From IMG/VR virus record IMGVR_UViG_3300033121_000578, positions 7,845 to 71,844 of that record: a stretch of DNA of 64,000 nucleotides. One strand, 5' to 3'. The notes under the pieces are model-generated. The model was given only the letters and a program-made list of their open reading frames with translations. It was not told where the DNA came from and searched no databases. Each line of letters begins with the position of its first letter. Positions within the stretch are counted from its first letter, which is position 1. The translations under genes and the position numbers were made by a program. Positions 1 through 64,000 of the stretch are shown here, in pieces. Source of the DNA: a virus.

Positions 1-101
1 AATGATATACGCTGGACATCTCTCTTTATAAGATTTCCTACATACGTCTTCATTTACCTAATTTAACGAGGCTATACCTCTCTTCATATTACTATGAAGT
101 T

Positions 102-131
102 AAAAAAGGTAGGGAGATTGCTCCCCCTACC
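102..131 (-). terminator. hairpin plus T-run terminator downstream of ORF 143-904
   Basis: GGTAGGG(N)CCCTACC stem at 108-131; the complement of the A-run 102-107 gives a U-tract on the minus strand. Confidence 0.5.
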
Positions 132-142
132 GCTACTCAAAA

Positions 143-904
143 TCAGAACACATAATTCAGGAATTTCTTTCCCAAATCAGATTGCTCCACCTCGGCACCG
201 TTTGCCTCCTCCAGAGCTGCAATGATAGCCTTATACAGCTTATCATAACGCACCTCCATCTCAGCACGCTCACGGTTGGTGATAGCACCGGAGAAGTCTT
301 GGGTTGTGTAGGAACCCGTAACTACCGGAGTATCAATGTTTTGTGTTACAGGAGGACGATTGGGGCTGTCCTTGATATGAGGGTCCTCAACGATGACTGT
401 CCTCTTCAGGGTAGTCTTCGTTTCACCCTTCTCAATGGGTGCCTCATAAATCTCCCTGCCTGAGAATACAGGGTCCTGTGTCTTGTTCCAGATTACTGTC
501 TCAGGACGGATGGGCAGGTTTTGTACCATATCCCGGAGTTTGCCATCCATAATACCCTTCAGACGGAGCAATTCCAGTGTGGTATACTTACCCCAGCTTT
601 GTCCGTCAACGACCAGTTCTGCACATACATTCTGTGCATTGGTCTTTTCGATAGACAACACTGTGGTGAGATAATCCTCACTGTGCTTCGTGAGCCACTG
701 AATCTGCTCATCAACAGTAGAGGATACATTCTGGAACTGACGCTTTTCAGGCTGGTCAGGGTGGTCGGGCTTAGCTTCAAAGGTCTTCCTTACGCCCATA
801 AAGAGACCTTGTTTGTTTTTGAACTTGGCGGACATATCGTCTACCATGTTTTTGTGGGATTTCTCCAGTTTCTCACGGAGTCCCAGTGCGACGCTCAGTT
901 TCAT
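143..904 (-). CDS. hypothetical protein (253 aa)
   Basis: long ORF, co-directional with the minus-strand block, terminator just 3'. Confidence 0.6.
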   Translation of the reverse strand: MKLSVALGLREKLEKSHKNMVDDMSAKFKNKQGLFMGVRKTFEAKPDHPDQPEKRQFQNVSSTVDEQIQWLTKHSEDYLTTVLSIEKTNAQNVCAELVVDGQSWGKYTTLELLRLKGIMDGKLRDMVQNLPIRPETVIWNKTQDPVFSGREIYEAPIEKGETKTTLKRTVIVEDPHIKDSPNRPPVTQNIDTPVVTGSYTTQDFSGAITNRERAEMEVRYDKLYKAIIAALEEANGAEVEQSDLGKKFLNYVF

Positions 905-1179
905 GCTGATTCTTTTTGTGGTTTAAGGGACTGATTTTTCTGATAGATTTCATCCCAGTTATAGGATGTTTCATCTATGAACTTGGCTTCAGTCTTCTGG
1001 CCAAATTCTTTCTCCCATTCTGCGAGGCGTTCAGGACGATTATCGTGCAAATCACCTTTTGCATAGCCTGAGCTACTACAGAAATGACTTGCAAGACAAT
1101 CACCTGTTTCTGGGTCAAAGATGTAAAAGGGAGAATCTGTCTTTACATTTGAACCCGGATAAATTACAAGGGTTTTCAT
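901..1179 (-). CDS. hypothetical protein (92 aa)
   Basis: ORF with 4-nt overlap coupling to neighbours. Confidence 0.5.
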   Translation of the reverse strand: MKTLVIYPGSNVKTDSPFYIFDPETGDCLASHFCSSSGYAKGDLHDNRPERLAEWEKEFGQKTEAKFIDETSYNWDEIYQKNQSLKPQKESA

Positions 1180-1379
1180 TCTTCATCCTTTTTTGAGGAC
1201 GATTCTCTCACACATGTTACTGTGATTGTGATATCCTCGTTACTGATTATGATATCCTCGTCCTTAAGATTTGCAGTATCTATTCCCATCTGGCGTGCTG
1301 CAAATGTCTTAGCCCAGCTAAGGATATCTGTCTTATCGTATACCACCCGTTGGGTAGTGGTTTCAGTATATGATGCCAT
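1176..1379 (-). CDS. hypothetical protein (67 aa)
   Basis: small ORF overlapping neighbour by 4 nt. Confidence 0.4.
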   Translation of the reverse strand: MASYTETTTQRVVYDKTDILSWAKTFAARQMGIDTANLKDEDIIISNEDITITVTCVRESSSKKDEE

Positions 1380-1569
1380 TTATTTCTTTTTTATTTTGAG
1401 ACGGGTTACCTCAACCTTCGAGGGACTCCACTTATCACATGACGTAATAAAGATATCCTTCATTAGTTCATCTGTAAGTTTACCTTGAAGTTTACCCTTC
1501 TTTTTCCTTACTTTTTCCCAAGCGTTCATAAAATTGTTTTAAAGGAGGGGTGGTTTCCCACCCTTCCTG

Positions 1570-2439
1570 TTAATAATCGTCTTCGTTGCTCCAGTTATCC
1601 TGCTTGGAGTACTCTTTCACTGTTTTGATGGCCTTATCAACAGGCACGCAATCAATACAGTGGTCAATTACTGCGTGCTTGAGTTCATCAATAGTGAGAG
1701 CGTTCTCTTCAGCCAGATAAGCAAACTTGCTCAGTTCCCTGTCCGTGATATGGGGCATCTTTGAGTGGATATAGTCCTTATATACCTCAATAGGCAGGGC
1801 CTTGATTTCAATGGTTAGTTTGATACGACTTCTTCTTTCCCGTATACGCTTGGGAATTTTGTTGAAGAAGTTGGTGCATCCAATGAAAATGCTCCTTTCA
1901 ATGGATTCAGTGCCGTCCAGAAAGGCCAGAAACTTTTCCTCATTACCACGAAAAGAGTTCTCAGCCTCATCCAGAAAGATAACAATCGGGTTATCCTGAA
2001 CGTCCCGGATTTTGTGACATACCAGCCTTATCCAGTCAGCATTATCGCCTGTGAAATCAATACACACAGCATTGAAATCACGTACAAGTTCACTCATAAT
2101 GAGCTGAACTGTGCAGGTTTTACCCGTGCCCGGAGGGCCATACATCAGAATACCCATCTTATGTGCCACACCCATCTGCTTATACATAGCAGTAACATTG
2201 GGTGAGAAAAAGTGGGTACACTTATCAATGACAGTACTAATAGCACCCGTCTTGAATTTGATGAGGTCTTCCTTTAATGTGACAGGAGATAACGATATTG
2301 CAGTAGGCTGGAAGGGGACACTTATATCATACGAGCTGTAAATTCCCGGAGGAAGTTTCTCATACTGTGTCTCGATGAGGTCCAGTCTCTGCATGATGAT
2401 ATCATGTCTGTCCCTGTGTTTAATGAAATTCGTTGCCAT
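1570..2439 (-). CDS. AAA+ family ATPase
   Basis: Walker A GPPGTGKT and Walker B IVIFLDEAE in a 289-aa ORF. Confidence 0.8.
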   Translation of the reverse strand: MATNFIKHRDRHDIIMQRLDLIETQYEKLPPGIYSSYDISVPFQPTAISLSPVTLKEDLIKFKTGAISTVIDKCTHFFSPNVTAMYKQMGVAHKMGILMYGPPGTGKTCTVQLIMSELVRDFNAVCIDFTGDNADWIRLVCHKIRDVQDNPIVIFLDEAENSFRGNEEKFLAFLDGTESIERSIFIGCTNFFNKIPKRIRERRSRIKLTIEIKALPIEVYKDYIHSKMPHITDRELSKFAYLAEENALTIDELKHAVIDHCIDCVPVDKAIKTVKEYSKQDNWSNEDDY

Positions 2440-2452
2440 GTGATTGGGGGTT

Positions 2453-2698
2453 TTAGTGATTATCTAGTAATTGTTCTAGTTCTTCGTATTCTTTCTTAGG
2501 ATATTGCAGATGTAACATATCCAAATGCCAAGCGTCTGTTCCTATATCACCCACGTACTCTGTTACTCTCTCAGACCATTGGTTATGATATATACCCTTG
2601 TATGGGCACAACTTCCATCTGCAGGTATGTGCATCCTTTCTGTCATATATAATTATACAGATAAGGAACACAAGCAGTATTTCGAGTATCTTTTTCAT
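2453..2698 (-). CDS. small protein with N-terminal hydrophobic segment (81 aa)
   Basis: ORF; N-terminal segment LEILLVFLICIII looks like a signal peptide or TM helix. Confidence 0.4.
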   Translation of the reverse strand: MKKILEILLVFLICIIIYDRKDAHTCRWKLCPYKGIYHNQWSERVTEYVGDIGTDAWHLDMLHLQYPKKEYEELEQLLDNH

Positions 2699-2741
2699 TG
2701 CAGTTAATTAAAAGGATACCCCATTTCTGAGGTATCCTTGG

Positions 2742-2978
2742 TTAAACTTTTGGCAGGTGAAGGAGAATCCTTTCTCCCTCCATAAGAACCAGCTCATCAC
2801 TATATGCCCTTACGGACATACCTAATTGATTCTCAAACACATAATCTGCCTCTGCCTCTATCTCCTTAGGGAGGAGTGGGACTGAATACTTTACTGTTCT
2901 CTGTCTTCCATCTGCATGGATATACAGTACAGTAAAGGGATTATGTGAGATTACCCTGTAGGCTACTGCTCTGGGCAT
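2742..2978 (-). CDS. hypothetical protein (78 aa)
   Basis: ORF in minus-strand block. Confidence 0.4.
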   Translation of the reverse strand: MPRAVAYRVISHNPFTVLYIHADGRQRTVKYSVPLLPKEIEAEADYVFENQLGMSVRAYSDELVLMEGERILLHLPKV

Positions 2979-3310
2979 TAGCTAAGCATTGGGGTGAGCA
3001 AATTCTTGGCCTTATCTACTTTCTCCACTTCCTGCAGCATCTCAGTCATTTTCTTGATAGAACCTCCGTTTTCGAGGTTAATCATGAGCATGAAGGAGAA
3101 CATCTCCACGGCCCTTTTGTTTTCATCAGTAGGTGCTACCTTATACTCCTTCAGGGCATCTTCGAGTTTCTCGATAATGTCTTCAGTAGGCATAATTGTA
3201 GCAGCCATAAACAGCAACTGTTTCATGTGACTTATTTTGGGGTTAATGAATACATAGAAAAGGACTAGTAGAGGGCTTAACGGACCCTCCATGAGGACAA
3301 ATATGTCCAC
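2978..3310 (-). CDS. hypothetical protein (110 aa; an internal Met near 3226 may be the real start)
   Basis: ORF in minus-strand block. Confidence 0.45.
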   Translation of the reverse strand: MDIFVLMEGPLSPLLVLFYVFINPKISHMKQLLFMAATIMPTEDIIEKLEDALKEYKVAPTDENKRAVEMFSFMLMINLENGGSIKKMTEMLQEVEKVDKAKNLLTPMLS

Positions 3311-3405
3311 CTCACCAAACTCACCTGTTTAGGGCATATTGTTCGGGAAACTAGTCCTACTCACTAACCCTCCATCATCACTGCTTTATAGTAATGAACG
3401 AGGGA

Positions 3406-3663
3406 TTAGCCACCCAGCTTTGCCATCAGCTCGGCAAGAGGGTTTTTGGCCTGTGAAATCAGGTCACCCAGCATAAAGCAGGATAACATCAGGCGTGTAG
3501 GGTCATCTTTGTACTTGTTGTACAGATGTTCCAGAGCCTTGGATTTGTTACCTGTTTCTGCAGCTTCAAAGACTTCAGGCTTGATTTCTTTGACGGCATC
3601 ATCGGGGAGAGACAGGCTCGCTGTGAGCGTCTTTTCTTCGTGTTTAAACTGTACTTGTTCCAT
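3406..3663 (-). CDS. hypothetical protein (85 aa)
   Basis: ORF. Confidence 0.5.
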   Translation of the reverse strand: MEQVQFKHEEKTLTASLSLPDDAVKEIKPEVFEAAETGNKSKALEHLYNKYKDDPTRLMLSCFMLGDLISQAKNPLAELMAKLGG

Positions 3664-4034
3664 ATATATGGGGTTTTAGTGAACACAAATAAAGAGAGCC
3701 AACCCACAAAGGCCAGCTCCCACTATCATCAGAGGTCGTTCAACACACAATCATATAACACAACCTCCGGGAATTATCCCATAGTCTCGGAGGACCATAC
3801 CACATTTCATAGGTTAGCTAAACCTATTTGTTGTGGGTTTAAGGCAGTCCTCATGCAGCTCGCACTAATCCCTTGATAGTCAAGGAGATAAGCCCAATAT
3901 AGTAGCACAATTACACCCTGCTTCTCAGATGTATTCCCTATACTTCGCACCCTTCGATACGTAATCTCAGGTGTATAAGGAGTGCTACTATTCTCTATGT
4001 CACTGATTCTCACAGTGATAGCAAAGGACTATTG

Positions 4035-4325
4035 CTAGTCCTGTTCAACCATTACTTCTTCAAGGATTTCCTCCAGTTTAACTTCACCCGGAGGCAATAT
4101 CTCTCTCAACTGGGATAATGGTACTCCCAGTTCAGTGCCTGTCAATAAGTTATGGCCTATTACACCTTCTTCAAATACAGCGTAACGACTCATACTTGCA
4201 AAGCAGAATCCGATATCCCGTATCATGTACGGGGTTTTCTCATCCATGACAGGTAACCACTTAACCTCAGGTCTTACATGGCCTTCTTTCATGGGAAGAA
4301 CGACAACAATGCTTCCTATCTTCAT
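4035..4325 (-). CDS. hypothetical protein (96 aa)
   Basis: ORF; followed upstream by a ~950-bp noncoding region. Confidence 0.5.
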   Translation of the reverse strand: MKIGSIVVVLPMKEGHVRPEVKWLPVMDEKTPYMIRDIGFCFASMSRYAVFEEGVIGHNLLTGTELGVPLSQLREILPPGEVKLEEILEEVMVEQD

Positions 4326-4657
4326 ATAGTGGAGTTTTAGTTTACATTATTGAAAATCTTATGTGAATAGTGAAACAGTCACGATAGGTAAGCTGTATAG
4401 ATGGGGCAGGATTTCATTTAAGGAGAGCTTATCCTCCAGCCCTGCTTTACTTGTTACCCTTCAGTTGGTCCTTCCAACCTATTGGTGCCCATTCAGCATC
4501 TCCATCTACCGTTGCTACAGGTGATTTGCTGTCCTGTAGGGGTGAATCTAACTACTCACATAAGATTTGTATCACTAGTCAGCCTCTAATTCATAGACAT
4601 GTACCAATGGCAGAATTTGCCGGGGTATGGCCTACTATAACTTGGCTGATATACCAC

Positions 4658-4730
4658 ATTCTCTTATATATGGTATATGATAGTTCTCACAAAATTTTCT
4701 CAGCTCCTAACCCTACTAGTATAAGAGAAT
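4658..4730. repeat. inverted repeat ATTCTCTTATA / TATAAGAGAAT within the large noncoding region
   Basis: arms at 4658-4670 and 4720-4730, about 11 bp perfect; flanking GATATACCA and ATATACCAG modules. Confidence 0.5.
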
Positions 4731-5066
4731 ATACCAGTATTACGGTTGCTCTGGCTAAGTAATAGGTTTTATAACAGTGCTTACTGAAGGCACCTATACC
4801 TACCTCTCTGATATGCTCCTCACGAGAGATTCTCCAAAAAACGTATTCCTACGTATTAAGAACTACTAACCTTAGTAGATACAATACTACCTATCCCCAT
4901 GTTTCAGTTGATTACAGATATAGAGGTAATTAAACATGGTTTGCCCTTATACAGGAAAAGGGCTGCTTTTAGTTAAAATTGTAATATACTGCACCAAATC
5001 TGACTTGGCAGATGGTATACTTCCACGAATCTTTCTCACATTTGGGGAAGGGTTTTAGAACACTAT

Positions 5067-5095
5067 TTTCCCACTTTTCCCCACTTTTTACCACA
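5067..5095. repeat. three tandem ~10-bp repeats TTTTCCCCAC-like
   Basis: ttttcccac, ttttccccac and tttttaccac follow one another directly; more CCCAC copies at 5111 and 5152. Confidence 0.5.
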
Positions 5096-5215
5096 TTTTG
5101 GCACAAAAAATCCCACCTTCGTACTCCACGGAGGCACTTTCCGCATCATATCTCCCACTTATTGCTTAAATCATAAATGAAAACGGTATACCTATCTGAG
5201 AGCTTTCAGTGGGGA

Positions 5216-5263
5216 CTTTTTTAAAAAACATAACCTACTACCAGTATTTCACCGATAGTAGGT
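5216..5263 (-). terminator. hairpin terminator downstream of ORF 5281-5886
   Basis: AACCTACTA(N15)TAGTAGGTT perfect 9-bp stem flanked by an A/T run; a U-tract on the minus strand. Confidence 0.55.
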
Positions 5264-5280
5264 TATATGATTTGCTGGGC

Positions 5281-5886
5281 TTAGTTCTTCTTACCAGCAC
5301 CTGCTGTAGCAGTAGGCTCAGGTGTTGCAGTAGGCTCAGGAGCCACGGCTGCTTTCTGCTGCTTTTCGTACTCTTCCATCCACTTCACCATATCTACAGG
5401 GCCTTCACCCTCATAGAGTTGTTTGATGGATGTTTGTACTTTAGCCCTGTTATCAGCAGCCAGCCTTCTGCCCTTACGACGGAAGGATTCACTGGTCAGC
5501 CAGATACGGGCAGGAGCAGTCAGGACAGCACGACCTCTTACCATCTGGTACTTGGGCTTGGATACATCCATTTTCAGGGTACCCTGATACCGCAGGCCAT
5601 CTGCAGTTTTGGTGAGACCCAGAGCCAGTTGGTTTACATCATCACCAGCCACATACACCTTGATATCCCGGATAGTGGGAAGTTTACCCTTGTCATTGGG
5701 GATACTGCCTTCAGCTACAAGCGGCTGCTTGAGCGTCAGTATCTTCAGGGTAACGCCTTCTTCACCATCAGGACCTGCAGCAGAGGAATCATCGTCAACC
5801 TTGACGATTTCCATTTCTACCTTAGGTTCGAGGCTGTTCAACAGTTCCAGACCGTGTAACAGTTTCTTTGTTTGTTCTTCGTTCAT
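5281..5886 (-). CDS. hypothetical protein with PEPTAT low-complexity C-terminus (201 aa)
   Basis: long ORF; C-terminal PEPTATPEPTATAGAGKKN. Confidence 0.6.
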   Translation of the reverse strand: MNEEQTKKLLHGLELLNSLEPKVEMEIVKVDDDSSAAGPDGEEGVTLKILTLKQPLVAEGSIPNDKGKLPTIRDIKVYVAGDDVNQLALGLTKTADGLRYQGTLKMDVSKPKYQMVRGRAVLTAPARIWLTSESFRRKGRRLAADNRAKVQTSIKQLYEGEGPVDMVKWMEEYEKQQKAAVAPEPTATPEPTATAGAGKKN

Positions 5887-6073
5887 AATTTTCAGATTTA
5901 GAAATTATTGTTAACAATAAATGAAAGACAACCACCGCCTACTCGCCCTGCTTGGTGGATTCATCATTTAAAAAAATAGGGCACCACAGATAAAAATATG
6001 ATGCATTTAATGATAAAAACAATCTGCAGCTCATGTTGCAGAACTGCAGATTGTTGTGTATCAGGCAGTTGTA

Positions 6074-6739
6074 TTATGCAATGTCCTTCAGGTCAAAGCC
6101 GTACATCCGTGCAGCATCAACCCTTTCCCTTGCAGAGATGCGTCCAAGCACCTGCATAGAGTGAAGACTGATGAGTGTGCACATAGCACGCTTGGGCAGA
6201 ACTTCCTCCTGTTTGCCATTCCATGTGGTGAGGCGAGGAGGAAAGATATCAACCATGCCCTTCTCCAGCTTAATCTTGAGGACAGGATACTCCTTATTCG
6301 TAGCAGGGTCCAGCCACTTCTTGGGCTTATTGCCATCCTTCACCTCATCAGCCTTAGCAGCCTTGACCTGCATGAAGAAATCAGTCATCCAGATTTCGTT
6401 CACATCCATGCTAAGCGTACCCATCTTATTGCCAAACTTACGCTTGAGCGTGCTGTTGACACCAACCATAGGCTTCAACAGCTTGAAGATGAAGAACTTA
6501 GTAACGTCCGGCATGGTATTGAGCTTCTCCTCAAGCTCCGTGTACTTCTTAGTATCACGCTTGAGCATGGCCTCATTAAGCTCAGCTTCAAGGGCCTTAC
6601 GCTCCTTATCATAACCCAGTTGGGTACGATAGAGAACGCATTCGAATTCTAAACCGTCTGTGCCATTGCTGGCATCGGAGTTGGTGATAACCTTCTCCAT
6701 GGCATCCTTAATGATGCCAATTTGCATGATGTCTTTCAT
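6074..6739 (-). CDS. hypothetical protein (221 aa)
   Basis: long ORF; the plus-strand ORFs 6056-6652 and 6171-6614 are antisense shadows. Confidence 0.6.
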   Translation of the reverse strand: MKDIMQIGIIKDAMEKVITNSDASNGTDGLEFECVLYRTQLGYDKERKALEAELNEAMLKRDTKKYTELEEKLNTMPDVTKFFIFKLLKPMVGVNSTLKRKFGNKMGTLSMDVNEIWMTDFFMQVKAAKADEVKDGNKPKKWLDPATNKEYPVLKIKLEKGMVDIFPPRLTTWNGKQEEVLPKRAMCTLISLHSMQVLGRISARERVDAARMYGFDLKDIA

Positions 6740-6830
6740 TTGTTAACAATTTGTGCTTACTCTCTTTTTTATAACAGGTTTGTTCAGCGTCTTCCCTGTT
6801 TCCACATTTTTAGCCTAATAGTGGTAACTG

Positions 6831-7097
6831 TCAGCTTTTGGCAGGTTGCTGACTACCTTCTTTAATTGTGAATTGCTCAGTTGCTTTATATGTGAATACT
6901 ATGATTTTCAAAGCTCCCCATGTCATAATCCCATCAAAATCAGGGGCATTTACCAGAAGTTTGCAGATTTCAGGACTAATCTTTTCCCTGAAACATTTCA
7001 CAATATGATATGACCCAATAATAAACTCAGAAACCTCATGTGGATAACCACTCACAGTGAGTGCATCCGACAACTGACTCAATTGATAAATTGTCAT
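6831..7097 (-). CDS. hypothetical protein (88 aa)
   Basis: ORF. Confidence 0.45.
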   Translation of the reverse strand: MTIYQLSQLSDALTVSGYPHEVSEFIIGSYHIVKCFREKISPEICKLLVNAPDFDGIMTWGALKIIVFTYKATEQFTIKEGSQQPAKS

Positions 7098-7157
7098 AAT
7101 TTACCTCCTTGATTTGTAGCCAATTAGGTTGTTAAGACCAGTTGGCTGGGTTAATAA

Positions 7158-7544
7158 TTAAGATTTCTTCCAGTTTTCGTCAACAGTGGGTTCAGGTGTA
7201 GGTTTGTTGGGCCTAACATAAGCAGGTTTAACATCACCTACATATTCTTTGATGATGTTAATAGACTCATGGAATTCCAACTCGGCCCGAAGAATGTCAA
7301 CGAATTCTTCAATTGTTGCTCCCTCCTTGTACTTGAGGCTATTACAGTTGCCAACGTGTGACATGATAATGTCCCTGACACTTGCTTTGGGCAACAATTT
7401 GGTCAGGTAGCTCAGCACATTCTTGCTGACAATTACCAAATCAATACCCTCATTAAGATTAGCAACCAATACAGGTGCCTCTTTACCATTCGGTAAAGCC
7501 ACCATTTCGTGCTGATTCACAGCTTCTTGTGCATTCTTGTTCAT
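7158..7544 (-). CDS. hypothetical protein (128 aa)
   Basis: ORF. Confidence 0.55.
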   Translation of the reverse strand: MNKNAQEAVNQHEMVALPNGKEAPVLVANLNEGIDLVIVSKNVLSYLTKLLPKASVRDIIMSHVGNCNSLKYKEGATIEEFVDILRAELEFHESINIIKEYVGDVKPAYVRPNKPTPEPTVDENWKKS

Positions 7545-7576
7545 ATCTGTAATCGTGGTGTTTTGTCACCACTTGA

Positions 7577-7620
7577 GCCAGAGTGGGACTCGAACCCACT
7601 CCATCCTCCAAGTCTGGCTT
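7577..7620 (-). pseudogene. tRNA-derived minihelix / 3' fragment (acceptor plus T-arm only)
   Basis: minus strand reads AGCCAGA-(13 nt)-GTGGG TTCGAGT CCCAC-TCTGGCT-C; perfect 7-bp acceptor and 5-bp T-stem but no D or anticodon arm. Confidence 0.4.
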
Positions 7621-7622
7621 AA

Positions 7623-7922
7623 CTAACGCAATGAAAGCCTGAGTTTATACTCGGATAACTTATCAATAATCTCTTTTATGCTCTTTTCACCACAGTTCCT
7701 GATTTTGGATAAATCCTCAATAGTATAGGTTGAGGTAAAATGCTCCAACGTATCATCAAGTACTCTTCCATCTAATTGGTAAAGAATATTGATGATTCTT
7801 GCGTTATATCCAAATACATCACGCATAGTTGGCTCAATATCAGGTTTTTGTAACTCTTCAGCTATCTCCTTAAGACTGTCTGCAATACCATGCAAAATTC
7901 TTGAGATTTTACTTTTGTTCAT
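7623..7922 (-). CDS. RNA polymerase alpha-subunit C-terminal-domain-like HhH DNA-binding protein
   Basis: C-terminal LSKIRNCGEKSIKEIIDKLSEYKLRLS closely matches the alpha-CTD motif [22 protein letters not shown] (recalled from memory). Confidence 0.55.
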   Translation of the reverse strand: MNKSKISRILHGIADSLKEIAEELQKPDIEPTMRDVFGYNARIINILYQLDGRVLDDTLEHFTSTYTIEDLSKIRNCGEKSIKEIIDKLSEYKLRLSLR

Positions 7923-7935
7923 AGTTTAGCCCTCC

Positions 7936-8175
7936 TTAGGCTACATTTTGTTTTATACGTGGATAAAGTGCAGTATCCAACTCCTTAACCATGCCCTCAT
8001 CCTCGAACTCTTCGAGCAGTTCAAAGGAATGTGTCTGCTTTAGTTCTGCTAAAGAGTTGGCATAGACTATATTGCCAGTTACGGCATTATGGCCAATGGC
8101 AAACCTCTTGTCTGATTCGTGTGCCACAACCACTCCCTCAGACCAGATGGTTGTATAGGCAATAAACTTGTTCAT
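7936..8175 (-). CDS. hypothetical protein (79 aa)
   Basis: ORF; its start lies inside the 19-bp repeat TCATGTTGTCTAGTTTTAA. Confidence 0.5.
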   Translation of the reverse strand: MNKFIAYTTIWSEGVVVAHESDKRFAIGHNAVTGNIVYANSLAELKQTHSFELLEEFEDEGMVKELDTALYPRIKQNVA

Positions 8176-8190
8176 GTTGTCTAGTTTTAA
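8172..8190. repeat. 19-bp exact direct repeat, copy 1 (copy 2 at 8330-8348)
   Basis: tcatgttgtctagttttaa occurs twice; on the minus strand it spans the stop of one gene, AACTAGACAAC and the ATG of the next. Confidence 0.6.
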
Positions 8191-8333
8191 TCCTTACTAA
8201 GTGCAGCTGCACCAGCAAGGCATGTAATTGTTAACAATACAAATATCCAGTGTGTTTCGACAGCACACATGAATATCGTTGCAGCTACGATTAGGAACAC
8301 CGTCAGCCCCTTCTCAAATTGTTGTTTTGTCAT
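8187..8333 (-). CDS. small membrane protein (48 aa)
   Basis: unlisted minus-strand ORF MTKQQFEKGLTVFLIVAATIFMCAVETHWIFVLLTITCLAGAAALSKD, bounded by the two repeat copies. Confidence 0.35.
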   Translation of the reverse strand: MTKQQFEKGLTVFLIVAATIFMCAVETHWIFVLLTITCLAGAAALSKD

Positions 8334-8344
8334 GTTGTCTAGTT

Positions 8345-8659
8345 TTAAGATTTATAATAATTATCAATATCAGTGTCCTTACACATGGCATCGAGAATAG
8401 GATAGTTATTGACCACTAAATCATTGAATGACAAGCATTTATTTGCCATTACAACGATATAATAATTCTTATCCTTTTTATGATGGATATGCATCACACG
8501 ACATACACAGCCATTGTGTTTGATACGAATACCATCACCCTCAATGATAAGAGGACGCTTGACAGGCAATCTGTCACGAATGACCTCAATACCATATTTG
8601 ATAAGGAAGCCCCGATAAGACATCTCATCCTTCGGGACCTTAAACATAATTGTACTCAT
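8345..8659 (-). CDS. hypothetical protein (104 aa)
   Basis: ORF. Confidence 0.5.
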   Translation of the reverse strand: MSTIMFKVPKDEMSYRGFLIKYGIEVIRDRLPVKRPLIIEGDGIRIKHNGCVCRVMHIHHKKDKNYYIVVMANKCLSFNDLVVNNYPILDAMCKDTDIDNYYKS

Positions 8660-8958
8660 GACTTTTGAGTTGATTGTTTGATATAATAGATGTCAATCAT
8701 TATTCCATTCAAATCACGAATACATTCATGAACGAAATGAATGGATGTCCAAAGTCTGTCTCGTTCTTTAAAGAACTCATCTCTTGTAAAGAAACGAACA
8801 GGTGTGTGCATCAGCCTTTGGGACAATACAACATTTCGGCCATTAATGTTGTACATGTGTCCTACGATAGTAATCATAATAATAAATGACAGTAGGATGT
8901 CAGCCTTTAATTTGTTGCCGTAATTTAATGTCATACTCAGTAATAACACCAATGTCAC
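8656..8958 (-). CDS. small membrane protein (start may be the Met at ~8877)
   Basis: hydrophobic ORF; the conserved 30-bp element lies immediately 5' of the internal Met MITIVGH. Confidence 0.45.
   Translation of the reverse strand: MTLVLLLSMTLNYGNKLKADILLSFIIMITIVGHMYNINGRNVVLSQRLMHTPVRFFTRDEFFKERDRLWTSIHFVHECIRDLNGIMIDIYYIKQSTQKS
8886..8915. repeat. 30-bp direct repeat containing palindrome TGACA-N6-TGTCA, copy 1 (copy 2 at 9197-9228)
   Basis: near-identical ATGACAGTAGGATGTCAGCCTTTAATTTGTT at both sites; on the minus strand each copy sits immediately 5' of an ATGATTA start. Confidence 0.6.
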
Positions 8959-9187
8959 TGATAATCAATTGCTTACTGTATGTGAGAAGCAGGATAAATG
9001 GTACAACCATTGTCCAATATACTATCTCATCAGCTCCCTCAATCGAGTGGATTAATATACCACATACTGTAATGCAGATGATAACAAATGCCCACAAGCA
9101 CCTGATAATCCGCCTGTTGCGTTTCTTCATCTTGTTGTTGTGAATTATCAACTGTAACTCACTGGAGATTGTCTGTTTCATAATCAT
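8900..9187 (-). CDS. small membrane protein (95 aa)
   Basis: hydrophobic ORF; conserved 30-bp element immediately upstream. Confidence 0.45.
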   Translation of the reverse strand: MIMKQTISSELQLIIHNNKMKKRNRRIIRCLWAFVIICITVCGILIHSIEGADEIVYWTMVVPFILLLTYSKQLIISDIGVITEYDIKLRQQIKG

Positions 9188-9380
9188 AATTATTAAGTGA
9201 CAGTAGGATGTCAGCCTTTTAATTTGTTTATCAATCTGGAATTCTTTGATATTGCACTAAATGTGGTAGTTCTTCTACCACAGTTTAGCTTCAGAACCCT
9301 GTTTCGTTCTTTAGAACTCATCAGCAGAACCACACAGTTCTGGACAGGAAGCAGTTTAACGAGATGCTCAGCTCAGGTGA

Positions 9381-9581
9381 TTAATGATTAACCCAAATTG
9401 ACCTCTCTCTTTTAGAGGAAATCAATTTAGCTGATGCACAATCTCTAATCCCCTTATAAAGAAGTCTTTTAGCTTCTCCAAAAGATATTTGTTTCGAATG
9501 TGTCATCCTCTCACCTAAATACCACCAATTAATAACTAAAGTGATGGTACGTGTTTGTTCCTGCCTTTCGGCTGTCATCAT
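9381..9581 (-). CDS. hypothetical protein (66 aa)
   Basis: ORF; last gene before the divergent region. Confidence 0.3.
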   Translation of the reverse strand: MMTAERQEQTRTITLVINWWYLGERMTHSKQISFGEAKRLLYKGIRDCASAKLISSKRERSIWVNH

Positions 9582-9654
9582 ATTTTATTGTTTTAGTTGT
9601 AAAATAATTTTGATTTGATTTTTCTGGAGTTTTTTAGAGTTTGCTGCCATTTAG

Positions 9655-9794
9655 GTAGGGGGTACAGGCAGCTTCATCTTTCACCCCGGTACCTTTTATA
9701 CATCTGTTCCCCAACTCTCTGCACACAAAAAATTTTGAAACCAAAGGGTAGGGGGTATCTATAGGAGGGGTACCTTTAAGGGGAGGGGGTACTC
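9655..9794. repeat. GGGGTAC iteron-like repeats (4-5 copies) in the divergent intergenic region
   Basis: GGTAGGGGGTAC 9655-9666, GGGTAGGGGGTATC 9746-9759, GGAGGGGTACC 9764-9774, GGGAGGGGGTACTC 9781-9794, CCCCGGTACC 9684-9693. Confidence 0.6.
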
Positions 9795-9874
9795 TGTAGG
9801 AAAGTACCTATTCTTCTCTGCCCTCCCCGTATTTTGGCTAATACGTTAATGTCTTGTTAACATTCCCCTATATT

Positions 9875-9907
9875 TTTGGATTTGCCCTTATAATTAGTGT
9901 ATATTTG
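9875..9907 (+). promoter_or_regulatory. Bacteroidetes-type promoter (-33 TTTG, -7 TATATTTG) for the plus-strand block
   Basis: TATATTTG at 9900-9907, TTTG at 9875-9884; the ATG at 9912 is only a few nt downstream. Confidence 0.5.
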
Positions 9908-9911
9908 TTGT

Positions 9912-10112
9912 ATGGAATTGAAATTCAAACATTTAGTAAATGAGATGATTGAGAAGGGATGGAGGGTATACTATTTTGGTACATTCCCGCCCTCTGGGAT
10001 ATTAGATAATATGTGTCATGCACGCAACTTGGAGATGCTTACCTACGAGGGTAAGCCTTTTTTATTTGTAAGAGATAAGTATAAGAAGGAGGTAAAGAAT
10101 GAGAAGAAATGA
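9912..10112 (+). CDS. hypothetical protein (66 aa from ATG 9912; the listed ORF starts at GTG 9897)
   Basis: first ORF after the divergent promoter. Confidence 0.4.
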   Translation: MELKFKHLVNEMIEKGWRVYYFGTFPPSGILDNMCHARNLEMLTYEGKPFLFVRDKYKKEVKNEKK

Positions 10113-10338
10113 TTACTCACGTATTATAGAGTTAATACGTAATATGTTTCCGCACTCTACAGATGTGCGTATAGAGGTAGATACTAATAGGAAGGATATT
10201 GAACACTTTTCGAAAATTATTTATGAACACTCTGAGAATCAATTTGTTAAACCGGGAGAAAATCCTGAGGATAGGATATACTCTCGTTTTAGGACACCAT
10301 TTGGGATGATATCATTAAATAATAAAGATGGAAAATAA
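10099..10338 (+). CDS. hypothetical protein (79 aa)
   Basis: ORF. Confidence 0.45.
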   Translation: MRRNDYSRIIELIRNMFPHSTDVRIEVDTNRKDIEHFSKIIYEHSENQFVKPGENPEDRIYSRFRTPFGMISLNNKDGK

Positions 10339-10507
10339 CTACGAACTTATTGGTGAAGATAAACATAGGTCACCAATCTATTTTGTTCCTGATATAGAGG
10401 ATATAAGAGTAGGATATGAATGTGAAACAGCTAAAGCTAGAGTTAAAAGATTGGGGAGCAACTTAGATAACTATAATAGACATAAACACATTCAGATATA
10501 TTTGTAA
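10328..10507 (+). CDS. hypothetical small protein (59 aa)
   Basis: unlisted ORF MENNYELIGEDKHRSPIYFVPDIEDIRVGYECETAKARVKRLGSNLDNYNRHKHIQIYL that fills the gap. Confidence 0.3.
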   Translation: MENNYELIGEDKHRSPIYFVPDIEDIRVGYECETAKARVKRLGSNLDNYNRHKHIQIYL

Positions 10508-10525
10508 ACTTTTAAATATAAAATA

Positions 10526-10756
10526 ATGACAAACGGAGAAAAATTAGTAGGATTGCAATTTAACCCTTCTGGATTAACAGAAGTAGATGAAGTAAAACAG
10601 ACATTTGCAAAAATGATTGATAAACTTGAAGATAAATTTGCAAACTCTGTCCAGCACGGAACAGCTACTGCAAACAGGGAATTTTTGTTTAATTATGCAA
10701 AACAGGAACTAATCAGAGCACAAATGGCAATGGTTAAATATTTAACATTTGATTAA
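10526..10756 (+). CDS. hypothetical protein (76 aa)
   Basis: ORF. Confidence 0.45.
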   Translation: MTNGEKLVGLQFNPSGLTEVDEVKQTFAKMIDKLEDKFANSVQHGTATANREFLFNYAKQELIRAQMAMVKYLTFD

Positions 10757-10764
10757 TAATTTTT

Positions 10765-11484
10765 ATGAAAATAACAGTAGAAAGACTAATTATTCTTATA
10801 TTAGTAGTATCTCTATTCCTTTTATATAAATGCTCCTCCTCAAGATTGCGTGAAAAGGATGATATAATTACTCAGGCAGAGCTGGATAAACAGACATTAC
10901 AGACCCTTCTGAATAAGAAGGGAGATACCATCTATTCACAACAGTCTATTATAACATCCTCACAATCAGCTATTAAGAATCTGACAGACTCTATCTTCGA
11001 CCTAAAGAAGAAGGATAAGAAGAACAGAGAAGTAATAGCCTACTATAGAGGACGTACAACTACACGTATTGATACCTTGGAGATTAGTTGGGTAGATACG
11101 GCCCGTATGAAGAGATTTGAGGACTCTGTAGAACAGGTATGCAAGGATGTCATAGCATTCTATAGAGACTCTGCTATAGAGACACCACATACAGATTCCT
11201 TTACAACGAAGGATATTGATGTAAACTTTACATTGAAGAAGACCAACCGCACACCATCCCTTGTAATAAACAGGTTGGCAATAGTAGATACCCTTGATTT
11301 ACAGTTTGTTGAGCATAGACGCTTCTTACGAAAGCCAACAATTGAGGTACAATTTAAGCACTCTAATCCCTATATAAAGGTAGATGGGTCAAACTCAGTA
11401 TTTTATAAACCACAGAAGAAACCTAAATGGTTTCAAAAAGCCCTACTAATAGGTGTAGGGGTATTTTTAGGAACAAAACTATGA
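10765..11484 (+). CDS. bitopic envelope protein with an N-terminal signal/lipoprotein-like segment and a C-terminal TM helix
   Basis: N-terminal LIILILVVSLFLLYKCSSS and C-terminal ALLIGVGVFLG hydrophobic segments around a hydrophilic middle. Confidence 0.55.
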   Translation: MKITVERLIILILVVSLFLLYKCSSSRLREKDDIITQAELDKQTLQTLLNKKGDTIYSQQSIITSSQSAIKNLTDSIFDLKKKDKKNREVIAYYRGRTTTRIDTLEISWVDTARMKRFEDSVEQVCKDVIAFYRDSAIETPHTDSFTTKDIDVNFTLKKTNRTPSLVINRLAIVDTLDLQFVEHRRFLRKPTIEVQFKHSNPYIKVDGSNSVFYKPQKKPKWFQKALLIGVGVFLGTKL

Positions 11485-11711
11485 CAACAACTAACATACT
11501 CCCAGACAAGAAAGAAATAATCCAGAGGTTATTTACAGCAGGACACATCACATTTGATGAGATGTGGGTCCTCCTACAGGATAATGAGGGAACAAAGTTT
11601 ATCCCTTTACCTTATCAGGTACCATATTACCCATGGCCCTATTACTATCAGCAACCTCCTGTTATTACTGAACCATATTATACAACATCAACTCAGATAA
11701 AGCATGAATGA
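11481..11711 (+). CDS. Pro/Tyr-rich small protein (76 aa)
   Basis: ORF from ATG 11481; YQVPYYPWPYYYQQPPVITEPYY. Confidence 0.4.
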   Translation: MTTTNILPDKKEIIQRLFTAGHITFDEMWVLLQDNEGTKFIPLPYQVPYYPWPYYYQQPPVITEPYYTTSTQIKHE

Positions 11712-12306
11712 TACGTATCAGGACTTAGAGGGATACAATATAAATATGCCAGAGTGGTTATCTCCCATCCATGAGCATAATTTTATACATCCCACGGCCA
11801 TAATTGGCCCAAATGTTAAAATGGGAAAGGGTAACTACGTTGGACCATTCTGTGTAATTGGTTATCCTGCAGAGCATAAGAAGTACTGGATAACCAACGA
11901 GAAAGCCTCAAATATGCTGATGCCTACATTTGATGGAGCAGGGGTAGGAGAGGTAGAGATTGGAGATAATAATATTTTTACAGGAATGGTTACAATAGAT
12001 GCATCTACGGAGCAGAAGACAGTTATAATGAATAGATGCTGGTTCCTAAAGCACTCACATGTTGGACATGATGCAGTTATTGGGAATGGAGTTACGGTAT
12101 CCTGTGGAGCAAAGGTAGGAGGTCACTGCATAATTAATGATAACTGTAACCTAGGATTAAATGCCACTATACATCAGTGGGTAGAGATACCTTCACAATG
12201 TATGATAGGTATGGGAGCAGTAGTAACAAAGAAAACAGAATTATCACCAAATAGAAAATATGCTGGGGTTCCAGCTAAAGATATAGGAGAGAATATAAAG
12301 AAATGA
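11704..12306 (+). CDS. LpxA-like hexapeptide-repeat acyltransferase (truncated, lacks the C-terminal helical domain)
   Basis: FIHPTAIIGPNVKMGKGNYVGPFCVIG, VEIGDNNIFTGMVTI and HVGHDAVIGNGVTVSCGAKVGGHCIINDNC align with E. coli LpxA motifs, including the catalytic-His HxxHD region (recalled from memory). Confidence 0.75.
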   Translation: MNDTYQDLEGYNINMPEWLSPIHEHNFIHPTAIIGPNVKMGKGNYVGPFCVIGYPAEHKKYWITNEKASNMLMPTFDGAGVGEVEIGDNNIFTGMVTIDASTEQKTVIMNRCWFLKHSHVGHDAVIGNGVTVSCGAKVGGHCIINDNCNLGLNATIHQWVEIPSQCMIGMGAVVTKKTELSPNRKYAGVPAKDIGENIKK

Positions 12307-12932
12307 GAGTAACAATATCATTACCTTGTTTTGGGAGACCTCAACGTACAAGAAGAGCCATTCAATGTATCCTTAATCAGGATTTAAAGGGATGGGAAGC
12401 ATTTATAATGGGAGATAACTGTCCCCACTTTCAGAAGATGATAGATAGTGGAGAGATGGAGTGGCTACAATGGGGTGCCAATCTACATGGAAACAAACTA
12501 CATTACTTTAATGCTAAGGAGAATGGCGGAGGTCACGGTTATAAATTAACCAACCATGCCATCCAGAATGCCACAGGAAAGTATTTGGTATTCTTTGCTA
12601 ATGATGATGTAATTCTCCCAAATCACCTATCTAACTATATGGAGATAGAAAAATATCCAGATATAGATATGATGTACTTTGATAGCTATCTTGAGCCATC
12701 AAAGAGTCCACGTATCTCACGTTTGGGATTTTGTCAGATAGGACATAGTGAAATAATTGTTAAAACAGATATAGCAAAGAAATGTCGTCCACATACAGAA
12801 AAGTATGGACATGACTGGGATTTTATATCAGATATAATGGGAATGGGGAAGTGTATTAAATCTACGTCTACACTACAGACATATAGAGTTATGCATATTC
12901 CCTCTATAGGATGTGTTGATACAATAGATTGA
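12303..12932 (+). CDS. family 2 glycosyltransferase (GT-A fold)
   Basis: ISLPCFGRPQ...ILNQ...EAFIMGDNC N-terminal pattern and a DxD-like FFANDDVILPN. Confidence 0.7.
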   Translation: MRVTISLPCFGRPQRTRRAIQCILNQDLKGWEAFIMGDNCPHFQKMIDSGEMEWLQWGANLHGNKLHYFNAKENGGGHGYKLTNHAIQNATGKYLVFFANDDVILPNHLSNYMEIEKYPDIDMMYFDSYLEPSKSPRISRLGFCQIGHSEIIVKTDIAKKCRPHTEKYGHDWDFISDIMGMGKCIKSTSTLQTYRVMHIPSIGCVDTID

Positions 12933-12952
12933 TAGTAAATTATTTGGATAAT

Positions 12953-12976
12953 ATAAACTAAACTTGTACTTTTGTT
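12953..12976 (+). promoter_or_regulatory. Bacteroidetes-type promoter (-33 TTTG / -7 TACTTTTG) upstream of 12980
   Basis: tatTTGGataatataaactaaacttgTActTTTGttaaaATG. Confidence 0.45.
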
Positions 12977-12979
12977 AAA

Positions 12980-13426
12980 ATGAAAAATATGATGAACGAA
13001 TTATTTAATTTTCCAATTGTCATGATAGATGGTGATAACGAGGAAAGAAAGTCAGCAGAAGATAGACTACTTGGAAGGGTATCAAATGATGAGCCTACAG
13101 AATATGATATGATATTTGGAGAGGCTGAGTACCCATATTTTGATTTTGTTGGAATAGAAGACAGATGGCTACCATCAAAGGAATCAGTAGAAAAGGCAAT
13201 AGATGGAAAGTTTGATGCATGTATTGTAAGATTTGCAAGTGTTGGACAACTTCTTGTACCTTGGTCAAGAAAGAAATTTAAGGCAGAAATTGCAAAATTT
13301 GCAGAACAATATGAAGCAGAAAAAGCTGCAAAAGAATCTGAAAAAAGAGAAATCAGAGTAATAACTTTAACTCCTCAACAACTTGAGGGAATTATGCAAA
13401 CACAAAAACCAGATGAAAATGAGTAA
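12980..13426 (+). CDS. hypothetical protein (148 aa)
   Basis: ORF. Confidence 0.55.
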   Translation: MKNMMNELFNFPIVMIDGDNEERKSAEDRLLGRVSNDEPTEYDMIFGEAEYPYFDFVGIEDRWLPSKESVEKAIDGKFDACIVRFASVGQLLVPWSRKKFKAEIAKFAEQYEAEKAAKESEKREIRVITLTPQQLEGIMQTQKPDENE

Positions 13427-13718
13427 AGTAAACGGAAACAAGAACATGGATACTCCCCAAATGGAGGCAATGAGACAAACAGTTATTGAGCAGGAATTGT
13501 CTGCTCGTTCATGGAAGGCTTATTATGAGAAAATGTACTACTCCCTTGAGGCAGAGAAACTGGAACCCCTATATAAGGAGTATCAGGAGAGAGCTGCTGA
13601 AAGACTGAAGAAGGAGAGGGAAGCAATGGAGCAATTCATGAAGAACCTCAATGAGGAAATTGAGAAGAAGAATCAGGAAGATTCTGTAGGAGAAATTAAA
13701 CTAGAGGAGGCTAACTAA
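13383..13718 (+). CDS. hypothetical coiled-coil protein (111 aa)
   Basis: ORF, E/K-rich. Confidence 0.5.
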   Translation: MRELCKHKNQMKMSKVNGNKNMDTPQMEAMRQTVIEQELSARSWKAYYEKMYYSLEAEKLEPLYKEYQERAAERLKKEREAMEQFMKNLNEEIEKKNQEDSVGEIKLEEAN

Positions 13719-14077
13719 TGGCAACAGACAGAAAAGCTGATTATATTGGGAACCACGGTGGAACATACACAGACCTTAATGGCATGAGTAAACAGTTCAC
13801 CGTGGTTGACCACGATAAGAAAACAACCATTCACTTTAATTCTGAGAAAATATCATTTAATATGTCAGAATATAGGTATCAACTAATTGACAGAATACTG
13901 GAATTACCAGCATCAATTTGTCCAGAAATATTCCGTGACTATACTGTAAGAGGAGATACTCCTGTTATTACATGGAATGAGACAATGCTACGTAATGATG
14001 GTGTTCCTATCTCTCAGTTGAGAGACCTTTGTGTGCTCTGTGAGAACAAGGCAGAACTGATGAGATTAATCCCATAG
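13718..14077 (+). CDS. hypothetical protein (119 aa)
   Basis: ORF. Confidence 0.55.
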   Translation: MATDRKADYIGNHGGTYTDLNGMSKQFTVVDHDKKTTIHFNSEKISFNMSEYRYQLIDRILELPASICPEIFRDYTVRGDTPVITWNETMLRNDGVPISQLRDLCVLCENKAELMRLIP

Positions 14078-14134
14078 GTTAATTTCACCTAATAGATTTA
14101 TTTTCAAAATAAATTTGGTAGTGAATTAAAAATT

Positions 14135-14692
14135 TTGTATATTAATCATATGACAGGAAGTAGAGTCGTAAAAGTATTCGAAGCAGACAAAGAAATAAAG
14201 TTACAAAATGTAGAGAAAAAAACTTACAACTACTTAAAAACTAATAGTTTAAACGATATAGTAGTTATAATAGATGATGACTTACAAAAGATTGCAAATA
14301 TTGCTAAGTGTGTAACGTCTACTGTATATTCCTCTTTGTTCCAACTTTCTAAAAAAGGACTGATTAAGATTATAGAAAGAAGAATAGAGAGAAAGAAAAC
14401 CAAACATGGAGATTTGAACCCCGGAGAGAGTGGGTATAATTACTTCACTGTAGCAAAGATGAAGTATGGTATAGGTAAAAATGAAATAGAAGAAATTTGG
14501 AAAAAGCAAGGATATTCGTGTGCTATTTGTGGAAAGAAAAAGGAGTCATCGGGGAAAAGATTTCATATAGACCACTGTCATATTAGCGGAAAAATAAGAG
14601 GTCTATTGTGCAGCAAATGTAATATGGGGATAGGAATATTTGACGAAAGTATAGATAGACTTAATTCTGCAATTTTATATTTGAAAAGTTAA
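14135..14692 (+). CDS. Endonuclease VII (T4 gp49)-family HNH-type nuclease with N-terminal HTH-like region
   Basis: HIDHCHISGKIRGLLCSKCNMGIG matches the Endo VII motif HLDHDH...G.VRGLLC..CN..G. Confidence 0.75.
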   Translation: MYINHMTGSRVVKVFEADKEIKLQNVEKKTYNYLKTNSLNDIVVIIDDDLQKIANIAKCVTSTVYSSLFQLSKKGLIKIIERRIERKKTKHGDLNPGESGYNYFTVAKMKYGIGKNEIEEIWKKQGYSCAICGKKKESSGKRFHIDHCHISGKIRGLLCSKCNMGIGIFDESIDRLNSAILYLKS

Positions 14693-14728
14693 TTTATTTT
14701 TAGTATATTATCTCTATAAAAAACCAAC

Positions 14729-15097
14729 ATGGTCATTAAGTCATTTCTAGATAAGGTTCTACTCCCTGACAAAAGGGATGTCCTGAGGGTGCATTTGTAT
14801 TTGAAATTTCTTCAATATAACATACAACCCTATGAAAATGACATCAATATAATAATTGAGTTATACTGTTTTGGAGGATACTCAAATTCCGAGAAACAGG
14901 AACAGTTCTTTGATACATGTTTGGAGAAGAAGTATAAGAAAAGTAAGCAATCTATCAGGAATACACTTTCTAAGTATACTAATCTTGGGGTTCTGGAAAA
15001 GCCCAGAAATACCTCATTATCAGTATCTTCTAAGTATATTCCACAGATTGACTTTGATAAATTGCTACTTCAACATACTATAACCCATGCAAACTAA
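14729..15097 (+). CDS. hypothetical protein (122 aa)
   Basis: ORF. Confidence 0.5.
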   Translation: MVIKSFLDKVLLPDKRDVLRVHLYLKFLQYNIQPYENDINIIIELYCFGGYSNSEKQEQFFDTCLEKKYKKSKQSIRNTLSKYTNLGVLEKPRNTSLSVSSKYIPQIDFDKLLLQHTITHAN

Positions 15098-15503
15098 TCA
15101 CCTTGATATATATAAGATGGTAGCCGAGGAGACCGGGGAAAGTGAGCAGCTATACAAGGATATAGGCTCATTTGTCTTCAAGGAAACCGCAAGTATGATT
15201 AAGGACCCTGAATCTCTTATTCTTAAGCTGAAGGGGATTGGTTCATGGCACCTCAGGAAAAAGAGGATGGAGATAGTTGTAAATGAGTGGACAGACCGTG
15301 CTAAAGTAAAGACAAGAGAAGATTTTTCGTCAGAAGCCTCCTACCTCTCCTATTTAGAGAAGCATACTCAGTATATGAACTTTAAGGAGAGGTTGGAGGA
15401 ATATGACAGATATCTTCAACTTAAACAAGAAATTAGACAAAAAAGACATGAAACTCAAATACTTCTAGAGCCAAATGATGAAGAAAAATTTAAATCTGAA
15501 TGA
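15087..15503 (+). CDS. hypothetical protein (138 aa)
   Basis: ORF. Confidence 0.5.
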   Translation: MQTNHLDIYKMVAEETGESEQLYKDIGSFVFKETASMIKDPESLILKLKGIGSWHLRKKRMEIVVNEWTDRAKVKTREDFSSEASYLSYLEKHTQYMNFKERLEEYDRYLQLKQEIRQKRHETQILLEPNDEEKFKSE

Positions 15504-15847
15504 AGATAATATATTATTGGAAACTCCTGAGAGGGAAAACTAGTGCACTGAATCCAGCTAAACTAGATTTGAGGCATATATGGGCAGTTATGCAGAGCTG
15601 GATTAGGGGAATTCTCCCAACTCCAAAACACATAAAAGAACAGATTATCTGGAGAAGGGGTGAAGTAGCCCTTAAATCTCCAGAATGCTGGAAACAGGGA
15701 CACTGCATTCAGTGTGGATGTGAGATTGTCCCAAAAACCACAGCTGATATGGGATGTGAGAATGAACCATTCTGCTACCCTGAGATGATGGGTAAAAAGA
15801 AATGGAAAGAATTTAAGAAAACCAATGACATAAAACTATTCTTATAA
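15500..15847 (+). CDS. hypothetical Cys-containing protein (115 aa)
   Basis: ORF; CIQCGC...CENEPFC, possible metal site. Confidence 0.5.
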   Translation: MKIIYYWKLLRGKTSALNPAKLDLRHIWAVMQSWIRGILPTPKHIKEQIIWRRGEVALKSPECWKQGHCIQCGCEIVPKTTADMGCENEPFCYPEMMGKKKWKEFKKTNDIKLFL

Positions 15848-15854
15848 TCCAACT

Positions 15855-16157
15855 ATGTTAGTAGCAGTCGATACAGTAAAAGATTTAGGGAAGGTAAAGA
15901 AGGGAAGTCCTTACTCCTTCCAGTTTGCATTAAGAAACAACGGACAGAACGAAGTTATAATTGACAGAATATCAGTAGGTTGTGGGTCCTGTACAAAGGC
16001 ATCCACCTCTAAGGTAAAGCTTGGTCCGGGAGATACATCAAATATAGATGTAATCTTTACTCCGGGTTCTACTGGTACCCAACAAAAATTCGTGAATGTG
16101 CAGTGGAATAGGGATAATCTCTTGAAGCTGACATTTACAGCAGATTCATATGAGTAA
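15855..16157 (+). CDS. DUF1573-like small protein (a Bacteroidetes-type domain)
   Basis: about 100 aa with NNGQNEVIIDRISVGCGSC, resembling the DUF1573 CGC signature (from memory). Confidence 0.45.
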   Translation: MLVAVDTVKDLGKVKKGSPYSFQFALRNNGQNEVIIDRISVGCGSCTKASTSKVKLGPGDTSNIDVIFTPGSTGTQQKFVNVQWNRDNLLKLTFTADSYE

Positions 16158-17925
16158 AGTTAAATTCATAGAAGATACACACCAGTATTTGACAGAAGAT
16201 GGAAGAGAGTTAATCTCAGTGTCAGCATTTACAGAAAGATTTAAACCAAAAGTTGATTGGAAAGCAGTTGCCAAAAAGGTAGCAGCAAAAAAGACAAAAG
16301 CCGGAGAACCAACTACCACCGAGGAAATCCTTAAGAAGTGGGAGGAGAAGAGGGATTTATCTGCCAAAATAGGAACAATTTTTCACTCTATTAAGGAAGA
16401 AGAGTTGTTGGGGCAGGAAAATCCCATCTTTTATAATACACCATGTTCTACTAAGGAGTGCCTCTATACAGGAACAGACAAGTGGTCAATTCCCATTAAT
16501 AAGCTGGAGAATAATACCGTATATCCAGAATTAATGATATATGACATAGAGCATATGATTTGTGGACAATCAGATAAAGTAATTGTTGCCAACAATAAAA
16601 TAAATATCTGGGACTATAAAGGTTTGGCTCTTGATACAATAATACCTACAGAGACAGGATTTAAACTAATGGCTGATATTCAGGTTGGTGATAGGATTTT
16701 TGACGGAGAAGGTATATTAACATCAGTCAAGCATATTTCTGAAATACATTATAATCCATGTTACAGGGTATTTTTTGATACAGGTGATAGTATAGTATGT
16801 GACCATGAACATAAATGGGAGATTTCACACAGACTCTCAAAAGGTAAATATAAAGATTTAGAGAAAAGAACTGATGAATTATTCTCATATTTTGGTAAAG
16901 GTAAACCTATAAGAATAAAATGCAACCCTTTGGTTTTACCTAAAATTGAACTTCCTATAGACCCTTATATTTTAGGAGTGTGGTTAGGAGATGGTAACTC
17001 ACATGCTGGTAGAATTACAAATATGAATCCGAATTTATGGATAGAAATAGAGAAAAGAGGATATACTCTTGGGAAAGATATTTCAGGAGGTAGTTCTGGC
17101 AAAGCTCAGGATAAAACAATATTTGGATTAGAAACTCAATTAACAAAACTTGGATTACTTAAAAATAAACATATTCCTGATATATATCTTAGAGGGTCTT
17201 ATGAACAAAGATTAGATTTACTTCGTGGTCTTATGGATACAGATGGTAGTTGGAATAAAAAGAGAAAAAGATGTGTGATGGTTACAACAAAAGAATGGCA
17301 AGCTAATGGAATATCTGAAATAGTTTCGTCTCTTGGTTGGAAACCAACTATTATTAAAGCCAAAACATCAGGTTTTGGTAAAGATAATATATCTTGTTTT
17401 CATGTTAATTTTGATGCTAAGGAAAATCCATTTCTAACAAAGAATGAAGATTATAAACCTAATAATAAGGAGAAATCTAATTATAGATATATAAAAGAAA
17501 TAAGGAAGATAGATAGTATACCGACAAAATGTATATCTGTAGATAGTCCTGCTCATACATATCTTGTCACCAGAAATTACATAAAAACTCATAATACTGA
17601 CGCAGAGATAAAGTTTAAGGCTTTTTCTAGTCAGTGGGTAAAACCACAGAAGCTACTTGGACCATTGGCACACCTAGATGACTGTAATGCTAATATCTAT
17701 TCTATTAAGATGTCATTGTACATGTATCTTTTATGGAGAGCAAACAGGGGAACACTTAGGACGGGTGATATTATGATTGAGCATGTACATCTTGAGAGAG
17801 ATGAAGATGGACTTCCGATTCTTGAAGATGGCAAACCAATTGTAAAAAAGATTGAGCAAATCCAATTACCCTATCGAAAGAAGGAAGTTATGGATATGCT
17901 AGCAACCCTAAAAGTAAAAGCATGA
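16150..17925 (+). CDS. PD-(D/E)XK (RecB/Cas4/YqaJ-like) nuclease interrupted by an intein-like Hint plus LAGLIDADG homing-endonuclease insertion
   Basis: extein GQSDKV...IWDYKG|...|TDAEIKF gives D...DYK nuclease motifs. The insertion (about residues 158-482, nt ~16621-17595) starts with LALDTIIPTETG...VGDRIF (block A-like), has two LAGLIDADG motifs (ILGVWLGDGNSHA, LLRGLMDTDGSW) and ends with YLVTRNYIKTHN|T (block G HN plus Thr +1). Confidence 0.8.
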   Translation: MSKVKFIEDTHQYLTEDGRELISVSAFTERFKPKVDWKAVAKKVAAKKTKAGEPTTTEEILKKWEEKRDLSAKIGTIFHSIKEEELLGQENPIFYNTPCSTKECLYTGTDKWSIPINKLENNTVYPELMIYDIEHMICGQSDKVIVANNKINIWDYKGLALDTIIPTETGFKLMADIQVGDRIFDGEGILTSVKHISEIHYNPCYRVFFDTGDSIVCDHEHKWEISHRLSKGKYKDLEKRTDELFSYFGKGKPIRIKCNPLVLPKIELPIDPYILGVWLGDGNSHAGRITNMNPNLWIEIEKRGYTLGKDISGGSSGKAQDKTIFGLETQLTKLGLLKNKHIPDIYLRGSYEQRLDLLRGLMDTDGSWNKKRKRCVMVTTKEWQANGISEIVSSLGWKPTIIKAKTSGFGKDNISCFHVNFDAKENPFLTKNEDYKPNNKEKSNYRYIKEIRKIDSIPTKCISVDSPAHTYLVTRNYIKTHNTDAEIKFKAFSSQWVKPQKLLGPLAHLDDCNANIYSIKMSLYMYLLWRANRGTLRTGDIMIEHVHLERDEDGLPILEDGKPIVKKIEQIQLPYRKKEVMDMLATLKVKA

Positions 17926-18182
17926 GTACTATTGTTTTTGTAAGTCAGGACGTTCCAGATAAGAAGCTTCAGAGAGAAACTAAATATAAGTATGTTCCTG
18001 ACAAAGAAATGAGGTCCAAAGTAATAGATGATTTAAAAAAGAACGCAAAAGTCGATATTCCATACGATATGATAGTGGAATTTGACTTCAGAATTTCTCT
18101 TAAAGAGTACGATTTCACTTATAAACCAACAGATAAAAACAAATGCTACCAAGAATACTCGAATACGAAGACGGCAGAGTAA
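17922..18182 (+). CDS. hypothetical protein (86 aa)
   Basis: ORF. Confidence 0.5.
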   Translation: MSTIVFVSQDVPDKKLQRETKYKYVPDKEMRSKVIDDLKKNAKVDIPYDMIVEFDFRISLKEYDFTYKPTDKNKCYQEYSNTKTAE

Positions 18183-18655
18183 AGGTTACACCGGAAGCAT
18201 ATACGATTCCTGAGATAAAAAGGATTCTAGATAAGCATGATGATATGGCTGAACCATACTTAGCGTATGTATCAGCATTAAGTTATCCTGATTCACCATA
18301 TAAAAATATCCCAAAAGAGGAGAGAGCAGAAGCTGCCCTATTTGATATAAAGGATACAATGGGTGATTTTGACGAGGAAGATGAATTGATAGCTCCTGCA
18401 ATAGAAAGACTAAAGTCTTTATGGGAATCTCCACAAACACTTCTGGCAGATGAAATGGAGGAGGAGTTACATAGATGGAGAAAGTACCTAAAGGATACAC
18501 CTCTGATAGGTGGAATGGATGGGAATATGAAGGACCGTCTCGCCTTTATAGACAAAGTAGAAAAGATATCTGCGGCTGCTGCTAATATTAGAAAGATTGC
18601 AGATGATGAGATAAGTCCTAAAATGAAGGGCGGAAATGAATTAGGAGAATACTAA
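18143..18655 (+). CDS. hypothetical acidic protein (170 aa), possibly small terminase by position
   Basis: lies immediately upstream of the putative large terminase; no motif support. Confidence 0.5.
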   Translation: MLPRILEYEDGRVKVTPEAYTIPEIKRILDKHDDMAEPYLAYVSALSYPDSPYKNIPKEERAEAALFDIKDTMGDFDEEDELIAPAIERLKSLWESPQTLLADEMEEELHRWRKYLKDTPLIGGMDGNMKDRLAFIDKVEKISAAAANIRKIADDEISPKMKGGNELGEY

Positions 18656-18658
18656 TAA

Positions 18659-20941
18659 ATGTTTTGGCAATATCCATTAAAAATACAAAGATACGACTCG
18701 GAGAACCAACAATGGGGTCACGTAGAATTTGCAGACCATGCAGAGTTTGTTGCATTTGTTAAAGACCAATTTAAGGAGTCACCTGACAAATATAAACTCA
18801 GAAATGTTAAGAACTTCCAAATGGAGGGACTTAAGTATGCAGAGGAAGCAAAGAAGAGTGGAAAACCCAACTTTGAGGGAGGTGTGTATACCAAAGCTAT
18901 AAAGGGAACACACGCTTGGAAGAAATACTGGAGAAACGAGAAAGATAAAGTACTAAATGGAGTTATAATAGATGACTGGTATCTACCTCCCTTCTATTAC
19001 TGGTACTTGAACTTCTGTCCAATATATGTGGACATAGAGAAGAAGAAAAGACTTCCCAGTGTTTGGGACGGAGACCTGTGGTATATGCATTATGTAATGC
19101 TTGCTTTATTAACAGGTAAACACGTTGGGGGAGTAAAGGGTAGACAGAAAGGTTACTCATACAAGCATATGGCCATCTTATATTGGTGCTACTGCTGGTT
19201 TGAGAACAGTGTAAATACTGTAGGAGCCTTTGCTGAGGATTTGGTAAAGAAGAGCTGGAGATTCTTAGAGGGATATAGGAAGCATATCAATTCTAATACA
19301 GCTTGGAAGAGAGGTCCAACTCTCCCCAAATCTCTTGAGTGGCATGAGGTAACAGTTGGTAAGGATAATAATCCATATGGTTTATCCTCTAAGCTGGCAG
19401 GTGTTACCTTCAAGCAGTCACCCTCAAATGACGTAGGTGGTGCCCAGACATTCTTCAACTACGAAGAACCGGGTGTAGCTCCTACTCTTTTAGAGACGAT
19501 AGAATTTATTCGTCCTGCCTTGGAGAAAGGTTCTGAGACTACAGGTACTATTATAGCCTGTGGTTCAGTTGGTGAACTGGAGGATGCAGAGGGATTGAAG
19601 GCAATCTTCTACAACCCAGAAGACTATAACTTCCTAGGTGTTAAGAATATCTGGGATAAGGTTATAACACCAGAAAATGAGACATGTTGTATCTTCATAT
19701 CTGAGGCATATAACATGCTTGGTAAGGATGATGTAACTAGTAAACCATTCATGGATGAAAATGGTAACTCAGATGTAGAGTTGGCTATGGAGTGGATAGC
19801 TCGTCAGGAGGAAAAGATTCGTTCCTCTACGAAGAAAGCTGAATTAAAACAGCTACAGTTATCCCAGAAGTGTACATCTCCTCAACAGGCATTTGACCAG
19901 AGAACATTATCAGAATTCCCAATCCAGCTACTGAAGAAGCAGCAGGAGAGAATTAAGCTAAAGGAACAAACCAATAGTTGGGAATTCAAACCTCAAAAGG
20001 GATTATTCGAGGAAACAGATGGTAAGGTAGTTCTTAATACAAGAAATCTTCCACCAGAACACGGATATCCTGTTAACCCTGAATGGGAAGATAAAAGAGG
20101 TGTTTGGACTCTATATGAGTTACCAGACGAAAACGCAGAGTTCTTTACATATTTTGCATGTGTGGATGCTATCGAAGTTGATGATACATCTACCTCTTCA
20201 TCTATAGCTTCTGTTGATATCTTTAAGACGGCTGTAGAAGTCAGTTATAAAGATAAAGATGGTAAGATAAAGACAAGAATAGAGGGAGATAAGTTAGTAG
20301 CAACGTATAGAGGTCGTTTCAAAACAGCAAAGGAAACAAATCATCAGATTTGGTTAGGACTAAAATTATATAATGCCTTTACCTACGCTGAACGAAATAA
20401 GCCAAACTTTATCAATTATATGAGAGAAATTGGTAAAGCTGAGAAGTATCTGGCAAAAGAGAGTGATGTTCCTATGTTTAAGGACCTCAACATAAAGTCA
20501 GGTAATGTTGCTAATAACTCTAAATTCGGATTCCATAAAGGTGATAATACTGAGATATGGAAATACTTTAAGGCATATGCAAAAGAGTACTTCCATACAG
20601 AATTTGGAAGGAGTACCTTTACAAAGAACGGACAAGAAGAGGTTCTAAAGATATTCACAGGCATAGATAGAATAGATGACTACTGGCTCCTTGAGGAATT
20701 TATAAGATATGTAGAGGTTAAGGGAAGAGCTAAAGGAAACTATGACCGTCTTGTATCATTTATGGGAGCACTCTTCATATGTAAAATATATCAACAAAAC
20801 AGGTTTATAAAAAGAAAATCTGAAGTAGTTGATGAACAACCAAAACAACAATATAAACAACCAAGAAGAACAAATATGCTTGGAGGAGGTTTTAAAACCT
20901 TCGTCTCCAACAAGCCTAGAAAACCCTTCTCAATGCTTTAA
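18659..20941 (+). CDS. probable terminase large subunit
   Basis: 760 aa immediately before the portal-like gene; P-loop-like GVKGRQKGYS (compare T4 gp17 SRQLGKT); C-terminal Asp-rich segment ACVDAIEVDDTS...SVDIFK resembles a terminase nuclease motif. Confidence 0.55.
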   Translation: MFWQYPLKIQRYDSENQQWGHVEFADHAEFVAFVKDQFKESPDKYKLRNVKNFQMEGLKYAEEAKKSGKPNFEGGVYTKAIKGTHAWKKYWRNEKDKVLNGVIIDDWYLPPFYYWYLNFCPIYVDIEKKKRLPSVWDGDLWYMHYVMLALLTGKHVGGVKGRQKGYSYKHMAILYWCYCWFENSVNTVGAFAEDLVKKSWRFLEGYRKHINSNTAWKRGPTLPKSLEWHEVTVGKDNNPYGLSSKLAGVTFKQSPSNDVGGAQTFFNYEEPGVAPTLLETIEFIRPALEKGSETTGTIIACGSVGELEDAEGLKAIFYNPEDYNFLGVKNIWDKVITPENETCCIFISEAYNMLGKDDVTSKPFMDENGNSDVELAMEWIARQEEKIRSSTKKAELKQLQLSQKCTSPQQAFDQRTLSEFPIQLLKKQQERIKLKEQTNSWEFKPQKGLFEETDGKVVLNTRNLPPEHGYPVNPEWEDKRGVWTLYELPDENAEFFTYFACVDAIEVDDTSTSSSIASVDIFKTAVEVSYKDKDGKIKTRIEGDKLVATYRGRFKTAKETNHQIWLGLKLYNAFTYAERNKPNFINYMREIGKAEKYLAKESDVPMFKDLNIKSGNVANNSKFGFHKGDNTEIWKYFKAYAKEYFHTEFGRSTFTKNGQEEVLKIFTGIDRIDDYWLLEEFIRYVEVKGRAKGNYDRLVSFMGALFICKIYQQNRFIKRKSEVVDEQPKQQYKQPRRTNMLGGGFKTFVSNKPRKPFSML

Positions 20942-20943
20942 AT

Positions 20944-23739
20944 ATGGCACAAAAATTAATCTGGGGGTCAGACCTCTATAAAGGCTTTAAGTTAGATAAG
21001 AATACTCTTCTAAACGGAGCTATCGACGACATTCTTCCATTTCAGATGCTCACTCTTGAGCAGAAGACAGAGGATTGGATAAAGGCTGTTGCAGACTATT
21101 ACGAAACTGCAGGATGGAATAATGTTGAGAGAAAGGCTGGTAAAATCCAGCGTAACTATTGGATGAGATATGGTAAGCTAAACCCATCTGATTATATCAT
21201 TAATCCTACTGCTAACGAGTACTATCAGGCAGTTGGTTGGGTAATGCCACCAGAATCACAGTCCCCTCTTGAGCAATTCTATCCACTTGCTCCAAACTTT
21301 GTAGATATCCTAAGAGGAGAATTTATAAAGAGAAATAATAGCTGGACTGTTGAGGCAGTTGACCCACAATCTACAGCTGAAGTATTTAACTTCAAGAAGC
21401 AGCAATTTGAGGAAGTTATAATGGCACAGGCTGCTATGGAGAAGCAAATGGCACTGGCTGAGATGGGAATTACTGAAGAAGTAAATCCTGAAGAATTCCA
21501 AGCACAGATGATGGAGGCTATGAATCGTCTCAAGACAATTGAGATGGAGAGTAGAAATTTCCGTACAACTGGTGTAAAGTGGGCAGAGAAGGTACTAAAG
21601 ATACAAGAAAATAGATATAACCTATACGAAATAGAACCAGATGCGTTTGAGAGCGGACTGATATGTGATAGAGAATTCTGGCATTTAGATTTAATGGATG
21701 ATGATTTTCGTGTAGAATTACTTAATCCTAAATGGTGTGACTACCACAAAGGTCCAAATATAAAGTATGTCAGTGATGGAGATTATTTTCTATGGTTTGA
21801 TTTCATGTCTGCTGGGGATATTGTTAATAAATTTGGCAGAAGAATGAAGGAAGAGGATATCCTGAAGCTGAAGGATATTTATGTTAAAACACAAAACATC
21901 ATTGTTCCTGACTACCTTAAGAGTCGTCAGGGTGAATACTATGATTTATCCAAGCCTTGGTTAGCAGCAACCGAGCTAGACCCTAAAATGAACGATGCCC
22001 TATTGGGTAAGGAGTTGGCATATAACTTTATGCGTTCTCCAAACTTTGACCATAATATGGAGGTAGATATCCTCAATCCTGTATGGGGAAGAAGGGTTAC
22101 TGGTCATCCGCAGATGTTCCGTGTAATGCGTCTATATTGGAGGTCACTTAAAAGAATAGGCTGGTTAACTAAAATAAATAAGGATGGAACAATAGAACAA
22201 CCAGACTGGGTAGATGAGAACTATAAAGTTACCATGGAGCCCGTATATGATAAGTCTGTTGTTAAGGAAGAAACGAAAGACAATCTTTTATATGGTGAGC
22301 ACATAGACTGGACATGGGTTCCAGAATGGAGACATGTAATGAAGATTTCTCCTAACCAGAAACATACCTTCTGGTTACAGGATAGGAATTCCCTACAATC
22401 TATCTATATAGATGGTGGTCCAGTTCGTTTCCAGTTTAAGGGAAGAAATAATCCATTTGATAGCTTACCTCCTGTAGAGGGATGTGAGTACTCCTATTTA
22501 AATACAGATACGCACTCATTTATTGATAGAGTTAAACCTCTGCAGATTATCTACAATATCTGTATGAATAAGGTTCCCAAGAAGTTCCTTAAAGATTATG
22601 GTAATAAGATTGCTATAGATAGACGTATAGCATCCCCAAATAATCTATCAAATAATATGTCATCCATCGACCCAATGGATGCATATGAGGAATCACTAAG
22701 AGAATCTGATATTCTTGCATATAATGTATCCAGAGATGCGTTAGAGGGTGCTGGACAACCTGCTCTTCCTCAAGTTTTACAGTTATCTACAGTCCAAGAG
22801 GCTCAATTATACTTCAGATTAGGTCAGGAGATTAAGTGGGAAGCTGGTGAATTAATTGGTATTACTCGTCAAAGATTGGGTCAGAATAAGGCATCTGAGA
22901 CAGCTACAGGTATTAATCAGGCTATTGAGTATTCTGAATCTCAGACAGAGAAGTATTTTGACCAGCATGCTAACTTGATGCAGAGAGTAAGACAGAGAAT
23001 GCTGGATGCTGCTCAGTATTACACAACATTCCAAGAATCTTCCCGTGCTGTATATATGAACGAGAGAGATGAGAATGTATTTCTTGAGATAGAGGGAATG
23101 GAGAATTTACTTCCTCACTATAATATCAACCTAAAGAGTAAGGCAAACGTAAGAGCTGCCCTACAAACTATTGCTCAGTTCCTACAGAACAACAATACTC
23201 TAGATATCAAATCTTCCGCACAGATAACTGCACTAGTAGAACAATCTGTTCCAAAGCTGCTTAACTTAATCCGTCAGGGTGAACTGGAGGCAGAGGAAAG
23301 AGAGAAGGCACAAATGGAGCATGAACAAGCTCTACAACAACAACAGATTGCTGCTAATCAAGAAATGGAAGCTGCTAAATTGGAGTTTGAGGCTGCACAA
23401 AATGATGCTGATAGACAAACTCAGGTTGATGTTGCGTATATCAGAGCACTTGGTGGATTACAATCTGATAACAATGCCAACGCTATTCCAGATGCTCAGG
23501 AGAACCTAAAGAGTCAGATAATGGCCCAAGAAGTAGAGAATAACAGAAAGCTTGGAGAGGATATTCTTAATCAGAAACGTCAGGCAGATAGAGATAAGCT
23601 ATTGGTACAAAGAGAGAAGAATCTGGTTGAGTTACAAAAAGCTAAAATTCAAGCAGATGCAGCTCTGGCTGTAGCAAAAGAGAATAAGACTGCAGCCGAA
23701 TTAAAGAAAAAGGCAGCAGCTAAAAAGAAGAAAAAATAA
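20944..23739 (+). CDS. probable portal protein
   Basis: 931 aa following TerL; long C-terminal coiled coil plus a Lys-rich KKKAAAKKKKK tail; canonical TerL-portal-scaffold-MCP order. Confidence 0.55.
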   Translation: MAQKLIWGSDLYKGFKLDKNTLLNGAIDDILPFQMLTLEQKTEDWIKAVADYYETAGWNNVERKAGKIQRNYWMRYGKLNPSDYIINPTANEYYQAVGWVMPPESQSPLEQFYPLAPNFVDILRGEFIKRNNSWTVEAVDPQSTAEVFNFKKQQFEEVIMAQAAMEKQMALAEMGITEEVNPEEFQAQMMEAMNRLKTIEMESRNFRTTGVKWAEKVLKIQENRYNLYEIEPDAFESGLICDREFWHLDLMDDDFRVELLNPKWCDYHKGPNIKYVSDGDYFLWFDFMSAGDIVNKFGRRMKEEDILKLKDIYVKTQNIIVPDYLKSRQGEYYDLSKPWLAATELDPKMNDALLGKELAYNFMRSPNFDHNMEVDILNPVWGRRVTGHPQMFRVMRLYWRSLKRIGWLTKINKDGTIEQPDWVDENYKVTMEPVYDKSVVKEETKDNLLYGEHIDWTWVPEWRHVMKISPNQKHTFWLQDRNSLQSIYIDGGPVRFQFKGRNNPFDSLPPVEGCEYSYLNTDTHSFIDRVKPLQIIYNICMNKVPKKFLKDYGNKIAIDRRIASPNNLSNNMSSIDPMDAYEESLRESDILAYNVSRDALEGAGQPALPQVLQLSTVQEAQLYFRLGQEIKWEAGELIGITRQRLGQNKASETATGINQAIEYSESQTEKYFDQHANLMQRVRQRMLDAAQYYTTFQESSRAVYMNERDENVFLEIEGMENLLPHYNINLKSKANVRAALQTIAQFLQNNNTLDIKSSAQITALVEQSVPKLLNLIRQGELEAEEREKAQMEHEQALQQQQIAANQEMEAAKLEFEAAQNDADRQTQVDVAYIRALGGLQSDNNANAIPDAQENLKSQIMAQEVENNRKLGEDILNQKRQADRDKLLVQREKNLVELQKAKIQADAALAVAKENKTAAELKKKAAAKKKKK

Positions 23740-23844
23740 AATTAGTCAGATATTAGCTAGTTACATTTAGCTATATTGACAATTATTTGGAAAATTAACT
23801 TAAAATGTTTATTATCAATTTATAGAAGTCTAAAAACCAACAAC

Positions 23845-25044
23845 ATGGACACAAACGTACAAAGCGTAGACCAGAATATGCTGGTCGATATGTTCCCAGA
23901 ACTAGGAAATACCAATGTTCAAAATCAAGTAAAACCCGGATTTGGGATGCATGTTCAGGATGTAGATATCCTAAAAACACCACAATCATCTACTACAGAG
24001 GAAACTACACAAACTCCTGATAATCAGGACGATAAGAAGGATGACAAAGTTGACGATAAAGTTGACGACAAATCTGAAGTAGATATTCTGGGAGAAAATA
24101 AAGCTCCTGCAACAACTGAGATAAAAGACCTCACATCCTACTTTGAGGATAGAGTAAAGTCTGGAAAATTTGTAGCAGTAGAGGAAGAGGACGAAAAGGG
24201 AAATAAAACACTCTTTATTCCAAAAACAGCAGAAGAATACGATGAAGTACTTGAACTGCAGATTAACTACAGACTAGAGCAAGCCAAGAAGGATTTAGAA
24301 AAATCTTGGTACGAGAGTAAGTCTCCAGCTTGGAAGGTAGTTAGCCAATATGCAGAACTGGTAGATGACCCATCTCAGTTGATTCCATTTATACAGGGTG
24401 TTCAGACAATCCAGTCTGTAGCTAATATAGATGAGAACGAGATAGACGGAGCAGAACAAATAGTTAGAGCACGTCTTGCACAGAGAGGAGACCCAGATGA
24501 GGTAATTGACCAGCAGATTGAGGCTCTTAAAACAACAGATAAGCTGGTATCTACAGCTAAGCAATACAAGCCAATCATCATGCAGCAGGAGCAGCAGTTC
24601 CTTGCAAGACAGATGGCTGAAAAACAAGAAGAAGATAAGAGATATATGCAGATGGTCTCTGAGTTAAGAGAGGCTGCTATACAGGAACTTGAGAAGCCTA
24701 TATTTGGAAAGACCAAATTAAAGCAAGAAGAAAAGGCAGTAATCTATGATTTGATAGGTGAACCTTCTCAGGATACTCAAGGATACGCAATATACTCTGC
24801 AATAGATGGATTGTTTGAGAAGAAAGACTTCAAAACCCTGAAAGAGATTGCACTACTTCTCTCAAAAAGTGATTCCTTCTATAATTATCTTGGTGCAAAT
24901 GTAGCTAATCAAACAGCTGCATCTCTTGAGAAAAAACTAAGAATAGCTGGAGAATCAAGAACAACTTCTGGAAAGGATTACGATGAAGAAAATCGACCAA
25001 TTCAGAGAAATCAATACAAAACAAAACCTACATTCGGTAGGTAA
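23845..25044 (+). CDS. probable scaffolding protein (acidic, coiled-coil)
   Basis: D/E/K-rich (DDKKDDKVDDKVDDKSEVD) and helical; between portal and capsid; likely ATG at 23845 (the listed ORF starts at 23776). Confidence 0.45.
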   Translation: MDTNVQSVDQNMLVDMFPELGNTNVQNQVKPGFGMHVQDVDILKTPQSSTTEETTQTPDNQDDKKDDKVDDKVDDKSEVDILGENKAPATTEIKDLTSYFEDRVKSGKFVAVEEEDEKGNKTLFIPKTAEEYDEVLELQINYRLEQAKKDLEKSWYESKSPAWKVVSQYAELVDDPSQLIPFIQGVQTIQSVANIDENEIDGAEQIVRARLAQRGDPDEVIDQQIEALKTTDKLVSTAKQYKPIIMQQEQQFLARQMAEKQEEDKRYMQMVSELREAAIQELEKPIFGKTKLKQEEKAVIYDLIGEPSQDTQGYAIYSAIDGLFEKKDFKTLKEIALLLSKSDSFYNYLGANVANQTAASLEKKLRIAGESRTTSGKDYDEENRPIQRNQYKTKPTFGR

Positions 25045-25071
25045 AAATAAAATAAAATTAAATTTACACAT

Positions 25072-26775
25072 ATGTTTATCCCCGGAACAGATAACAGACA
25101 AGGATTAGGGACCTTAGGTCACCCCGGTATATTTATCGGCCAATCCCGCTCATTGGGTATCAAAAATCATATTGATATCCCTTACGTAACAGCTCTTGCT
25201 CCAGAAAAGCCACTAGATTTTGGTGTACTGGACCTATGGGCTCTTAGACAGAGAACTGATTCTCCATTACTAACCCTTGCTATAGATAACGCCCAAGTTA
25301 TTTATACAGATGCTGACTACTACACATTTGAGTTACCATCTGCTGCAGATTCGACAATGCGTCTTATTTCTGCCGGATTGGATAAGGACAAGCAAGGTAT
25401 GGACGATGAAGAAATTCCTTTTGTAGTATCCTGCAGAGGTTTGGCTCCCGGCTCTATCTTCAAGTTTGACCTGACTTCCCGTATCTCATTTACCGTAGTT
25501 GACCGTCCTATCGAGCAACTTGGTGAGCACTACAAGGTATGGGCAGTTCTTAACACTAACTCTCAAGTTAAGTGGGTTACTAAAGCAGAATTCCAACCTC
25601 AGCGTCAGATTATAAAGCTGGCCGACATCAGAGGTCTTGATTTCTCCTCAAACAAATCAACTTGGTCAATCAGTGGAGTTCCTTCACTTGCTAAGTATAA
25701 GAACTATCTGTCAAATGTAATGCTTCAGCAGTCTTACCGTGTTACTTCTGGTGCTGTAGAGTATCTGAATACACACACTCGTATTGACGCTAGACAAATC
25801 CAAATGATGGAACAAACTGTTCTTCAGTTCTATCAAGTTAAAGGTATTGCTGACAACAAGGTTATCGACCTTAGAAATCCTGAGAGCTATAAGATGTATT
25901 TCGAAAGACTTATGGAAGAAAAGGCCAAAGGTAACGGTGAAGCAGCTATGGTTAACCTTCTTGATAGTGTTGCCATCAACATGATGCAGAAGCAGAACAA
26001 TGACCTGATGATTTGGAGTGACCAAATCGATATCCTGAGAGATGGTTATGACACTCAGCGTCTTGTTCCCGGTGTATGGTTCCAGCTTGATTTGGCAGGT
26101 TATAAGCACAGCTACTCAATTGATACCTTTACTCTGGATACTCTTACCGATGCCATTAAGGACTTCGAGTTCGGTAAAGTACCTCTGAGAGAGTCTATCT
26201 CTGACAATATGTATGTAATCCGTACAGGTCGTGGTGGTAGTGAGCTTATCTACAAAGCCTTTATGAAGAGTGGATTCCAAATCCCTGCACAACTTCAGAA
26301 CGCAGAATTCGGATTCATTACTGGTTCTAACGCAGCTAACCTTACTTACAATGCAGCACGCTTTGTTAAGTATCAGATTCCTAACATTGGTTATCTGTCG
26401 GTTGAGTGGGAACCCGGTTTTGACCCAGTGAAGGCTGACGAGTTTGTTAACCCAATTCTTCCCGGTGGTTATCGTCTTTCTTCTTACACAATGTTGATTG
26501 AAGATTACAACACTTCTCGTGATAACATCGCAATCATCCGTAAGAATGGCCATAAGATGAGAATGATTGTGGAAGCTGGTGACCAAACACACCCACTTCT
26601 CCGTTCTACTACAAACGTGAATGGTATGAATATCTCTGTTTCTCAGGCTTCTGATGAACTGAGTGGATATCAGGTTAAGTTTGTGAGCAAGGCTGACACA
26701 GCAATTGTAAAAGACCCAACTAAGTTGCTGAAACTTGTTCCAAAGAACCCACGTACAGGAATTGCTGCATTGTAA
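25072..26775 (+). CDS. probable major capsid protein
   Basis: 567-aa ORF after the scaffold-like gene; stem-loop 26790-26810 downstream. Confidence 0.5.
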   Translation: MFIPGTDNRQGLGTLGHPGIFIGQSRSLGIKNHIDIPYVTALAPEKPLDFGVLDLWALRQRTDSPLLTLAIDNAQVIYTDADYYTFELPSAADSTMRLISAGLDKDKQGMDDEEIPFVVSCRGLAPGSIFKFDLTSRISFTVVDRPIEQLGEHYKVWAVLNTNSQVKWVTKAEFQPQRQIIKLADIRGLDFSSNKSTWSISGVPSLAKYKNYLSNVMLQQSYRVTSGAVEYLNTHTRIDARQIQMMEQTVLQFYQVKGIADNKVIDLRNPESYKMYFERLMEEKAKGNGEAAMVNLLDSVAINMMQKQNNDLMIWSDQIDILRDGYDTQRLVPGVWFQLDLAGYKHSYSIDTFTLDTLTDAIKDFEFGKVPLRESISDNMYVIRTGRGGSELIYKAFMKSGFQIPAQLQNAEFGFITGSNAANLTYNAARFVKYQIPNIGYLSVEWEPGFDPVKADEFVNPILPGGYRLSSYTMLIEDYNTSRDNIAIIRKNGHKMRMIVEAGDQTHPLLRSTTNVNGMNISVSQASDELSGYQVKFVSKADTAIVKDPTKLLKLVPKNPRTGIAAL

Positions 26776-26880
26776 TTCTTAAAATAAATGAGGGTCCCGT
26801 AAGACCCTCTGGCACCAAGAAGAAGCCTCCACGATGGCGGTGCTGGATATCCAACCAATTCTTCATTAAAACCAACATAT

Positions 26881-27876
26881 ATGTCTATACGTTTTGCTAT
26901 CAAAAACACAGCTGGTAAAGCTACCAAAGAAGGTGACTCTTTTATAAGATATACGGGTACTGGAGAGCCCTTCTCAAGAAATTGTGAAAGAACAGCCCGT
27001 GCAGTTGAAACTGACGCACTTGGAAATCCAACAAAGTGGACATTTACTACAGGATTGGATGAAGGACAAGTAGAATTTTACAAATGGTTCTCTGATGAAG
27101 AGAAAGCTGTTGTAAAAGAGACAATCAAGAACATGCGTCCAACTATTGAGAGGTTCTATGGAGGAGAGGCAGTTATTAATCCCCAAAACTTCTCATTCTG
27201 GAAGAGAACAAGAGATGTAAACAAACTGTATGTAACCAATGAAAACATTGATACATACTATGATACAGAGAACCCTGCTCACGCACTTCTGTATCTTTCT
27301 ATAATAGGTGGTGCTTTTAGTGACCTAGTTGCACCTACCAGAGAGTGGGCAGAAAGATACCAAATTCCTCATTATCTTGTATTGGAAATAGAGAATGTCT
27401 CTATGGATGATGAAGAGGATATCACACGTTCCGATGCTCATATGGCACTCGGTGAACTGAGAAAGGAATTTGGAAAAGACGCTCTTTATATACTTGCTTG
27501 GTGTCTGCAGTACGATACAAATGCATTTGGTGCATATAATAACTCTACATCTGAAAAAGACCTTATCAATTACCATATTAAGTATATTGATGGTAAACTT
27601 CAGACTAAGAAGAAGAAAAACTGTCCAAAGACATTTATTGAGTACGCAAATAAGTGGAAGTCACCTCAAACAAGAAAACTTCTTTATACAGAAGCTTATT
27701 TAAAGGCAGGTGAGTACTTCAACTATATTAACCAGAGAGAGAAGAAGTACGTTACATCAGATGGTACAATTCTTGGAAACACCATTCAAGAAGCTGTTAC
27801 AAATCTAATGAAACCTAAATTCAACGTGGATTATGAGAAGCTCAGAGACCTCGTTGAAGCTAAATGGAAAGAATAA
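26881..27876 (+). CDS. hypothetical structural protein (331 aa)
   Basis: ORF in head/neck block. Confidence 0.55.
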   Translation: MSIRFAIKNTAGKATKEGDSFIRYTGTGEPFSRNCERTARAVETDALGNPTKWTFTTGLDEGQVEFYKWFSDEEKAVVKETIKNMRPTIERFYGGEAVINPQNFSFWKRTRDVNKLYVTNENIDTYYDTENPAHALLYLSIIGGAFSDLVAPTREWAERYQIPHYLVLEIENVSMDDEEDITRSDAHMALGELRKEFGKDALYILAWCLQYDTNAFGAYNNSTSEKDLINYHIKYIDGKLQTKKKKNCPKTFIEYANKWKSPQTRKLLYTEAYLKAGEYFNYINQREKKYVTSDGTILGNTIQEAVTNLMKPKFNVDYEKLRDLVEAKWKE

Positions 27877-28535
27877 TGACACTTCTTCAAATATCTGCTA
27901 AAATTGACTTACGCCTAAATAAAAGTGCCTCCGATGACTATGACAACCTTTGGCCATATGTCAAGCAGGAAGCATTTAATAAGGCAGTGAACGAGTGGGT
28001 AAGAAGACAGTACCATGGTAATAATATAAAGCAGGAAGGTGACGAAGAGACTGTAATGAGAGTCGATGACCTGCAAGTTCTTTTAAAAACGGATAATCTG
28101 GTAATTAGGGATAAGGGAGTTTATGTAGAAACTAACAAACTTCCATCTGACTATCTCTACTTCAAAAGACTAACCCCATATGTATCAAAGGGTGTATGTC
28201 AGGGAGTAGCAATCAAATCTAACCTCAAAGAAGAGGCAAATGTAGATAGTCTGGTAAATGAATTGCCCTCATTTGAATTTGAGGAAACATTTCATACCCT
28301 AATTGGAAATAGGGTCCATGTATATCACAACAAAGACTTTACAATAGATAAGGTCGAGTTAACATACTACAGAAAACCTATTTTCTATGACTTCAAGAAA
28401 TTATCTACTATTGTAGAGTTCAAAGATGATGTATGTGAACTTCTGGTAGATGAGGCTTGTAAAATCATAGCATCAGATATTGAATCATTGAATGCAAAGG
28501 CTCTAACGGAGTCAAGAGTTGAATCTAATAATTAA
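27864..28535 (+). CDS. hypothetical structural protein (223 aa)
   Basis: ORF in head/neck block. Confidence 0.55.
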   Translation: MERIMTLLQISAKIDLRLNKSASDDYDNLWPYVKQEAFNKAVNEWVRRQYHGNNIKQEGDEETVMRVDDLQVLLKTDNLVIRDKGVYVETNKLPSDYLYFKRLTPYVSKGVCQGVAIKSNLKEEANVDSLVNELPSFEFEETFHTLIGNRVHVYHNKDFTIDKVELTYYRKPIFYDFKKLSTIVEFKDDVCELLVDEACKIIASDIESLNAKALTESRVESNN

Positions 28536-28558
28536 ATAACAATTAACAACAAAGTTTT

Positions 28559-30601
28559 ATGGAAAATTTTAGCTATCATGTACCCTTTTATGTGGTAAAT
28601 GGAGGAATAGCAACTTCTGGTCATTCTGCAGACCTTACCCCCGGAAAGGTTGGTCTGTTTGACCGTAACACCTTCTCTGTAGCAACAGCTATTGGAAATG
28701 GTAAAGAACTCTTCTTTGCTCAAGGAGCAAACGGTGGTCTTGATTGGTATGGTGCGGAAGTACGCAACAGCCACAAGTCTCCTTTCTTCTTCGCAAAGGA
28801 CGTAGAGGGTATGTACCTTTCTAAGCCTCAGAGACTTCAGAACGAAGAGTGGGTAATTGGATACAACGGTTCTCCGTCTTCCAAGGGCCTGAAATTTAAT
28901 ACTGGAGAAGCTCTCCGTATTAAGTTCTACTTCCACGGTCAACCCGTATATCGTTTCTTTAACGGTCCTAAGGAGTATGTAGTATCCTACACTCCAAAGG
29001 AAGATTGTACTGAACCATGTGCAGGAGGTGACTGTCCTGACCCAATCGTGGACTGTGAAGTTCATACAAAGTCACTTATCGACCTTATTAATAACCACAC
29101 AGAACTTCGTAAGTTTGGTGTAACTGCAAAGTATGTAAGCAGCACTTACAGCACTGGTACTCCAAACATGACAAAGTATTGTCTGACTCTTTGTGACAAT
29201 GGTGATGCACAAGCTCTTAACGCTGTTAAGGCTCAAGCTCCTGTTGGCGTAAATGTAGTAAGAACAAGCCGTGTAGGTAGCCAGTCTACTTACCAGTTCT
29301 GCCAAGCTGATGGTGCTACTGCTCCTTCTGCTTTCCAGCAAAGCGGTTCTGTTCTACAGGCAGTGTGTGAAGATTGTCCAGCAGACAGCTACCTTGTACC
29401 TGCTAAGGATGTATTCCTTATCAAGCGTCCAATCGTAGGTGGTGAGAATTTCTCAACTGCTGCAACAAGAGATGCATATGCCAACACCGTATGGCAAGAT
29501 TATGCAACTCAGGAGTCTATAACTACTTCTACATCAACTACTTCTACAACTACAGCTGCTGGTACAGCTAACCCTGATGCAGTATTTATTGCTCAGGATG
29601 GTGCCGTAGCACTTGTGAAAGTTAAGTTTGTTGCTGGAACAGTTCTTGACCCCGCAATTGGAACCGATATCATCGAGTTCTCTCATACAGAACCTGCAGT
29701 TTGTGTGTTCGACACACCTGTAGCTGTAGCTTGGGAAACTTGTGGTACTGGTATCAGTTCAACTAGAAAACTTCGTATCAAGAATATCAGCCGTCCTGAT
29801 TGTGATGCTGATGGTGATAGACTTACAGATATTGAAGCAGCTCTTGCTGGAGTAGTTGGTATCAAACTGAATACCCTTACTCTTGAAGCTGGTAGTGCAT
29901 GTAAAGATGACTACACAGTTGAACAAGATTCTGTAGACTGTCTTGACGAAGGATGTCTGACAAGCAACGTAACATTCACTTATGACGATTTACCTGCATT
30001 CGAGAACGAAAGCTGGGTAGTTGTACCTCCTACACACGTAGACGAGCCAACAAGAAAGTGTGGTATCCGTGTAACAGCTGGTTACATTGACCCTAAATTT
30101 GGTGAGTGCTCATTCAATCCTATGGATTACTATGAGACCGAGCCAATTAAGATGGAAGTTTCTCTTCTTGGTGAGGATGATGACAGATGTGATGTTGCAC
30201 TGTGGCCAACCGTGTCTCAAACAAGAATTGGTAGAGTTTCACGTCAAAGCGGAGAGTACGTGGTAAGAGAGCTTATCATGAAGACTGATGCTTACCTGAA
30301 GCATGTACGCCAGTTCAGCCTTGAGCCAAGAATGAGAGAAGCATTTGATATGAACCTTCTTGGAAGTGTTGATAAGAATGCCTTCTACAACCTGTACTAT
30401 GTACGCTTTAAGGCTTCATATGGACATTCATTCAGAAAGAACGAGCAAGAAACATTCACAGCAGTATTTGCCTTCAAGGAAGGAGACCCTGCAGCAGCTC
30501 AATTTGAGAGCAATGTACTGGATGTTCTTACCGCTAAATCTGGTGTTCATCTTCATGTGAACGAAGCAAATATAGGTGGTAGCAGCGGAATGCAATCCTA
30601 A
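28559..30601 (+). CDS. hypothetical Cys-rich structural protein with Thr/Ser linker (680 aa)
   Basis: long ORF; TTSTSTTSTTTAAGT linker and several CxxC. Confidence 0.55.
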   Translation: MENFSYHVPFYVVNGGIATSGHSADLTPGKVGLFDRNTFSVATAIGNGKELFFAQGANGGLDWYGAEVRNSHKSPFFFAKDVEGMYLSKPQRLQNEEWVIGYNGSPSSKGLKFNTGEALRIKFYFHGQPVYRFFNGPKEYVVSYTPKEDCTEPCAGGDCPDPIVDCEVHTKSLIDLINNHTELRKFGVTAKYVSSTYSTGTPNMTKYCLTLCDNGDAQALNAVKAQAPVGVNVVRTSRVGSQSTYQFCQADGATAPSAFQQSGSVLQAVCEDCPADSYLVPAKDVFLIKRPIVGGENFSTAATRDAYANTVWQDYATQESITTSTSTTSTTTAAGTANPDAVFIAQDGAVALVKVKFVAGTVLDPAIGTDIIEFSHTEPAVCVFDTPVAVAWETCGTGISSTRKLRIKNISRPDCDADGDRLTDIEAALAGVVGIKLNTLTLEAGSACKDDYTVEQDSVDCLDEGCLTSNVTFTYDDLPAFENESWVVVPPTHVDEPTRKCGIRVTAGYIDPKFGECSFNPMDYYETEPIKMEVSLLGEDDDRCDVALWPTVSQTRIGRVSRQSGEYVVRELIMKTDAYLKHVRQFSLEPRMREAFDMNLLGSVDKNAFYNLYYVRFKASYGHSFRKNEQETFTAVFAFKEGDPAAAQFESNVLDVLTAKSGVHLHVNEANIGGSSGMQS

Positions 30602-30625
30602 GCACTCCTAATATAAATCACAAAA

Positions 30626-30659
30626 GGTGAGTAGGGCAGAGTCTCTGCTCACCTTTTTG
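30626..30659 (+). terminator. rho-independent terminator
   Basis: GGTGAGTAG(N10)CTGCTCACC then TTTTT. Confidence 0.6.
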
Positions 30660-30713
30660 ATTTTAACCTATAAAATTATTTTAATTTCTCGCATTTTTTA
30701 ATTATATTGTACT

Positions 30714-31265
30714 GTGAATAGAACTGAATTATCCTTAGAAGTATCAAAAACTCATAACCTAAAAACTATGAGGCTTTTTGATACTTCAAAGTTTTGTGAT
30801 GAAGATACAATTGAGAATTATCTTATTCAGATACTTCCGGTTAATAAATCTTCTTGGGTTACTTTTCATGTACAAAAGAATTTTTCTTTAACCTTAAATT
30901 CATCAGGTTTAGGTTATAAGAAGGTAAATGATACATCTGAGTTAGTGGATATTCCAGATGGTATATATGAGATAAAACAATCTTATAAACCTAATATTCA
31001 TACTTTAGCCCATTATTACCATCTTAGAACAACTGCTTTAACATATAAATATTTACAACTTTTATGTGAGCATTTTGCAAACGAATGCAAAAAAGATGAT
31101 GATGTGTATATAAAAGAAATTCAAGAACTCATTAAAATAAAACAGTATATAGAAGCTGCAGAGTTTATAGTTTCAGAAAAACACGATAAACAATGTGGTC
31201 TAAATTACTATAATCAAGCTGTAGAGCTTATAAACAGATTTGAAAATGAGTGTGGATGTAGATAA
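30714..31265 (+). CDS. hypothetical protein (183 aa, GTG start)
   Basis: ORF, very AT-rich. Confidence 0.5.
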   Translation: MNRTELSLEVSKTHNLKTMRLFDTSKFCDEDTIENYLIQILPVNKSSWVTFHVQKNFSLTLNSSGLGYKKVNDTSELVDIPDGIYEIKQSYKPNIHTLAHYYHLRTTALTYKYLQLLCEHFANECKKDDDVYIKEIQELIKIKQYIEAAEFIVSEKHDKQCGLNYYNQAVELINRFENECGCR

Positions 31266-31569
31266 GATAAAGGATAAGTTTCTAAATAGGATAAATGATA
31301 AATTCAATAGTGAGGTATATTTTCTAGATACATGTAGAAAGTTTCCTGAAAAATATCCACTTCATGTGTATGTATCTGATTTATCCCTTAGAATATTCTT
31401 TGAAGAAAACAATAAAATTTCTCTTTGTGGAACATTTATGAAGTTTTGTGAAAAGGATGCTAAAAAAACAGTAAAACTTGCAGCACTTACTAATGATATA
31501 AGTTCCAGTGATGTAACAACAATTAATAATTATATTGTTGAAGATAAATGGAATCAAATTGACTGGTAA
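31240..31569 (+). CDS. hypothetical protein (109 aa)
   Basis: ORF. Confidence 0.45.
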   Translation: MKMSVDVDKIKDKFLNRINDKFNSEVYFLDTCRKFPEKYPLHVYVSDLSLRIFFEENNKISLCGTFMKFCEKDAKKTVKLAALTNDISSSDVTTINNYIVEDKWNQIDW

Positions 31570-32081
31570 TGCAATGTGTAATAAAAGACTTTAAAGTTGA
31601 TACTTTACCTCCAAAAGGTGAACCAAATGCAAGATATTATGTACCAAATGGTAATGGTACAGATATCGATGAGTATATTACTGACAAAAGAGGTGAGTTT
31701 AGAAAGGTAAATCCTATTAGTTCGACAGGTACTGTTAAAAGAAACTTTATTGCAGGTGTGATTATTAATGGTGGGAAAGCTGTTGTGATGGATACGGATG
31801 GGAAAATCTATCCATTCAATATAGCAAATGATTCTCACTACGATAAATACGTAGGAGTAGCTGAAACAGCAGCATTACAAGATGATATTTGTACTGTTGT
31901 AATAAATGGAGAGGTAAAAACTTTAGGAAGTGGGTGGATAGTAGGTGTACCTTATTACATAGCATCTACTTCATTTTTAACAGATACGCCTCCTAGTATC
32001 GGAATAGTTAAACAAATTGGTGTTGGTGTAGCTACAGATACTATATTAATAACAAATGGTACAGAATTAATAGCAATTTAA
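31569..32081 (+). CDS. fibre/tip-like protein (170 aa), paralogous to 32091-32606
   Basis: shared pattern VV.D...G..Y...IAN.S...YVGVAETAA...V.I.GEV..LG..W..G..YY vs the next ORF. Confidence 0.5.
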   Translation: MQCVIKDFKVDTLPPKGEPNARYYVPNGNGTDIDEYITDKRGEFRKVNPISSTGTVKRNFIAGVIINGGKAVVMDTDGKIYPFNIANDSHYDKYVGVAETAALQDDICTVVINGEVKTLGSGWIVGVPYYIASTSFLTDTPPSIGIVKQIGVGVATDTILITNGTELIAI

Positions 32082-32090
32082 ACATAAAAA

Positions 32091-32606
32091 ATGGCAGGAA
32101 ACAAATATATTGCAAACAACGCAGGTAAACTAAAAGAAGTTGCTGCTGCTCAAACGTCATCAGGTGTTGGTGATGCTAACAAAATTGTAGCTTTGGATTC
32201 ATCAGGATTACTTGATGTGTCGCTAATGCCAGCAGGTGTTGGTGCAGAGGTTGTTGTAAAACCAGCTTCTGAAAACTTACTAGCTGGTGATTTTGTGAAT
32301 TTTCATAATAATGCAGGTACATTAAATGTACGTAAGGCTGATGCTTCAACTAATGCAAAACCAGCAGATGGATTTGTTTTAGCCAACGTAACATCTCCTG
32401 CTAATGCTACAGTATATCTTATCTCTGGACAAAATACAGCCCTATCTGGTTTAACAGTTGGTGCTGATTATTGGTTATCAACTACTCCCGGAGTTATAAC
32501 AGCTACTGCTCCTTCAGCAGCAGGAAATATTGTACAAAGATTAGGTAAAGCTAAGTCTGCAACTGAATTTGTATTCGAGAACCAAGAATATTTTGAATTA
32601 GTATAA
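32091..32606 (+). CDS. fibre/tip-like protein (171 aa)
   Basis: Gly/Ala/Thr-rich; similar length and pattern to the previous ORF. Confidence 0.5.
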   Translation: MAGNKYIANNAGKLKEVAAAQTSSGVGDANKIVALDSSGLLDVSLMPAGVGAEVVVKPASENLLAGDFVNFHNNAGTLNVRKADASTNAKPADGFVLANVTSPANATVYLISGQNTALSGLTVGADYWLSTTPGVITATAPSAAGNIVQRLGKAKSATEFVFENQEYFELV

Positions 32607-32956
32607 TGGCAGTTAAAAACCCCATAGTAAACTATAATGGTTACTTGAAAGAACTTCAAGTAGGTGATACTTTACCTGCATCTGGAGGATTTACATTAAC
32701 TGAAGTAGAAATAGATTTTGGGACAAAACCTACCAGAAGTAAGAGATTTACTATTACAGATGCATTAGCAACTACATTAAGTAAAATAATGGTTGTTCCA
32801 TCTGGAAATGTAGCAACAGGTAGAGGACAGGATGATTGGGAGTGGGATACAATTCAATTTGCTGCAAAAGGTAATACTGGAAATTTTAGTTTATCTGCAT
32901 ACTCTAATACCAGAATTGGTGGAAAGAGAAAAATATTTTACACAATAAATAATTAA
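32606..32956 (+). CDS. hypothetical protein (116 aa)
   Basis: ORF. Confidence 0.5.
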   Translation: MAVKNPIVNYNGYLKELQVGDTLPASGGFTLTEVEIDFGTKPTRSKRFTITDALATTLSKIMVVPSGNVATGRGQDDWEWDTIQFAAKGNTGNFSLSAYSNTRIGGKRKIFYTINN

Positions 32957-32958
32957 TA

Positions 32959-34389
32959 ATGGCTTTTTTAGAAGATGGTAATGGTACAGCAGGTATAGCC
33001 AATGTAAATGATAACTTTCAATTAGAAGTTGTTACACCTACAGATATAACTCAAAGTGGGTATGTTACTGCTGTAGGAGAAGCACATGATGGACTTCATG
33101 GATATAATACACCAGTAAGAAGACCCTTAAGAGTTTCTACTGATGGAAGACTTAGAGCTGGTACAGATACTGTACAATGGTCTGATACATTTAATCATGC
33201 AATACAAGATACATCTGCATATCAGCACGTTACTGCAACTGCAACATTAGCTTTAACAGGGGGTTACCTTGTTTTTAACTCTGGTAACTCTGTAGCTTCT
33301 GTTGCTGTAGCTAGGGTTCAAACATACAGAACTTTTCAATTATTAGGTTCTTCAGCAATGGAAGTTGGTTTTAGAGTTCGTTTTGCTATTAACTCTCAAA
33401 CAAATAACGTAGCTGAACTCGGATTAGGATTTGCAGCAACAACTGTTACTCCTACTGATGGAGCATATTTTAAAATGGAAACATCTGGAGCAGTAGTCGG
33501 AGTAATGAACAGAAATGGTACAGAAATGACAACTCCTACATTATTTACTCCAGTAGCAAATACAGTTTACTATTTAAGAATGATAGTAGACCAAGATAGA
33601 TTAGAATTTTATGTAGATGCTGAATTACAAGGGGTTATAACAACTCCAACTACAGACCCTGCTATAACATTCTCAAGAGCTATGCCTCTTTTAATGAGAT
33701 TTTTCAATTCATCAGCTACTTCTTCAGCACAGAGAATGGAAGTAAGTGATGTAATCATAGTAACAAGAGATTTAGCTACAAATAGATTGTGGCCAACTAC
33801 TCAATCAGGACAGTTATTACATAGTATTTCTGTACCTAGAGGTACTACTGCTGGTCAAACAGCAAACTTTACAAACTCTGCTGCTCCTGCATCAGCAACA
33901 TTATCGAATACTGCTGCTGGTTATACAACATTAGGTGGTAAATTTCAATTTGCTGCTGTAGCTGGTGCTGCTACTGATTACGCTTTGTTTGGATATCAAG
34001 TTCCAGCTTCATCTGCTGCTGGTGGTAACAAAAACTTAATTATAAGAGGTATTAGAATTGATACTTATAATACAGGTGCTGCTGTTGCTACAACAGGAAC
34101 TGTTTTAGAGTGGGGTGTAGGGGTTGGTTCTACTGCTGTTTCTCTTGCAACAGCTGACTCTGCAACAGCAGGTACTAGAGCACCGAGAAGAATACCTTTA
34201 GGAGTTCAATCTTTTGCAGTAGGTTCAGCTATTGGAGCTGTGGCTAATGGAATAGATGTAAACTTAGATGCTCCACTATATGTTGAGGCAGGGACTTTTG
34301 TACATATTATTTTACAAATGCCTGTTGGAACAGCCACAGCCTCTCAAGTAATAAGAGGAACAGTATTTATTAACGGTTATTTTGAATAA
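32959..34389 (+). CDS. putative tail fibre protein (476 aa, Ala/Thr/Gly-rich)
   Basis: low-complexity composition typical of fibre shafts. Confidence 0.55.
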   Translation: MAFLEDGNGTAGIANVNDNFQLEVVTPTDITQSGYVTAVGEAHDGLHGYNTPVRRPLRVSTDGRLRAGTDTVQWSDTFNHAIQDTSAYQHVTATATLALTGGYLVFNSGNSVASVAVARVQTYRTFQLLGSSAMEVGFRVRFAINSQTNNVAELGLGFAATTVTPTDGAYFKMETSGAVVGVMNRNGTEMTTPTLFTPVANTVYYLRMIVDQDRLEFYVDAELQGVITTPTTDPAITFSRAMPLLMRFFNSSATSSAQRMEVSDVIIVTRDLATNRLWPTTQSGQLLHSISVPRGTTAGQTANFTNSAAPASATLSNTAAGYTTLGGKFQFAAVAGAATDYALFGYQVPASSAAGGNKNLIIRGIRIDTYNTGAAVATTGTVLEWGVGVGSTAVSLATADSATAGTRAPRRIPLGVQSFAVGSAIGAVANGIDVNLDAPLYVEAGTFVHIILQMPVGTATASQVIRGTVFINGYFE

Positions 34390-35677
34390 TATGAAGAAAT
34401 TACAAAATTGTGTAGTTGAAAACTGTATCCCAACACCAGTATCATGTTTAACATGGAACTGTGGAGATGTTGAGTACCTTGGTATCTGCGATGGTGACCC
34501 ATTATGTACAGTACTTTGGGAAGTAATTAACAAACTTAAAGATATAGCGGGTGAGGATTTAAGTCAATTTGATATTGATTCTCTGACTGAAATCTGTAAT
34601 CAGAAGGCACCAAATGAAGTAACACTACTATCAATCCTGAATCTAATAAAGGCAAACCAGATTTGCCTTAAAGACTTTATAGATACCCTAAGTGAGCAAT
34701 TAGCTAGCCTACTTTCTAATACAGGGGTAACTATAAACTTAAAGTGCTATGCAGACTTTGATAATCTTGGAAACGCACTTTCTATTACAAGAGAGCAGTT
34801 AGACCAGTTAGTTATTGATAATCTCTGCAATCACAAAGACAGAATTGAGACTCTTGAGGGAAAAGTGGTATCACTTCAATCTCAGATAGACAATATAGAT
34901 ATAAATCCAGCAGTAGATGAACCAGAGTTTGCTACATGTATAGATGCAGCTATTAAGCCAACTTCTGGACAAACAGTCTCTATTGCAAATGCTTTATGTG
35001 ACTTAAGAGATGCAACTGGTGATGAAACAGATATTACATCTGCTTTGGGCAGCACTCCTGCAGATATGAATGCAGAGTTTGGATTGCTTCCCGGTTGGAT
35101 AGTTAATCCTCAAAACTGGGCAGAAAACTATAATAATCTTCTTATAGCATTTGGTAATGTTTGGCAGAGAGTTAAGACAATAGAAATGACATGTTGTGCA
35201 CTTTCTTGTGAAGATATCAAGCTTGGATTCAGTGCTGTATACAACGAAGATGGAGATGGAATAATCATCAGCTTTACTTACGGTGCTGGTACAGTTATTC
35301 CTGCCGGATTTACTGACGGAGGAAGTTATGGTACAATAACTGATATAGACGGAAATGTTGTTGACTTTAACATAACTATAGGAAATAACTCACAGGAAGA
35401 GGTAATTATAGCTGGATTAAATACTACAGGAGAGCTTACTATCAGTATTACAGCAATTCTCGGAACAGGTTCACTTACTTGTCAGAAGTGTCTTTCTAAG
35501 AAAGTTAATAAAGCTTCTTGTAACTATTGTGAAATTTGTGCAACTGGTGCAGAAGGTTCTTCAGTTGTTATTGTGTATGAGTCATCTAAGACATCATCTA
35601 TAATAGAAAATGCAGCAGCACTTTCTACAACTACAACAACATCTTCTACAACAACTACAACAACAGCTGCACCATAA
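34382..35677 (+). CDS. putative tail fibre / receptor-binding protein (431 aa)
   Basis: Cys-containing, C-terminal TTTTSSTTTTTTAAP. Confidence 0.55.
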   Translation: MNNMKKLQNCVVENCIPTPVSCLTWNCGDVEYLGICDGDPLCTVLWEVINKLKDIAGEDLSQFDIDSLTEICNQKAPNEVTLLSILNLIKANQICLKDFIDTLSEQLASLLSNTGVTINLKCYADFDNLGNALSITREQLDQLVIDNLCNHKDRIETLEGKVVSLQSQIDNIDINPAVDEPEFATCIDAAIKPTSGQTVSIANALCDLRDATGDETDITSALGSTPADMNAEFGLLPGWIVNPQNWAENYNNLLIAFGNVWQRVKTIEMTCCALSCEDIKLGFSAVYNEDGDGIIISFTYGAGTVIPAGFTDGGSYGTITDIDGNVVDFNITIGNNSQEEVIIAGLNTTGELTISITAILGTGSLTCQKCLSKKVNKASCNYCEICATGAEGSSVVIVYESSKTSSIIENAAALSTTTTTSSTTTTTTAAP

Positions 35678-35687
35678 ATAAACTAAC

Positions 35688-36224
35688 ATGGCAACACCTA
35701 GTACATCGTCTTATAAAACAGCAGTATTAAAACCGGGAGAGTGTATAATTCTTCCAGAAGGGGCAACTATTTCATCTGTGATACTCGATGGAGCAGCATC
35801 TGTTACATCTACTTGCGGAGAACTTCCAACGCCATCTACATATAAATGTGGTTATTTCTTTATTATATTAGATGCAGATGATAATGCTGGACATTCTATG
35901 GATATGGATACAAAGTATGTATCAATTAAAGTCGGAGGAAATACATATCTTATAAATGAGCCAATTTTATATGGAGATGCAAATTCTCCAACTCCAACAT
36001 CTGTTGCTACCTTAAATGTTCATATTACAGACTTAGTATTATTTGAATTCAAAGCTGTAACAGAGAATGAGGTTACATCTAGAACTCATATTCATTTATA
36101 CTTTAAGGTACCGGAGATTCTATTTGATACAGTAGAATTGAAGATAGATAATAGAGGCGTTGGTAGCTATATGTATCTGAAACCACTAGTAGAAACATGT
36201 GATAATTATCCAACCCCTGCATAA
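35688..36224 (+). CDS. hypothetical protein (178 aa)
   Basis: ORF. Confidence 0.5.
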   Translation: MATPSTSSYKTAVLKPGECIILPEGATISSVILDGAASVTSTCGELPTPSTYKCGYFFIILDADDNAGHSMDMDTKYVSIKVGGNTYLINEPILYGDANSPTPTSVATLNVHITDLVLFEFKAVTENEVTSRTHIHLYFKVPEILFDTVELKIDNRGVGSYMYLKPLVETCDNYPTPA

Positions 36225-36249
36225 TTTTTAACGAATAAAATAAAATAAA

Positions 36250-37311
36250 ATGGCTTGTCCTGAAGTAAATCCTTGCGACCCTTGTAATGAATATGATAAC
36301 TGTGGTTGTCTTAATCCTACTACATTTGGGTGCGTAACAACAAATAAAGTAAGAGAGTGCCTTGGTACAGAATCAGGAGAGGATGGTGAAAGTGTCCTTG
36401 ATAAGATAGAGGAAAAGGTATGTAATATTGGAAAAGTTATCATTGATGATAATGATACTTGTCCTGAAGGTCTTTTTGATAAACTAGAAGCTGGTCTTAA
36501 TATATCTTTAACACAATCAGGTACTGGATGTGATAAAAAGATAAGAATTGATGCTACTGAAGGTGGTGTTCCAGTAGACGTAAATGTAAAAATATCTACA
36601 GATGACACAACAAGTGGATATCTATATGATAAAATACAAACAGGAACATATCTCACAAAATCAATAGTATCACCTGCGGGTAATGAAAAGCTAAGATTAG
36701 ATGTAGTACCATCTACTTTGATTTCATCTGATTTAGGAAATCAACTTGGTTTAGGTGGAGATGGAAAATTAGTTACCCTATATACTGCCCCTGATGGTAG
36801 TGAGACGCAGTTAATTGCTGGTACAGGTACCACTGTTAGTGGTTCTGGTACATTAGTTGACCCATATATAGTATCAACTAATGCATCTATTCAGGTAGCT
36901 CGTCCATGTTTTGATGGTATTTGGAGAAATATTACACTTGTAGCAACAGGTAATCCTAGTGTTACATACATGTCTGGTGCTCCTCAATATCGTTATCGTT
37001 TTGACGGAACTATTGAGTTCAGAGGCTCTGCTACATATCAAGTAGCTTTTGGTAATAATGTATCTGCATCCAGAAAGTTCACAATTACAGCTGGTAATAT
37101 ACCAACTACATGCTTAACTCTTGGTGAACAAGCTGGTACAATTGATTTAAAATCAATAACTTATATAGAAAGTGCAGGTCAGATGTACAACTATATCATA
37201 AGAAAAGCTACTCAAAATATAGTTCTGGAATTCCAGTCTTCATTTACTGCAGCTACAAATAAAACAATAGTTGTAAACTTTGAAGGAGCTGTGAGTCATC
37301 CCCTAATATAA
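36250..37311 (+). CDS. putative tail fibre protein with Cys-rich N-terminus (353 aa)
   Basis: MACPEVNPCDPCNEYDNCGC then Gly/Thr-rich repeats. Confidence 0.55.
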   Translation: MACPEVNPCDPCNEYDNCGCLNPTTFGCVTTNKVRECLGTESGEDGESVLDKIEEKVCNIGKVIIDDNDTCPEGLFDKLEAGLNISLTQSGTGCDKKIRIDATEGGVPVDVNVKISTDDTTSGYLYDKIQTGTYLTKSIVSPAGNEKLRLDVVPSTLISSDLGNQLGLGGDGKLVTLYTAPDGSETQLIAGTGTTVSGSGTLVDPYIVSTNASIQVARPCFDGIWRNITLVATGNPSVTYMSGAPQYRYRFDGTIEFRGSATYQVAFGNNVSASRKFTITAGNIPTTCLTLGEQAGTIDLKSITYIESAGQMYNYIIRKATQNIVLEFQSSFTAATNKTIVVNFEGAVSHPLI

Positions 37312-37361
37312 TTTGGACTTCAAATATAAAACCTCGGTTGTTGGTTCTCCGAGAAAGTTTG

Positions 37362-37394
37362 GGAGGGTATGTCTATACTCTCCTTTTATTTTTA
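37362..37394 (+). terminator. rho-independent terminator after the fibre cluster
   Basis: GGAGGGTAT(gtct)ATACTCTCC then TTTTATTTTT. Confidence 0.6.
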
Positions 37395-37413
37395 ACTCTT
37401 AAAACTTAATTAT

Positions 37414-37461
37414 ATGAAAAAGCTTTACGGTGGTGGTTGTGGATGTGGAGGTAAAAAATAA
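37414..37461 (+). CDS. tiny Gly/Cys peptide ORF (15 aa, MKKLYGGGCGCGGKK)
   Basis: ATG...TAA between a terminator and a promoter; speculative. Confidence 0.2.
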   Translation: MKKLYGGGCGCGGKK

Positions 37462-37482
37462 TTCCACATTTCTAAAGAAAAA

Positions 37483-37514
37483 TTTGGTTAGTAAAATAAT
37501 TTGTCATATATTTG
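37483..37514 (+). promoter_or_regulatory. Bacteroidetes-type promoter (-33 TTTG 37483-86, -7 TATATTTG 37507-14)
   Basis: consensus spacing of ~20; the ATG of the 29-aa ORF is 5 nt downstream. Confidence 0.55.
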
Positions 37515-37518
37515 CTAT

Positions 37519-37608
37519 ATGAAATTACAACGTACACATACACAATGGTTTACCTGCCCCCAGTGCCCATGCACAGGAGAGGGGTGTTGTGTATGTATAC
37601 TAAACTAA
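37519..37608 (+). CDS. 29-aa Cys-rich peptide (MKLQRTHTQWFTCPQCPCTGEGCCVCILN)
   Basis: its own promoter directly upstream and its own terminator 37634-37664 downstream; 7 Cys in 29 residues. Confidence 0.35.
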   Translation: MKLQRTHTQWFTCPQCPCTGEGCCVCILN

Positions 37609-37633
37609 AACAGTCAGAGGTATAAATATACAA

Positions 37634-37664
37634 CCCCATCCCAAAAAGGTGGGGTTTTCTTTTT
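37634..37664 (+). terminator. rho-independent terminator
   Basis: CCCCATCC(caaaaa)GGTGGGG then TTTTCTTTTT. Confidence 0.55.
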
Positions 37665-37702
37665 CGAGTGGTAGTTCAGTTGGTAGAATGCGTGCTTTAG
37701 AA
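37665..37702 (+). pseudogene. tRNA 5' half (acceptor CGAGTGG, D-arm GTTC-AGTTGGTA-GAAT, 5' anticodon stem CGTGC, loop TTTAGAA)
   Basis: canonical tRNA 5' structure that stops inside the anticodon loop; the matching 3' half is at 38299-38323. Confidence 0.55.
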
Positions 37703-37721
37703 AAGTAGTTGAGAAAATAAA

Positions 37722-37752
37722 TTTGGAAATCCAAAACTTTTTTCTTAACTTT
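37722..37752 (+). promoter_or_regulatory. Bacteroidetes-type promoter for the HNH gene (-33 TTTG, -7 TAACTTTG)
   Basis: aaataaaTTTGgaaatccaaaacttttttcTAacTTTGtgatATG. Confidence 0.5.
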
Positions 37753-37757
37753 GTGAT

Positions 37758-38240
37758 ATGAAAACCTTAATACTATGTAGCCATTGCGGAAATTCTTTTG
37801 AAGCAGAAAACAAATATATTAATTATAGTAAGAAAAAAGGATGGAATTTATATTGCTCGGAGAATTGTAAATTTGCAGGAAAGAAAAAATCTGAGGTATG
37901 TAATTGTCATACCTGTGGAAAATCTGTGATTAAAACACCATCCTCTAAAAAGAGGTCAATAAGTGGAAAGGTTTTCTGCAGTAGAAAATGTTCTACAATA
38001 TTTACTAATTCTGAATATAAAACAGGAGAAAGGCATCCTAATTATAATAATGGATTATCTTCTTATAGACAAAGAAAATTAAGAAGTGGCAATAACAAGT
38101 GCGAAGATTGTGGAAACTCTGATATAAGAGTATTAGAGGTTCACCATAGAGATGAAAATAGAAAGAATAACTCTCTTGAAAATTTAGCAATTCTTTGTGC
38201 TAATTGTCACAGAATAAGACATTTCGAGAATGTGGTGTAA
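37758..38240 (+). CDS. HNH homing endonuclease with N-terminal CxxC zinc-finger repeats
   Basis: C-terminal EVHHRDENRKNNSLENLAILCANCHRIRH is an HNH motif; multiple CxxC pairs. Confidence 0.75.
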   Translation: MKTLILCSHCGNSFEAENKYINYSKKKGWNLYCSENCKFAGKKKSEVCNCHTCGKSVIKTPSSKKRSISGKVFCSRKCSTIFTNSEYKTGERHPNYNNGLSSYRQRKLRSGNNKCEDCGNSDIRVLEVHHRDENRKNNSLENLAILCANCHRIRHFENVV

Positions 38241-38294
38241 TGGTAGCACTCTAAGTTTGGGACTTAGGAGAGCCGTTCGAATCGGACATTTTCG
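38226..38294 (+). tRNA. tRNA-Pro(TGG)-like with defective T-arm (possible pseudogene)
   Basis: acceptor GAGAATG/CATTTTC (7 bp, one GU), D-arm GTGT-AATGGTA-GCAC, anticodon arm CTAAG-TTTGGGA-CTTAG; the T-arm is only CCG-TTCGAAT-CGG; overlaps the HNH ORF 3' end. Confidence 0.4.
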
Positions 38295-38298
38295 ACTG

Positions 38299-38323
38299 AG
38301 TGGTTCGAGTCCAGTCCACTCGA
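38299..38323 (+). pseudogene. tRNA 3' part (T-arm AGTGG-TTCGAGT-CCAGT plus acceptor CCACTCG, discriminator A) matching the 5' half at 37665
   Basis: acceptor strand is the exact reverse complement of CGAGTGG at 37665-37671; the T-arm resembles bacterial tRNA-Asn. Confidence 0.55.
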
Positions 38324-38328
38324 CACAA

Positions 38329-38402
38329 GCCTGAGTAGCTTTAACTGGTAGAGCAGCTGCCTTGTAAGCAGACGGTTGCAGGTTCGAGTCCTGTCTTAGG
38401 CT
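38329..38402 (+). tRNA. tRNA-Thr(TGT)
   Basis: hand-folded cloverleaf: acceptor GCCTGAG/CTTAGGC, anticodon loop CTTGTAA, T-arm GCAGG-TTCGAGT-CCTGT. Confidence 0.8.
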
Positions 38403-38407
38403 CATAT

Positions 38408-38434
38408 GTCACCTTGGCTGAGTGGTCAAAGGCA
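38408..38434 (+). pseudogene. tRNA 5' fragment of class-II (Ser-like) type
   Basis: GTCACCT-TG-GCTGAGTGGTCAAAGGC resembles a tRNA-Ser acceptor plus D-arm, then breaks off into the HNH promoter. Confidence 0.4.
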
Positions 38435-38441
38435 AAATAAA

Positions 38442-38473
38442 TTTGGCAATTTGAACCTTTTGTTGTATATTTG
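38442..38473 (+). promoter_or_regulatory. Bacteroidetes-type promoter for the second HNH gene (-33 TTTG, -7 TATATTTG)
   Basis: aaataaaTTTGgcaatttgaaccttttgttgTAtaTTTGtat. Confidence 0.55.
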
Positions 38474-38490
38474 TATTATAATACAAAATT

Positions 38491-39084
38491 ATGAACAAGG
38501 GTTTAAAAAGTAAAGTTATTGAGTTATATTCACAAGGAAAATCATATAATCAAATTTCAGAGGAATTAGGTTGTAGTAAAGGAACAATATCTTTTCATGT
38601 TTCTTCTATGGCAGAAGAAAAGATACACAAGGTTCGAAGAGAAAAGAAAAAACAAATAGAAACCATAATTAATGAAGTTAAAGAGTCTAAAGGTTTAACT
38701 TTAAAAGACTTTGAAGACATCTACAGAATGACTCTTCCTTTAAAAGACTTCTTAAAACTGAGAAATGAGTTATTTGAGAAAAAATATATTACCAAGGAAC
38801 TAAGTGTTGCAGATTATCATAAAAATAGAAGAAGACAAATAAAAAAAGAATTGGTTGACATTAAAGGTGGAAAATGTCAAGTGTGTGGATATAATAAATG
38901 TCTTAGGTCATTAGAGTTTCATCATCTAGACCCTTTACAAAAAGATTTTACAATATCTGGAAATCTCAAAAGAATTAAGAGAGAAAAAGTAATAAAAGAG
39001 CTAGAAAAATGCATATTAGTATGTTCTAACTGTCATGGAGAAATACATGATGGATTAATAAGAGTAGATACCAGAGAGGATTAA
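38491..39084 (+). CDS. HNH homing endonuclease with N-terminal HTH
   Basis: CQVCGYNKCLRSLEFHHLDPLQKDFTISGNLKRI...CSNCHGEIH is an HNH motif; N-terminal YSQGKSYNQISEELGCSKGTISFHV is HTH-like. Confidence 0.75.
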   Translation: MNKGLKSKVIELYSQGKSYNQISEELGCSKGTISFHVSSMAEEKIHKVRREKKKQIETIINEVKESKGLTLKDFEDIYRMTLPLKDFLKLRNELFEKKYITKELSVADYHKNRRRQIKKELVDIKGGKCQVCGYNKCLRSLEFHHLDPLQKDFTISGNLKRIKREKVIKELEKCILVCSNCHGEIHDGLIRVDTRED

Positions 39085-39137
39085 TGGCTCAGACTGCAAA
39101 TCTGTTGATTTCGGGAGTTCGAATCTCCCTCTACTCT
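39062..39137 (+). tRNA. tRNA-Cys(GCA)
   Basis: acceptor GAGTAGA/TCTACTC perfect, anticodon loop CTGCAAA, T-arm GGGAG-TTCGAAT-CTCCC; atypical D-arm; the 5' 23 nt overlap the HNH ORF end. Confidence 0.6.
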
Positions 39138-39143
39138 CATAAT

Positions 39144-39216
39144 GGTAAGTTAGCAAAGATGGTCTATGCGGAGGACTGAAAATCCTTAGATAGTGGTTCG
39201 ATACCACTACTTACCA
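39144..39216 (+). tRNA. tRNA-Phe(GAA)
   Basis: acceptor GGTAAGT/ACTTACC, anticodon loop CTGAAAA, T-arm AGTGG-TTCGATA-CCACT. Confidence 0.8.
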
Positions 39217-39222
39217 CAACAT

Positions 39223-39295
39223 ACGGGTGCTCAAGGCTGGCGTGATAAACCGTCTCCAAAACGGTGACTTGGGGAATCGTTCTCTCCCACCCGTG
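39223..39295 (+). tRNA. tRNA-Trp(CCA)
   Basis: acceptor ACGGGTG/CACCCGT, anticodon arm ACCGT-CTCCAAA-ACGGT; weak D-stem and unusual T-loop ATCGTTC. Confidence 0.6.
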
Positions 39296-39300
39296 CATAT

Positions 39301-39372
39301 TTCCAAGTAGGATAATGGTATTCCGTCAGATTTTGGCTCTGAAAATTCTAGGTTCGACCCCTAGCTTGGAAA
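39301..39372 (+). tRNA. tRNA-Gln(TTG)
   Basis: acceptor TTCCAAG/CTTGGAA, anticodon arm TCAGA-TTTTGGC-TCTGA, T-arm CTAGG-TTCGACC-CCTAG. Confidence 0.8.
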
Positions 39373-39374
39373 CT

Positions 39375-39449
39375 GGTGTCTATAGCTTAACTGGATAGAG
39401 CCCCTGATTGTGGCTCAGGGTTGTGCCGATTCGAATTCGGTTAGACACC
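39375..39449 (+). tRNA. tRNA-His(GTG) with G-1:C73
   Basis: 8-bp acceptor GGTGTCTA/TAGACACC including the His-specific G-1; anticodon loop TTGTGGC. Confidence 0.85.
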
Positions 39450-39453
39450 CACT

Positions 39454-39527
39454 GCTCCCATAGCTTAACTGGATAAAGCACATGGCTACGGACCATGAGA
39501 CTGAGGGCTCGAATCCTTCTGGGAGTA
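39454..39527 (+). tRNA. tRNA-Arg(ACG)
   Basis: D-arm GCTT-AACTGGATA-AAGC, anticodon arm CATGG-CTACGGA-CCATG, T-arm GAGGG-CTCGAAT-CCTTC. Confidence 0.8.
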
Positions 39528-39562
39528 CATTAACAATTCATTAGGATATATATGTCGTATAT

Positions 39563-39835
39563 TTGTGTATGCAATTCAATCCAAACTCAAACGAATATCT
39601 TAGTAAATTTGAACCTAAGACATGGGATGAAATAAAAGAACAACCATCTCATGATAATATATGGGTGAAAGACCCAGAAAAGCTTCTTAAGCTTGAGAAT
39701 ATGACGGGAATATGGTCTCAACTTCAAGAGCCGTCTAGGCAGATAACCCTAATGACAGGTAGGGGTGGAATGGAGCTCTTTCAGAAAGCAATGAAAGAAA
39801 TGTTTGAAAAAGAGCAAGAAAAATTTGGAAATTAG
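39563..39835 (+). CDS. hypothetical protein (90 aa)
   Basis: ORF between tRNA clusters. Confidence 0.45.
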   Translation: MCMQFNPNSNEYLSKFEPKTWDEIKEQPSHDNIWVKDPEKLLKLENMTGIWSQLQEPSRQITLMTGRGGMELFQKAMKEMFEKEQEKFGN

Positions 39836-39855
39836 AAAATTAGTTCGTATATTTG
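39823..39855 (+). promoter_or_regulatory. Bacteroidetes-type promoter (-33 TTTG, -7 TATATTTG) with no ORF downstream
   Basis: aaaaaTTTGgaaattagaaaattagttcgTAtaTTTGtattcg. Confidence 0.5.
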
Positions 39856-39861
39856 TATTCG

Positions 39862-40036
39862 TAAAAACATTAAACAGCAGATGTACTTATTTTATATGAT
39901 AGCGGATAATGGAGATGTGAGAGGCATTGAGAAAAATGGCTCCGGGTTTCCTATGTCTGTTGTCTAAGTAGAAACAAATACCAACTGATTAGAAGCCTGG
40001 AGCCTAGCCACAAGCTACTCCGGGTTTTTTCGTTTT
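39862..40036 (+). ncRNA. candidate ~170-nt noncoding transcript (promoter to terminator, no significant ORF)
   Basis: bounded by the promoter at 39823-39855 and the hairpin CCTGGAG(N16)CTCCGGG plus TTTTTT at 39996-40036; contains direct repeat CTCCGGGTTT at 39940 and 40017. Confidence 0.35.
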
Positions 40037-40037
40037 A

Positions 40038-40111
40038 GCCCTTGTAGCTTGAAGGCCAAGCAATAGACTTTTAATCTATGGTTCTCAGTTCGATTCTGAG
40101 CAGGGGTACCA
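40038..40111 (+). tRNA. tRNA-Lys(TTT), CCA encoded
   Basis: anticodon arm ATAGA-CTTTTAA-TCTAT, T-arm CTCAG-TTCGATT-CTGAG, acceptor GCCCTTG/CAGGGGT then ACCA. Confidence 0.8.
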
Positions 40112-40115
40112 AAAT

Positions 40116-40145
40116 GCTTTTGTAGCTCATGTGGAAGCAGCTATC
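40116..40145 (+). pseudogene. tRNA 5'-half-like fragment (acceptor plus D-arm GCTC-ATGTGGAA-GC)
   Basis: GCTTTTG-TA-GCTCATGTGGAAGCAGC; no T-arm; overlaps the start of tRNA-Lys(CTT). Confidence 0.3.
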
Positions 40146-40220
40146 CCAGTCTTAGCAAAATTTGGTGTTGCTCCTGACTCTTAATCAGGTAAAAAGTGAG
40201 TTCGATTCTCACAGGCTGGA
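40146..40220 (+). tRNA. tRNA-Lys(CTT)
   Basis: D-arm GCAA-AATTTGGTG-TTGC, anticodon arm CCTGA-CTCTTAA-TCAGG, T-arm GTGAG-TTCGATT-CTCAC. Confidence 0.8.
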
Positions 40221-40235
40221 CATAATAAATTATAT

Positions 40236-40308
40236 TGAGGGATGCAGCAGTGGTAGCTGGCAGGTCTCATAAGCCTCGCAGTCGTGGGTTCGAGTCCCAC
40301 TCCCTCAA
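40236..40308 (+). tRNA. tRNA-Met(CAT), elongator or Ile2-type
   Basis: acceptor TGAGGGA/TCCCTCA, D-arm CAGC-AGTGGTA-GCTG, anticodon loop CTCATAA, T-arm GTGGG-TTCGAGT-CCCAC. Confidence 0.7.
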
Positions 40309-40313
40309 CAAAA

Positions 40314-40345
40314 TTTGGTCATTATTTATAATCTCCATACATTTG
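40314..40345 (+). promoter_or_regulatory. Bacteroidetes-type promoter (-33 TTTG, -7 TACATTTG) giving a near-leaderless start at 40349
   Basis: aaaaTTTGgtcattatttataatctccaTAcaTTTGtatATG. Confidence 0.5.
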
Positions 40346-40348
40346 TAT

Positions 40349-40813
40349 ATGGAAAGATATTTTCGGACAGAGGATGGTAAGATGGTAAATGTCATAGAAC
40401 ACACTTTGGAACAAATAGAAAAGTGGCCAAATCTTAAAATCTATATAGCAACTGATAGTCAGGATTCAGGAAAAGAATCAAAGTATGCTACAGTAGTTGT
40501 ATATAGATATGGAACAAGAGGGGCACACTATATTTACTTCAAGGATGCAGTTCCAAGAAGAGATATGTTTACTCGTCTTTATGATGAAGCTGTTCGTACA
40601 ATAGAGACTGCTCAAATGATTGATAGTGAGATACCTGTATCATTTGCAGCTCTTGAGTTTGACTATAATACTTTACCTAAGTGGGCAAGTAATAAGCTTG
40701 TATCATCAATAAGAGGATGGGTAAAGGGATTAAATTATAACTTTGTATTTAAGAATACAGGAAATGACATCATGATAGCTGCAAAGGCAGCAGACCATGT
40801 ATGTAGAAGGTAA
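40349..40813 (+). CDS. hypothetical protein, possibly RNase H-like fold nuclease (154 aa)
   Basis: start at ATG 40349 (the listed ORF's N-terminus is translated tRNA); KIYIATDSQDS and IMIAAKAADH are loosely RuvC/RNase H-like. Confidence 0.45.
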   Translation: MERYFRTEDGKMVNVIEHTLEQIEKWPNLKIYIATDSQDSGKESKYATVVVYRYGTRGAHYIYFKDAVPRRDMFTRLYDEAVRTIETAQMIDSEIPVSFAALEFDYNTLPKWASNKLVSSIRGWVKGLNYNFVFKNTGNDIMIAAKAADHVCRR

Positions 40814-40885
40814 GCAGTAGTAGTGCTAATGGTAACACGCCAGCCTTCCACGCTGGATTTGAGAGTTCGAGTCTCTTCTACTGCT
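40814..40885 (+). tRNA. tRNA-Gly(TCC)
   Basis: acceptor GCAGTAG/CTACTGC, anticodon arm CCAGC-CTTCCAC-GCTGG, T-arm GAGAG-TTCGAGT-CTCTT. Confidence 0.8.
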
Positions 40886-41003
40886 CATAAGCCCGAAGTA
40901 CAAGGGAACGAAGATAGAGTAACTCCTCTGGAAACATGAAACTCTCTAAATCGTAGGTTAGCACAGTTTGAAGGTCTGGGGATATTGTTTAAAACCTTCA
41001 ATT

Positions 41004-41076
41004 GCAGCAATAGCTCAATTGGTAGAGCGTGACCTTGCCAAGGTTAAGGTTGCAGGTTCGAGACCTGTTTGCTGCT
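41004..41076 (+). tRNA. tRNA-Gly(GCC)
   Basis: acceptor GCAGCAA/TTGCTGC, D-arm GCTC-AATTGGTA-GAGC, anticodon loop TTGCCAA. Confidence 0.8.
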
Positions 41077-41081
41077 CATAT

Positions 41082-41155
41082 GCTCCTGTGGACAAGTTGG
41101 TTAAGTCACTTGCCTTTCACGCAAGTCATCGTGGGTTCGAGCCCCATCAGGAGTA
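41082..41155 (+). tRNA. tRNA-Glu(TTC)
   Basis: anticodon arm CTTGC-CTTTCAC-GCAAG, T-arm GTGGG-TTCGAGC-CCCAT. Confidence 0.8.
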
Positions 41156-41160
41156 CATAA

Positions 41161-41235
41161 GGAACCATGGTCGAATTGGTTACGATTCCACCCTGTCACG
41201 GTGCGAGATTGCGGGTTCGAGTCCCGTTGGTTCCG
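41161..41235 (+). tRNA. tRNA-Asp(GTC)
   Basis: acceptor GGAACCA/TGGTTCC, anticodon loop CTGTCAC, T-arm GCGGG-TTCGAGT-CCCGT. Confidence 0.75.
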
Positions 41236-41290
41236 CTAGGAGAGCACGTTTTGTACGTCTGAGGCTGAAAGAAGCAATCCCTCTCCATCC

Positions 41291-41362
41291 ACTCTTATAG
41301 CTCAATGGTAGAGCACATGCCTTATACGCATTAGGTTTCCAGTTCGAATCTGGATGAGAGTA
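41291..41362 (+). tRNA. tRNA-Ile(TAT)
   Basis: D-arm GCTC-AATGGTA-GAGC, anticodon loop CTTATAC (U33, TAT, A37), T-arm TCCAG-TTCGAAT-CTGGA, acceptor ACTCTTA/TGAGAGT. Confidence 0.7.
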
Positions 41363-41424
41363 CAGGAGATAACCTCTGGTATACAAGTGGCCACCCTGTG
41401 TCTATGGGTCAAGTTATCTCAATT

Positions 41425-41497
41425 GCTCATATAACTCAATTGGTAGAGTACTACTCCGATACGGTAGAAGTTATAGGTTCGAGACCTATTATGAGCA
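41425..41497 (+). tRNA. tRNA-Ile(GAT)
   Basis: acceptor GCTCATA/TATGAGC perfect, D-arm ACTC-AATTGGTA-GAGT, anticodon loop CCGATAC (C33 atypical), T-arm ATAGG-TTCGAGA-CCTAT. Confidence 0.6.
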
Positions 41498-41498
41498 C

Positions 41499-41969
41499 AT
41501 GAAACCATTTAAAGAAGCATTAGAAGAGGCAACAATCTATGAAGATTTGATTGCAAACTGGTTAGAATCCAGAGGAAATAAGATACTTTTTCGTTCAAAA
41601 GAGAAGGAGTTTGACATACAATATCTAACAGTAGATGGTAAAACAAAAACTATTGAAGTAAAATATGACAAGCTATCTTCTGAAACAGGTAATGTAGCAA
41701 TTGAATTTAAAAGAAAAAACAAGAAATCTGAGGAATTTGAAGCAACTGGAATATCAGTTACAACTGCAAATTATTGGGTACACATAGTAGATAAATTTGA
41801 TGTCTATATTATAGATAGAGAGATACTACTAATGCAGATTCAAAGTAATGGATACCCACAGGTATTTGGTGGAGATGATATGAGAACTAAAATGCATCTT
41901 ATAGATAAACAGGAATTTGCAGAAATGTGCAAAGTATATAAGAATGCTTTATACGGGGGATTAGTATAG
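41499..41969 (+). CDS. hypothetical protein (156 aa)
   Basis: ORF starting 2 nt after tRNA-Ile; its 3' end overlaps tRNA-Ala. Confidence 0.5.
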   Translation: MKPFKEALEEATIYEDLIANWLESRGNKILFRSKEKEFDIQYLTVDGKTKTIEVKYDKLSSETGNVAIEFKRKNKKSEEFEATGISVTTANYWVHIVDKFDVYIIDREILLMQIQSNGYPQVFGGDDMRTKMHLIDKQEFAEMCKVYKNALYGGLV

Positions 41970-42027
41970 ATGGCAAAAATACCTGATTTGCATTCAGGAG
42001 TCACCAGTTCGATGCTGGTATCCTCCA
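41955..42027 (+). tRNA. tRNA-Ala(TGC) with G3:U70
   Basis: acceptor GGGGGAT/ATCCTCC carrying the Ala identity G3:U70 wobble; anticodon arm CCTGA-TTTGCAT-TCAGG, T-arm ACCAG-TTCGATG-CTGGT. Confidence 0.8.
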
Positions 42028-42083
42028 CATTTATTTGGTAATATGGAAATTTTGTAGTATATTGTACTATAAATAATACTACC

Positions 42084-42302
42084 ATGTTACAAGAAAAAGA
42101 TTTATATTGGCTTGCTGGTCTATTAGAAGGTGAAGGTTATTTCCAACCAAAGAGGAAATCAAGTCCTGTAATTGCACTTGAGATTACTGATGAAGATATA
42201 ATACAAAGAGTTTGCAAACTTATAGGTACAACTTATTGTAAACCAAAGATTAGGAAACAAACTCATAGACAATCCTTTAAAACTACTTTAAATTGTATTT
42301 AA
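42084..42302 (+). pseudogene. truncated LAGLIDADG homing endonuclease (72-aa N-terminal fragment)
   Basis: LYWLAGLLEGEGYF motif, but the ORF is too short for a functional single-motif enzyme. Confidence 0.5.
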
Positions 42303-42320
42303 TCCTTAATTAATAGTAAT

Positions 42321-43235
42321 ATGACACAAGAACAAATAGAAAAGGAATTTAAAAAAATTAAAAGATTAATTTGTTGCTCTGCTGCTACACCACTTAGATT
42401 TGGAGTATTAGGAGAAGATGATACTGGAATTGAAGCTAGAGCTTTTACTACTAACGATGATTTTCAGCTTTTACTTGATGGCGTAGATGGTACAAAAAAT
42501 ATTTTTTTAAGAAATAGTTATGGTGTAGGTAGTCAATTTTCTGAAGTATCGTTACAATCATCTTCATTTATAGCAAGAGGGCAAGAATCAGTAACAGGAA
42601 CAGGTCAGTTTAGTTTATCAAATTTGACTATGAGTATGAGTTCTGATAATCAAGCTTTTTATCAAGCTGAAAATGGTTATTTAATGTTGCAATTAGGTTG
42701 GCAAGATAAGCTTTTTCAAATTGGCGATGTTGATGCAAACTATAATGGAACAAAAATAACAATTGATGATGCTAATTCAATAGTAGCTGTAACTAATATT
42801 CCTTTAGAAATTCCATCATCAGATGCAGATAGGCTTTTATTTCAAAGTGATGGTGACACACAAATAAAAGCTACTACAATTTCTGATTTATTAGGATATA
42901 AAGTATATACAGCATTATTAACACAAAGAGGAACTGCTGCACCAACAGCAGTGATATTAAAAAATACACTAGGTGGTATTCCTACATGGACAAGAGAAGG
43001 ACTTGGAAAATATAGAGCAACACTAGCAAATACATTTAATGTAAGTAAAACAGCAGTGCTAATAACAGCATCAACAGAGAATTTACAGACTGATGAAGTG
43101 GCCATAGGAGTTGCGAGATTTGACAATGGTACAAATGACGACTATATAGAAATAGTCACAGGAGAACCGTCATTCTGGGGACAAGTGGATAATGCATTAT
43201 CAAAAACGACAATAGAAATAAGAGTATATAATTAA
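42321..43235 (+). CDS. hypothetical protein, possibly fibre/receptor-binding-like (304 aa)
   Basis: long ORF; terminator GGAGC(cttgt)GCTCC plus TTTTATTTTT at 43316-43342. Confidence 0.55.
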   Translation: MTQEQIEKEFKKIKRLICCSAATPLRFGVLGEDDTGIEARAFTTNDDFQLLLDGVDGTKNIFLRNSYGVGSQFSEVSLQSSSFIARGQESVTGTGQFSLSNLTMSMSSDNQAFYQAENGYLMLQLGWQDKLFQIGDVDANYNGTKITIDDANSIVAVTNIPLEIPSSDADRLLFQSDGDTQIKATTISDLLGYKVYTALLTQRGTAAPTAVILKNTLGGIPTWTREGLGKYRATLANTFNVSKTAVLITASTENLQTDEVAIGVARFDNGTNDDYIEIVTGEPSFWGQVDNALSKTTIEIRVYN

Positions 43236-43370
43236 AAATTAAAATAAAATCAAAATGAAAAAAGAAAGTTGGCGATTCCGACCTCCCCAACACATACTGT
43301 TGATTTTCAATTATTAGGAGCCTTGTGCTCCTTTTATTTTTCGCTGTTAACATAGTTTTAACTTTAATAA

Positions 43371-43403
43371 TTTGGAAAACCCTTCCCGGTAATAGTATAT
43401 TTG
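43371..43403 (+). promoter_or_regulatory. Bacteroidetes-type promoter (-33 TTTG, -7 TATATTTG)
   Basis: taaTTTGgaaaacccttcccggtaatagTAtaTTTGctat. Confidence 0.5.
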
Positions 43404-43432
43404 CTATATCAATAACAAATTAAAATTATTAC

Positions 43433-43591
43433 ATGAAACGTCAGATTGAACAACACCTTTTAGCTAATCCTTCATTTTTCAAATGGGGTGAAACAAGACT
43501 TGCAAATAAATATAATTGCTCAGTTAAGACAATTAGAAGTATTGTCAAAAAACTTGAGCCTCAAAGACAAAATTACTTGCGAAGCCTCTAA
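43433..43591 (+). CDS. small HTH-like protein (52 aa)
   Basis: unlisted ORF MKRQIEQHLLANPSFFKWGETRLANKYNCSVKTIRSIVKKLEPQRQNYLRSL with a promoter upstream and terminator GAAGGG(N12)CCCTTC-TTTTTT at 43607-43640. Confidence 0.3.
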   Translation: MKRQIEQHLLANPSFFKWGETRLANKYNCSVKTIRSIVKKLEPQRQNYLRSL

Positions 43592-43654
43592 TTTTGTTAT
43601 CTTTAAGAAGGGTAGGTAATACTGCCCTTCTTTTTTATTAACTAAAATCAAGGT

Positions 43655-44491
43655 ATGATAACAAGAGCAAAAGTAAAAAATTTTCTACTCTCTAAAAGAG
43701 GATATCTTAAAAAATCTCCACTTAAGGTTGCTGAGGCACTTTGGAAAAATGAACAATCATCTCACTCAAAAACTCACCAAGAATTAAAAAAAGAACTTGA
43801 CATCATTGCTGATGTACAGTATACTTTGCGTGAGGCAGAAAGATATATTATATCTAAAGAAGAACAAGATTTACTTGACACATTTAACGATATTCAGAAA
43901 AAGAACAATCAACCAAAACGTAAGTTATTCTTTGATATAGAAGTATCTCCAAATCTAGTATTCTCTTGGGGAGTAGGTAATAAAATAAACATATCTCATG
44001 AATCAATTGTACAAGAAAGAGCTATTATTTGTATATGTTGGAAATGGGCAGGAGAAGATAAAGTACATTCTCTAAGATGGAATAATGGTGATGATGGAGA
44101 TATGTTAACAAAATTTGCATCAATAATAGATTCAGCAGATGAAGTTATTGCCCAAAATGGAGATAATTTTGATATCAAATGGTTAAGAACCAGATGTTTA
44201 TATCACAATATCCCAATATCTTCCAAGTTTAATAGCATTGATACATTAAAAATGGCTCGTTCTAATTTTAGATTTAATGCTAATAGACTAGATTATATGG
44301 GTAGATTTTTAGGACATGGTGGTAAAATTCATACAGAATACGATATGTGGAAGAAAATTGTCCTCGAAAACGATAAAAAGTCAATGGAATTGATGATATC
44401 TTATTGTAAAGAGGACGTGAATTTACTTGAAAAAGTCTATAACTCATTACAAGAATATAGCCCTGTAAAAAGATTTAAATACAAACCTTGA
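43655..44491 (+). CDS. DEDDy 3'-5' exonuclease (family-B-polymerase-type Exo I/II/III motifs), stand-alone
   Basis: Exo I FFDIEVSP, Exo II IAQNGDNFDIKWL, Exo III YCKEDVNLLEKVY; no polymerase motifs in this or neighbouring ORFs. Confidence 0.7.
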   Translation: MITRAKVKNFLLSKRGYLKKSPLKVAEALWKNEQSSHSKTHQELKKELDIIADVQYTLREAERYIISKEEQDLLDTFNDIQKKNNQPKRKLFFDIEVSPNLVFSWGVGNKINISHESIVQERAIICICWKWAGEDKVHSLRWNNGDDGDMLTKFASIIDSADEVIAQNGDNFDIKWLRTRCLYHNIPISSKFNSIDTLKMARSNFRFNANRLDYMGRFLGHGGKIHTEYDMWKKIVLENDKKSMELMISYCKEDVNLLEKVYNSLQEYSPVKRFKYKP

Positions 44492-44510
44492 TTAAGCTCA
44501 ACATGTGAAC

Positions 44511-44540
44511 AGCCCCCTATATCTATAGGGGGCTTTTTTA
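44511..44540 (+). terminator. rho-independent terminator
   Basis: AGCCCCCTATA(tc)TATAGGGGGCT perfect 11-bp stem then TTTTTT. Confidence 0.7.
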
Positions 44541-44627
44541 ATTTATAAGGTTAATTTTTCTATGCCGTTAAAAATCTGTATATTGTAGTAAGAATAGTTA
44601 TAGTGTCCAATAAAATTAACTTGTAGA

Positions 44628-45194
44628 GTGAAACCAACCAAAGCAGGTATATATCTAATAATCAGCCCCTCAGGAGGTCATTATATAGGCCAAAGTTGGG
44701 ATTTAGATAAGAGAGTAAGGCACTACAGAAATGCAGATTGTAAGTGTCAAAGGAAACTGTACTATTCTATAAAGAAGTATGGATGGAATACTCATGAGTT
44801 CAAAGTTGTACATTCGTTACCAAATGATATATCACAAAATGTGATGAATGATTATGAAACTTTCTACTATAATTCTTATAAAGAGTTGAATTTCAATATG
44901 TTAAACCTTCGTGAGGCTGGAAGTAGGGGGAAGAATTCGGAGGAAACTTTAGAGAAGATGAGAAAGACTCACAAGGAGAATTATAGAACAGGGAAAAGAA
45001 AAGGTGCTGAGGAAAGAAAGATTATACAATTTGATTTGGAGGGAAATTTCATAAGAGAGTGGAACTCTCAGAAAGAAGCAGCAGAATACATTAACATTGA
45101 CAGAACCTGCATTCACTATGCAATAAAAGGGAAGACCAGTCATGCTGGAGGGTTTCTGTGGAAAAAGAAGAACCATGAAGCCTACATACAGTAA
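44628..45194 (+). CDS. GIY-YIG homing endonuclease with C-terminal NUMOD/HTH-like DNA-binding region
   Basis: GIYLIISPSGGHYIGQS...R..HY is a GIY-YIG motif; C-terminal IREWNSQKEAAEYINIDRTCIHYAIKG; GTG start. Confidence 0.8.
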   Translation: MKPTKAGIYLIISPSGGHYIGQSWDLDKRVRHYRNADCKCQRKLYYSIKKYGWNTHEFKVVHSLPNDISQNVMNDYETFYYNSYKELNFNMLNLREAGSRGKNSEETLEKMRKTHKENYRTGKRKGAEERKIIQFDLEGNFIREWNSQKEAAEYINIDRTCIHYAIKGKTSHAGGFLWKKKNHEAYIQ

Positions 45195-45708
45195 TGATAG
45201 AAGTGCACCAAGAATGAGGAAAGCCGAGTTCTCTAAGTCTGTGATAACCAATGAGTTATTTAAGAAATTCAAGAAAGAATTCCCTGAGTACAAAGATTTG
45301 ACTTGGAAGGAGTTCTATCAGTGTTGGTTGAATATTGCAAAGAAGATAAGAGAACAAGTTGTACAAAATCCACTTGGAGTTAAATTGGGCAGCTATCTAG
45401 GAGAGATAAAGCTTCAGTACATCCCCTATAAGTTTAAGGCTGTAAATCATTGGGAAAGTATTAAGGTTGGAGAAAAGATACCATATCTGAATATAGAGAC
45501 AAAGGGTAAGGTTCCCCGTATAAAATGGGAAAGAAGACAGGCAGTTAAGTTCAATAAGATTTTGCAGTTCTATGCATTTGACGAAACAAGAGAAGTTAAA
45601 AAGCTAGCTGCCGAATATATAAGGAACGATAATGCTGATAAAATAAGAACTGCCCGTGTTACTATAGGAGGACACAGTGTATGGAGACAAAAATTTAAAA
45701 AGCAATGA
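45175..45708 (+). CDS. hypothetical protein (178 aa from ATG 45175)
   Basis: ORF. Confidence 0.5.
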   Translation: MKPTYSNDRSAPRMRKAEFSKSVITNELFKKFKKEFPEYKDLTWKEFYQCWLNIAKKIREQVVQNPLGVKLGSYLGEIKLQYIPYKFKAVNHWESIKVGEKIPYLNIETKGKVPRIKWERRQAVKFNKILQFYAFDETREVKKLAAEYIRNDNADKIRTARVTIGGHSVWRQKFKKQ

Positions 45709-46382
45709 GCACTAAACGTCAAGTCATAGAATCCCTTAGAAATAAGCTAAGAGAGAGAAATGCTGATAGCAATTATAGTAATAAATTTCTCTATAATAGC
45801 CTAATGGAGCATGCCAAATGGTTAATAAAGAGAGAAATAAGTGCTGGAAGAATATACAGAAATGTATCTTTCTTCCAGACTCTCATGTGTCAGGATGTAA
45901 TTGAGACATCTATAATCGACCCATGCTGTCCCATAAAGACAAACTGTAAGATATATAGAACAAAGAATCCAATACCTGAAACTTGGATAGATGAAAGTGG
46001 ACCAATTATACGAGATATAACTTCGATTGACTACTCTACAAGTTTTGATTTGGTTTCATTTAGCACTTGGTCCAATAAAAAGAATGACCCATACGATAGA
46101 AAGGCTAAAGCTATATATGCATTTTATGCAAATGGATATATCTGGTTTCCAGAACATAATCCTCATAAAATTAATATAACAGCATTCTTTACAGATGATG
46201 TGTCTGACAAAAATGACTGTTCTGAGAAAAAGGAGTGTACTAGATATTTAGACACAAAGTTCCTCATTCCTGATTGGATTGAAGCAGAGATGTATGCAAA
46301 AGCTGTAGAACTGTTAGCAGGGGTTAGTAAGAGGATGCAGGAAGATGAGCAGATAGATAAGAATCCTACAAGAAAAAGTTAA
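45705..46382 (+). CDS. hypothetical protein (225 aa)
   Basis: ORF. Confidence 0.55.
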   Translation: MSTKRQVIESLRNKLRERNADSNYSNKFLYNSLMEHAKWLIKREISAGRIYRNVSFFQTLMCQDVIETSIIDPCCPIKTNCKIYRTKNPIPETWIDESGPIIRDITSIDYSTSFDLVSFSTWSNKKNDPYDRKAKAIYAFYANGYIWFPEHNPHKINITAFFTDDVSDKNDCSEKKECTRYLDTKFLIPDWIEAEMYAKAVELLAGVSKRMQEDEQIDKNPTRKS

Positions 46383-46386
46383 ATAA

Positions 46387-47229
46387 ATGGTAAATAATAA
46401 AACATTCGAACTACGACCTGTCTCTGAGCTATTTGCCATAGTGAAGAACGACTTGAAAAAGTTGGATGATGAAGGTCTAATTGACGAGGGAACGCTCATC
46501 AAAACCGTCATGTACTGTAATGATAGACTTGGTATATATGTAAGAGAAGTAAAAGAGGTTTGTATTCCTGTAGTAGAGTACAAGGCAAAGCTACCTCTTA
46601 ACTTCGAGAAGCTCTACTTTGCTTCTGCACTTCAGGCCACAAATACAGTTATTCATTCTCAACAAAATCCGTTCTCTAATAATTTCGATAGAGATATCAT
46701 ATATGAGGCAGAGTTAGATAGAGGAACACTAGGAAATGTAGATAGCTACAGTGTTACAGTTAAGAGAGAATCCAATACTACAATTCATCATTACGGAAAC
46801 TGGGTAACTTTATCTGTAGACAAGGCATCTGGTGTATACTGTCACTCAGGTTGTCCCAACATGAAGAACCTTGGAAAATATCAGATATCTATCGACGGAG
46901 ATACAATTAATACACCATTTAGAAGTGGGGAATTGTATTTAATGTACATAGGTACAATGGAGGATGAGTATGGTAACATTCTTTTTCCTTTCCATCCAAT
47001 GATTACTCCATATTACGAATGGTCTCTTAAGGAGAAGATAATGCTAGATGCATTATTTAATAGTGATGGAAATTATGGAGAGCTTCTTAAGTTGGCCCAG
47101 TTAGAGAAGGCAAAGGCTTGGTTAGATGCCTTTGGAATAACATCTGATAAGACATACGGAGAATATGTAGATTCTCAAAGAAAGAAAGAATTAGGTTGGT
47201 GGAACCAATACTTTAAATACTTTAAATAA
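46387..47229 (+). CDS. hypothetical protein (280 aa)
   Basis: ORF. Confidence 0.55.
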   Translation: MVNNKTFELRPVSELFAIVKNDLKKLDDEGLIDEGTLIKTVMYCNDRLGIYVREVKEVCIPVVEYKAKLPLNFEKLYFASALQATNTVIHSQQNPFSNNFDRDIIYEAELDRGTLGNVDSYSVTVKRESNTTIHHYGNWVTLSVDKASGVYCHSGCPNMKNLGKYQISIDGDTINTPFRSGELYLMYIGTMEDEYGNILFPFHPMITPYYEWSLKEKIMLDALFNSDGNYGELLKLAQLEKAKAWLDAFGITSDKTYGEYVDSQRKKELGWWNQYFKYFK

Positions 47230-47753
47230 TGTTTGATAAACTAATAGAGTTTCTCCTGAATATAATTGAGGATATTATGCCTGTATTCTTCGTGAAGCAG
47301 TATAATAATGGCATTCTATTAAGAATGGGAAAATTTGTTAGGGTTGTGAAACCGGGAGTGGTATTCAAGATACCTTTTCTGGATAAAATAGAAGTTGTAA
47401 CAATTGTGACAACAACTTTATCTGTACCTACACAATCGGTAATAACAAAGGACAAAAAACAGTTAGTTGTTAAAAGTGTTGTAAAATATAAGATAGCGGA
47501 TGTAGAATTATTTATGCTTAATGTATATGACTCTACAGATGCTATATCCGATATAACACAAGCTATCATAAAAGAGCAAATATCCCTTCGTACTTTTGAG
47601 GAGTGTACAGATAATGATTTTGATAATACTGTCACTAAGAAATTGAGGGTTGAAATGAAGAAGTGGGGAATTGAAGTAGATAGGGTTACATTAACTGATA
47701 TAGGACAAATTAAATCTTTAAGACTCTTTAACGAGGGTGCATTAATAGGCTAA
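47229..47753 (+). CDS. SPFH / band-7 (stomatin-prohibitin-HflKC-like) domain protein
   Basis: VKQYNNGILLRMGKFVRVVKPGVVFKIPFLDKIEVV...SVPTQSVITKD...DVELFMLNVYD...AIIKEQISLRT fits the SPFH pattern. Confidence 0.65.
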   Translation: MFDKLIEFLLNIIEDIMPVFFVKQYNNGILLRMGKFVRVVKPGVVFKIPFLDKIEVVTIVTTTLSVPTQSVITKDKKQLVVKSVVKYKIADVELFMLNVYDSTDAISDITQAIIKEQISLRTFEECTDNDFDNTVTKKLRVEMKKWGIEVDRVTLTDIGQIKSLRLFNEGALIG

Positions 47754-50700
47754 TGGCAGATTTACAAAATACATCAAGTGCGTCTACAAATATGGCAGGT
47801 AAGGCTGGTTTAGTTACTGACCTTAATCCGTCATTTGTATCTAATGAACAATACAGTCATGCCCGAAATGTTGTTAGAAATAGCAAAGAGGGAGACTTGG
47901 GTACTATAGGAAACGAGCCATCTAACGAATTTTGTTTTGAAGCTCCTTATAAAATAATAGGACACATATCTTTACCATCTGATGAGATTGTAATCTTCTC
48001 AACAAATGGAGCTAGCTCTGAGATAGGTATAGGAAATATACAAGACTGTTCCTATAGAAAGATATTGAATGACGACTGTCTTGCATTTAGTCAAGACCAT
48101 CCTATAACTGGTGTGGCAAAGCAGGATTTCCAAAAGGGGACAATTATTACTTTTACAGATAAGAAGAATCCAGTAAGAAGAATTGAGCTAAAGAATATAG
48201 ATAAAATCAAATCTTGTGATGATATTCTTTTATTTAGAAAGATAACTCACCCTTGCTATACTATAGAAAGAGGTCAAACTGGTAATATGCCAAACGGAAT
48301 GTATTCTGTAGCAATGGCATACGTTGTTGATAATCAGGTATTTACTGATTGGTTATCAGTTTCTAATAGAGTTCCTCTTTACTCTATATCTGGTTTAAAC
48401 TCTCTTGATATTAAGATTACAGATATAGACCAGCAGTTCTCTCACTTTGCATTGGTTGTTGTTGGTAATTATATTGACCCTACAACAAAGGGAGTTACTA
48501 AGTTGGCAAAGCAGGTTGGAATATACTCAACCAAGGTAAGAAATATATCAGTTTCTGACTTTGTTAATTCTACATATCTGGAGATTCCTTTAGGAAATCT
48601 AGTTGTGCAGAAGAAAAGCTGGCAGAAGGCTGGAATAATTGCATCTAATTCTAACTATTTAATGCTTGCTGATTTAGTATCTCGTCCAGAAGAAAACTAT
48701 CAGCTCAAAGCAATGAAGATAGAGGCTGAGTATGTTGTAGAGCAAGTTCCCTTTGATTACTATGAGAACCAAGGAGAAGACGTAGGATTCTATAGAGATG
48801 AGAACTATGACTTCTATATACAGGGTGTATATAATACTGGTGAATTAACAGAAAAGTGGCAAATCCCCGGAAGAAGAGGAGAGCCATCTGACTTCTCACC
48901 TGCATCTGGGCAAGATGTATATGAATTGGATGAGCAGTTTGTTGATTGTGAGAAGGATAAAAAGATACCTAGATGGAGAGTTGAGAATACTGCAGGAAAG
49001 ATGATTCCATACAATAATGAGTTTGTATGTAATAGAAGAGTATTAGGTAGAGGTAAGATGGGTTACTTCCAATCAACAGAATTGTACCCAGATAACCCAG
49101 ATATGTTTGGAGATAGTGCAAATAAGCCTATCAGATATCACAAAATGCCAGACGAATGTAAGGTACCACGCTACTCTATTGTCGATGGAAAGACTTATGT
49201 AAATATACTTGGTGTTCGTTTTAAGAATATAGAGAAGTTTGATAACCCAGATATAGTTGGGTATAAGATTACCCGTTCTGATAGAAAGGGAGGAAATGGT
49301 ACTGTTATAGCCAGAGGGCTGATGACAAATGTCCGCTCCTACTACGACCAGTCTTTCCAGCAAACAGTAATGTATGCAAACTATCCAGTAAATGACTTAT
49401 CTCCTGACCAATTCCTATCTTCTACACAGACTGTATATAAGAATGGCAAGGAGAATAACTTTACTCCTCTTAAGGATTATTATAAGGATAAATTTACCTT
49501 CTATTCTCCACACACGCTATTTGAACCAAGATATTCTCTTGGACAGGAAGTAAAGATTGAGACTGAAGAAATAGCTACAGTAACTGGAAAGTTTGAGAAA
49601 GTATACAATCATCCCCGCCAAAAGTTGATGAATCAGTTTGCTTTCTGGTTATCTGCAGCAGTTGGATTTATAGAGAGTGCACTTACAATAGCTGGTAAAT
49701 CTTCTCATAAATCTGAAAAAGAGTTCCAAATAAAACTAACTGGCGTAGATGCAGGTACTATTATTATAAATAGAGCAGGTCAAGATTTTGAAATAAAATC
49801 CGTAGAGGACTTAGTGAACTTAAATATAGTTGCCTTTATACAGAAAAAGATATTCGCACAAGATTTATCTGCTATTCAGATTATAACAAACATATTGGCT
49901 TTACTTGGTGCACTTGCTATAAAGATACCATATTCTGTATTCTCAGGAATAAGAGCAGCTGAACAGATTATGGATACTATCAGAAACTTTACTGGTTATA
50001 CAGATTATGTATATCAGTACAATGCTGAGGCAGTATTCAATCAATCCAAGTGTATAAGTGATGGTAATAAGAGAAGAAGATTACTTAAACAATTTACTTA
50101 TCTTCCATCAACAGTCGTTAGTGTAGATAGCAATGTATTCAACAATCTGCATAGAGAGAAGTCCGTACTCTTTGAATTAAATAAACCAATAATAGACCCA
50201 TCTACAAAGGATACATCTAGAAGAACCGCAAGTGGATTTGGAATATGTGGAAAGATGGATGATAAAACAGAGTCCGTAGGTTCTGCATTTTATGCTACAT
50301 CCAAGGCTATAAATCCTAATCAGTACGGAGCATTGGGTTCATCAGCACCTGTATCAATGCACAGTTGTCCTTTATCTTTTGGAGAAGAGCCAGTTGCTAC
50401 ATCACCAATTTTATATGGTGGAGACTGTATAATAGTTCGTTTCCAGTTCCAAAAGAGAATGCAGTTCTTCTCTCAGAATATAGCAAACACAAACTATCCA
50501 GATGGTACAGAGTATGACTATAGAAAATATAGAAACATAGCCTATCCTCGTTTCTGGATGGACTCTACAAAATATGATTTTTCTGAAATATTAGGTGGAA
50601 ATGTTATAAATTTTGCACGTTTTTCACGTACAACTACATCAAAACATAATCTTGATTGCAAAAAGAAGAATGACGGAAAGAATATAGCAAGAGTAGATGA

Positions 50701-52357
50701 TGCATATATGTATCTCTCAAACAATGCTGGATTAGACTTCTTTGTTGAGGCAGACTATAATGTTTCATTCAGGGAGAAGCAGTTGAATGATATGCCTTAC
50801 TACTCTAAAGAGAACAGAAATCTTTCTGATATCTTCCGTTCTGATAGATTGTTAGAATCAGAAGAGTTTAATATTTCCCGTGCTTTCTCTGACTTATATA
50901 CCACGGAGATATTTGCACCACAGCAGAGATATGACTTTAATCCTGCTGACCAAATTCCACAGGAGCAACCAAATTCAGTAATCTACTCACTACCCTCCTT
51001 CAATTTACAGAACGTAGATAACTGGCAATACTTCCTACCTGCAAACTACTTTGCATTTAGAGAAAGTGATTTTGGTCAGCTGACATCTATTCATAAACTT
51101 GACCAAGACCGCCTAATCTTCCTATTCTCAAAGTCTTCACCATATATCTCAATGGGTAGAGATTTCTTAGAGTTGGAACAGTCAGGTAGAAAGATAACAA
51201 TTGGGGATGGTGGATTGTTTGCACAAGACCCTCGTGAGATAATGCCCACAGATAATAACTATGGTGCATGTACCTCACGTTACGCATTTAGCAATACCCA
51301 TCTAGGTAGATTCTATCCCTCAACAAATCAGGGAAGAATACTGTCGTTCACAGAATCTCTGGACGATATTACAAGAAATGGAATGTCATACTGGTGCAAG
51401 AACTATATGCCAATCTTCTTGTATAAGTATTTCCCAAATTATCCAAAGGCAGAAAATCCAGTAAATGGAGTAGGTTACCTAACAGCTTTTGATTCTTTCT
51501 ATGAGACTATTTATATCTCAAAAAGAGACTTCTCACCAAAGAGAGAATATATCAAAGATATCACGTATGACGATAGGCTAGGAGTATTTAAGTACAGAGG
51601 AAATATAATAACACTTAGGGATAAGAGATACTTTAACGATATAAGCTGGACTCTATCATATTCTCCTCTTGAGAAAGGATTTGTTAGTTGGCACGATTGG
51701 CACCCAGACTGGATAGTACAAACAGATAACCACTTCCTTACTATAAAGGATAATGGAGTGTGGAAGCATAACGAGAGATTTGATAGCTTCTGTAACTTCT
51801 ATGGAGAAGATTTTCCATTCGAAATAGAGTTTGTATCAGCATCTGGACAAGAAGTTAATATCCCACGCTCTCTAGAGTATATCTTAGAAGTTTATAATTA
51901 TAAGAACTTCGGAAGAGACCGTTTCCATGTACATCATGAGAACTTCGATAGAATGATTGTACATAATACTGAGCAGATATCTCCTCTTCTAAATCTTATA
52001 TATAGAAGTGGTAATCCTGAGAATGATATTGTATACCCTAAGATAAACCCTTCAAACTCAATATCTTATGATGTATTGTTCTCTAAGGAGGAAAATAAGT
52101 ATCGTATAAATCAATTCTGGGATGCAGTAAAGGACAGAGGAGAGTTTTCTCTAGCAGATAACCATATCCTCCCAACAGACGAAAGTGGATATAAGCAGGT
52201 AGTAAATCCAGTAGCTATAGATATAAATAAACCAGAAGAACAAAGGAAGAAGTTCAGACACTACTGGACAAAATTCCGTCTTATCAAGAGTAAGTCGGGT
52301 AAAAATAAATTCATTACTAAGCTCTTTAATATTAAGAGGTTATTGTCTCAACATTAA
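47753..52357 (+). CDS. giant hypothetical virion protein (1534 aa)
   Basis: uninterrupted 4.6-kb ORF ahead of the lysin-domain proteins; no recognisable motif. Confidence 0.7.
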   Translation: MADLQNTSSASTNMAGKAGLVTDLNPSFVSNEQYSHARNVVRNSKEGDLGTIGNEPSNEFCFEAPYKIIGHISLPSDEIVIFSTNGASSEIGIGNIQDCSYRKILNDDCLAFSQDHPITGVAKQDFQKGTIITFTDKKNPVRRIELKNIDKIKSCDDILLFRKITHPCYTIERGQTGNMPNGMYSVAMAYVVDNQVFTDWLSVSNRVPLYSISGLNSLDIKITDIDQQFSHFALVVVGNYIDPTTKGVTKLAKQVGIYSTKVRNISVSDFVNSTYLEIPLGNLVVQKKSWQKAGIIASNSNYLMLADLVSRPEENYQLKAMKIEAEYVVEQVPFDYYENQGEDVGFYRDENYDFYIQGVYNTGELTEKWQIPGRRGEPSDFSPASGQDVYELDEQFVDCEKDKKIPRWRVENTAGKMIPYNNEFVCNRRVLGRGKMGYFQSTELYPDNPDMFGDSANKPIRYHKMPDECKVPRYSIVDGKTYVNILGVRFKNIEKFDNPDIVGYKITRSDRKGGNGTVIARGLMTNVRSYYDQSFQQTVMYANYPVNDLSPDQFLSSTQTVYKNGKENNFTPLKDYYKDKFTFYSPHTLFEPRYSLGQEVKIETEEIATVTGKFEKVYNHPRQKLMNQFAFWLSAAVGFIESALTIAGKSSHKSEKEFQIKLTGVDAGTIIINRAGQDFEIKSVEDLVNLNIVAFIQKKIFAQDLSAIQIITNILALLGALAIKIPYSVFSGIRAAEQIMDTIRNFTGYTDYVYQYNAEAVFNQSKCISDGNKRRRLLKQFTYLPSTVVSVDSNVFNNLHREKSVLFELNKPIIDPSTKDTSRRTASGFGICGKMDDKTESVGSAFYATSKAINPNQYGALGSSAPVSMHSCPLSFGEEPVATSPILYGGDCIIVRFQFQKRMQFFSQNIANTNYPDGTEYDYRKYRNIAYPRFWMDSTKYDFSEILGGNVINFARFSRTTTSKHNLDCKKKNDGKNIARVDDAYMYLSNNAGLDFFVEADYNVSFREKQLNDMPYYSKENRNLSDIFRSDRLLESEEFNISRAFSDLYTTEIFAPQQRYDFNPADQIPQEQPNSVIYSLPSFNLQNVDNWQYFLPANYFAFRESDFGQLTSIHKLDQDRLIFLFSKSSPYISMGRDFLELEQSGRKITIGDGGLFAQDPREIMPTDNNYGACTSRYAFSNTHLGRFYPSTNQGRILSFTESLDDITRNGMSYWCKNYMPIFLYKYFPNYPKAENPVNGVGYLTAFDSFYETIYISKRDFSPKREYIKDITYDDRLGVFKYRGNIITLRDKRYFNDISWTLSYSPLEKGFVSWHDWHPDWIVQTDNHFLTIKDNGVWKHNERFDSFCNFYGEDFPFEIEFVSASGQEVNIPRSLEYILEVYNYKNFGRDRFHVHHENFDRMIVHNTEQISPLLNLIYRSGNPENDIVYPKINPSNSISYDVLFSKEENKYRINQFWDAVKDRGEFSLADNHILPTDESGYKQVVNPVAIDINKPEEQRKKFRHYWTKFRLIKSKSGKNKFITKLFNIKRLLSQH

Positions 52358-52412
52358 CTATGAAAGCGGGAATAGAAAGGAAAACCTAAATCTGAAGAAG
52401 CAAAATCAAATA

Positions 52413-52547
52413 TGAGTAAAGCCAAGACAGGAAAAGTAGGACCCAATAAAGGTAAGAAGTTTTCAGAAGAACACAAGAAGAAACTATCTGAGGCAAAGAA
52501 GAAACAATATAAATCAAGAATTATTAATGTGTATAACTATGTTTAGA
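52413..52547 (+). pseudogene. NUMOD3-motif remnant ORF (~44 aa), a relic of a homing-endonuclease DNA-binding domain
   Basis: GKKFSEEHKKKLSEAKKK matches the NUMOD3 pattern G..H/S.EE.K.K.S.A; preceded by a stop-interrupted same-frame fragment. Confidence 0.3.
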
Positions 52548-54524
52548 CCTAAAAAATGCATGAAATGTGGTGGAAAGCCAAAGATGCAACTCGCAGGAGA
52601 AGTACAATGCCCTCCCGGATTTAAATCCGATGGATTTGGTAATTGTATACCAGATGAAGCTCAGAAGATTAATTTTACAGACTACACAAAACTTCCTAGT
52701 GAGAAGATAAATATACCACCTCAACCATTGATAAAAGAGGAAGATGTTGTGGGCCCACCCCCTATAAATGAACCTGTTAATCAACCAGTATATAAGGATA
52801 GAATAGATGAAGGTATTGCAAAAGGTATAATATCTGGTAAAAAAGATGAGGATGGAAATGAAGGAAATGCAAGAGACCAATACAATGCTATATATGAAAA
52901 AAAGGATAAAGAACCTCAACCAAAGTTAGACCCATACTGGTTATTCAGAGGTTTCAGAAACGGCATGTCATGGTTAAGCGGAATGGTCGAGAGAGGTAGA
53001 CAGAATAGATATGACTGGATGCAGCAGACGGCTTTGGGTCAGATGAATCCTATGCCAACTGATGATTTCCAACCAAATCCATATAACTTATATATGCAGA
53101 AAGGTGGAAATCTTAAACATATTGTTAAAGAGTATAACAAATATACTAATGCTGCTCAGATGGATATGGGAGATGGTATGGTAGATGACCAAGGTCTAAT
53201 GAAAAAAGGTGGACATGTATCTATTGTCGAACTGTTAGCAGAAAGAGGACAAGATGCATCTTTTGATGCTAGAAAGAAGATGTTTGATAAGTACTTTGAT
53301 GGTAAATATTCTGGTACTGCTGAACAGAATATTGCTATGATAAAGATGCTGGAAAATCCTGTAAAGGACTCTCCATTTGTTGGAGCTATAGCAAAAGCAC
53401 CTACAAAAAATGAACAAGCTCCTAGAAAACAAGTAGCTCCACCTCCTGCAAAGAAAGTAGAACAAGTTAAAAAAGATACTCCTAAATCAACAGCATTTGC
53501 AAATGCAATAGGTGCAGCTGTTGCTACAATTAGCGGAGATAGAAGAGGTACACTAGAATCTGGAGTAGTTGTAGATAAAGGAACAAATACAGAGTATGTA
53601 ATAAAAGGAAATAAGATTGTGAAGTCATTTCCTGTGCTAACTGGTCAGGCTGGAAAAAATTCAAAAACAGACTCCAATAGTAATCCATTTAGCGTGGCCT
53701 ATCTAGAGAATCATCCAGAAGATAGGTCAACTCCAACTGGGTCATATTTAATGAATCCTAATCCAAATATTTATGGGTGGCCGGGATATAATTTACAAGG
53801 AATTCCTGCATATGGAGAAAGCGCTCAAAAAACAACTGTGGCAATGCACATAACATATGGAAGTGACCCAAAGGCTGGATTAAAGGGACATCCAGACCCA
53901 CAAGAGTTCAAAAGAAGAAATGCAGCATATACTATGTCACCTCAAAGCAGGTTTATGAGCTATGGATGTACAAATATGCAAGGTGAGGCTATTGATTGTT
54001 TAACTAAGGAATTCCCAAAAGGAGATACCGCAGTATATATAGATTCTAGAATACCAAAAGATAAAGATTTAATTCGTTCATTTCAAAAAGAAGAAGGAGG
54101 AGAAATGAAGAAGGGAGGATATGAGATTGATAGAATGATAATAACAAGAAAAATCTTACCACAACTTCTTCAGCTCGGAAGACTTGGTACATCCAAATAC
54201 AGAAATATGAAGAAGGGCGGAATTCATATTAATCCAGAGAATAAGGGTAAATTTACTGCCTCTGCTAAAGAACATGGAATGGGTGTACAGGAATTTGCAG
54301 AACATGTATTATCTAATAAAGAGGAATATTCTCCAACTCAGGTAAAAAGAGCTAACTTTGCAAGAAATGCAAGCAAATGGAATAGAAAAGCAGGAGGTTT
54401 AACACCAAATAAGGCTCGTCAGATATTACATGACAAAGAAATTCATGGTAAACCACTAACTGATAAACAAAGACGTTATTTTGGAGCAATGTCTAAAGGA
54501 CATACTAATTTTAGAGGAAAATAA
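52527..54524 (+). CDS. virion protein with C-terminal L,D-transpeptidase (YkuD)-like catalytic domain
   Basis: NKIVKSFPVLTGQAG...TPTGSYLM...VAMHITYG...SYGCTNMQGEAIDCL...GDTAVYI matches the YkuD pattern including the catalytic Cys. Confidence 0.6.
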   Translation: MCITMFRPKKCMKCGGKPKMQLAGEVQCPPGFKSDGFGNCIPDEAQKINFTDYTKLPSEKINIPPQPLIKEEDVVGPPPINEPVNQPVYKDRIDEGIAKGIISGKKDEDGNEGNARDQYNAIYEKKDKEPQPKLDPYWLFRGFRNGMSWLSGMVERGRQNRYDWMQQTALGQMNPMPTDDFQPNPYNLYMQKGGNLKHIVKEYNKYTNAAQMDMGDGMVDDQGLMKKGGHVSIVELLAERGQDASFDARKKMFDKYFDGKYSGTAEQNIAMIKMLENPVKDSPFVGAIAKAPTKNEQAPRKQVAPPPAKKVEQVKKDTPKSTAFANAIGAAVATISGDRRGTLESGVVVDKGTNTEYVIKGNKIVKSFPVLTGQAGKNSKTDSNSNPFSVAYLENHPEDRSTPTGSYLMNPNPNIYGWPGYNLQGIPAYGESAQKTTVAMHITYGSDPKAGLKGHPDPQEFKRRNAAYTMSPQSRFMSYGCTNMQGEAIDCLTKEFPKGDTAVYIDSRIPKDKDLIRSFQKEEGGEMKKGGYEIDRMIITRKILPQLLQLGRLGTSKYRNMKKGGIHINPENKGKFTASAKEHGMGVQEFAEHVLSNKEEYSPTQVKRANFARNASKWNRKAGGLTPNKARQILHDKEIHGKPLTDKQRRYFGAMSKGHTNFRGK

Positions 54525-54544
54525 AAACAATATTTATTAAAGTT

Positions 54545-55828
54545 ATGATGGATTTTATTTCTATGCTTGGCTATTCGGACAAAAGCCCCTATAAGCATAA
54601 CCCCTATCTGGATATACATACTCCAAACGGGTTAATTGATATGTCCAATACTTATATGGATTTAATAGGTATAGATAATAAGGGAAACAAGAAGAAAATG
54701 AAGGCAGGGAGAAAGAATCCATATAAGTTTGAGGGAGACATTGTTAGAGAAGTGCCAATGCAAGTAGGTGGATTGCACTTTCTAGAACCAAATGATAAAA
54801 AGTTGCCTAAAGGAATTGGTCCATATTTATCAAATTCCTCAGAATTAGCTACATCTATTGGGGGAGAAAATGGAGAACCTGCTTATTTAATACCATCAAT
54901 GAAATATGGAAGACCTCTTGATAATCCCTATTTGGAGTTTCTTCGTACTGGTGACCATCTTGGAGGTCCATTTAAGACTTGGCAAGAGGCAGATGAGTGG
55001 GAAAAAAATGTAAGGCATCCATATGTTGAAAAGGGAGAGTCTATCCCAACTCCTATAAGAAGATGGTCTCTTAAAAAGGGAGGAAATCCCTATCAAGAAG
55101 GAGGGATAACACCAGAACAAGTATTTGGTTTTCTGTTTGATGGTGATGATGAAAGGAAACAACAGAAAGAAGAATTAAGATTGCTTCAGGAAAGAGAGTT
55201 AGCTGTTGAGGAAAATGAAATGAGACAGGCTGCTCAGTTAAGAGAAATTGGAAGACAGAGGAAAATGATGGAGGAAGAAGCTCAATATAATTTAGCAATG
55301 GGTCTTGCAATGGAGGACGGAAATCTTGATTTAAATTCACCACGTTTTACAAATACGACACCTATTGTACAATCCTCTAAACCATTTGTAGCAACAAATA
55401 CTGACTTATATGGTACGGCAAAGCAGTATGAAGGAACTCCATATAAATTTGCAGGAACTGGTAATGATGGAATAGATTGTTCTGGATATGTTTGTAGAGT
55501 AGTTGGCTTACCTCGTACATCATCTGAAGAAATAGTAAAGAATGCTCCAAACTTCCGTCAATTTACTGGAAACCCCTATGATTTCAAAGAAGGAACAGTT
55601 ATAGGATTTGATACAGGAATTGCTTCATTTGAGAAGAAAGAGGGAAATAAAAGAAAATATGGTATGGACCACGTTGGAGTAATAGTTAGAAAACCTGAAA
55701 CAGGAGAGTTGTTATATACACATTCTGCAGGAAGCACTGGAGTTAAAACAATGACAATTCCTGAAATGTTAAGAAAATATAAAAATTCCAGAATCTTCTT
55801 AGGAGATTACGGACAAAAAACTAAATAA
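54545..55828 (+). CDS. virion protein with C-terminal NlpC/P60 cysteine peptidase domain
   Basis: YKFAGTGNDGIDCSGYVCRVVGLP (catalytic Cys), MDHVGVIV (His), YTHSAGS. Confidence 0.75.
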   Translation: MMDFISMLGYSDKSPYKHNPYLDIHTPNGLIDMSNTYMDLIGIDNKGNKKKMKAGRKNPYKFEGDIVREVPMQVGGLHFLEPNDKKLPKGIGPYLSNSSELATSIGGENGEPAYLIPSMKYGRPLDNPYLEFLRTGDHLGGPFKTWQEADEWEKNVRHPYVEKGESIPTPIRRWSLKKGGNPYQEGGITPEQVFGFLFDGDDERKQQKEELRLLQERELAVEENEMRQAAQLREIGRQRKMMEEEAQYNLAMGLAMEDGNLDLNSPRFTNTTPIVQSSKPFVATNTDLYGTAKQYEGTPYKFAGTGNDGIDCSGYVCRVVGLPRTSSEEIVKNAPNFRQFTGNPYDFKEGTVIGFDTGIASFEKKEGNKRKYGMDHVGVIVRKPETGELLYTHSAGSTGVKTMTIPEMLRKYKNSRIFLGDYGQKTK

Positions 55829-55829
55829 A

Positions 55830-57746
55830 ATGGGAGTAGCAGATAACAGAACCTACAAAAATGAATATCACTTTACTGATGATAGCAAACCTACATCAGA
55901 GCAGCATCCTTCTATAGAGAAGGACCCTAAAGTGAATACAACTATAAAGAAGAACCCCTATCGTTCTAACGTAGAGATAGAGGGAGGTGAGGTTGTTTTA
56001 CAGCCTGACCTATCTGCTCTCTTTAAAGCAAAGGGAAAAAGACACGCACAGGGTGGTATGGATGTACTACTTAAGCCAGATTCATTTGTATTCTCTGACT
56101 ATAAAGAGTTGGAGATAGATGAGGATGAAGCTGAAGACTTCGAATTAAAAGAAGGAGGTACCCCTGCAAAAACGCTTAAGAAGAATATAGACATTAAGCA
56201 CTATAATACCCTTATACAGAATATAGATAACCCTTATAAGGATGATTTAGCTAAAAAGTCATCTGCAAGAATGTTGGAAAAATATATAAAAATGTTAGGA
56301 AACATTGCTTATTTGCAGGAAAATAAGAAAGGTTTCCCTCAAGGTTTACCAGATTTCTCTATTGGAACAGCTCCTATGGAAAATGAAGAATTAGAAGACC
56401 AAATGGATGAAAATAAACAATATATGAAAGCTGGAGGTATAACAAAAAATCCATATAAGGCTCAGAAAGGAGTAACTATCACAGATGATATTTTTAATAC
56501 TGCAAAGAAAAAGAAGCTAGATAATGCAGAAGGATGGACACTTATTGGAGAAAGAGATGGTGCAAAAATCTACCAAAAAACAACAACTGGTGAGGTAAAA
56601 GCAATTCCTGCTCCAAAAGTTGTTCAGAAATCTAATTTATCAGATGAGCAATATTTAAAGATGTTATCTGAAGGTAGTCTGTCACAAATGTCTGGAGACC
56701 AATTAGTTGCAGACAAAAGAATAAGTCCGTATTATAAAACTATATGGGATACAAAATATAGAAAGTCTCCAGATACTGTAGATTATGGGTATATGCAGGA
56801 TGCAGCAGGTACTTTTCCAACTGGTTGGTATAATGATAAAACAGGTCCTCATTTTAGAATTCCAGATAACATGAGAGGTGAGCTTGAACAAGAAGTCAAA
56901 CAAGAAGTCTCTGGACCAACCGTTGAAAAGCAAGAGTATACACCTCAGGGAGTAAAGAGAGCAGATTGGCAATTTACGCCTTGGCAGAAATTGTCCCAAG
57001 CTTATAACTGGGGACAATACGCTGGTGTTCAACGATATATGCCATTCCGTTCCCGTTATAATGCTACCTATGTGGACCCTGCTTTGGTAAACCCAGAACA
57101 GGCTATTGGAGATATGAAGGGTATGACAAATCAACAACTAGCATCCTTATCTACACTTTCTCCTATTCTTAGAAATGCTCAGGCTGCTGGAAGTTTTGGA
57201 CAACTTCTTGGACAAATTGGCTCAGTTAGAAGTCAGTATGATAACCAGAATGCTCAAATTCTTAATCAAACTCGTCAATATAATAATCAGGTTAAGAATA
57301 ACGAAAGCTTGGTTAATATGGGTAATGACCAGCAATACTATACTCAGGCAGTAGAGGGAAGGAAGAATTTTGAGAACATGAGAACATATACAGCTAACCA
57401 AGCTATGAACAATGTGATGAGAGATGTAGAAACTAACCAAAAGTTAGCATATAACCTTCTTACACAGAATAACCCAGCCTACAACTTTGCTTGGAAAACT
57501 GGTAGATTTACTCGTACAAATAAGAGTATTCTTGATGTACAGAATTCAGGAAAAGGTGATTATTTAGAAAATTTTGTTGGAGAAATAACAAAAGATTGGG
57601 ATAAAATGGATACAGACCAGAGATTAAACTTCCTAAAAATTCTCACAGCAAAAGGGTTTACTCCATCTGGAAACACATCTAATCCATTTGCTGGAATGAA
57701 TTTACCATCTAAGAAGGGTGGTAAAATAAAGAATCCCTATAAATAA
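55830..57746 (+). CDS. large hypothetical virion protein (638 aa)
   Basis: ORF in the large-protein module. Confidence 0.6.
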   Translation: MGVADNRTYKNEYHFTDDSKPTSEQHPSIEKDPKVNTTIKKNPYRSNVEIEGGEVVLQPDLSALFKAKGKRHAQGGMDVLLKPDSFVFSDYKELEIDEDEAEDFELKEGGTPAKTLKKNIDIKHYNTLIQNIDNPYKDDLAKKSSARMLEKYIKMLGNIAYLQENKKGFPQGLPDFSIGTAPMENEELEDQMDENKQYMKAGGITKNPYKAQKGVTITDDIFNTAKKKKLDNAEGWTLIGERDGAKIYQKTTTGEVKAIPAPKVVQKSNLSDEQYLKMLSEGSLSQMSGDQLVADKRISPYYKTIWDTKYRKSPDTVDYGYMQDAAGTFPTGWYNDKTGPHFRIPDNMRGELEQEVKQEVSGPTVEKQEYTPQGVKRADWQFTPWQKLSQAYNWGQYAGVQRYMPFRSRYNATYVDPALVNPEQAIGDMKGMTNQQLASLSTLSPILRNAQAAGSFGQLLGQIGSVRSQYDNQNAQILNQTRQYNNQVKNNESLVNMGNDQQYYTQAVEGRKNFENMRTYTANQAMNNVMRDVETNQKLAYNLLTQNNPAYNFAWKTGRFTRTNKSILDVQNSGKGDYLENFVGEITKDWDKMDTDQRLNFLKILTAKGFTPSGNTSNPFAGMNLPSKKGGKIKNPYK

Positions 57747-57798
57747 CTTCAAAAATTAATTTGCTAAGAATCAATTAATTATATAAATTTGTAAAAGA

Positions 57799-60378
57799 AT
57801 GCCAGCAACTTCACCATATTCAGGTAATGATTATCAAGCAGTTAGCAACTTTAGACCTTATGAGTTGCCTGTAAATGATATATTTAAGGCCATCAGTGCT
57901 CAGAACCAATTCTGGGATGCTGGTGCAGCCCGTGTAAAAAGCTACTATGATAAAGGTCTCAACCTTGATTTAACTTTAGAAGAGAACAGAAAAATCAGAG
58001 ACCAGTTCATGAAGGATGCTGAAAAGGAAATGATAAAGCTTTCTACCATGGATTTGGCAGACCCATCTGTCCAAAGAAAAGGAATGTCTATAATGTCTCC
58101 ATTATTTAAGGATAAGGCAATTCTGTATGATGACCAGCTTACAAGAGTAAAGAAACAAATCTTTTCTGAAGCAGATTCATATAGAACAAAGAAGCTTACT
58201 CCTAATGGAATAGAGGGAGAGGGATTTTCTCAAAAGAATCTAGCATATGCCCTAGATGGATTTGAAGAATTTAATGAAAAGACAGCTAGAGATGAAAATG
58301 TCCTAAAAGGACTTTATGGAAAGTTAGCAAATAAAAAGTATATTCCCCAGTACGATATGACTAGGGAATTTACAAAAATTATAAATAACTGTAAGGGTTC
58401 TTCTGAGTTTAAGCAAGATGTTGCTGATGGGAATTATTTATACTTTGATGTATCCTCTAAAGAGGGAGCAACATCTAGTGAGATGACTAACTGTTTTATG
58501 ATGGGAATGTCTCCTATGGCAAAACAACAGTTATCCATAGATGGTTGGGCCTATTATAAGTCTAGCAGTAATCCATATACAGATTTGGCCAACGACCACT
58601 ATAACATGAAGGTGGGACCATATAAGGAAAGAAAGGAAGCCATAGAAGCAACCATAAAAGGAATTGAAGATAAGGCTGTAAAGACAGACGAAGATAAGAA
58701 AAATATAGCAAATCTTAAAAAAGTCCTTGATGCGGCTGCTTCTGATTATAATGAGGCAGAAATTGAGTTTAAGAATATGACTTCTGATAATGGATTAGAG
58801 TATGCAAAGAGCAACTTCCAATCGTTAGCAGGTAGTATATACATGAATAGATTTCTCAAGAATGTAGGAGAAACCTATAAGAATGATAATGTTACACGTA
58901 AGTTAATTCCAAATGCTGCAGGAATTGCCCAATTTAATGCTCACGAAAGAGAGCGTCTAATGTATATTCAGGATAACCTTGAGACGAATAGAATTATGCT
59001 TAAGGCAAAACTTGACTATGAGTTAGAGGTAGCAAAGGGAAATGCTGGAATTACACCTCTTCCTTTAAACCCAAGAGTTGCTCCGGGAGAAGACAATGTT
59101 ACATTTACTCCAGAAATGCAAATGGAGGAAGAAGGATTAGCATGGAATGAATACTCTAAGGCTTATGAAACTATTAGGGAATATATAGCTCAAAAAATAG
59201 ACCCAACTAAACCTGTTACACATACTCAGATTCTTAACTATGCAAATAGTGTAGCAAAAGATAATCCAGAATTTAATCAACTTTTGGATGTATATAATAA
59301 GTCAAAAGAGGCTTACGAAGAAAAGGTCTTATTTAGAAAGGGCGTAGAAGAGAAAATAAAACTTTCAAATAAAGAAGCTTATCAAAAGCTTTCTAATGAA
59401 AAAATTACTTTAGCAGATGGGACTGTAGTTTCAGGAGCAGATATAGCAGATGGAATGAAAGAATATAAGGCAACTACGGCTTCTACTGCATTTGGAGGAA
59501 AAGAAACTAAAAGAGATAACCAAAAGGTATGGTATCACACATTCACCTTTGTTGCACCAAATGGTAAAAAATATAACATTTCATCTAATGTGCTATTATC
59601 CGGTGATAAAAGAAAAATATATGATTTATTTAGAAAGTACCAAGATTATGTTTCTGATAATAGAAAATCACTAAATGAAGCGTACTCAAAGAAATGGTAT
59701 GAGGCAAATAAGTTTTATACACCTAACTTTAATATCGAAAAGAATATAACTCTGAGAAACTATATAGCTTCCGTAACAGGATTAGGTGATGCTCCCGGAG
59801 GAAAAGACGGGTATAGGGTATTTGGTATGGATAAAAATGCAACTAGTATTTATGTAAATCCAACTGATTCAGAAGGAAGAGATATTAACAGCAAATCAGT
59901 AATAGAAAGTTTGGTAAAAAGAGCCCAAGGTAGAAGCGGAAGTGTAGATGTTGGTATACAGAGGATAGGTAGTGGTGAGTATGCAATAAGACTTACCCCT
60001 AGAGCACCCGGTGTTATTCCTGCACTACCGAATATGCCAACCCAGCAACAACAAAAAGACATAGAGAAGCTAAGAAACTTCCAAACTCATATGGAGGGAT
60101 TATTAAAAGGAAATTACGCATCATCTGAAGATTTAAAAGATGGTACAGGAAATCCTTACTCTATAAGAAATGTAGTACTTACAGCTCCGAACGGACTAAA
60201 GATTAAGGTACACGCACAGCTGGCAAACGGAAAAGTATCTCTTATTCCATCATATGAAAATAAAGAAGGAGGATGGACACCAAATAATCGTTCTCACTCT
60301 GACCCAGAGGAACTAATCCTAAGATTAGGAGACTTTTATGGACAACCTCAATCACAAAATCTATTCAATTTGAGATAA
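57799..60378 (+). CDS. large hypothetical virion protein (859 aa)
   Basis: ORF in the large-protein module. Confidence 0.6.
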   Translation: MPATSPYSGNDYQAVSNFRPYELPVNDIFKAISAQNQFWDAGAARVKSYYDKGLNLDLTLEENRKIRDQFMKDAEKEMIKLSTMDLADPSVQRKGMSIMSPLFKDKAILYDDQLTRVKKQIFSEADSYRTKKLTPNGIEGEGFSQKNLAYALDGFEEFNEKTARDENVLKGLYGKLANKKYIPQYDMTREFTKIINNCKGSSEFKQDVADGNYLYFDVSSKEGATSSEMTNCFMMGMSPMAKQQLSIDGWAYYKSSSNPYTDLANDHYNMKVGPYKERKEAIEATIKGIEDKAVKTDEDKKNIANLKKVLDAAASDYNEAEIEFKNMTSDNGLEYAKSNFQSLAGSIYMNRFLKNVGETYKNDNVTRKLIPNAAGIAQFNAHERERLMYIQDNLETNRIMLKAKLDYELEVAKGNAGITPLPLNPRVAPGEDNVTFTPEMQMEEEGLAWNEYSKAYETIREYIAQKIDPTKPVTHTQILNYANSVAKDNPEFNQLLDVYNKSKEAYEEKVLFRKGVEEKIKLSNKEAYQKLSNEKITLADGTVVSGADIADGMKEYKATTASTAFGGKETKRDNQKVWYHTFTFVAPNGKKYNISSNVLLSGDKRKIYDLFRKYQDYVSDNRKSLNEAYSKKWYEANKFYTPNFNIEKNITLRNYIASVTGLGDAPGGKDGYRVFGMDKNATSIYVNPTDSEGRDINSKSVIESLVKRAQGRSGSVDVGIQRIGSGEYAIRLTPRAPGVIPALPNMPTQQQQKDIEKLRNFQTHMEGLLKGNYASSEDLKDGTGNPYSIRNVVLTAPNGLKIKVHAQLANGKVSLIPSYENKEGGWTPNNRSHSDPEELILRLGDFYGQPQSQNLFNLR

Positions 60379-63300
60379 ATGGAAGAACCAATTCTAACAA
60401 ATACTCTATCGGAAGGAGCGGTTGGTATATTTGATGAGAATATACTTGCAGCAAGACTAGATACAATGGAGAGAAGAGAAGCACTCTTCTCTGATTTTAA
60501 TGTTCCAGCATTAGAGTTGGCACCTATACAACCTATTGTTCCAAAGGATTTGAGAACAGATGACCTAATTACATCTAAAAATCTTCCAAAAATACAGGAA
60601 TATCTTACATCTTCTGACCCAAAATTAAATAAACTAGCAAATGACTATCTTGACCAAAAGCTAGCAACCAATAAGGCATATACCCATGGATATGGTATGC
60701 CACGTATGGTAAGATACCAAGAGGGACAAGATAAATATACAGAGGACAAGTGGTTTAGAGAAAGTGTATATACAAGATATGGATTTGACCCAGATATAAG
60801 TTTGGCAGAAAATGAGGATTGGATACATAAGAATGTATGGGAAAACTTTAGCACTTTTGGAAAGTTGTGGAGAGGAGTTGGAACATTTGCTGGTAGAGTA
60901 TTGGTGAAAACAGCAACAGGATTAGTCTCTATGGTTGCAATACTCCCTCAGTTTGTAAAGAATCTAGGAGAAGAGGGAGTAGAATTATTTGGAGGTCCTA
61001 AGAATGAGTTCTTTGCAGATATGAGCGAGAACGTAATCGTTAGGGCTATGGAGAACGTAGATGACTACACAAAACAGTGGATTCTTCCTACCTATAAATC
61101 AATTACGTATGACGGAAAAGGAGCATTTGCTAAACTAGGTGACCCCTACTTCTGGATGAATGAGGGTGCTGATGGTATTGGATTTCTCCTTCAGTTTGCT
61201 GTTCCTGCTACAGCTTTTGGTAAGCTGACACAATTAGCAAGAGTTGGAAAAGCTTCTAAATTTTGGGCTGCAGGAATCGGTGAAACAGCTACAGCATCAA
61301 GAGCATCAAAAGTGGCTGGCACTGTAGTTGAAACACTTACAGGTTCTAGGAATGTAGGAGGTATAACTGCACACGTATTTAATACAACAATGGAATCTCT
61401 GATTGAAACAAATGAAGGTTTCAAGAAGAATGTGCAGGATTTAATGAAGAAGGGATATAGTGAAGAAGAGGCTAAGAAAATAGCTTCACAGTTTGCACCT
61501 TCTCAGTTTTGGTTGAATATGGGAATTCTTACTGCATCAAATGCATGGGAAAACAAATTCTTCCAGAAACTTGCTAAAAACAGGAGAGGTGTTGCAGGTT
61601 ATGCTGACGAAGCAGGTCTAATAAAAGAAGTAGCTAAGCAGAATAGAAGACTACCATATTACGGTAAGATGTGGACTAAGGCAGTTCTTATGGAAGCCTA
61701 CTGGGAAGAAAATGCCCAGTTAGCAGCACAGAGAGCAGCCGTTGGAGAATATGTAAGAATGGGAGATGATACCAAGTATGGTAAGACCGAGATGATAGAT
61801 AGAGCAACTGGTTTTGTAGGAAGCCTATCTGCATTTGGTAAACAATTAGTGAAGCAAACAGCTGATGCTTCTTGGTGGGGAAAGGGTGATAGAGAAGCAG
61901 CAGAATCTATAATGGCAGGTGCCATGATAGGTATATTAGGTTCGACTTCTTTCAGTAAGTTCACTCCATCTAATGAGCCAAGTAAAGCACCTGAAGAAAC
62001 AGATGTTAAGAGAAATAAGGATGGAAACTATGAGGCTGCTAATAAGAAATCAAATTGGCAAGCTGTAAGAGATGCAATACCATTTATTGGTAAGGGTGGT
62101 GAGAGAAAGAATCAAATCAGAGCTAATCAGAGATTGGTTGCTGATGTAATGAATGCAAGAGATGCATTCTTAAGTACATCTATAGGAGAGGGTATATTTG
62201 ATGACCAAGGAAATATAGATAAGGAAAAAGCTGCAGCAAAAGTAGCAGAGTTATCTGAAAAGCTACAGAAGATTGAATTATTTAAGAAAAGAGCTATTAC
62301 AATAGATGATATAACTGACCCCAATAAAAGAGCTGTTTTACAATATGAATTGTTTGCAGATTATTTAAAGGGTCATATTCTAAACGGAACAGGTAATGAT
62401 TTAGTCTCAAGAATAGAAAAGTGGGGAAATAAGACACCTGAGGAATTAGCACTATATGGAGTAACTGGAGAACTTGCAGAAGACCCACAGAGATGGGCAA
62501 ACATTGCAAAGGACTTAATAAAGGACTATGAAAAAATAGAAAGCATCCGTTTTGAGAATAATACAAAAGAATCGGTAGATGACTTCTTAGCAAAAGAAAG
62601 AGCTATAAAAAGTTATATCTATACATTTAATGCAAAGATTAAATCATACTCTGATGCACAAAGACAACTAGATGCTATATTAAGTGAGTTTTCTCCATTT
62701 AGAGAAAAGGGTGCTAATCAAAATCCTTTCATTGCTTCATACAATGAAAAGGTAATGTTAAGAAATGCTCTTGTTAAAACGAGTGATAACTTAGTTGCAG
62801 AGGATAGTAAATTTGCACAGCGTGATAAGTTTCTTAAAGATAAGATAGAGCAATTAAATAAAGAAATTGAGGAACTAGATGGTACCCTACCTGAGCATGA
62901 GAAAGTAGATGGAGGATTTGCTGTACAAGGTGAAATAGATAATACAGCATTGGAAAACGCACTTGAAGGATTTCCTGATTATCTTGATATAGCTCTTGAG
63001 AATCTCCAGTTAAAGGATGCTATTGCTGACTTGGAATCATATGTAGGTAAACTAAAAGACCCAAAAACAGCTATAGCTAGATTTAATGAATTGGTTGATG
63101 AGTCCTCTAAAATCTTAGAGAAAGAGAATGAGCTAAACGATAAACTCAGAGACGCAAAGTATACAGAAGAGAAGATTAGTGAAATGTCTACTGAGGAGAA
63201 GAAGGAGGCTATAAAGGCATTACCTGCCAAAGAGGAAGAGGAAAAGAAAGAGGAAGAAGAGAAAACAGTATCCGAACTTGAGAAGTGGGAAAACTTCTAT

Positions 63301-64000
63301 AATAAGCACGGTCTTGCTGCATTTGGTGCATATATCTCAATGCAAATTAAAAAAGATTTGGGAGTAACAGAAGATTTTCCAACAGTAGAAGAACTTGCTA
63401 TACATTTACTATCAATTATAAATGAAAAGCTTGATAAGGATGGTTACTCACCTGATTTAACAAATAAGAGAGACTATATTAATTTCTACTTAGAAAAAGC
63501 CAGACAGGAGGGTTTAAATAAAAAGACAGAGGTTACTCCTGAGGGTACTACATTTACAGAAGACCAACTTCTAGAGATGGCTTTGGGTGAAATTGAGGAA
63601 GCTGAACAAGAATATAACGAAGCAGTAGCAGCACTTCCTGAGGAAAACTTTGAGGAAGAAAAAGCAAAACTAGAGGCAGCAAGAGATGAGAAGATAAAGG
63701 AAATTAATAGCAAGTATGGTATTGCTGAAACTCCATCAATAGAAGCAGGTGGTGCCACAGAATCAGATATAGAATCAGAGAAACAAAAAATAACAACTGA
63801 TGAATTTAAAGAGCTTGTTAGATTAGCCAAGTTCTTTATTGAAAGTCCAAAGGAACCAACAGTTGCAGGAAGTGTAATAGGAAAGTATCCTTCTCTTTTT
63901 GATGCTATTAGTAAGATAGAAAGAAGAAGACAAGAAGATTTAGATAGACCTTATAACAAAAAGAAACAAGAACTTTCTGATATAACTGAAATAGCTTCTT
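60378..64000 (+). CDS. very large hypothetical virion/ejection protein, 3'-truncated by the window edge (at least 1207 aa)
   Basis: frame from ATG 60378 read codon by codon to 64000 without a stop; absent from the ORF track only because no stop lies in the window; hydrophobic stretches and long coiled coils. Confidence 0.6.

Follow-up and report, generated by a model that had tools for sequence, protein, structure and literature searches.

A phage tRNA gene with the anticodon UAU, a putative lysidine-independent reader of AUA codons in the tRNA array of a distant crAss-like phage

The 64,000-nucleotide stretch of viral DNA analysed here (the window) encodes, within an array of 17 tRNA genes, a tRNA with the anticodon UAU. 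It is probably a functional phage tRNA that is charged with isoleucine by the isoleucyl-tRNA synthetase (IleRS) of the host, reads AUA codons independently of lysidine, and serves a general supply of the tRNA pool. The gene probably does not fill a gap that the host is unable to fill, and it is not a rarity among viruses. According to the preferred model, tRNA(UAU) would be transcribed together with the rest of the 17-gene array, which lies among structural genes, would receive its CCA at the 3′ end, would then be charged with isoleucine by the host IleRS, and would read AUA directly through U34 (in a presumed state of modification) with no need of lysidine. Together with the tRNA-Ile(GAU) encoded beside it, the phage set would cover all three isoleucine codons for mRNAs in which ATA stands at approximately half of the isoleucines. 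The role of the tRNA would be to supplement or replace the tRNA pool during infection, topping up a slow, single-gene decoder of the host rather than providing one that is missing. The advantage over a CAU gene of the kind found in phage T4 might be that a burst of new transcripts would not depend on TilS, with a presumed benefit for phage fitness.

Three approaches agree that a tRNA gene with a UAU anticodon is located where the initial annotation had placed it (Table 1): direct reading of the sequence; ARAGORN, which calls a tRNA-Ile(tat) at 41291-41363; and Rfam model RF00005, which matches end to end (68.2 bits, E = 8.6e-14, model positions 1-71 of 71). A full-length match above the gathering score of 29 was required of a tRNA, and tRNA(UAU) has the top Rfam score among the 17 tRNAs in the window. 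Its acceptor stem (ACTCTTA/TGAGAGT) consists of seven pairs, one of them U-G; its D arm is GCTC-AATGGTA-GAGC, with the D stem GCTC/GAGC; its variable loop is AGGTT and its T arm TCCAG-TTCGAAT-CTGGA. The anticodon arm, CATGC-CUUAUAC-GCATT, has a C27×U43 mismatch and a loop of seven nucleotides (C32 U33 U34 A35 U36 A37 C38, positions 41321-41327), in which the anticodon U34 A35 U36 occupies 41323-41325, A37 is at 41326 and C38 at 41327. The discriminator base A73 is at 41362 and is followed by the trailer CAGG, hence CCA is not encoded. When the single sequence was folded thermodynamically, the acceptor, D and T stems were recovered and the anticodon arm was paired otherwise, in a fold that is weak (z = -1.83). 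The mismatch at 27×43 was considered as a special trait of this tRNA and rejected, as it is found in 27% of viral UAU tRNAs and 14% of other tRNAs.

Comparison of divergent copies of the gene indicates that it is maintained as a tRNA. Three relatives (L008, L009 and L010) were identified as IMG/VR matches to the structural ORF at 36250-37311 beside the array. L008 is 95-99.9% identical to the window at the nucleotide level, and L009 and L010, contigs of 130 and 147 kb, are approximately 70% identical. An exact search of IMG/VR with 20 nt of the anticodon arm added six more contigs (L001-L006), which represent no fewer than two other types of array; the UAU tRNAs in them have positions 8-48 in common with the copy in the window and differ from it in the acceptor and T stems. 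The relatives keep the UAU anticodon although the tRNA bodies are only 78-82% identical. When six distinct, divergent UAU copies were counted against the cloverleaf written from the window sequence, 95% of the cells were paired, both-sided changes were found in 16 of the 21 stem pairs, and the loop CUUAUA was invariant. None of 500 shuffles reached the observed values of pairing and covariation, and sliding the 3′ partners lowered the pairing to 28-44%. Compensatory changes in so many of the stem pairs (16 of 21) argue that the gene is under selection as a working tRNA. The cloverleaf had been described as canonical, which holds for the four helices, all with covariation, but not for pair 27-43, which is unformed in the window and in five related copies.

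The order of the UAU gene and then the GAU gene is kept in L008, L010 and L006, and in both L008 and L010 the UAU gene stands at the syntenic place, with tRNA-Asp before it and tRNA-Ile(GAU) behind it; no UAU or GAU tRNA was found in the array of L009 within the 21 kb that were fetched. Among 50,697 phage records, megablast of the array region gave no match, and blastn of tRNA(UAU) alone gave only generic tRNA similarity (78-79%) to Thr tRNAs and to tRNAs labelled ‘Pyl’ or TERM of Acinetobacter phages, which is uninformative.

Table 1. Features of the window discussed in the text, with coordinates in the window
Feature	Coordinates	Strand	Evidence
TerL	18659-20941	+	PHROGs phrog_6681, 1.3e-68
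Portal	20944-23739	+	PHROGs phrog_6547, 1.4e-70
Major head protein (capsid)	25072-26775	+	PHROGs, weak match
Two terminator-like hairpins upstream of the array	37361-37384, 37632-37656	+	Terminator scan
Two HNH-type endonuclease ORFs in the array	37758-38240, 38491-39084	+	Pfam HNH, E = 1.3e-6 and 2.6e-4
Array of 17 tRNAs	38225-42028	+	ARAGORN, Rfam
tRNA(CAU)	40236-40309	+	ARAGORN, Rfam
RNaseH_like (PF04308) ORF in the array	40376-40813	+	Pfam, E = 1.4e-11
Segment swapped relative to L008	41237-43272	+	blastn, translation
tRNA(UAU), putative tRNA-Ile	41291-41362	+	ARAGORN, Rfam RF00005, direct reading, covariation
tRNA-Ile(GAU), predicted reader of AUU and AUC	41425-41498	+	ARAGORN, Rfam
Truncated LAGLIDADG remnant	42087-42299	+	Translation
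Two terminator-like hairpins downstream of the array	43316-43332, 43605-43632	+	Terminator scan
crAss tail ring protein 2	45705-46382	+	Pfam PF25702 CrAss_Ring_2, E = 1.7e-15

That the tRNA is phage-encoded is borne out by the TerL, portal and capsid genes on the upstream side of the array and the gene for crAss tail ring protein 2 on the downstream side. By tblastn, TerL has 24-27% identity to crAss-like phages of Bacteroides and Flavobacterium and to uncultured gut phages. Judged by its genes, the element is a distant crAss-like phage (Crassvirales), and from this affiliation its host presumably belongs to the phylum Bacteroidota. Long ORFs of up to 1534 amino acids are open in the standard code, and none of the 17 anticodons in the window pairs with a stop codon, i.e. 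there is no suppressor tRNA; both observations argue against recoding.

The genome had been called very AT-rich, which was an overstatement: between 8 and 64 kb the GC content is 34-40%, and between 1 and 8 kb it is 42-43%. The minus-strand block at 143-9581 consists of tightly packed ORFs of 60-290 amino acids with almost no family matches, mixed with ATA-rich genes. An AAA ATPase encoded there (1570-2439) has no relatives that could be found in viral contigs, and an exact-protein look-up led to a 9-kb Logan contig that extends the small-gene block; beyond the window, the block goes on with small genes of both kinds, ATA-free and ATA-rich. The possibility that the first 9.6 kb of the window are a flank of host DNA, suggested by GC content and ATA use, was rejected in view of the packed small ORFs, the few family matches and the intermixed ATA-rich genes. 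A phage-like nature of the block is supported, not proven.

The array is located between head and tail genes and encodes tRNAs for Pro, Thr, Cys, Phe, Gln, His, Arg (ACG), Lys (two), Gly (two), Glu, Asp, Ile (UAU), Ile (GAU) and Ala as well as tRNA(CAU), interleaved with endonuclease-type ORFs. A homologue of the RNaseH_like ORF, 34% identical, is found inside the otherwise unrelated UAU-containing arrays of L001-L003. Twelve terminator-like sites were found where 3.1 are expected, none of them on the plus strand between 37.7 and 43.3 kb. Terminator-like hairpins thus flank the array and do not interrupt it, which suggests that the array and its embedded ORFs may be one transcription unit. Matches to sigma-70-type promoters are at chance level (28 found, 24 expected).

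The two companion tRNAs of interest, with anticodons GAU and CAU, are both present, as the initial annotation had stated. The GAU tRNA has an unusual C33 (loop CCGATAC). L008 has the same tRNA(CAU) gene, letter for letter. A paired U1-A72 and an anticodon stem without the three G-C pairs show that this tRNA is not an initiator. The pair A3-U70 was found to exclude Met and fMet in bacteria (Silva et al., PMC1635315), and by this rule tRNA(CAU), which has A3-U70, is Ile2-like; on the other hand, it is without C4-G69 and C5-G68, which are frequent in Ile2, and it may be either a Met or an Ile2 tRNA. Among 112 unique CAU tRNAs of a viral sample, only 17 have C3-G70 and 15 are initiator-like. Either Ile2 predominates among the CAU tRNAs of phages, or the rule of Silva et al. 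fails to transfer to phages. If tRNA(CAU) of the window is Ile2, AUA has two decoders in the phage, and an elongator tRNA for Met is missing.

The syntenic arrays of the relatives contain 24 tRNAs in L008, 26 in L010 and 12 in L009, and in those with 24-26 the coverage of isotypes is near-complete. As one of 17 tRNAs here and of 24-26 in relatives, tRNA(UAU) would seem to belong to a near-complete set rather than to mend the supply for a single codon. Single members of the set look dispensable, because the window and L008 differ by seven tRNAs.

It is possible, on a reading that overlaps with the preferred one, that the array makes good the loss of host tRNAs to degradation or cleavage in the course of infection; the UAU anticodon might then be favoured because it is free of TilS and because its anticodon loop is unlike that of a host tRNA-Ile2 targeted by a nuclease or by shut-off. 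The near-complete coverage of isotypes in relatives is consistent with this, as are the uncoupling of tRNA content from codon use (below) and the fact that no cellular tRNA with this anticodon arm, whatever the base at position 34, was found in 185,579 species genomes. Such ideas have been published for other phages (PMC10264068, and a vibriophage study to the extent that it is summarised in PMC13191261). However, no nuclease, defence or shut-off gene is linked to the array in the window, and the literature searched contains no anticodon nuclease that targets tRNA-Ile; the case is purely inferential.

The initial annotation had noted heavy use of ATA, and this was confirmed: among 48 long ORFs, ATA accounts for 473 of 1076 isoleucine codons, and in the plus-strand genes (9.9-60.4 kb, GC3 0.27) it is the commonest isoleucine codon (476 of 999, or 48%; 32.5 per 1000). 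The small genes of the minus-strand block (GC3 0.46) use ATA at 17% (34 of 198), a significant difference (Fisher p = 1.5e-16). Enrichment in the plus-strand genes is strongest for codons that end in A, and several of these, CCA (3.6-fold), GGA (3.2-fold) and ATA (2.25-fold), are served by tRNAs with U34 (UGG, UCC and UAU, respectively), in which the array is rich; this speaks for the preferred model, as does the heavy use of ATA. The major head protein gene uses ATA for only 7% of its isoleucines (3 of 43) and ATC for 51%, and the ORF at 28559-30601 uses ATA for 12%. At four-fold sites, the third-position GC of the head protein gene is like that of its neighbours (0.18), therefore its avoidance of ATA is codon-specific. 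Such avoidance is as expected of a very highly expressed gene, and AUA is still a poor codon despite tRNA(UAU).

As a rough proxy for the presumed host, 8-kb chromosomal pieces of 11 Bacteroidota genomes, sampled by chance in a genome scan, were used. In these pieces ATA makes up 11-42% of isoleucine codons, which weakens the suggestion that the phage supplies AUA-decoding capacity that its host lacks. In the four pieces from Bacteroidales, the values are 27-33% and 22-26 per 1000, therefore such bacteria decode AUA well enough. A comparison of ATA counts had been proposed, and the phage count is indeed the higher, but only by a modest factor of approximately 1.3-1.5 over the Bacteroidales proxies. 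The mismatch in AGA is far greater, with 29.5 per 1000 in the phage and 2.5-9 in the Bacteroidota pieces; tRNA-Arg(UCU) is absent from the window and present in L008. Across the related loci, ATA use and presence of the UAU tRNA do not go together: the ATA share is 37% in L009, which has no UAU tRNA in the locus, 35% in L010, 41% in L008, and 20% in L002, which has a UAU tRNA. Likewise, tRNA content differs between the near-identical phages of the window and L008 while codon use is unchanged.

If the host reads AUA poorly or not at all, tRNA(UAU) might be a specific compensation that closes the gap. The excess of ATA in plus-strand over minus-strand genes, its low use in the capsid gene and the ORF at 28559-30601, and its lower use in the Bacteroidales samples would all fit, and there is a precedent in Lactobacillus curvatus prophages with AUA-reading tRNAs, which exceed their hosts in ATA use (PMC10688831). 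This explanation is nevertheless doubtful, as the ATA use of the Bacteroidota pieces implies that the host decodes AUA well enough, the larger mismatch in AGA is left uncovered here, the tRNA and ATA use do not covary (L009 and L002), and tRNA(UAU) belongs to a near-complete set.

The location of tRNA(UAU) within the array is a site of recombination. In alignments by blastn, 40232-41236 and 43273-44638 are 99.8% and 99.9% identical to L008, respectively, whereas the UAU tRNAs of the two share only 78% identity and no alignment was obtained for 41364-43272. With flanks so nearly identical and the interior so different, the interval 41237-43272 has been exchanged for the segment of a more distant relative. 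It contains the UAU allele, the GAU tRNA with C33, an ORF (41499-41969), the gene for tRNA-Ala, the LAGLIDADG remnant and another ORF (42321-43235). Seven tRNAs of L008 are absent from the window: Val, Arg(UCU), Asn, two Leu, Ser and Tyr. The swapped segment, the seven missing tRNAs and the HNH ORFs mark the array as a region of fast turnover, and both alleles, that of the window and that of L008, retain UAU.

In such a region, tRNA(UAU) might be a passenger of little or no function, brought in by endonuclease-driven recombination and drifting. A recombination breakpoint exactly at the gene, the HNH ORFs and LAGLIDADG remnant, the loss of seven tRNAs relative to L008, and the odd C33 of the adjoining GAU tRNA are what a passenger might leave behind. 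A drifting gene is very unlikely, however, to be the top-scoring tRNA of the window, to keep its stems by compensatory changes and its anticodon loop invariant in divergent copies, and to retain UAU in both alleles.

Assignment to isoleucine, on which the preferred model depends, was evaluated by comparison with the identity set of the E. coli type 1 IleRS. In tRNA(UAU), A35, U36, A37 (the t6A site) and A73 are present, and A35, U36 and A73 are strong determinants of isoleucine identity (PMC9976931). At the wobble position, where the set calls for G34 or lysidine, there is a T (41323). Among the minor determinants, C4-G69 and U12-A23 are present, C29-G41 is replaced by U29-A41, and A38 is replaced by C38; the UAU copies of L001-L005 have G4-C69, so position 4-69 is not conserved in the group. 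The predicted isoleucine identity of tRNA(UAU) rests on A35, U36, A37 and A73. When the anticodon was removed, the sequences nearest to tRNA(UAU) were other UAU tRNAs, and beyond these tRNA-Ile(GAU) (0.74) and the tRNAs Arg(UCU), Lys(CUU) and Asn (0.73-0.75) were about equally close; this comparison gave no indication that the gene arose recently from a neighbour by mutation of the anticodon. The least probable explanation is that tRNA(UAU) carries another amino acid or reads mainly AUG, either as a regulator or to place Ile at Met codons in a deliberate ambiguity: the resemblance of its body to Arg, Lys and Asn tRNAs and the departures from the E. coli set at U34, C38 and U29-A41 would permit it, but an NAU anticodon is read only by IleRS and MetRS, MetRS requires C34, and A35, U36 and A73 together fit only Ile and Met (PMC9976931), while the nearest sequences are all UAU tRNAs, another UAU tRNA encoded by a phage is labelled Ile by tRNAscan-SE, and the ORFs, open in the standard code, give no sign of recoding.

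Charging is the weak point of the model. No IleRS gene is encoded in the window; Bacteroidota carry an IleRS of the eukaryotic type, a point that the literature searched did not confirm. The E. coli IleRS charges a UAU variant 360-fold worse than one with LAU, a defect largely cured by the substitution Trp905Arg (PMC3575796), and an IleRS of the eukaryotic type recognises a carbonyl group that G, I, U and pseudouridine share (PMC3575796, PMC11685878). A system of the Mycoplasma mobile type would call for an IleRS able to recognise U34, with Arg or Lys at the position of Trp905 or with a C-terminal domain of the eukaryotic type. Against the preferred explanation, then, stand the 360-fold penalty that an E. 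coli-type IleRS would impose, together with the absence of A38 and C29-G41, and also the ability that an unmodified U34 could have to read AUG. The avoidance of ATA in the capsid gene, the lack of a link between ATA use and the UAU tRNA in related loci, and the apparent dispensability of single tRNAs count against it as well. In favour of direct decoding, unmodified UAU tRNAs do decode AUA in M. mobile (PMC3575796) and in tilS suppressors of Bacillus subtilis (PMC3919564).

The closest cellular precedents are these same tRNAs, the tRNA-Ile2(UAU) of M. mobile and the tRNA-Ile1(UAU) of the B. subtilis tilS suppressor, which combine UAU with A37 as here and read AUA without lysidine (PMC3575796, PMC3919564). 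They differ in being cellular and matched to a co-adapted IleRS (Arg for Trp905), whereas the tRNA described here is viral and would be charged by the IleRS of a host. Moreover, the M. mobile ribosome rejects AUG (PMC3575796), and systems of that type lack tRNA-Ile2(CAU) and tilS, whereas the phage has tRNA(CAU), which with its A3-U70 is possibly Ile2. In Lactobacillus plantarum and L. casei, a redundant tRNA-Ile(UAU) exists beside the lysidine system of tRNA-Ile2(CAU) (PMC3575796); these are Firmicutes with Arg at the wobble-reading site of IleRS, in contrast to the presumed Bacteroidota host of this crAss-like phage.

Among phages, T4 is comparable in that its tRNA-Ile is a phage-supplied AUA decoder in a tRNA cluster with homing endonuclease genes (PMC1524935). 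The T4 gene, however, has the anticodon CAT, the C34 of which is converted to lysidine by the host TilS (PMC1524935), while the gene in the window encodes U34; of the features of a T4-type tRNA-Ile2 (CAT, and C4-G69 and C5-G68 as determinants for TilS), tRNA(UAU) has TAT in place of CAT and U-A at pair 5-68. The arrays of crAss-like phages described by Yutin et al. (2021, PMC7886860) likewise contain multiple tRNAs in large genomes, and the related contigs of 130-147 kb are similar in size to the Epsilon and Zeta groups. That study focuses on suppressor tRNAs and the reassignment of stop codons, whereas the window contains no suppressor and its ORFs are open in the standard code.

The initial annotation regarded a genuine tRNA-Ile(UAU) as rare, which is true of cells (PMC3575796, PMC8007984) but not of viral contigs. 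In Taniguchi et al. (PMC3575796), a cellular tRNA-Ile(UAU) is listed for nine species without tilS, along with a few cases in which it is redundant. When 185,579 species-representative genomes were scanned with the pattern CATGCCTNATACGCATT (16 specified bases), all 84 matches were due to chance and located outside tRNAs. Phage tRNAs are said in a review to lack the same anticodons as those of bacteria (PMC8007984), and in L. curvatus prophages one of ten isoleucine tRNAs is UAU (PMC10688831); the literature searched includes no systematic account of phage tRNA-Ile(UAU).

In IMG/VR, by contrast, the pattern GAGC-N6-CTTATA-N15-GTTCGA has at least 120 matches. Of 124 loci among the matches listed, 116 contain a tat tRNA according to ARAGORN. 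The sequences include 107 unique ones, and at roughly half of the loci the UAU tRNA is the sole tRNA of the stretch fetched. Together with the earlier loci, there are at least 113 unique UAU sequences, which form at least 66 clusters at 80% identity. An anticodon-neutral rescan, with N at position 34 of the same pattern, returned C in 92 cases, G in 19 and A in one, plus 11 loci already fetched as TAT. UAU thus makes up approximately 9% of NAU tRNAs on this scaffold in IMG/VR and is approximately 0.6 times as frequent as GAU. For UAU, this sample does not bear out the statement of the review (PMC8007984).

For the window itself the consequence is small: this is one more tRNA in a crAss-like array, most likely with a textbook role. 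The wider value is in the pattern of the class, a more interesting lead than the single gene, as viral UAU tRNAs are common, diverse and often the sole tRNA of the stretch fetched, while reviews treat UAU as missing from bacteria and phages. If phages routinely bypass TilS, it would become relevant which types of host IleRS charge a tRNA with U34 and how misreading of AUG is tolerated. A bolder and rather unlikely proposition is that viral tRNA(UAU) genes are widespread, largely virus-specific, lysidine-independent AUA decoders and that, in phages of the present kind, AUA-rich genes are translated only after the array is expressed, a soft analogue, for a sense codon, of the stop-codon recoding switch of crAss-like phages; the ATA-poor, GC3-rich minus-strand genes would then be an early set that does not depend on the tRNA.

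The isolated Blautia phage Montmirail (ON453898) has a TAT tRNA at 18649-18721 that was called tRNA-Ile by tRNAscan-SE in the deposited annotation; it differs from the present case in that Montmirail, a phage of 46 kb, infects a Firmicute and encodes only two tRNAs in the region inspected, and its tRNA is unrelated to tRNA(UAU) beyond the generic scaffold. Some of the contigs in the IMG/VR sample are giant-virus bins, for which UAU is the normal anticodon, as in eukaryotes.

The phage has two codon regimes. In its minus-strand block of small genes GC3 is 0.46 and ATA makes up 0-14% of the isoleucine codons in many genes, versus a GC3 of 0.27 and an ATA share of 48% in the plus-strand genes. 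The minus-strand block extends into a 9-kb Logan contig (L215), where both codon types are mixed. The two regimes could correspond to early and late genes, or one could be a recent acquisition. ATA is also avoided, and ATC preferred, in the major head protein gene and in a nearby large ORF, where ATA supplies 7% and 12% of the isoleucine codons, respectively. At four-fold sites the third-position GC of both is similar to that of neighbouring genes; their avoidance of ATA is codon-specific selection, as in highly expressed genes.

Coordinates of features in the window and in other IMG/VR contigs
Feature	Sequence	Coordinates
Minus-strand block	window	143-9581
Plus-strand genes	window	9897-60378
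Second terminase-like ORF	window	16150-17925
crAss-type TerL	window	18659-20941
Major head protein gene	window	25072-26775
Large ORF avoiding ATA	window	28559-30601
RNaseH_like ORF	window	40376-40813
RNaseH_like homologue	L001	6687-7067
RNaseH_like homologue	L002	3937-4317
RNaseH_like homologue	L003	7031-7411
Mosaic replacement	window	41237-43272
Region compared with the mosaic replacement	L008	15295-17798
tRNA-Ile(GAU)	window	41425-41498
LAGLIDADG remnant	window	42087-42299
Initiator-like CAU tRNA	L010	14458-14534
tmRNA-like gene	L006	2803-3182

Many phage genes annotated as tRNA-Met may in fact encode AUA decoders. A C3-G70 pair is typical of bacterial tRNA-Met, and G-C, A-U or U-A at 3-70 indicates tRNA-Ile2 by a published rule (Silva et al., PMC1635315). 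An anticodon-neutral IMG/VR sample (loci L219-L327) yielded 112 unique CAU tRNAs from viruses; only 17 have C3-G70, 15 are initiator-like and 77 others have G-C, A-U or U-A at 3-70. The array of L010, a 147-kb relative with about 70% nucleotide identity, may encode its own initiator tRNA: one CAU tRNA has a C1xA72 mismatch, which is initiator-like, and adjoins a second with G3-C70.

The set of genes in the array changes far more quickly than codon usage does. Elsewhere 96-99.9% identical to its relative L008, the phage differs from it by a mosaic replacement in which seven L008 tRNAs (Val, Arg(UCU), Asn, two Leu, Ser and Tyr) are absent from the window, their place being taken by a truncated LAGLIDADG remnant and then an unrelated 304-aa ORF. 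An RNaseH_like (PF04308) ORF is also located within the array, and a 34% identical homologue lies in each of the otherwise unrelated UAU-containing arrays of L001-L003; the protein could conceivably help to process tRNAs or to mobilise the array.

Adjoining tRNA-Ile(UAU) is a tRNA-Ile(GAU) with C at position 33 (loop CCGATAC) and an A10-U25 pair in the D stem. U33 is nearly universal in tRNAs and, unlike in the window copy, is present in the GAU tRNAs of L008, L010 and L006 (a viral contig with the same UAU anticodon arm). Despite C33, the Rfam score is 63.8 bits. L006 also has a tmRNA-like gene predicted by ARAGORN, with a tag peptide of 28 residues. Just upstream of the crAss-type TerL gene in the window, a second terminase-like ORF (591 aa) matches phrog_36964 at 8e-30 and has an N-terminal exonuclease-like region.

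Follow-up and report, generated by a model that had tools for sequence, protein, structure and literature searches.

The 3′ part of the viral DNA stretch analyzed here (the window, 64,000 nucleotides long) raises the question of what two different peptidoglycan-remodelling domains, one of the YkuD-like L,D-transpeptidase type and one of the NlpC/P60 type, do on large proteins that are encoded downstream of tail genes, and whether together they amount to a two-enzyme strategy for breaching or resealing the cell wall, as suggested in the original prediction. The evidence from gene order, module architecture and relatives' loci (designated L001, L003 and so on) leads us to favor, with moderate confidence in the explanation as a whole, a cargo (ejection-protein) block with swappable wall-enzyme cassettes, in which the YkuD domain more likely acts as a hydrolase or exchange enzyme.

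Genomic context of the probable cargo block

The window belongs to a large crAss-like phage that most resembles phages of Flavobacteriia and has a genome size, judged by the closest relative, of approximately 160 kb; a near-identical relative sits on a 160-kb contig. Among the other ORFs of the window, matches to the PHROGs of the crAss-type TerL, portal and MCP were detected, and megablast with the entire region as query matched no GenBank phage. All features described below are on the + strand. The tail genes encode the ring protein R2 of the crAss-type tail barrel (45705..46382; Pfam CrAss_Ring_2, PF25702, E = 1.7e-15), a probable ring protein R1 (46387..47229; CrAss_Ring_1, PF24228, E = 2.3e-4, below the gathering score), the equivalent of which in L006 is also recorded as CrAss_Ring_1, and the 1534-aa muzzle protein, the distal tail gatekeeper (47753..52357; crAss_MUZ, PF25731, E = 6e-29; phrog_37948), with tblastn matches that include the region of phi4:1 gp042. 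The interval between R1 and the muzzle is occupied by a 174-aa SPFH/Band_7 domain protein (47229..47753; E = 3.7e-27), the position of which is retained in L003 and L006. The 1534-aa ORF and the five large ORFs reported to follow it are all present as described; these five encode proteins of 665, 427, 638 and 859 aa (hereinafter p665, p427, p638 and p859) and a giant protein similar to phi14:2 gp67. The ORFs of the block are all encoded on the + strand and almost contiguous, and the order from the ring proteins through the muzzle and p665/p427/p638/p859 to the giant protein agrees with the gene order in the Cellulophaga phages phi14:2 and phi4:1.

The location of p665 and its neighbors directly after R2, R1 and the muzzle is the position of cargo (ejection) genes in crAss-like phages. 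Genes in the same position in phi14:2 and phi4:1 are annotated in GenBank as virion proteins found by MS/MS; gp041, the product of the first post-muzzle gene of phi4:1, contains a tail-lysozyme domain (PF18013, E = 5e-32), and phi14:2 g070 carries the portal-binding crAss_CARG1 domain (PF25725), for which there was no Pfam match at E ≤ 0.1 in p665, p427, p638, p859 or the giant protein. In ΦcrAss001, the cargo proteins C1 (gp45) and C2 (gp46) are likewise encoded directly after the muzzle and before giant RNA-polymerase-associated proteins, and gp45 has been detected in virions by mass spectrometry and partly resolved by cryo-EM (Bayfield et al., 2023; PMC10172136). Residues 371-428 of gp45 are homologous to a module of p665 (aa 561-624; 54207..54398; profile A7 against 7qog_M, E = 5.8e-22; phrog_20603) that also yields tblastn matches in gut crAss-like phages. 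This module is bounded by MKKGG and RKAGG in p665, and G-G motifs flank its counterpart in gp45 as well. No other part of p665 matches gp45, and neither the predicted transmembrane helix nor the portal-binding domain of gp45 was detected in p665. Thus, position, the gp45-like module and the MS/MS-annotated positional homologues bear out the designation of these proteins as putative ejection or cargo proteins, and we infer from these comparisons that the capsid and tail barrel most likely house the post-muzzle proteins until infection, when these are pushed out through the tail. Neither a signal peptide nor a hydrophobic segment or transmembrane helix was found in p665 or p427, so that enzymes of this kind, if active in the periplasm, would need another exit from the cytoplasm.

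The three proteins that follow add to this context. p638 (55830..57746) is a homologue of phi4:1 gp040 (blastp E = 2e-4 and 2e-3), which is annotated in GenBank as a virion protein by MS/MS; its synteny is kept in 10 loci, and comparison of its thin alignment with phi14:2 g070 and g069 using hhalign was not significant (probability ~1%). It contains two conserved x-x-G-G motifs, with G202-G203 and G630-G631 invariant in alignment A4, which includes homologues down to 21% identity, and it terminates in KKGGKIKNPYK. p859 (57799..60378) is found in the same position in L006, L007 and L013-L016 by tblastn, and a weak match (E = 0.039) is its sole link to phi4:1 gp039; no transmembrane helices were found in p638 or p859. 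The giant protein, of which the N-terminal 1207 aa are encoded before the frame exits the window (60379..64000), is 2084 aa long in L003 and contains moderately hydrophobic segments at aa 175-193, 266-284 and 507-525. Its relationship to phi14:2 g067 is the only link between window proteins and phi14:2 in the blastp search. The proposal that RNA polymerase motifs be sought in this last ORF points to the wrong gene: the protein is gp67-like, and in the distant relative L021, it is the next gene that encodes a 3153-aa homologue of the phi14:2 gp66 RNA polymerase.

A divergent YkuD domain within a module mosaic

The first protein in the cargo position, p665 (52527..54524), probably starts at Met5 (52539), in agreement with the 661-aa homologue P0001 and the family consensus. 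A BLAST module map against 93 homologues presents it as a mosaic: an N-terminal four-Cys segment is followed by a widely shared module (aa ~65-224), then by the YkuD cassette and finally by three modules at the C-terminus. Hence p665 does not end in the YkuD domain, as had been stated, but continues with three more small modules (aa 527-665). The YkuD cassette (aa ~229-531; 53218..54104), delimited by blastn against L003 and by its junction sequences, combines a wall-binding-type three-helix module with the YkuD domain. The former (aa 230-310; 53214..53456) is of the DUF3597/phrog_2307 type (phrog_2307, E = 7e-10; weak match to DUF3597), and its position is filled by LysM or PG_binding_3 in homologues; its BFVD matches, a phage lysozyme and a DUF3597 protein, have non-significant E-values. 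In an AlphaFold2 model of aa 224-530 (mean pLDDT 79.6), helices of this module lie at 233-276 (pLDDT 88-94) and are followed by a low-confidence linker, and pLDDT exceeds 88 across most of the catalytic domain.

The presence of a YkuD-like L,D-transpeptidase domain (aa 340-523; 53544..54095) is upheld by Pfam (PF03734 at aa 347-505, 32.2 bits against a gathering score of 23.4) and by a Foldseek search of the PDB, in which the top 16 matches are all L,D-transpeptidases, as are nearly all of the 50 matches listed (probability 0.75-1.0). The best of these (YkuD 1y7m, Ldtfm and LdtMt1/2) have a probability of 1.0, and the TM-scores are moderate (TMt 0.3-0.62). Searches of PDB chains by sequence, with p665 or a YkuD-family profile, retrieved no L,D-transpeptidase, and the profile matched no solved structure; the fold search alone found L,D-transpeptidases. 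The predicted SYGCTNM sequence is in place, with S478-Y-G-C481-T-N483 at 53958-53975, preceded by His441 (53847-53849) and followed by a conserved second cysteine, Cys491. The 44 sequences compared all retain His441 and Asn483, with conservation of Cys481 reaching at least 90%, and the same pattern holds in 61 clade representatives. The motif departs from the canonical form, H-X-X(14-17)-[S/T]-H-G-C-h-N, both in having tyrosine in place of the second histidine and in the 36 residues that separate His441 from Ser478, compared with the canonical 14-17; given these departures, the substrate may differ.

The clade to which this domain belongs is small, with 162 clusters out of 1.84 billion proteins, and is confined to viral or virus-like contigs; two genome scans detected no relative in GTDB genomes, and a tblastn search with the YkuD domain alone against 50,697 GenBank phages gave no match. 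YkuD domains are very rare in viral sets in general, with three matches in BFVD. The clade motif is S-Y-G-C-x-N, not SHGC: the position of the motif histidine is occupied by Tyr, Trp, Phe or Gln in about 98% of the clade, and by His in two of approximately 126 members. Of 61 representatives, 45 match PF03734 and a single one contains crAss_CARG1. In homologues, the YkuD domain follows DUF3597, LysM or PG_binding_3, and glucosaminidase or GH24 is sometimes present in the same protein. Ten loci, with muzzle identities of 22-70%, encode YkuD between the muzzle and homologues of p638/p859, and another lineage encodes it between the portal and MCP.

The NlpC/P60 protein and its carrier modules

The second protein in the cargo position, p427 (54545..55828), consists of an N-terminal beta module, a highly conserved module, a long helix and an NlpC/P60 cysteine peptidase domain (aa 285-421; 55397..55807). 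The assignment of NlpC/P60 to the C-terminal end of p427 proved correct: PF00877 matches aa 297-393 (23.4 bits against a gathering score of 23), phmmer retrieves 3npf (E = 3.6e-4) and LytE, and MepS, LytE and YkfC-like chains are on top of the Foldseek matches (probability 1.0, TMt 0.6-0.75). Cys312 of the DCSG motif (55478-55480) and His376 (55670-55672) are invariant in 11 homologues, and His393 (55721-55723), which aligns with the third histidine of 3npf, is present in nine of these. Through this domain p427 also matches phrog_329, a ‘minor tail protein’; tblastn with p427 against GenBank phages gave no match. Thus, as judged by sequence and fold comparison, the YkuD and NlpC/P60 domains are both real and retain their catalytic residues.

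A cassette at aa ~74-181 of p427 (54752..55081), flanked by MQVGG and LKKGG, lacks a match to any family and yet is shared, at 55-75% identity, by more than 100 proteins, in which it is fused to GH24, glucosaminidase, SLT, tail lysozyme, YkuD and ART domains (the ART-PolyVal match, in one relative, is weak and below the Pfam cut-off). Besides most of these, p427 carrier modules are elsewhere joined to Peptidase_M15_3 (PF08291, a precomputed match), and several second-position homologues carry a precomputed PF26571 (‘VldE’). Because the same carrier modules are fused either to undisputed lytic domains or to YkuD, the two kinds of domain share one slot. A 489-aa insertion in the L001 homologue was considered as a pair of CHAP/NlpC-type and SLT-type domains, and this assignment was dropped after Pfam, PHROGs and the PDB yielded nothing.

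Conserved linkers and probable cassette exchange

Both p665 and p427 are strings of small modules linked by the motif [M/F/Y]-x-x-G-G, which occurs five times in p665 against 0.37 expected. In L003, where the flanking DNA is 95-99% identical, blastn shows that the YkuD cassette and the aa ~74-181 module of p427 are precisely missing, with the deletions falling exactly at MKKGG on both sides of the YkuD cassette and at MQVGG/LKKGG. Furthermore, 58% and 71% of homology breakpoints lie no more than 8 aa away from such a motif, compared with 14% and 10% expected. About half of the family lacks the YkuD cassette, and other relatives combine YkuD with different modules. The existence of a near-identical locus without the cassette implies that YkuD is an accessory and that the two enzymes do not form an obligate pair; the proposed two-enzyme strategy therefore gives way to a mix-and-match repertoire. 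As part of the explanation that we prefer overall, recombination at the linkers probably exchanges the enzyme modules as accessory cassettes, each lineage having its own set.

The linkers also admit another interpretation, namely that they are protease sites at which a cargo polyprotein is cut into free modules, at maturation or after ejection. Cleavage of structural precursors at G-G|X is known from adenovirus and ASFV, and the motif in question is enriched, conserved at the protein level with differing codons, invariant as x-x-G-G even in p638 homologues with as little as 21% identity, located at module borders and in low-pLDDT segments and shared with the surroundings of the common module in ΦcrAss001 gp45; processing of multi-domain virion proteins into units has, moreover, been proposed by Iyer et al. 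(2017; PMC5512222). However, the window yielded no protease, its proteins lack the HExxH zincin motif that is present in phi14:2 g070 and phi4:1 gp041, and the tail and capsid regions of gp45 were modelled as one chain (PMC10172136). The same data can be accommodated by a docking motif or by a hinge that gives the chain flexibility as it threads through the tail, and we consider proteolytic processing possible although unlikely.

Predicted activities of the wall enzymes

Within the favored scenario of ejected hydrolytic cassettes, the NlpC/P60 and YkuD modules would reach the periplasm by ejection and have the stem peptides of peptidoglycan as their targets. Enzymes of the NlpC/P60 family typically cut the gamma-D-Glu-mDAP bond. 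The YkuD enzyme, with its Cys/His apparatus, would target, via an acyl-enzyme intermediate, the L,D bond between mDAP and D-Ala in tetrapeptide stems and, acting as an L,D-carboxypeptidase or L,D-endopeptidase, could loosen the wall locally for the ejection conduit, in the manner of Tlde1 or Csd6. In the T6SS effectors Tlde1 and in Csd6/Pgp2, which are YkuD-fold L,D-carboxypeptidases, the fold serves wall damage or trimming as opposed to wall synthesis, and Tlde1 enters the target periplasm from outside without a Sec signal. There is no detectable sequence relationship between these proteins and the domain described here, which has S-Y-G-C-x-N and the 36-residue His-to-Ser spacing in place of HXX14-17(S/T)HGCh and would be delivered by phage ejection. 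In Tlde1a, the H129A substitution of the motif histidine leaves D-amino-acid exchange at the wild-type level, greatly reduces crosslinking and partly reduces L,D-carboxypeptidase activity (PMC9638812). By analogy, hydrolysis or exchange is most likely the direction of the YkuD reaction and is more probable than crosslink formation.

An opposite reading, which we regard as distinctly doubtful, is that YkuD is a true transpeptidase used constructively, tethering ejected proteins to mDAP or re-crosslinking the wall around the conduit. The second of these options corresponds to the resealing of the original prediction, whose link to 3-3 crosslinks or lipoprotein attachment gained no support from the present analysis. 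In E. coli, ErfK, YbiS and YcfS tether Lpp to mDAP via the C-terminal lysine of Lpp; here, the L,D-transpeptidase Cys/His/Asn set is intact, the linkers are rich in lysine, and p665, p427 and p638 all end in lysine, as do 39% of the homologues in both families compared with 8-10% lysine overall. Tlde1a itself forms some 3-3 crosslinks (PMC9638812). Nevertheless, the C-terminal lysine signal is not independent evidence because the homologues share C-terminal modules, and L003 retains the same lysine-ending partners without YkuD. Moreover, the motif histidine that supports crosslinking in Tlde1a is replaced, YkuD fills a slot held elsewhere by plain hydrolases, and no acceptor has been identified. 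The specific version in which the Cys481 acyl-enzyme would pass the stem to a cargo lysine, stapling ejected proteins to the wall and yielding a wall-anchored conduit across the periplasm, strikes us as very improbable; candidate acceptors would be the C-terminal lysines of p665/p427/p638 or the lysine-rich M-K-K-G-G linkers.

It also seems improbable that p665 and p427 are endolysins or lysis accessories acting from within rather than ejected virion proteins. Both proteins do show the endolysin-like combination of a catalytic and a binding-type module, no separate endolysin was recognized among the 31 other ORFs of the window, and a positional homologue in the gut phage cr127_1 is annotated ‘putative endolysin/lysozyme’. 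The latter protein, cr127_1 gp46, has no Pfam lysozyme match and is a homologue of gp45 (cargo protein 1), which led us to reject that annotation. Against a lysis function, the genes lie inside the muzzle-to-RNA-polymerase block in every relative, share a module with gp45 and encode multi-module proteins of 427-916 aa; phi14:2 has an endolysin, g077, apart from its cargo block, and no adjoining holin or other small membrane protein is seen within the window. Finally, the altered motif, with Tyr for His and a long insertion, might suggest a catalytically dead wall-binding module, but this is extremely unlikely given that conservation of the Cys, the upstream His and the Asn is 90% or higher among the sampled clade representatives and that a separate binding-type module is already present N-terminal of YkuD.

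Relationship to known virion-associated enzymes

Wall enzymes are well known in virions, examples being the T7 gp16 transglycosylase, the two-domain phi29 gp13 and the NlpC/P60 motifs of mycobacteriophage minor tail and tape-measure proteins. In all of these and in phi4:1 gp041, as predicted for the proteins analyzed here, the enzyme is part of a structural or ejected protein encoded in the virion module and presumably opens the wall locally at entry. However, no catalytic type known to us among virion-associated peptidoglycan hydrolases has the YkuD fold, and we found no report of an L,D-transpeptidase fold in phage particles; a further difference from these hydrolases is that a conserved linker delimits the enzymes described here as cassettes. 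Hence the claim that the presence of both enzymes on virion proteins is unusual does not apply to two wall enzymes as such but stands for the YkuD fold in that role, and it is a predicted YkuD-fold member in the form of a linker-bounded cassette that appears to be new.

A further parallel is with the polyvalent proteins of phages and conjugative elements, which are likewise multi-domain, rapidly shuffled and co-delivered with DNA, and include wall-attacking domains (Iyer et al., 2017; PMC5512222). The text of that survey lists lysozyme, SpoIID-like and DD-peptidase domains, with the words ‘transpeptidase’ and ‘NlpC’ absent from it, and a conserved G-G linker does not appear in the passages compared; a zincin (MPTase) module is missing from the proteins described here. 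Neither the article on the structure of ΦcrAss001 (PMC10172136) nor the Crassvirales review of 2023 (PMC10136315) nor the 2021 comparative genomic analysis (PMC7886860) contains the word ‘peptidoglycan’ in its text, whereas p665 and p427 carry YkuD and NlpC/P60. According to a 2026 paper on phage N4, ejection needs a wall-hydrolysing activity, and none was found in the N4 ejection proteins.

Implications

The conserved linker provides a marker of module borders, and the small YkuD clade, with its changed active-site motif and its restriction to viral and virus-like sequences, is amenable to biochemical assay; if the module is a hydrolase, it would add one more catalytic class to phage lytic enzymes. 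Furthermore, the natural YkuD-plus and YkuD-minus variants, otherwise near-identical, offer a ready genetic comparison. These findings bear on how crAss-like phages cross the envelope of Bacteroidota.

Genomic context and cargo position

Directly downstream of the muzzle gene (1534 aa; 47753-52357), and on the same plus strand, the window encodes p665 (665 aa; 52527-54524), p427 (427 aa; 54545-55828), p638 (638 aa; 55830-57746), p859 (859 aa; 57799-60378) and a giant protein of at least 1207 aa, whose frame is open from 60379 to the window end. These sizes and positions agree with those originally reported; the frames from the muzzle to the giant almost touch, the local G+C content is ~35%, and the start of p665 is likely Met5. 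The muzzle, immediately 5′ of p665, is recognized by Pfam (crAss_MUZ, E 6e-29), as are crAss-type tail ring protein 2 and, with a weak match, ring protein 1 just 5′ of it. Between ring protein 1 and the muzzle lies a gene for a 174-aa SPFH/Band_7 protein (47229-47753; Pfam E 3.7e-27), which keeps this position in the relatives L003 and L006; this family would not be expected within a tail gene module. PHROGs for TerL, portal and major head protein are found elsewhere in the window, and the same trio occurs in another crAss-like contig. No nucleotide-level match to the region was detected among GenBank phages. Its muzzle shares 23-26% identity with the muzzles of the Cellulophaga phages phi4:1 and phi17:2, Flavobacterium phages, the gut phage csAssE-Sib and a Leptolyngbya phage. 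The contig carrying a close relative of the window is 160,369 bp long, and those with more distant relatives span 163-171 kb, consistent with the large-genome branches that Yutin et al. (PMC7886860) describe within the crAss-like assemblage.

In ΦcrAss001, the muzzle gene is followed by those for the cargo proteins C1 (gp45) and C2 (gp46) and then three giant RNA-polymerase-associated proteins, all detected in virions (PMC10172136), and the products of genes at equivalent positions in phi14:2 and phi4:1 are annotated as virion proteins by MS/MS. The giant of the window is related to phi14:2 gp67 (tblastn E 4e-9; pairwise 8e-15), and in a distant relative the gene that follows its homologue encodes a 3153-aa relative of gp66, the RNA polymerase of phi14:2, with an alignment extending to a DNDID motif. 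Moreover, p638 is related to phi4:1 gp040. The most direct link to characterized phages is provided by a module of p665: a profile of residues 555-630 and their homologues matches residues 371-428 of ΦcrAss001 gp45 (E 5.8e-22). Given that the Pfam search found the portal-binding domain crAss_CARG1 in none of the five proteins, p665 is best regarded as a cargo-position protein with a C1 module, not as a C1 orthologue. Neither signal peptides nor hydrophobic segments were detected in p665 or p427. Within the cargo block, moderately hydrophobic segments were found only towards the N-terminus of the giant (aa 175-193, 266-284 and 507-525; window 60901-60957, 61174-61230 and 61897-61953), the first two in the region shared with phi14:2 gp67 (aa 172-447); judging from sequence, the ejection machinery may use them to insert into the membrane.

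Several annotations of related loci deserve comment. The first post-muzzle proteins of phi14:2 (g070; 14820-16601 of the locus) and phi4:1 (gp041; 22884-25103), labeled just ‘tail protein’ in GenBank, each contain two HExxH (zincin-type) motifs within modules common to both, and gp041 additionally carries a tail-lysozyme domain at its N-terminus (PF18013, E 5e-32). Gp46 of the gut phage cr127_1 (8995-10725 of its locus), a ‘putative endolysin/lysozyme’ in GenBank, is a homologue of C1 (E 2e-5) with no lysozyme match in Pfam, so that the annotation is unsupported and probably incorrect.

Elsewhere in the window, positions 1-8000 form a compositionally distinct block (G+C 42-43%, vs 31-41%, mostly ~35%, in the remainder); its GC skew is negative and its genes are on the minus strand. 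Further signals of mobile endonucleases come from a weak LAGLIDADG_3 match inside a 591-aa ORF (16150-17925), which may represent an intein or an endonuclease insertion, and from two ORFs with HNH domains (37758-38240 and 38491-39084). Homing endonucleases vary even among the near-identical relatives: a GIY-YIG/NUMOD3 gene separates the muzzle and p665 homologues in L001 (9004-9609), a LAGLIDADG gene separates the p638 and p859 homologues in L003 (12938-13717), and a 44-aa NUMOD3 remnant is called in L003 at the site equivalent to that of the GIY-YIG gene, which in the window is the spacer 5′ of p665 (52414-52548).

Wall-enzyme domains of p665 and p427

The original prediction of a YkuD domain in p665 is borne out by Pfam, fold and catalytic residues, although the domain is internal and not at the end of the protein: three small modules follow it. 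PF03734 matches aa 347-505 (32.2 bits vs a gathering score of 23.4), and residues 224-530, modeled with AlphaFold2 from 44 sequences, have a mean pLDDT of 79.6, with values >88 across most of the catalytic domain. In a Foldseek search of the PDB, the top matches are all L,D-transpeptidases (B. subtilis YkuD, Ldtfm, LdtMt1 and LdtMt2; probability 1.0), with TM-scores that are only moderate. Among homologues, His441 and Asn483 do not vary, and conservation of Cys481 is at least 90%. N-terminal to the domain, p665 has a three-helix module of the DUF3597/phrog_2307 type, in a slot that homologues fill with LysM or PG_binding_3.

The NlpC/P60 peptidase predicted in p427 is likewise confirmed by agreement of Pfam (aa 297-393; 23.4 bits vs a gathering score of 23), fold and catalytic residues. 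Phmmer matches p427 to the Bacteroides YkfC-like structure 3npf and to LytE, and the best structural matches of the model are MepS, LytE and related chains (TMt 0.6-0.75). All 11 homologues compared have Cys312 and His376, and nine of them also have His393.

A distinct YkuD clade of viral or virus-like contigs

A phmmer search with the YkuD domain against 1.84 billion cluster representatives retrieved only 162 proteins at E <= 1e-3, of which 124 reach E <= 1e-10; apart from a few short, probably partial, entries, they are long and multi-modular. The domain was found on eleven IMG/VR contigs, only three viral structures in BFVD resemble it, and nothing was detected by tblastn in 50,697 GenBank phage records or, for the clade, in a GTDB set with one genome per species. 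The domain is encoded between the muzzle and the homologue of p638 or p859 in 10 loci (muzzle identity 22-70%), and in another lineage a DUF192-YkuD protein is encoded between the portal and major head protein; wherever the flanking sequence sufficed, the clade was always in a virion gene module. Its members have S-[Y, less often W/F/Q]-G-C-[V/I/T]-N in place of the canonical (S/T)-H-G-C-h-N, the motif His being present in only 2 of ~126, and an insertion extends the His-to-Ser spacing to 36 residues.

Module shuffling, the G-G linker and cassette turnover

Module maps made by BLAST for 93 homologues of p665 and for p427 (120 listed of 189 found) reveal both proteins as chains of modules that are reordered and recombined in other proteins. 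The p427 module at aa 74-181 (~105 aa; window 54752-55081) is 55-75% identical in >100 otherwise divergent proteins, far more conserved than its neighbors, and has no family or structure match. Elsewhere it is fused to NlpC/P60, GH24 lysozyme, glucosaminidase, SLT, phage tail lysozyme and YkuD domains, as well as to Peptidase_M15_3 (PF08291, a precomputed match) and an ART-PolyVal domain (weak, under the Pfam cut-off).

Module borders are marked by a linker, [M/F/Y]-[Q/K/A]-x-G-G, which at every border in p665, p427 and p638 takes the form [M/L/S/R]-[K/Q]-[K/A/V]-G-G (MKKGG, MQKGG, MQVGG, LKKGG, MKAGG, SKKGG and RKAGG). It occurs at 53094-53108, 53199-53213, 54105-54119, 54207-54221 and 54384-54398 in p665, at 54758-54772 and 55070-55084 in p427, and at 56424-56438 and 57708-57722 in p638; none was found in p859 or the giant. 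The five copies in p665 compare with 0.37 expected, a count equalled in 0 of 1000 shuffles, and the linker is enriched in p427 and p638 as well. Across 194 homologues, Met is 6.8-fold enriched three residues N-terminal to G-G. The linker is conserved as protein while its codons vary, is invariant at two sites in the p638 family at identity as low as 21%, and falls in low-confidence segments of the models of both p665 and p427; the gp45 copy of the shared module is flanked by D-G-G and F-G-G. Homology breakpoints, which are not statistically independent, fall within 8 residues of a linker in 58% of cases for p665 (14% expected) and 71% for p427 (10% expected). The linker may be a hinge, a docking signal, a recombination site or a protease site.

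Comparison with near-identical genomes captures such cassettes in the act of gain or loss. L003, with flanks 95-99% identical in nucleotide sequence, lacks exactly 53218-54104, such that ...LMKKGG|HVSIVELL...EMKKGG|YEIDRM in the window corresponds to ...MMKKGG|YEIDRM, and also lacks 54752-55081, the p427 module between MQVGG and LKKGG. L001 (96-99% identical) retains YkuD and has 489 extra residues in its p427 homologue (11800-13266), exactly at the linker border of the conserved module; this insertion has no sequence match in Pfam, PHROG or PDB. By eye, its Cys/His and G-x-G-Q-I motifs hint at additional wall enzymes. Because YkuD is missing from L003 and from about half of the p665 family, it is an accessory module, and its pairing with NlpC/P60 in the window is one combination among many. 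Of the original interpretation, the cargo setting and the presence of both domains hold, whereas a two-enzyme strategy in the sense of an obligate pair does not, and the suggested links to 3-3 crosslinks and lipoprotein attachment are not supported.

The C-terminal residue of p665, p427 and p638 is Lys (FRGK, QKTK and NPYK; codons 54519-54521, 55823-55825 and 57741-57743), as in 39% of homologues in both families vs 8-10% Lys overall, with W-L-x-K-Y-K and F-R-G-K recurring. The C-terminal Lys of the lipoprotein Lpp is the acceptor of L,D-transpeptidases; the resemblance could be accounted for by common ancestry of the C-terminal modules.

Proposed mode of action

The domain identities, conserved catalytic residues, cargo-block position, gp45 module, lack of signal peptides and cassette behavior are established. 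We propose that the proteins travel inside the particle and would be extruded partly unfolded, as proposed for the ΦcrAss001 cargo (PMC10172136), a route to which small modules on flexible linkers are suited. The enzyme modules would then refold in the periplasm and attack stem peptides, with the NlpC/P60 domain of p427 predicted to cut the gamma-D-Glu-mDAP bond, as is typical of its family, and the YkuD domain of p665 to target the mDAP-D-Ala bond via a Cys481 acyl-enzyme. For YkuD, a hydrolytic or exchange outcome is favored by analogy, and is the weakest link of the mechanism. It is favored because the domain fills a slot held by undisputed hydrolases in sister proteins, because YkuD-fold enzymes that damage or trim the wall are known (Tlde1, Csd6 and Pgp2), and because a motif His mutant of Tlde1a retains D-amino-acid exchange at the wild-type level, with crosslinking greatly reduced and L,D-carboxypeptidase activity partly reduced (PMC9638812).

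One alternative, considered less likely, is that YkuD is a constructive transpeptidase, which might include covalent anchoring of Lys-ending cargo. It is also considered unlikely that p665 and p427 are endolysins: both are encoded in the cargo block, and p665 carries the gp45 module. The G-G linkers could be processing sites, given their place at module borders, where breakpoints of homology also cluster. That YkuD is a dead binding module sits poorly with its conserved catalytic residues, the altered motif notwithstanding.

Implications

That virion or ejection proteins can contain wall hydrolases is well established, and multi-domain, shuffled, injected ‘polyvalent’ proteins have been described (PMC5512222). 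A 2026 survey mentions a YkuD domain in a 15-domain endolysin of a gut phage. Peptidoglycan is not discussed in the open-access text of the crAss-like phage literature examined. What appears to be new is a YkuD-fold enzyme as a virion or ejection wall enzyme, in a clade of its own with a changed motif and, among the sequences searched, found solely on viral or virus-like contigs; a conserved linker delimiting cassettes also appears new, as does the finding that crAss-like cargo-position proteins carry wall-enzyme domains at all. The existence of natural YkuD-plus and YkuD-minus variants, together with a small and well-defined clade, makes these questions open to direct testing.
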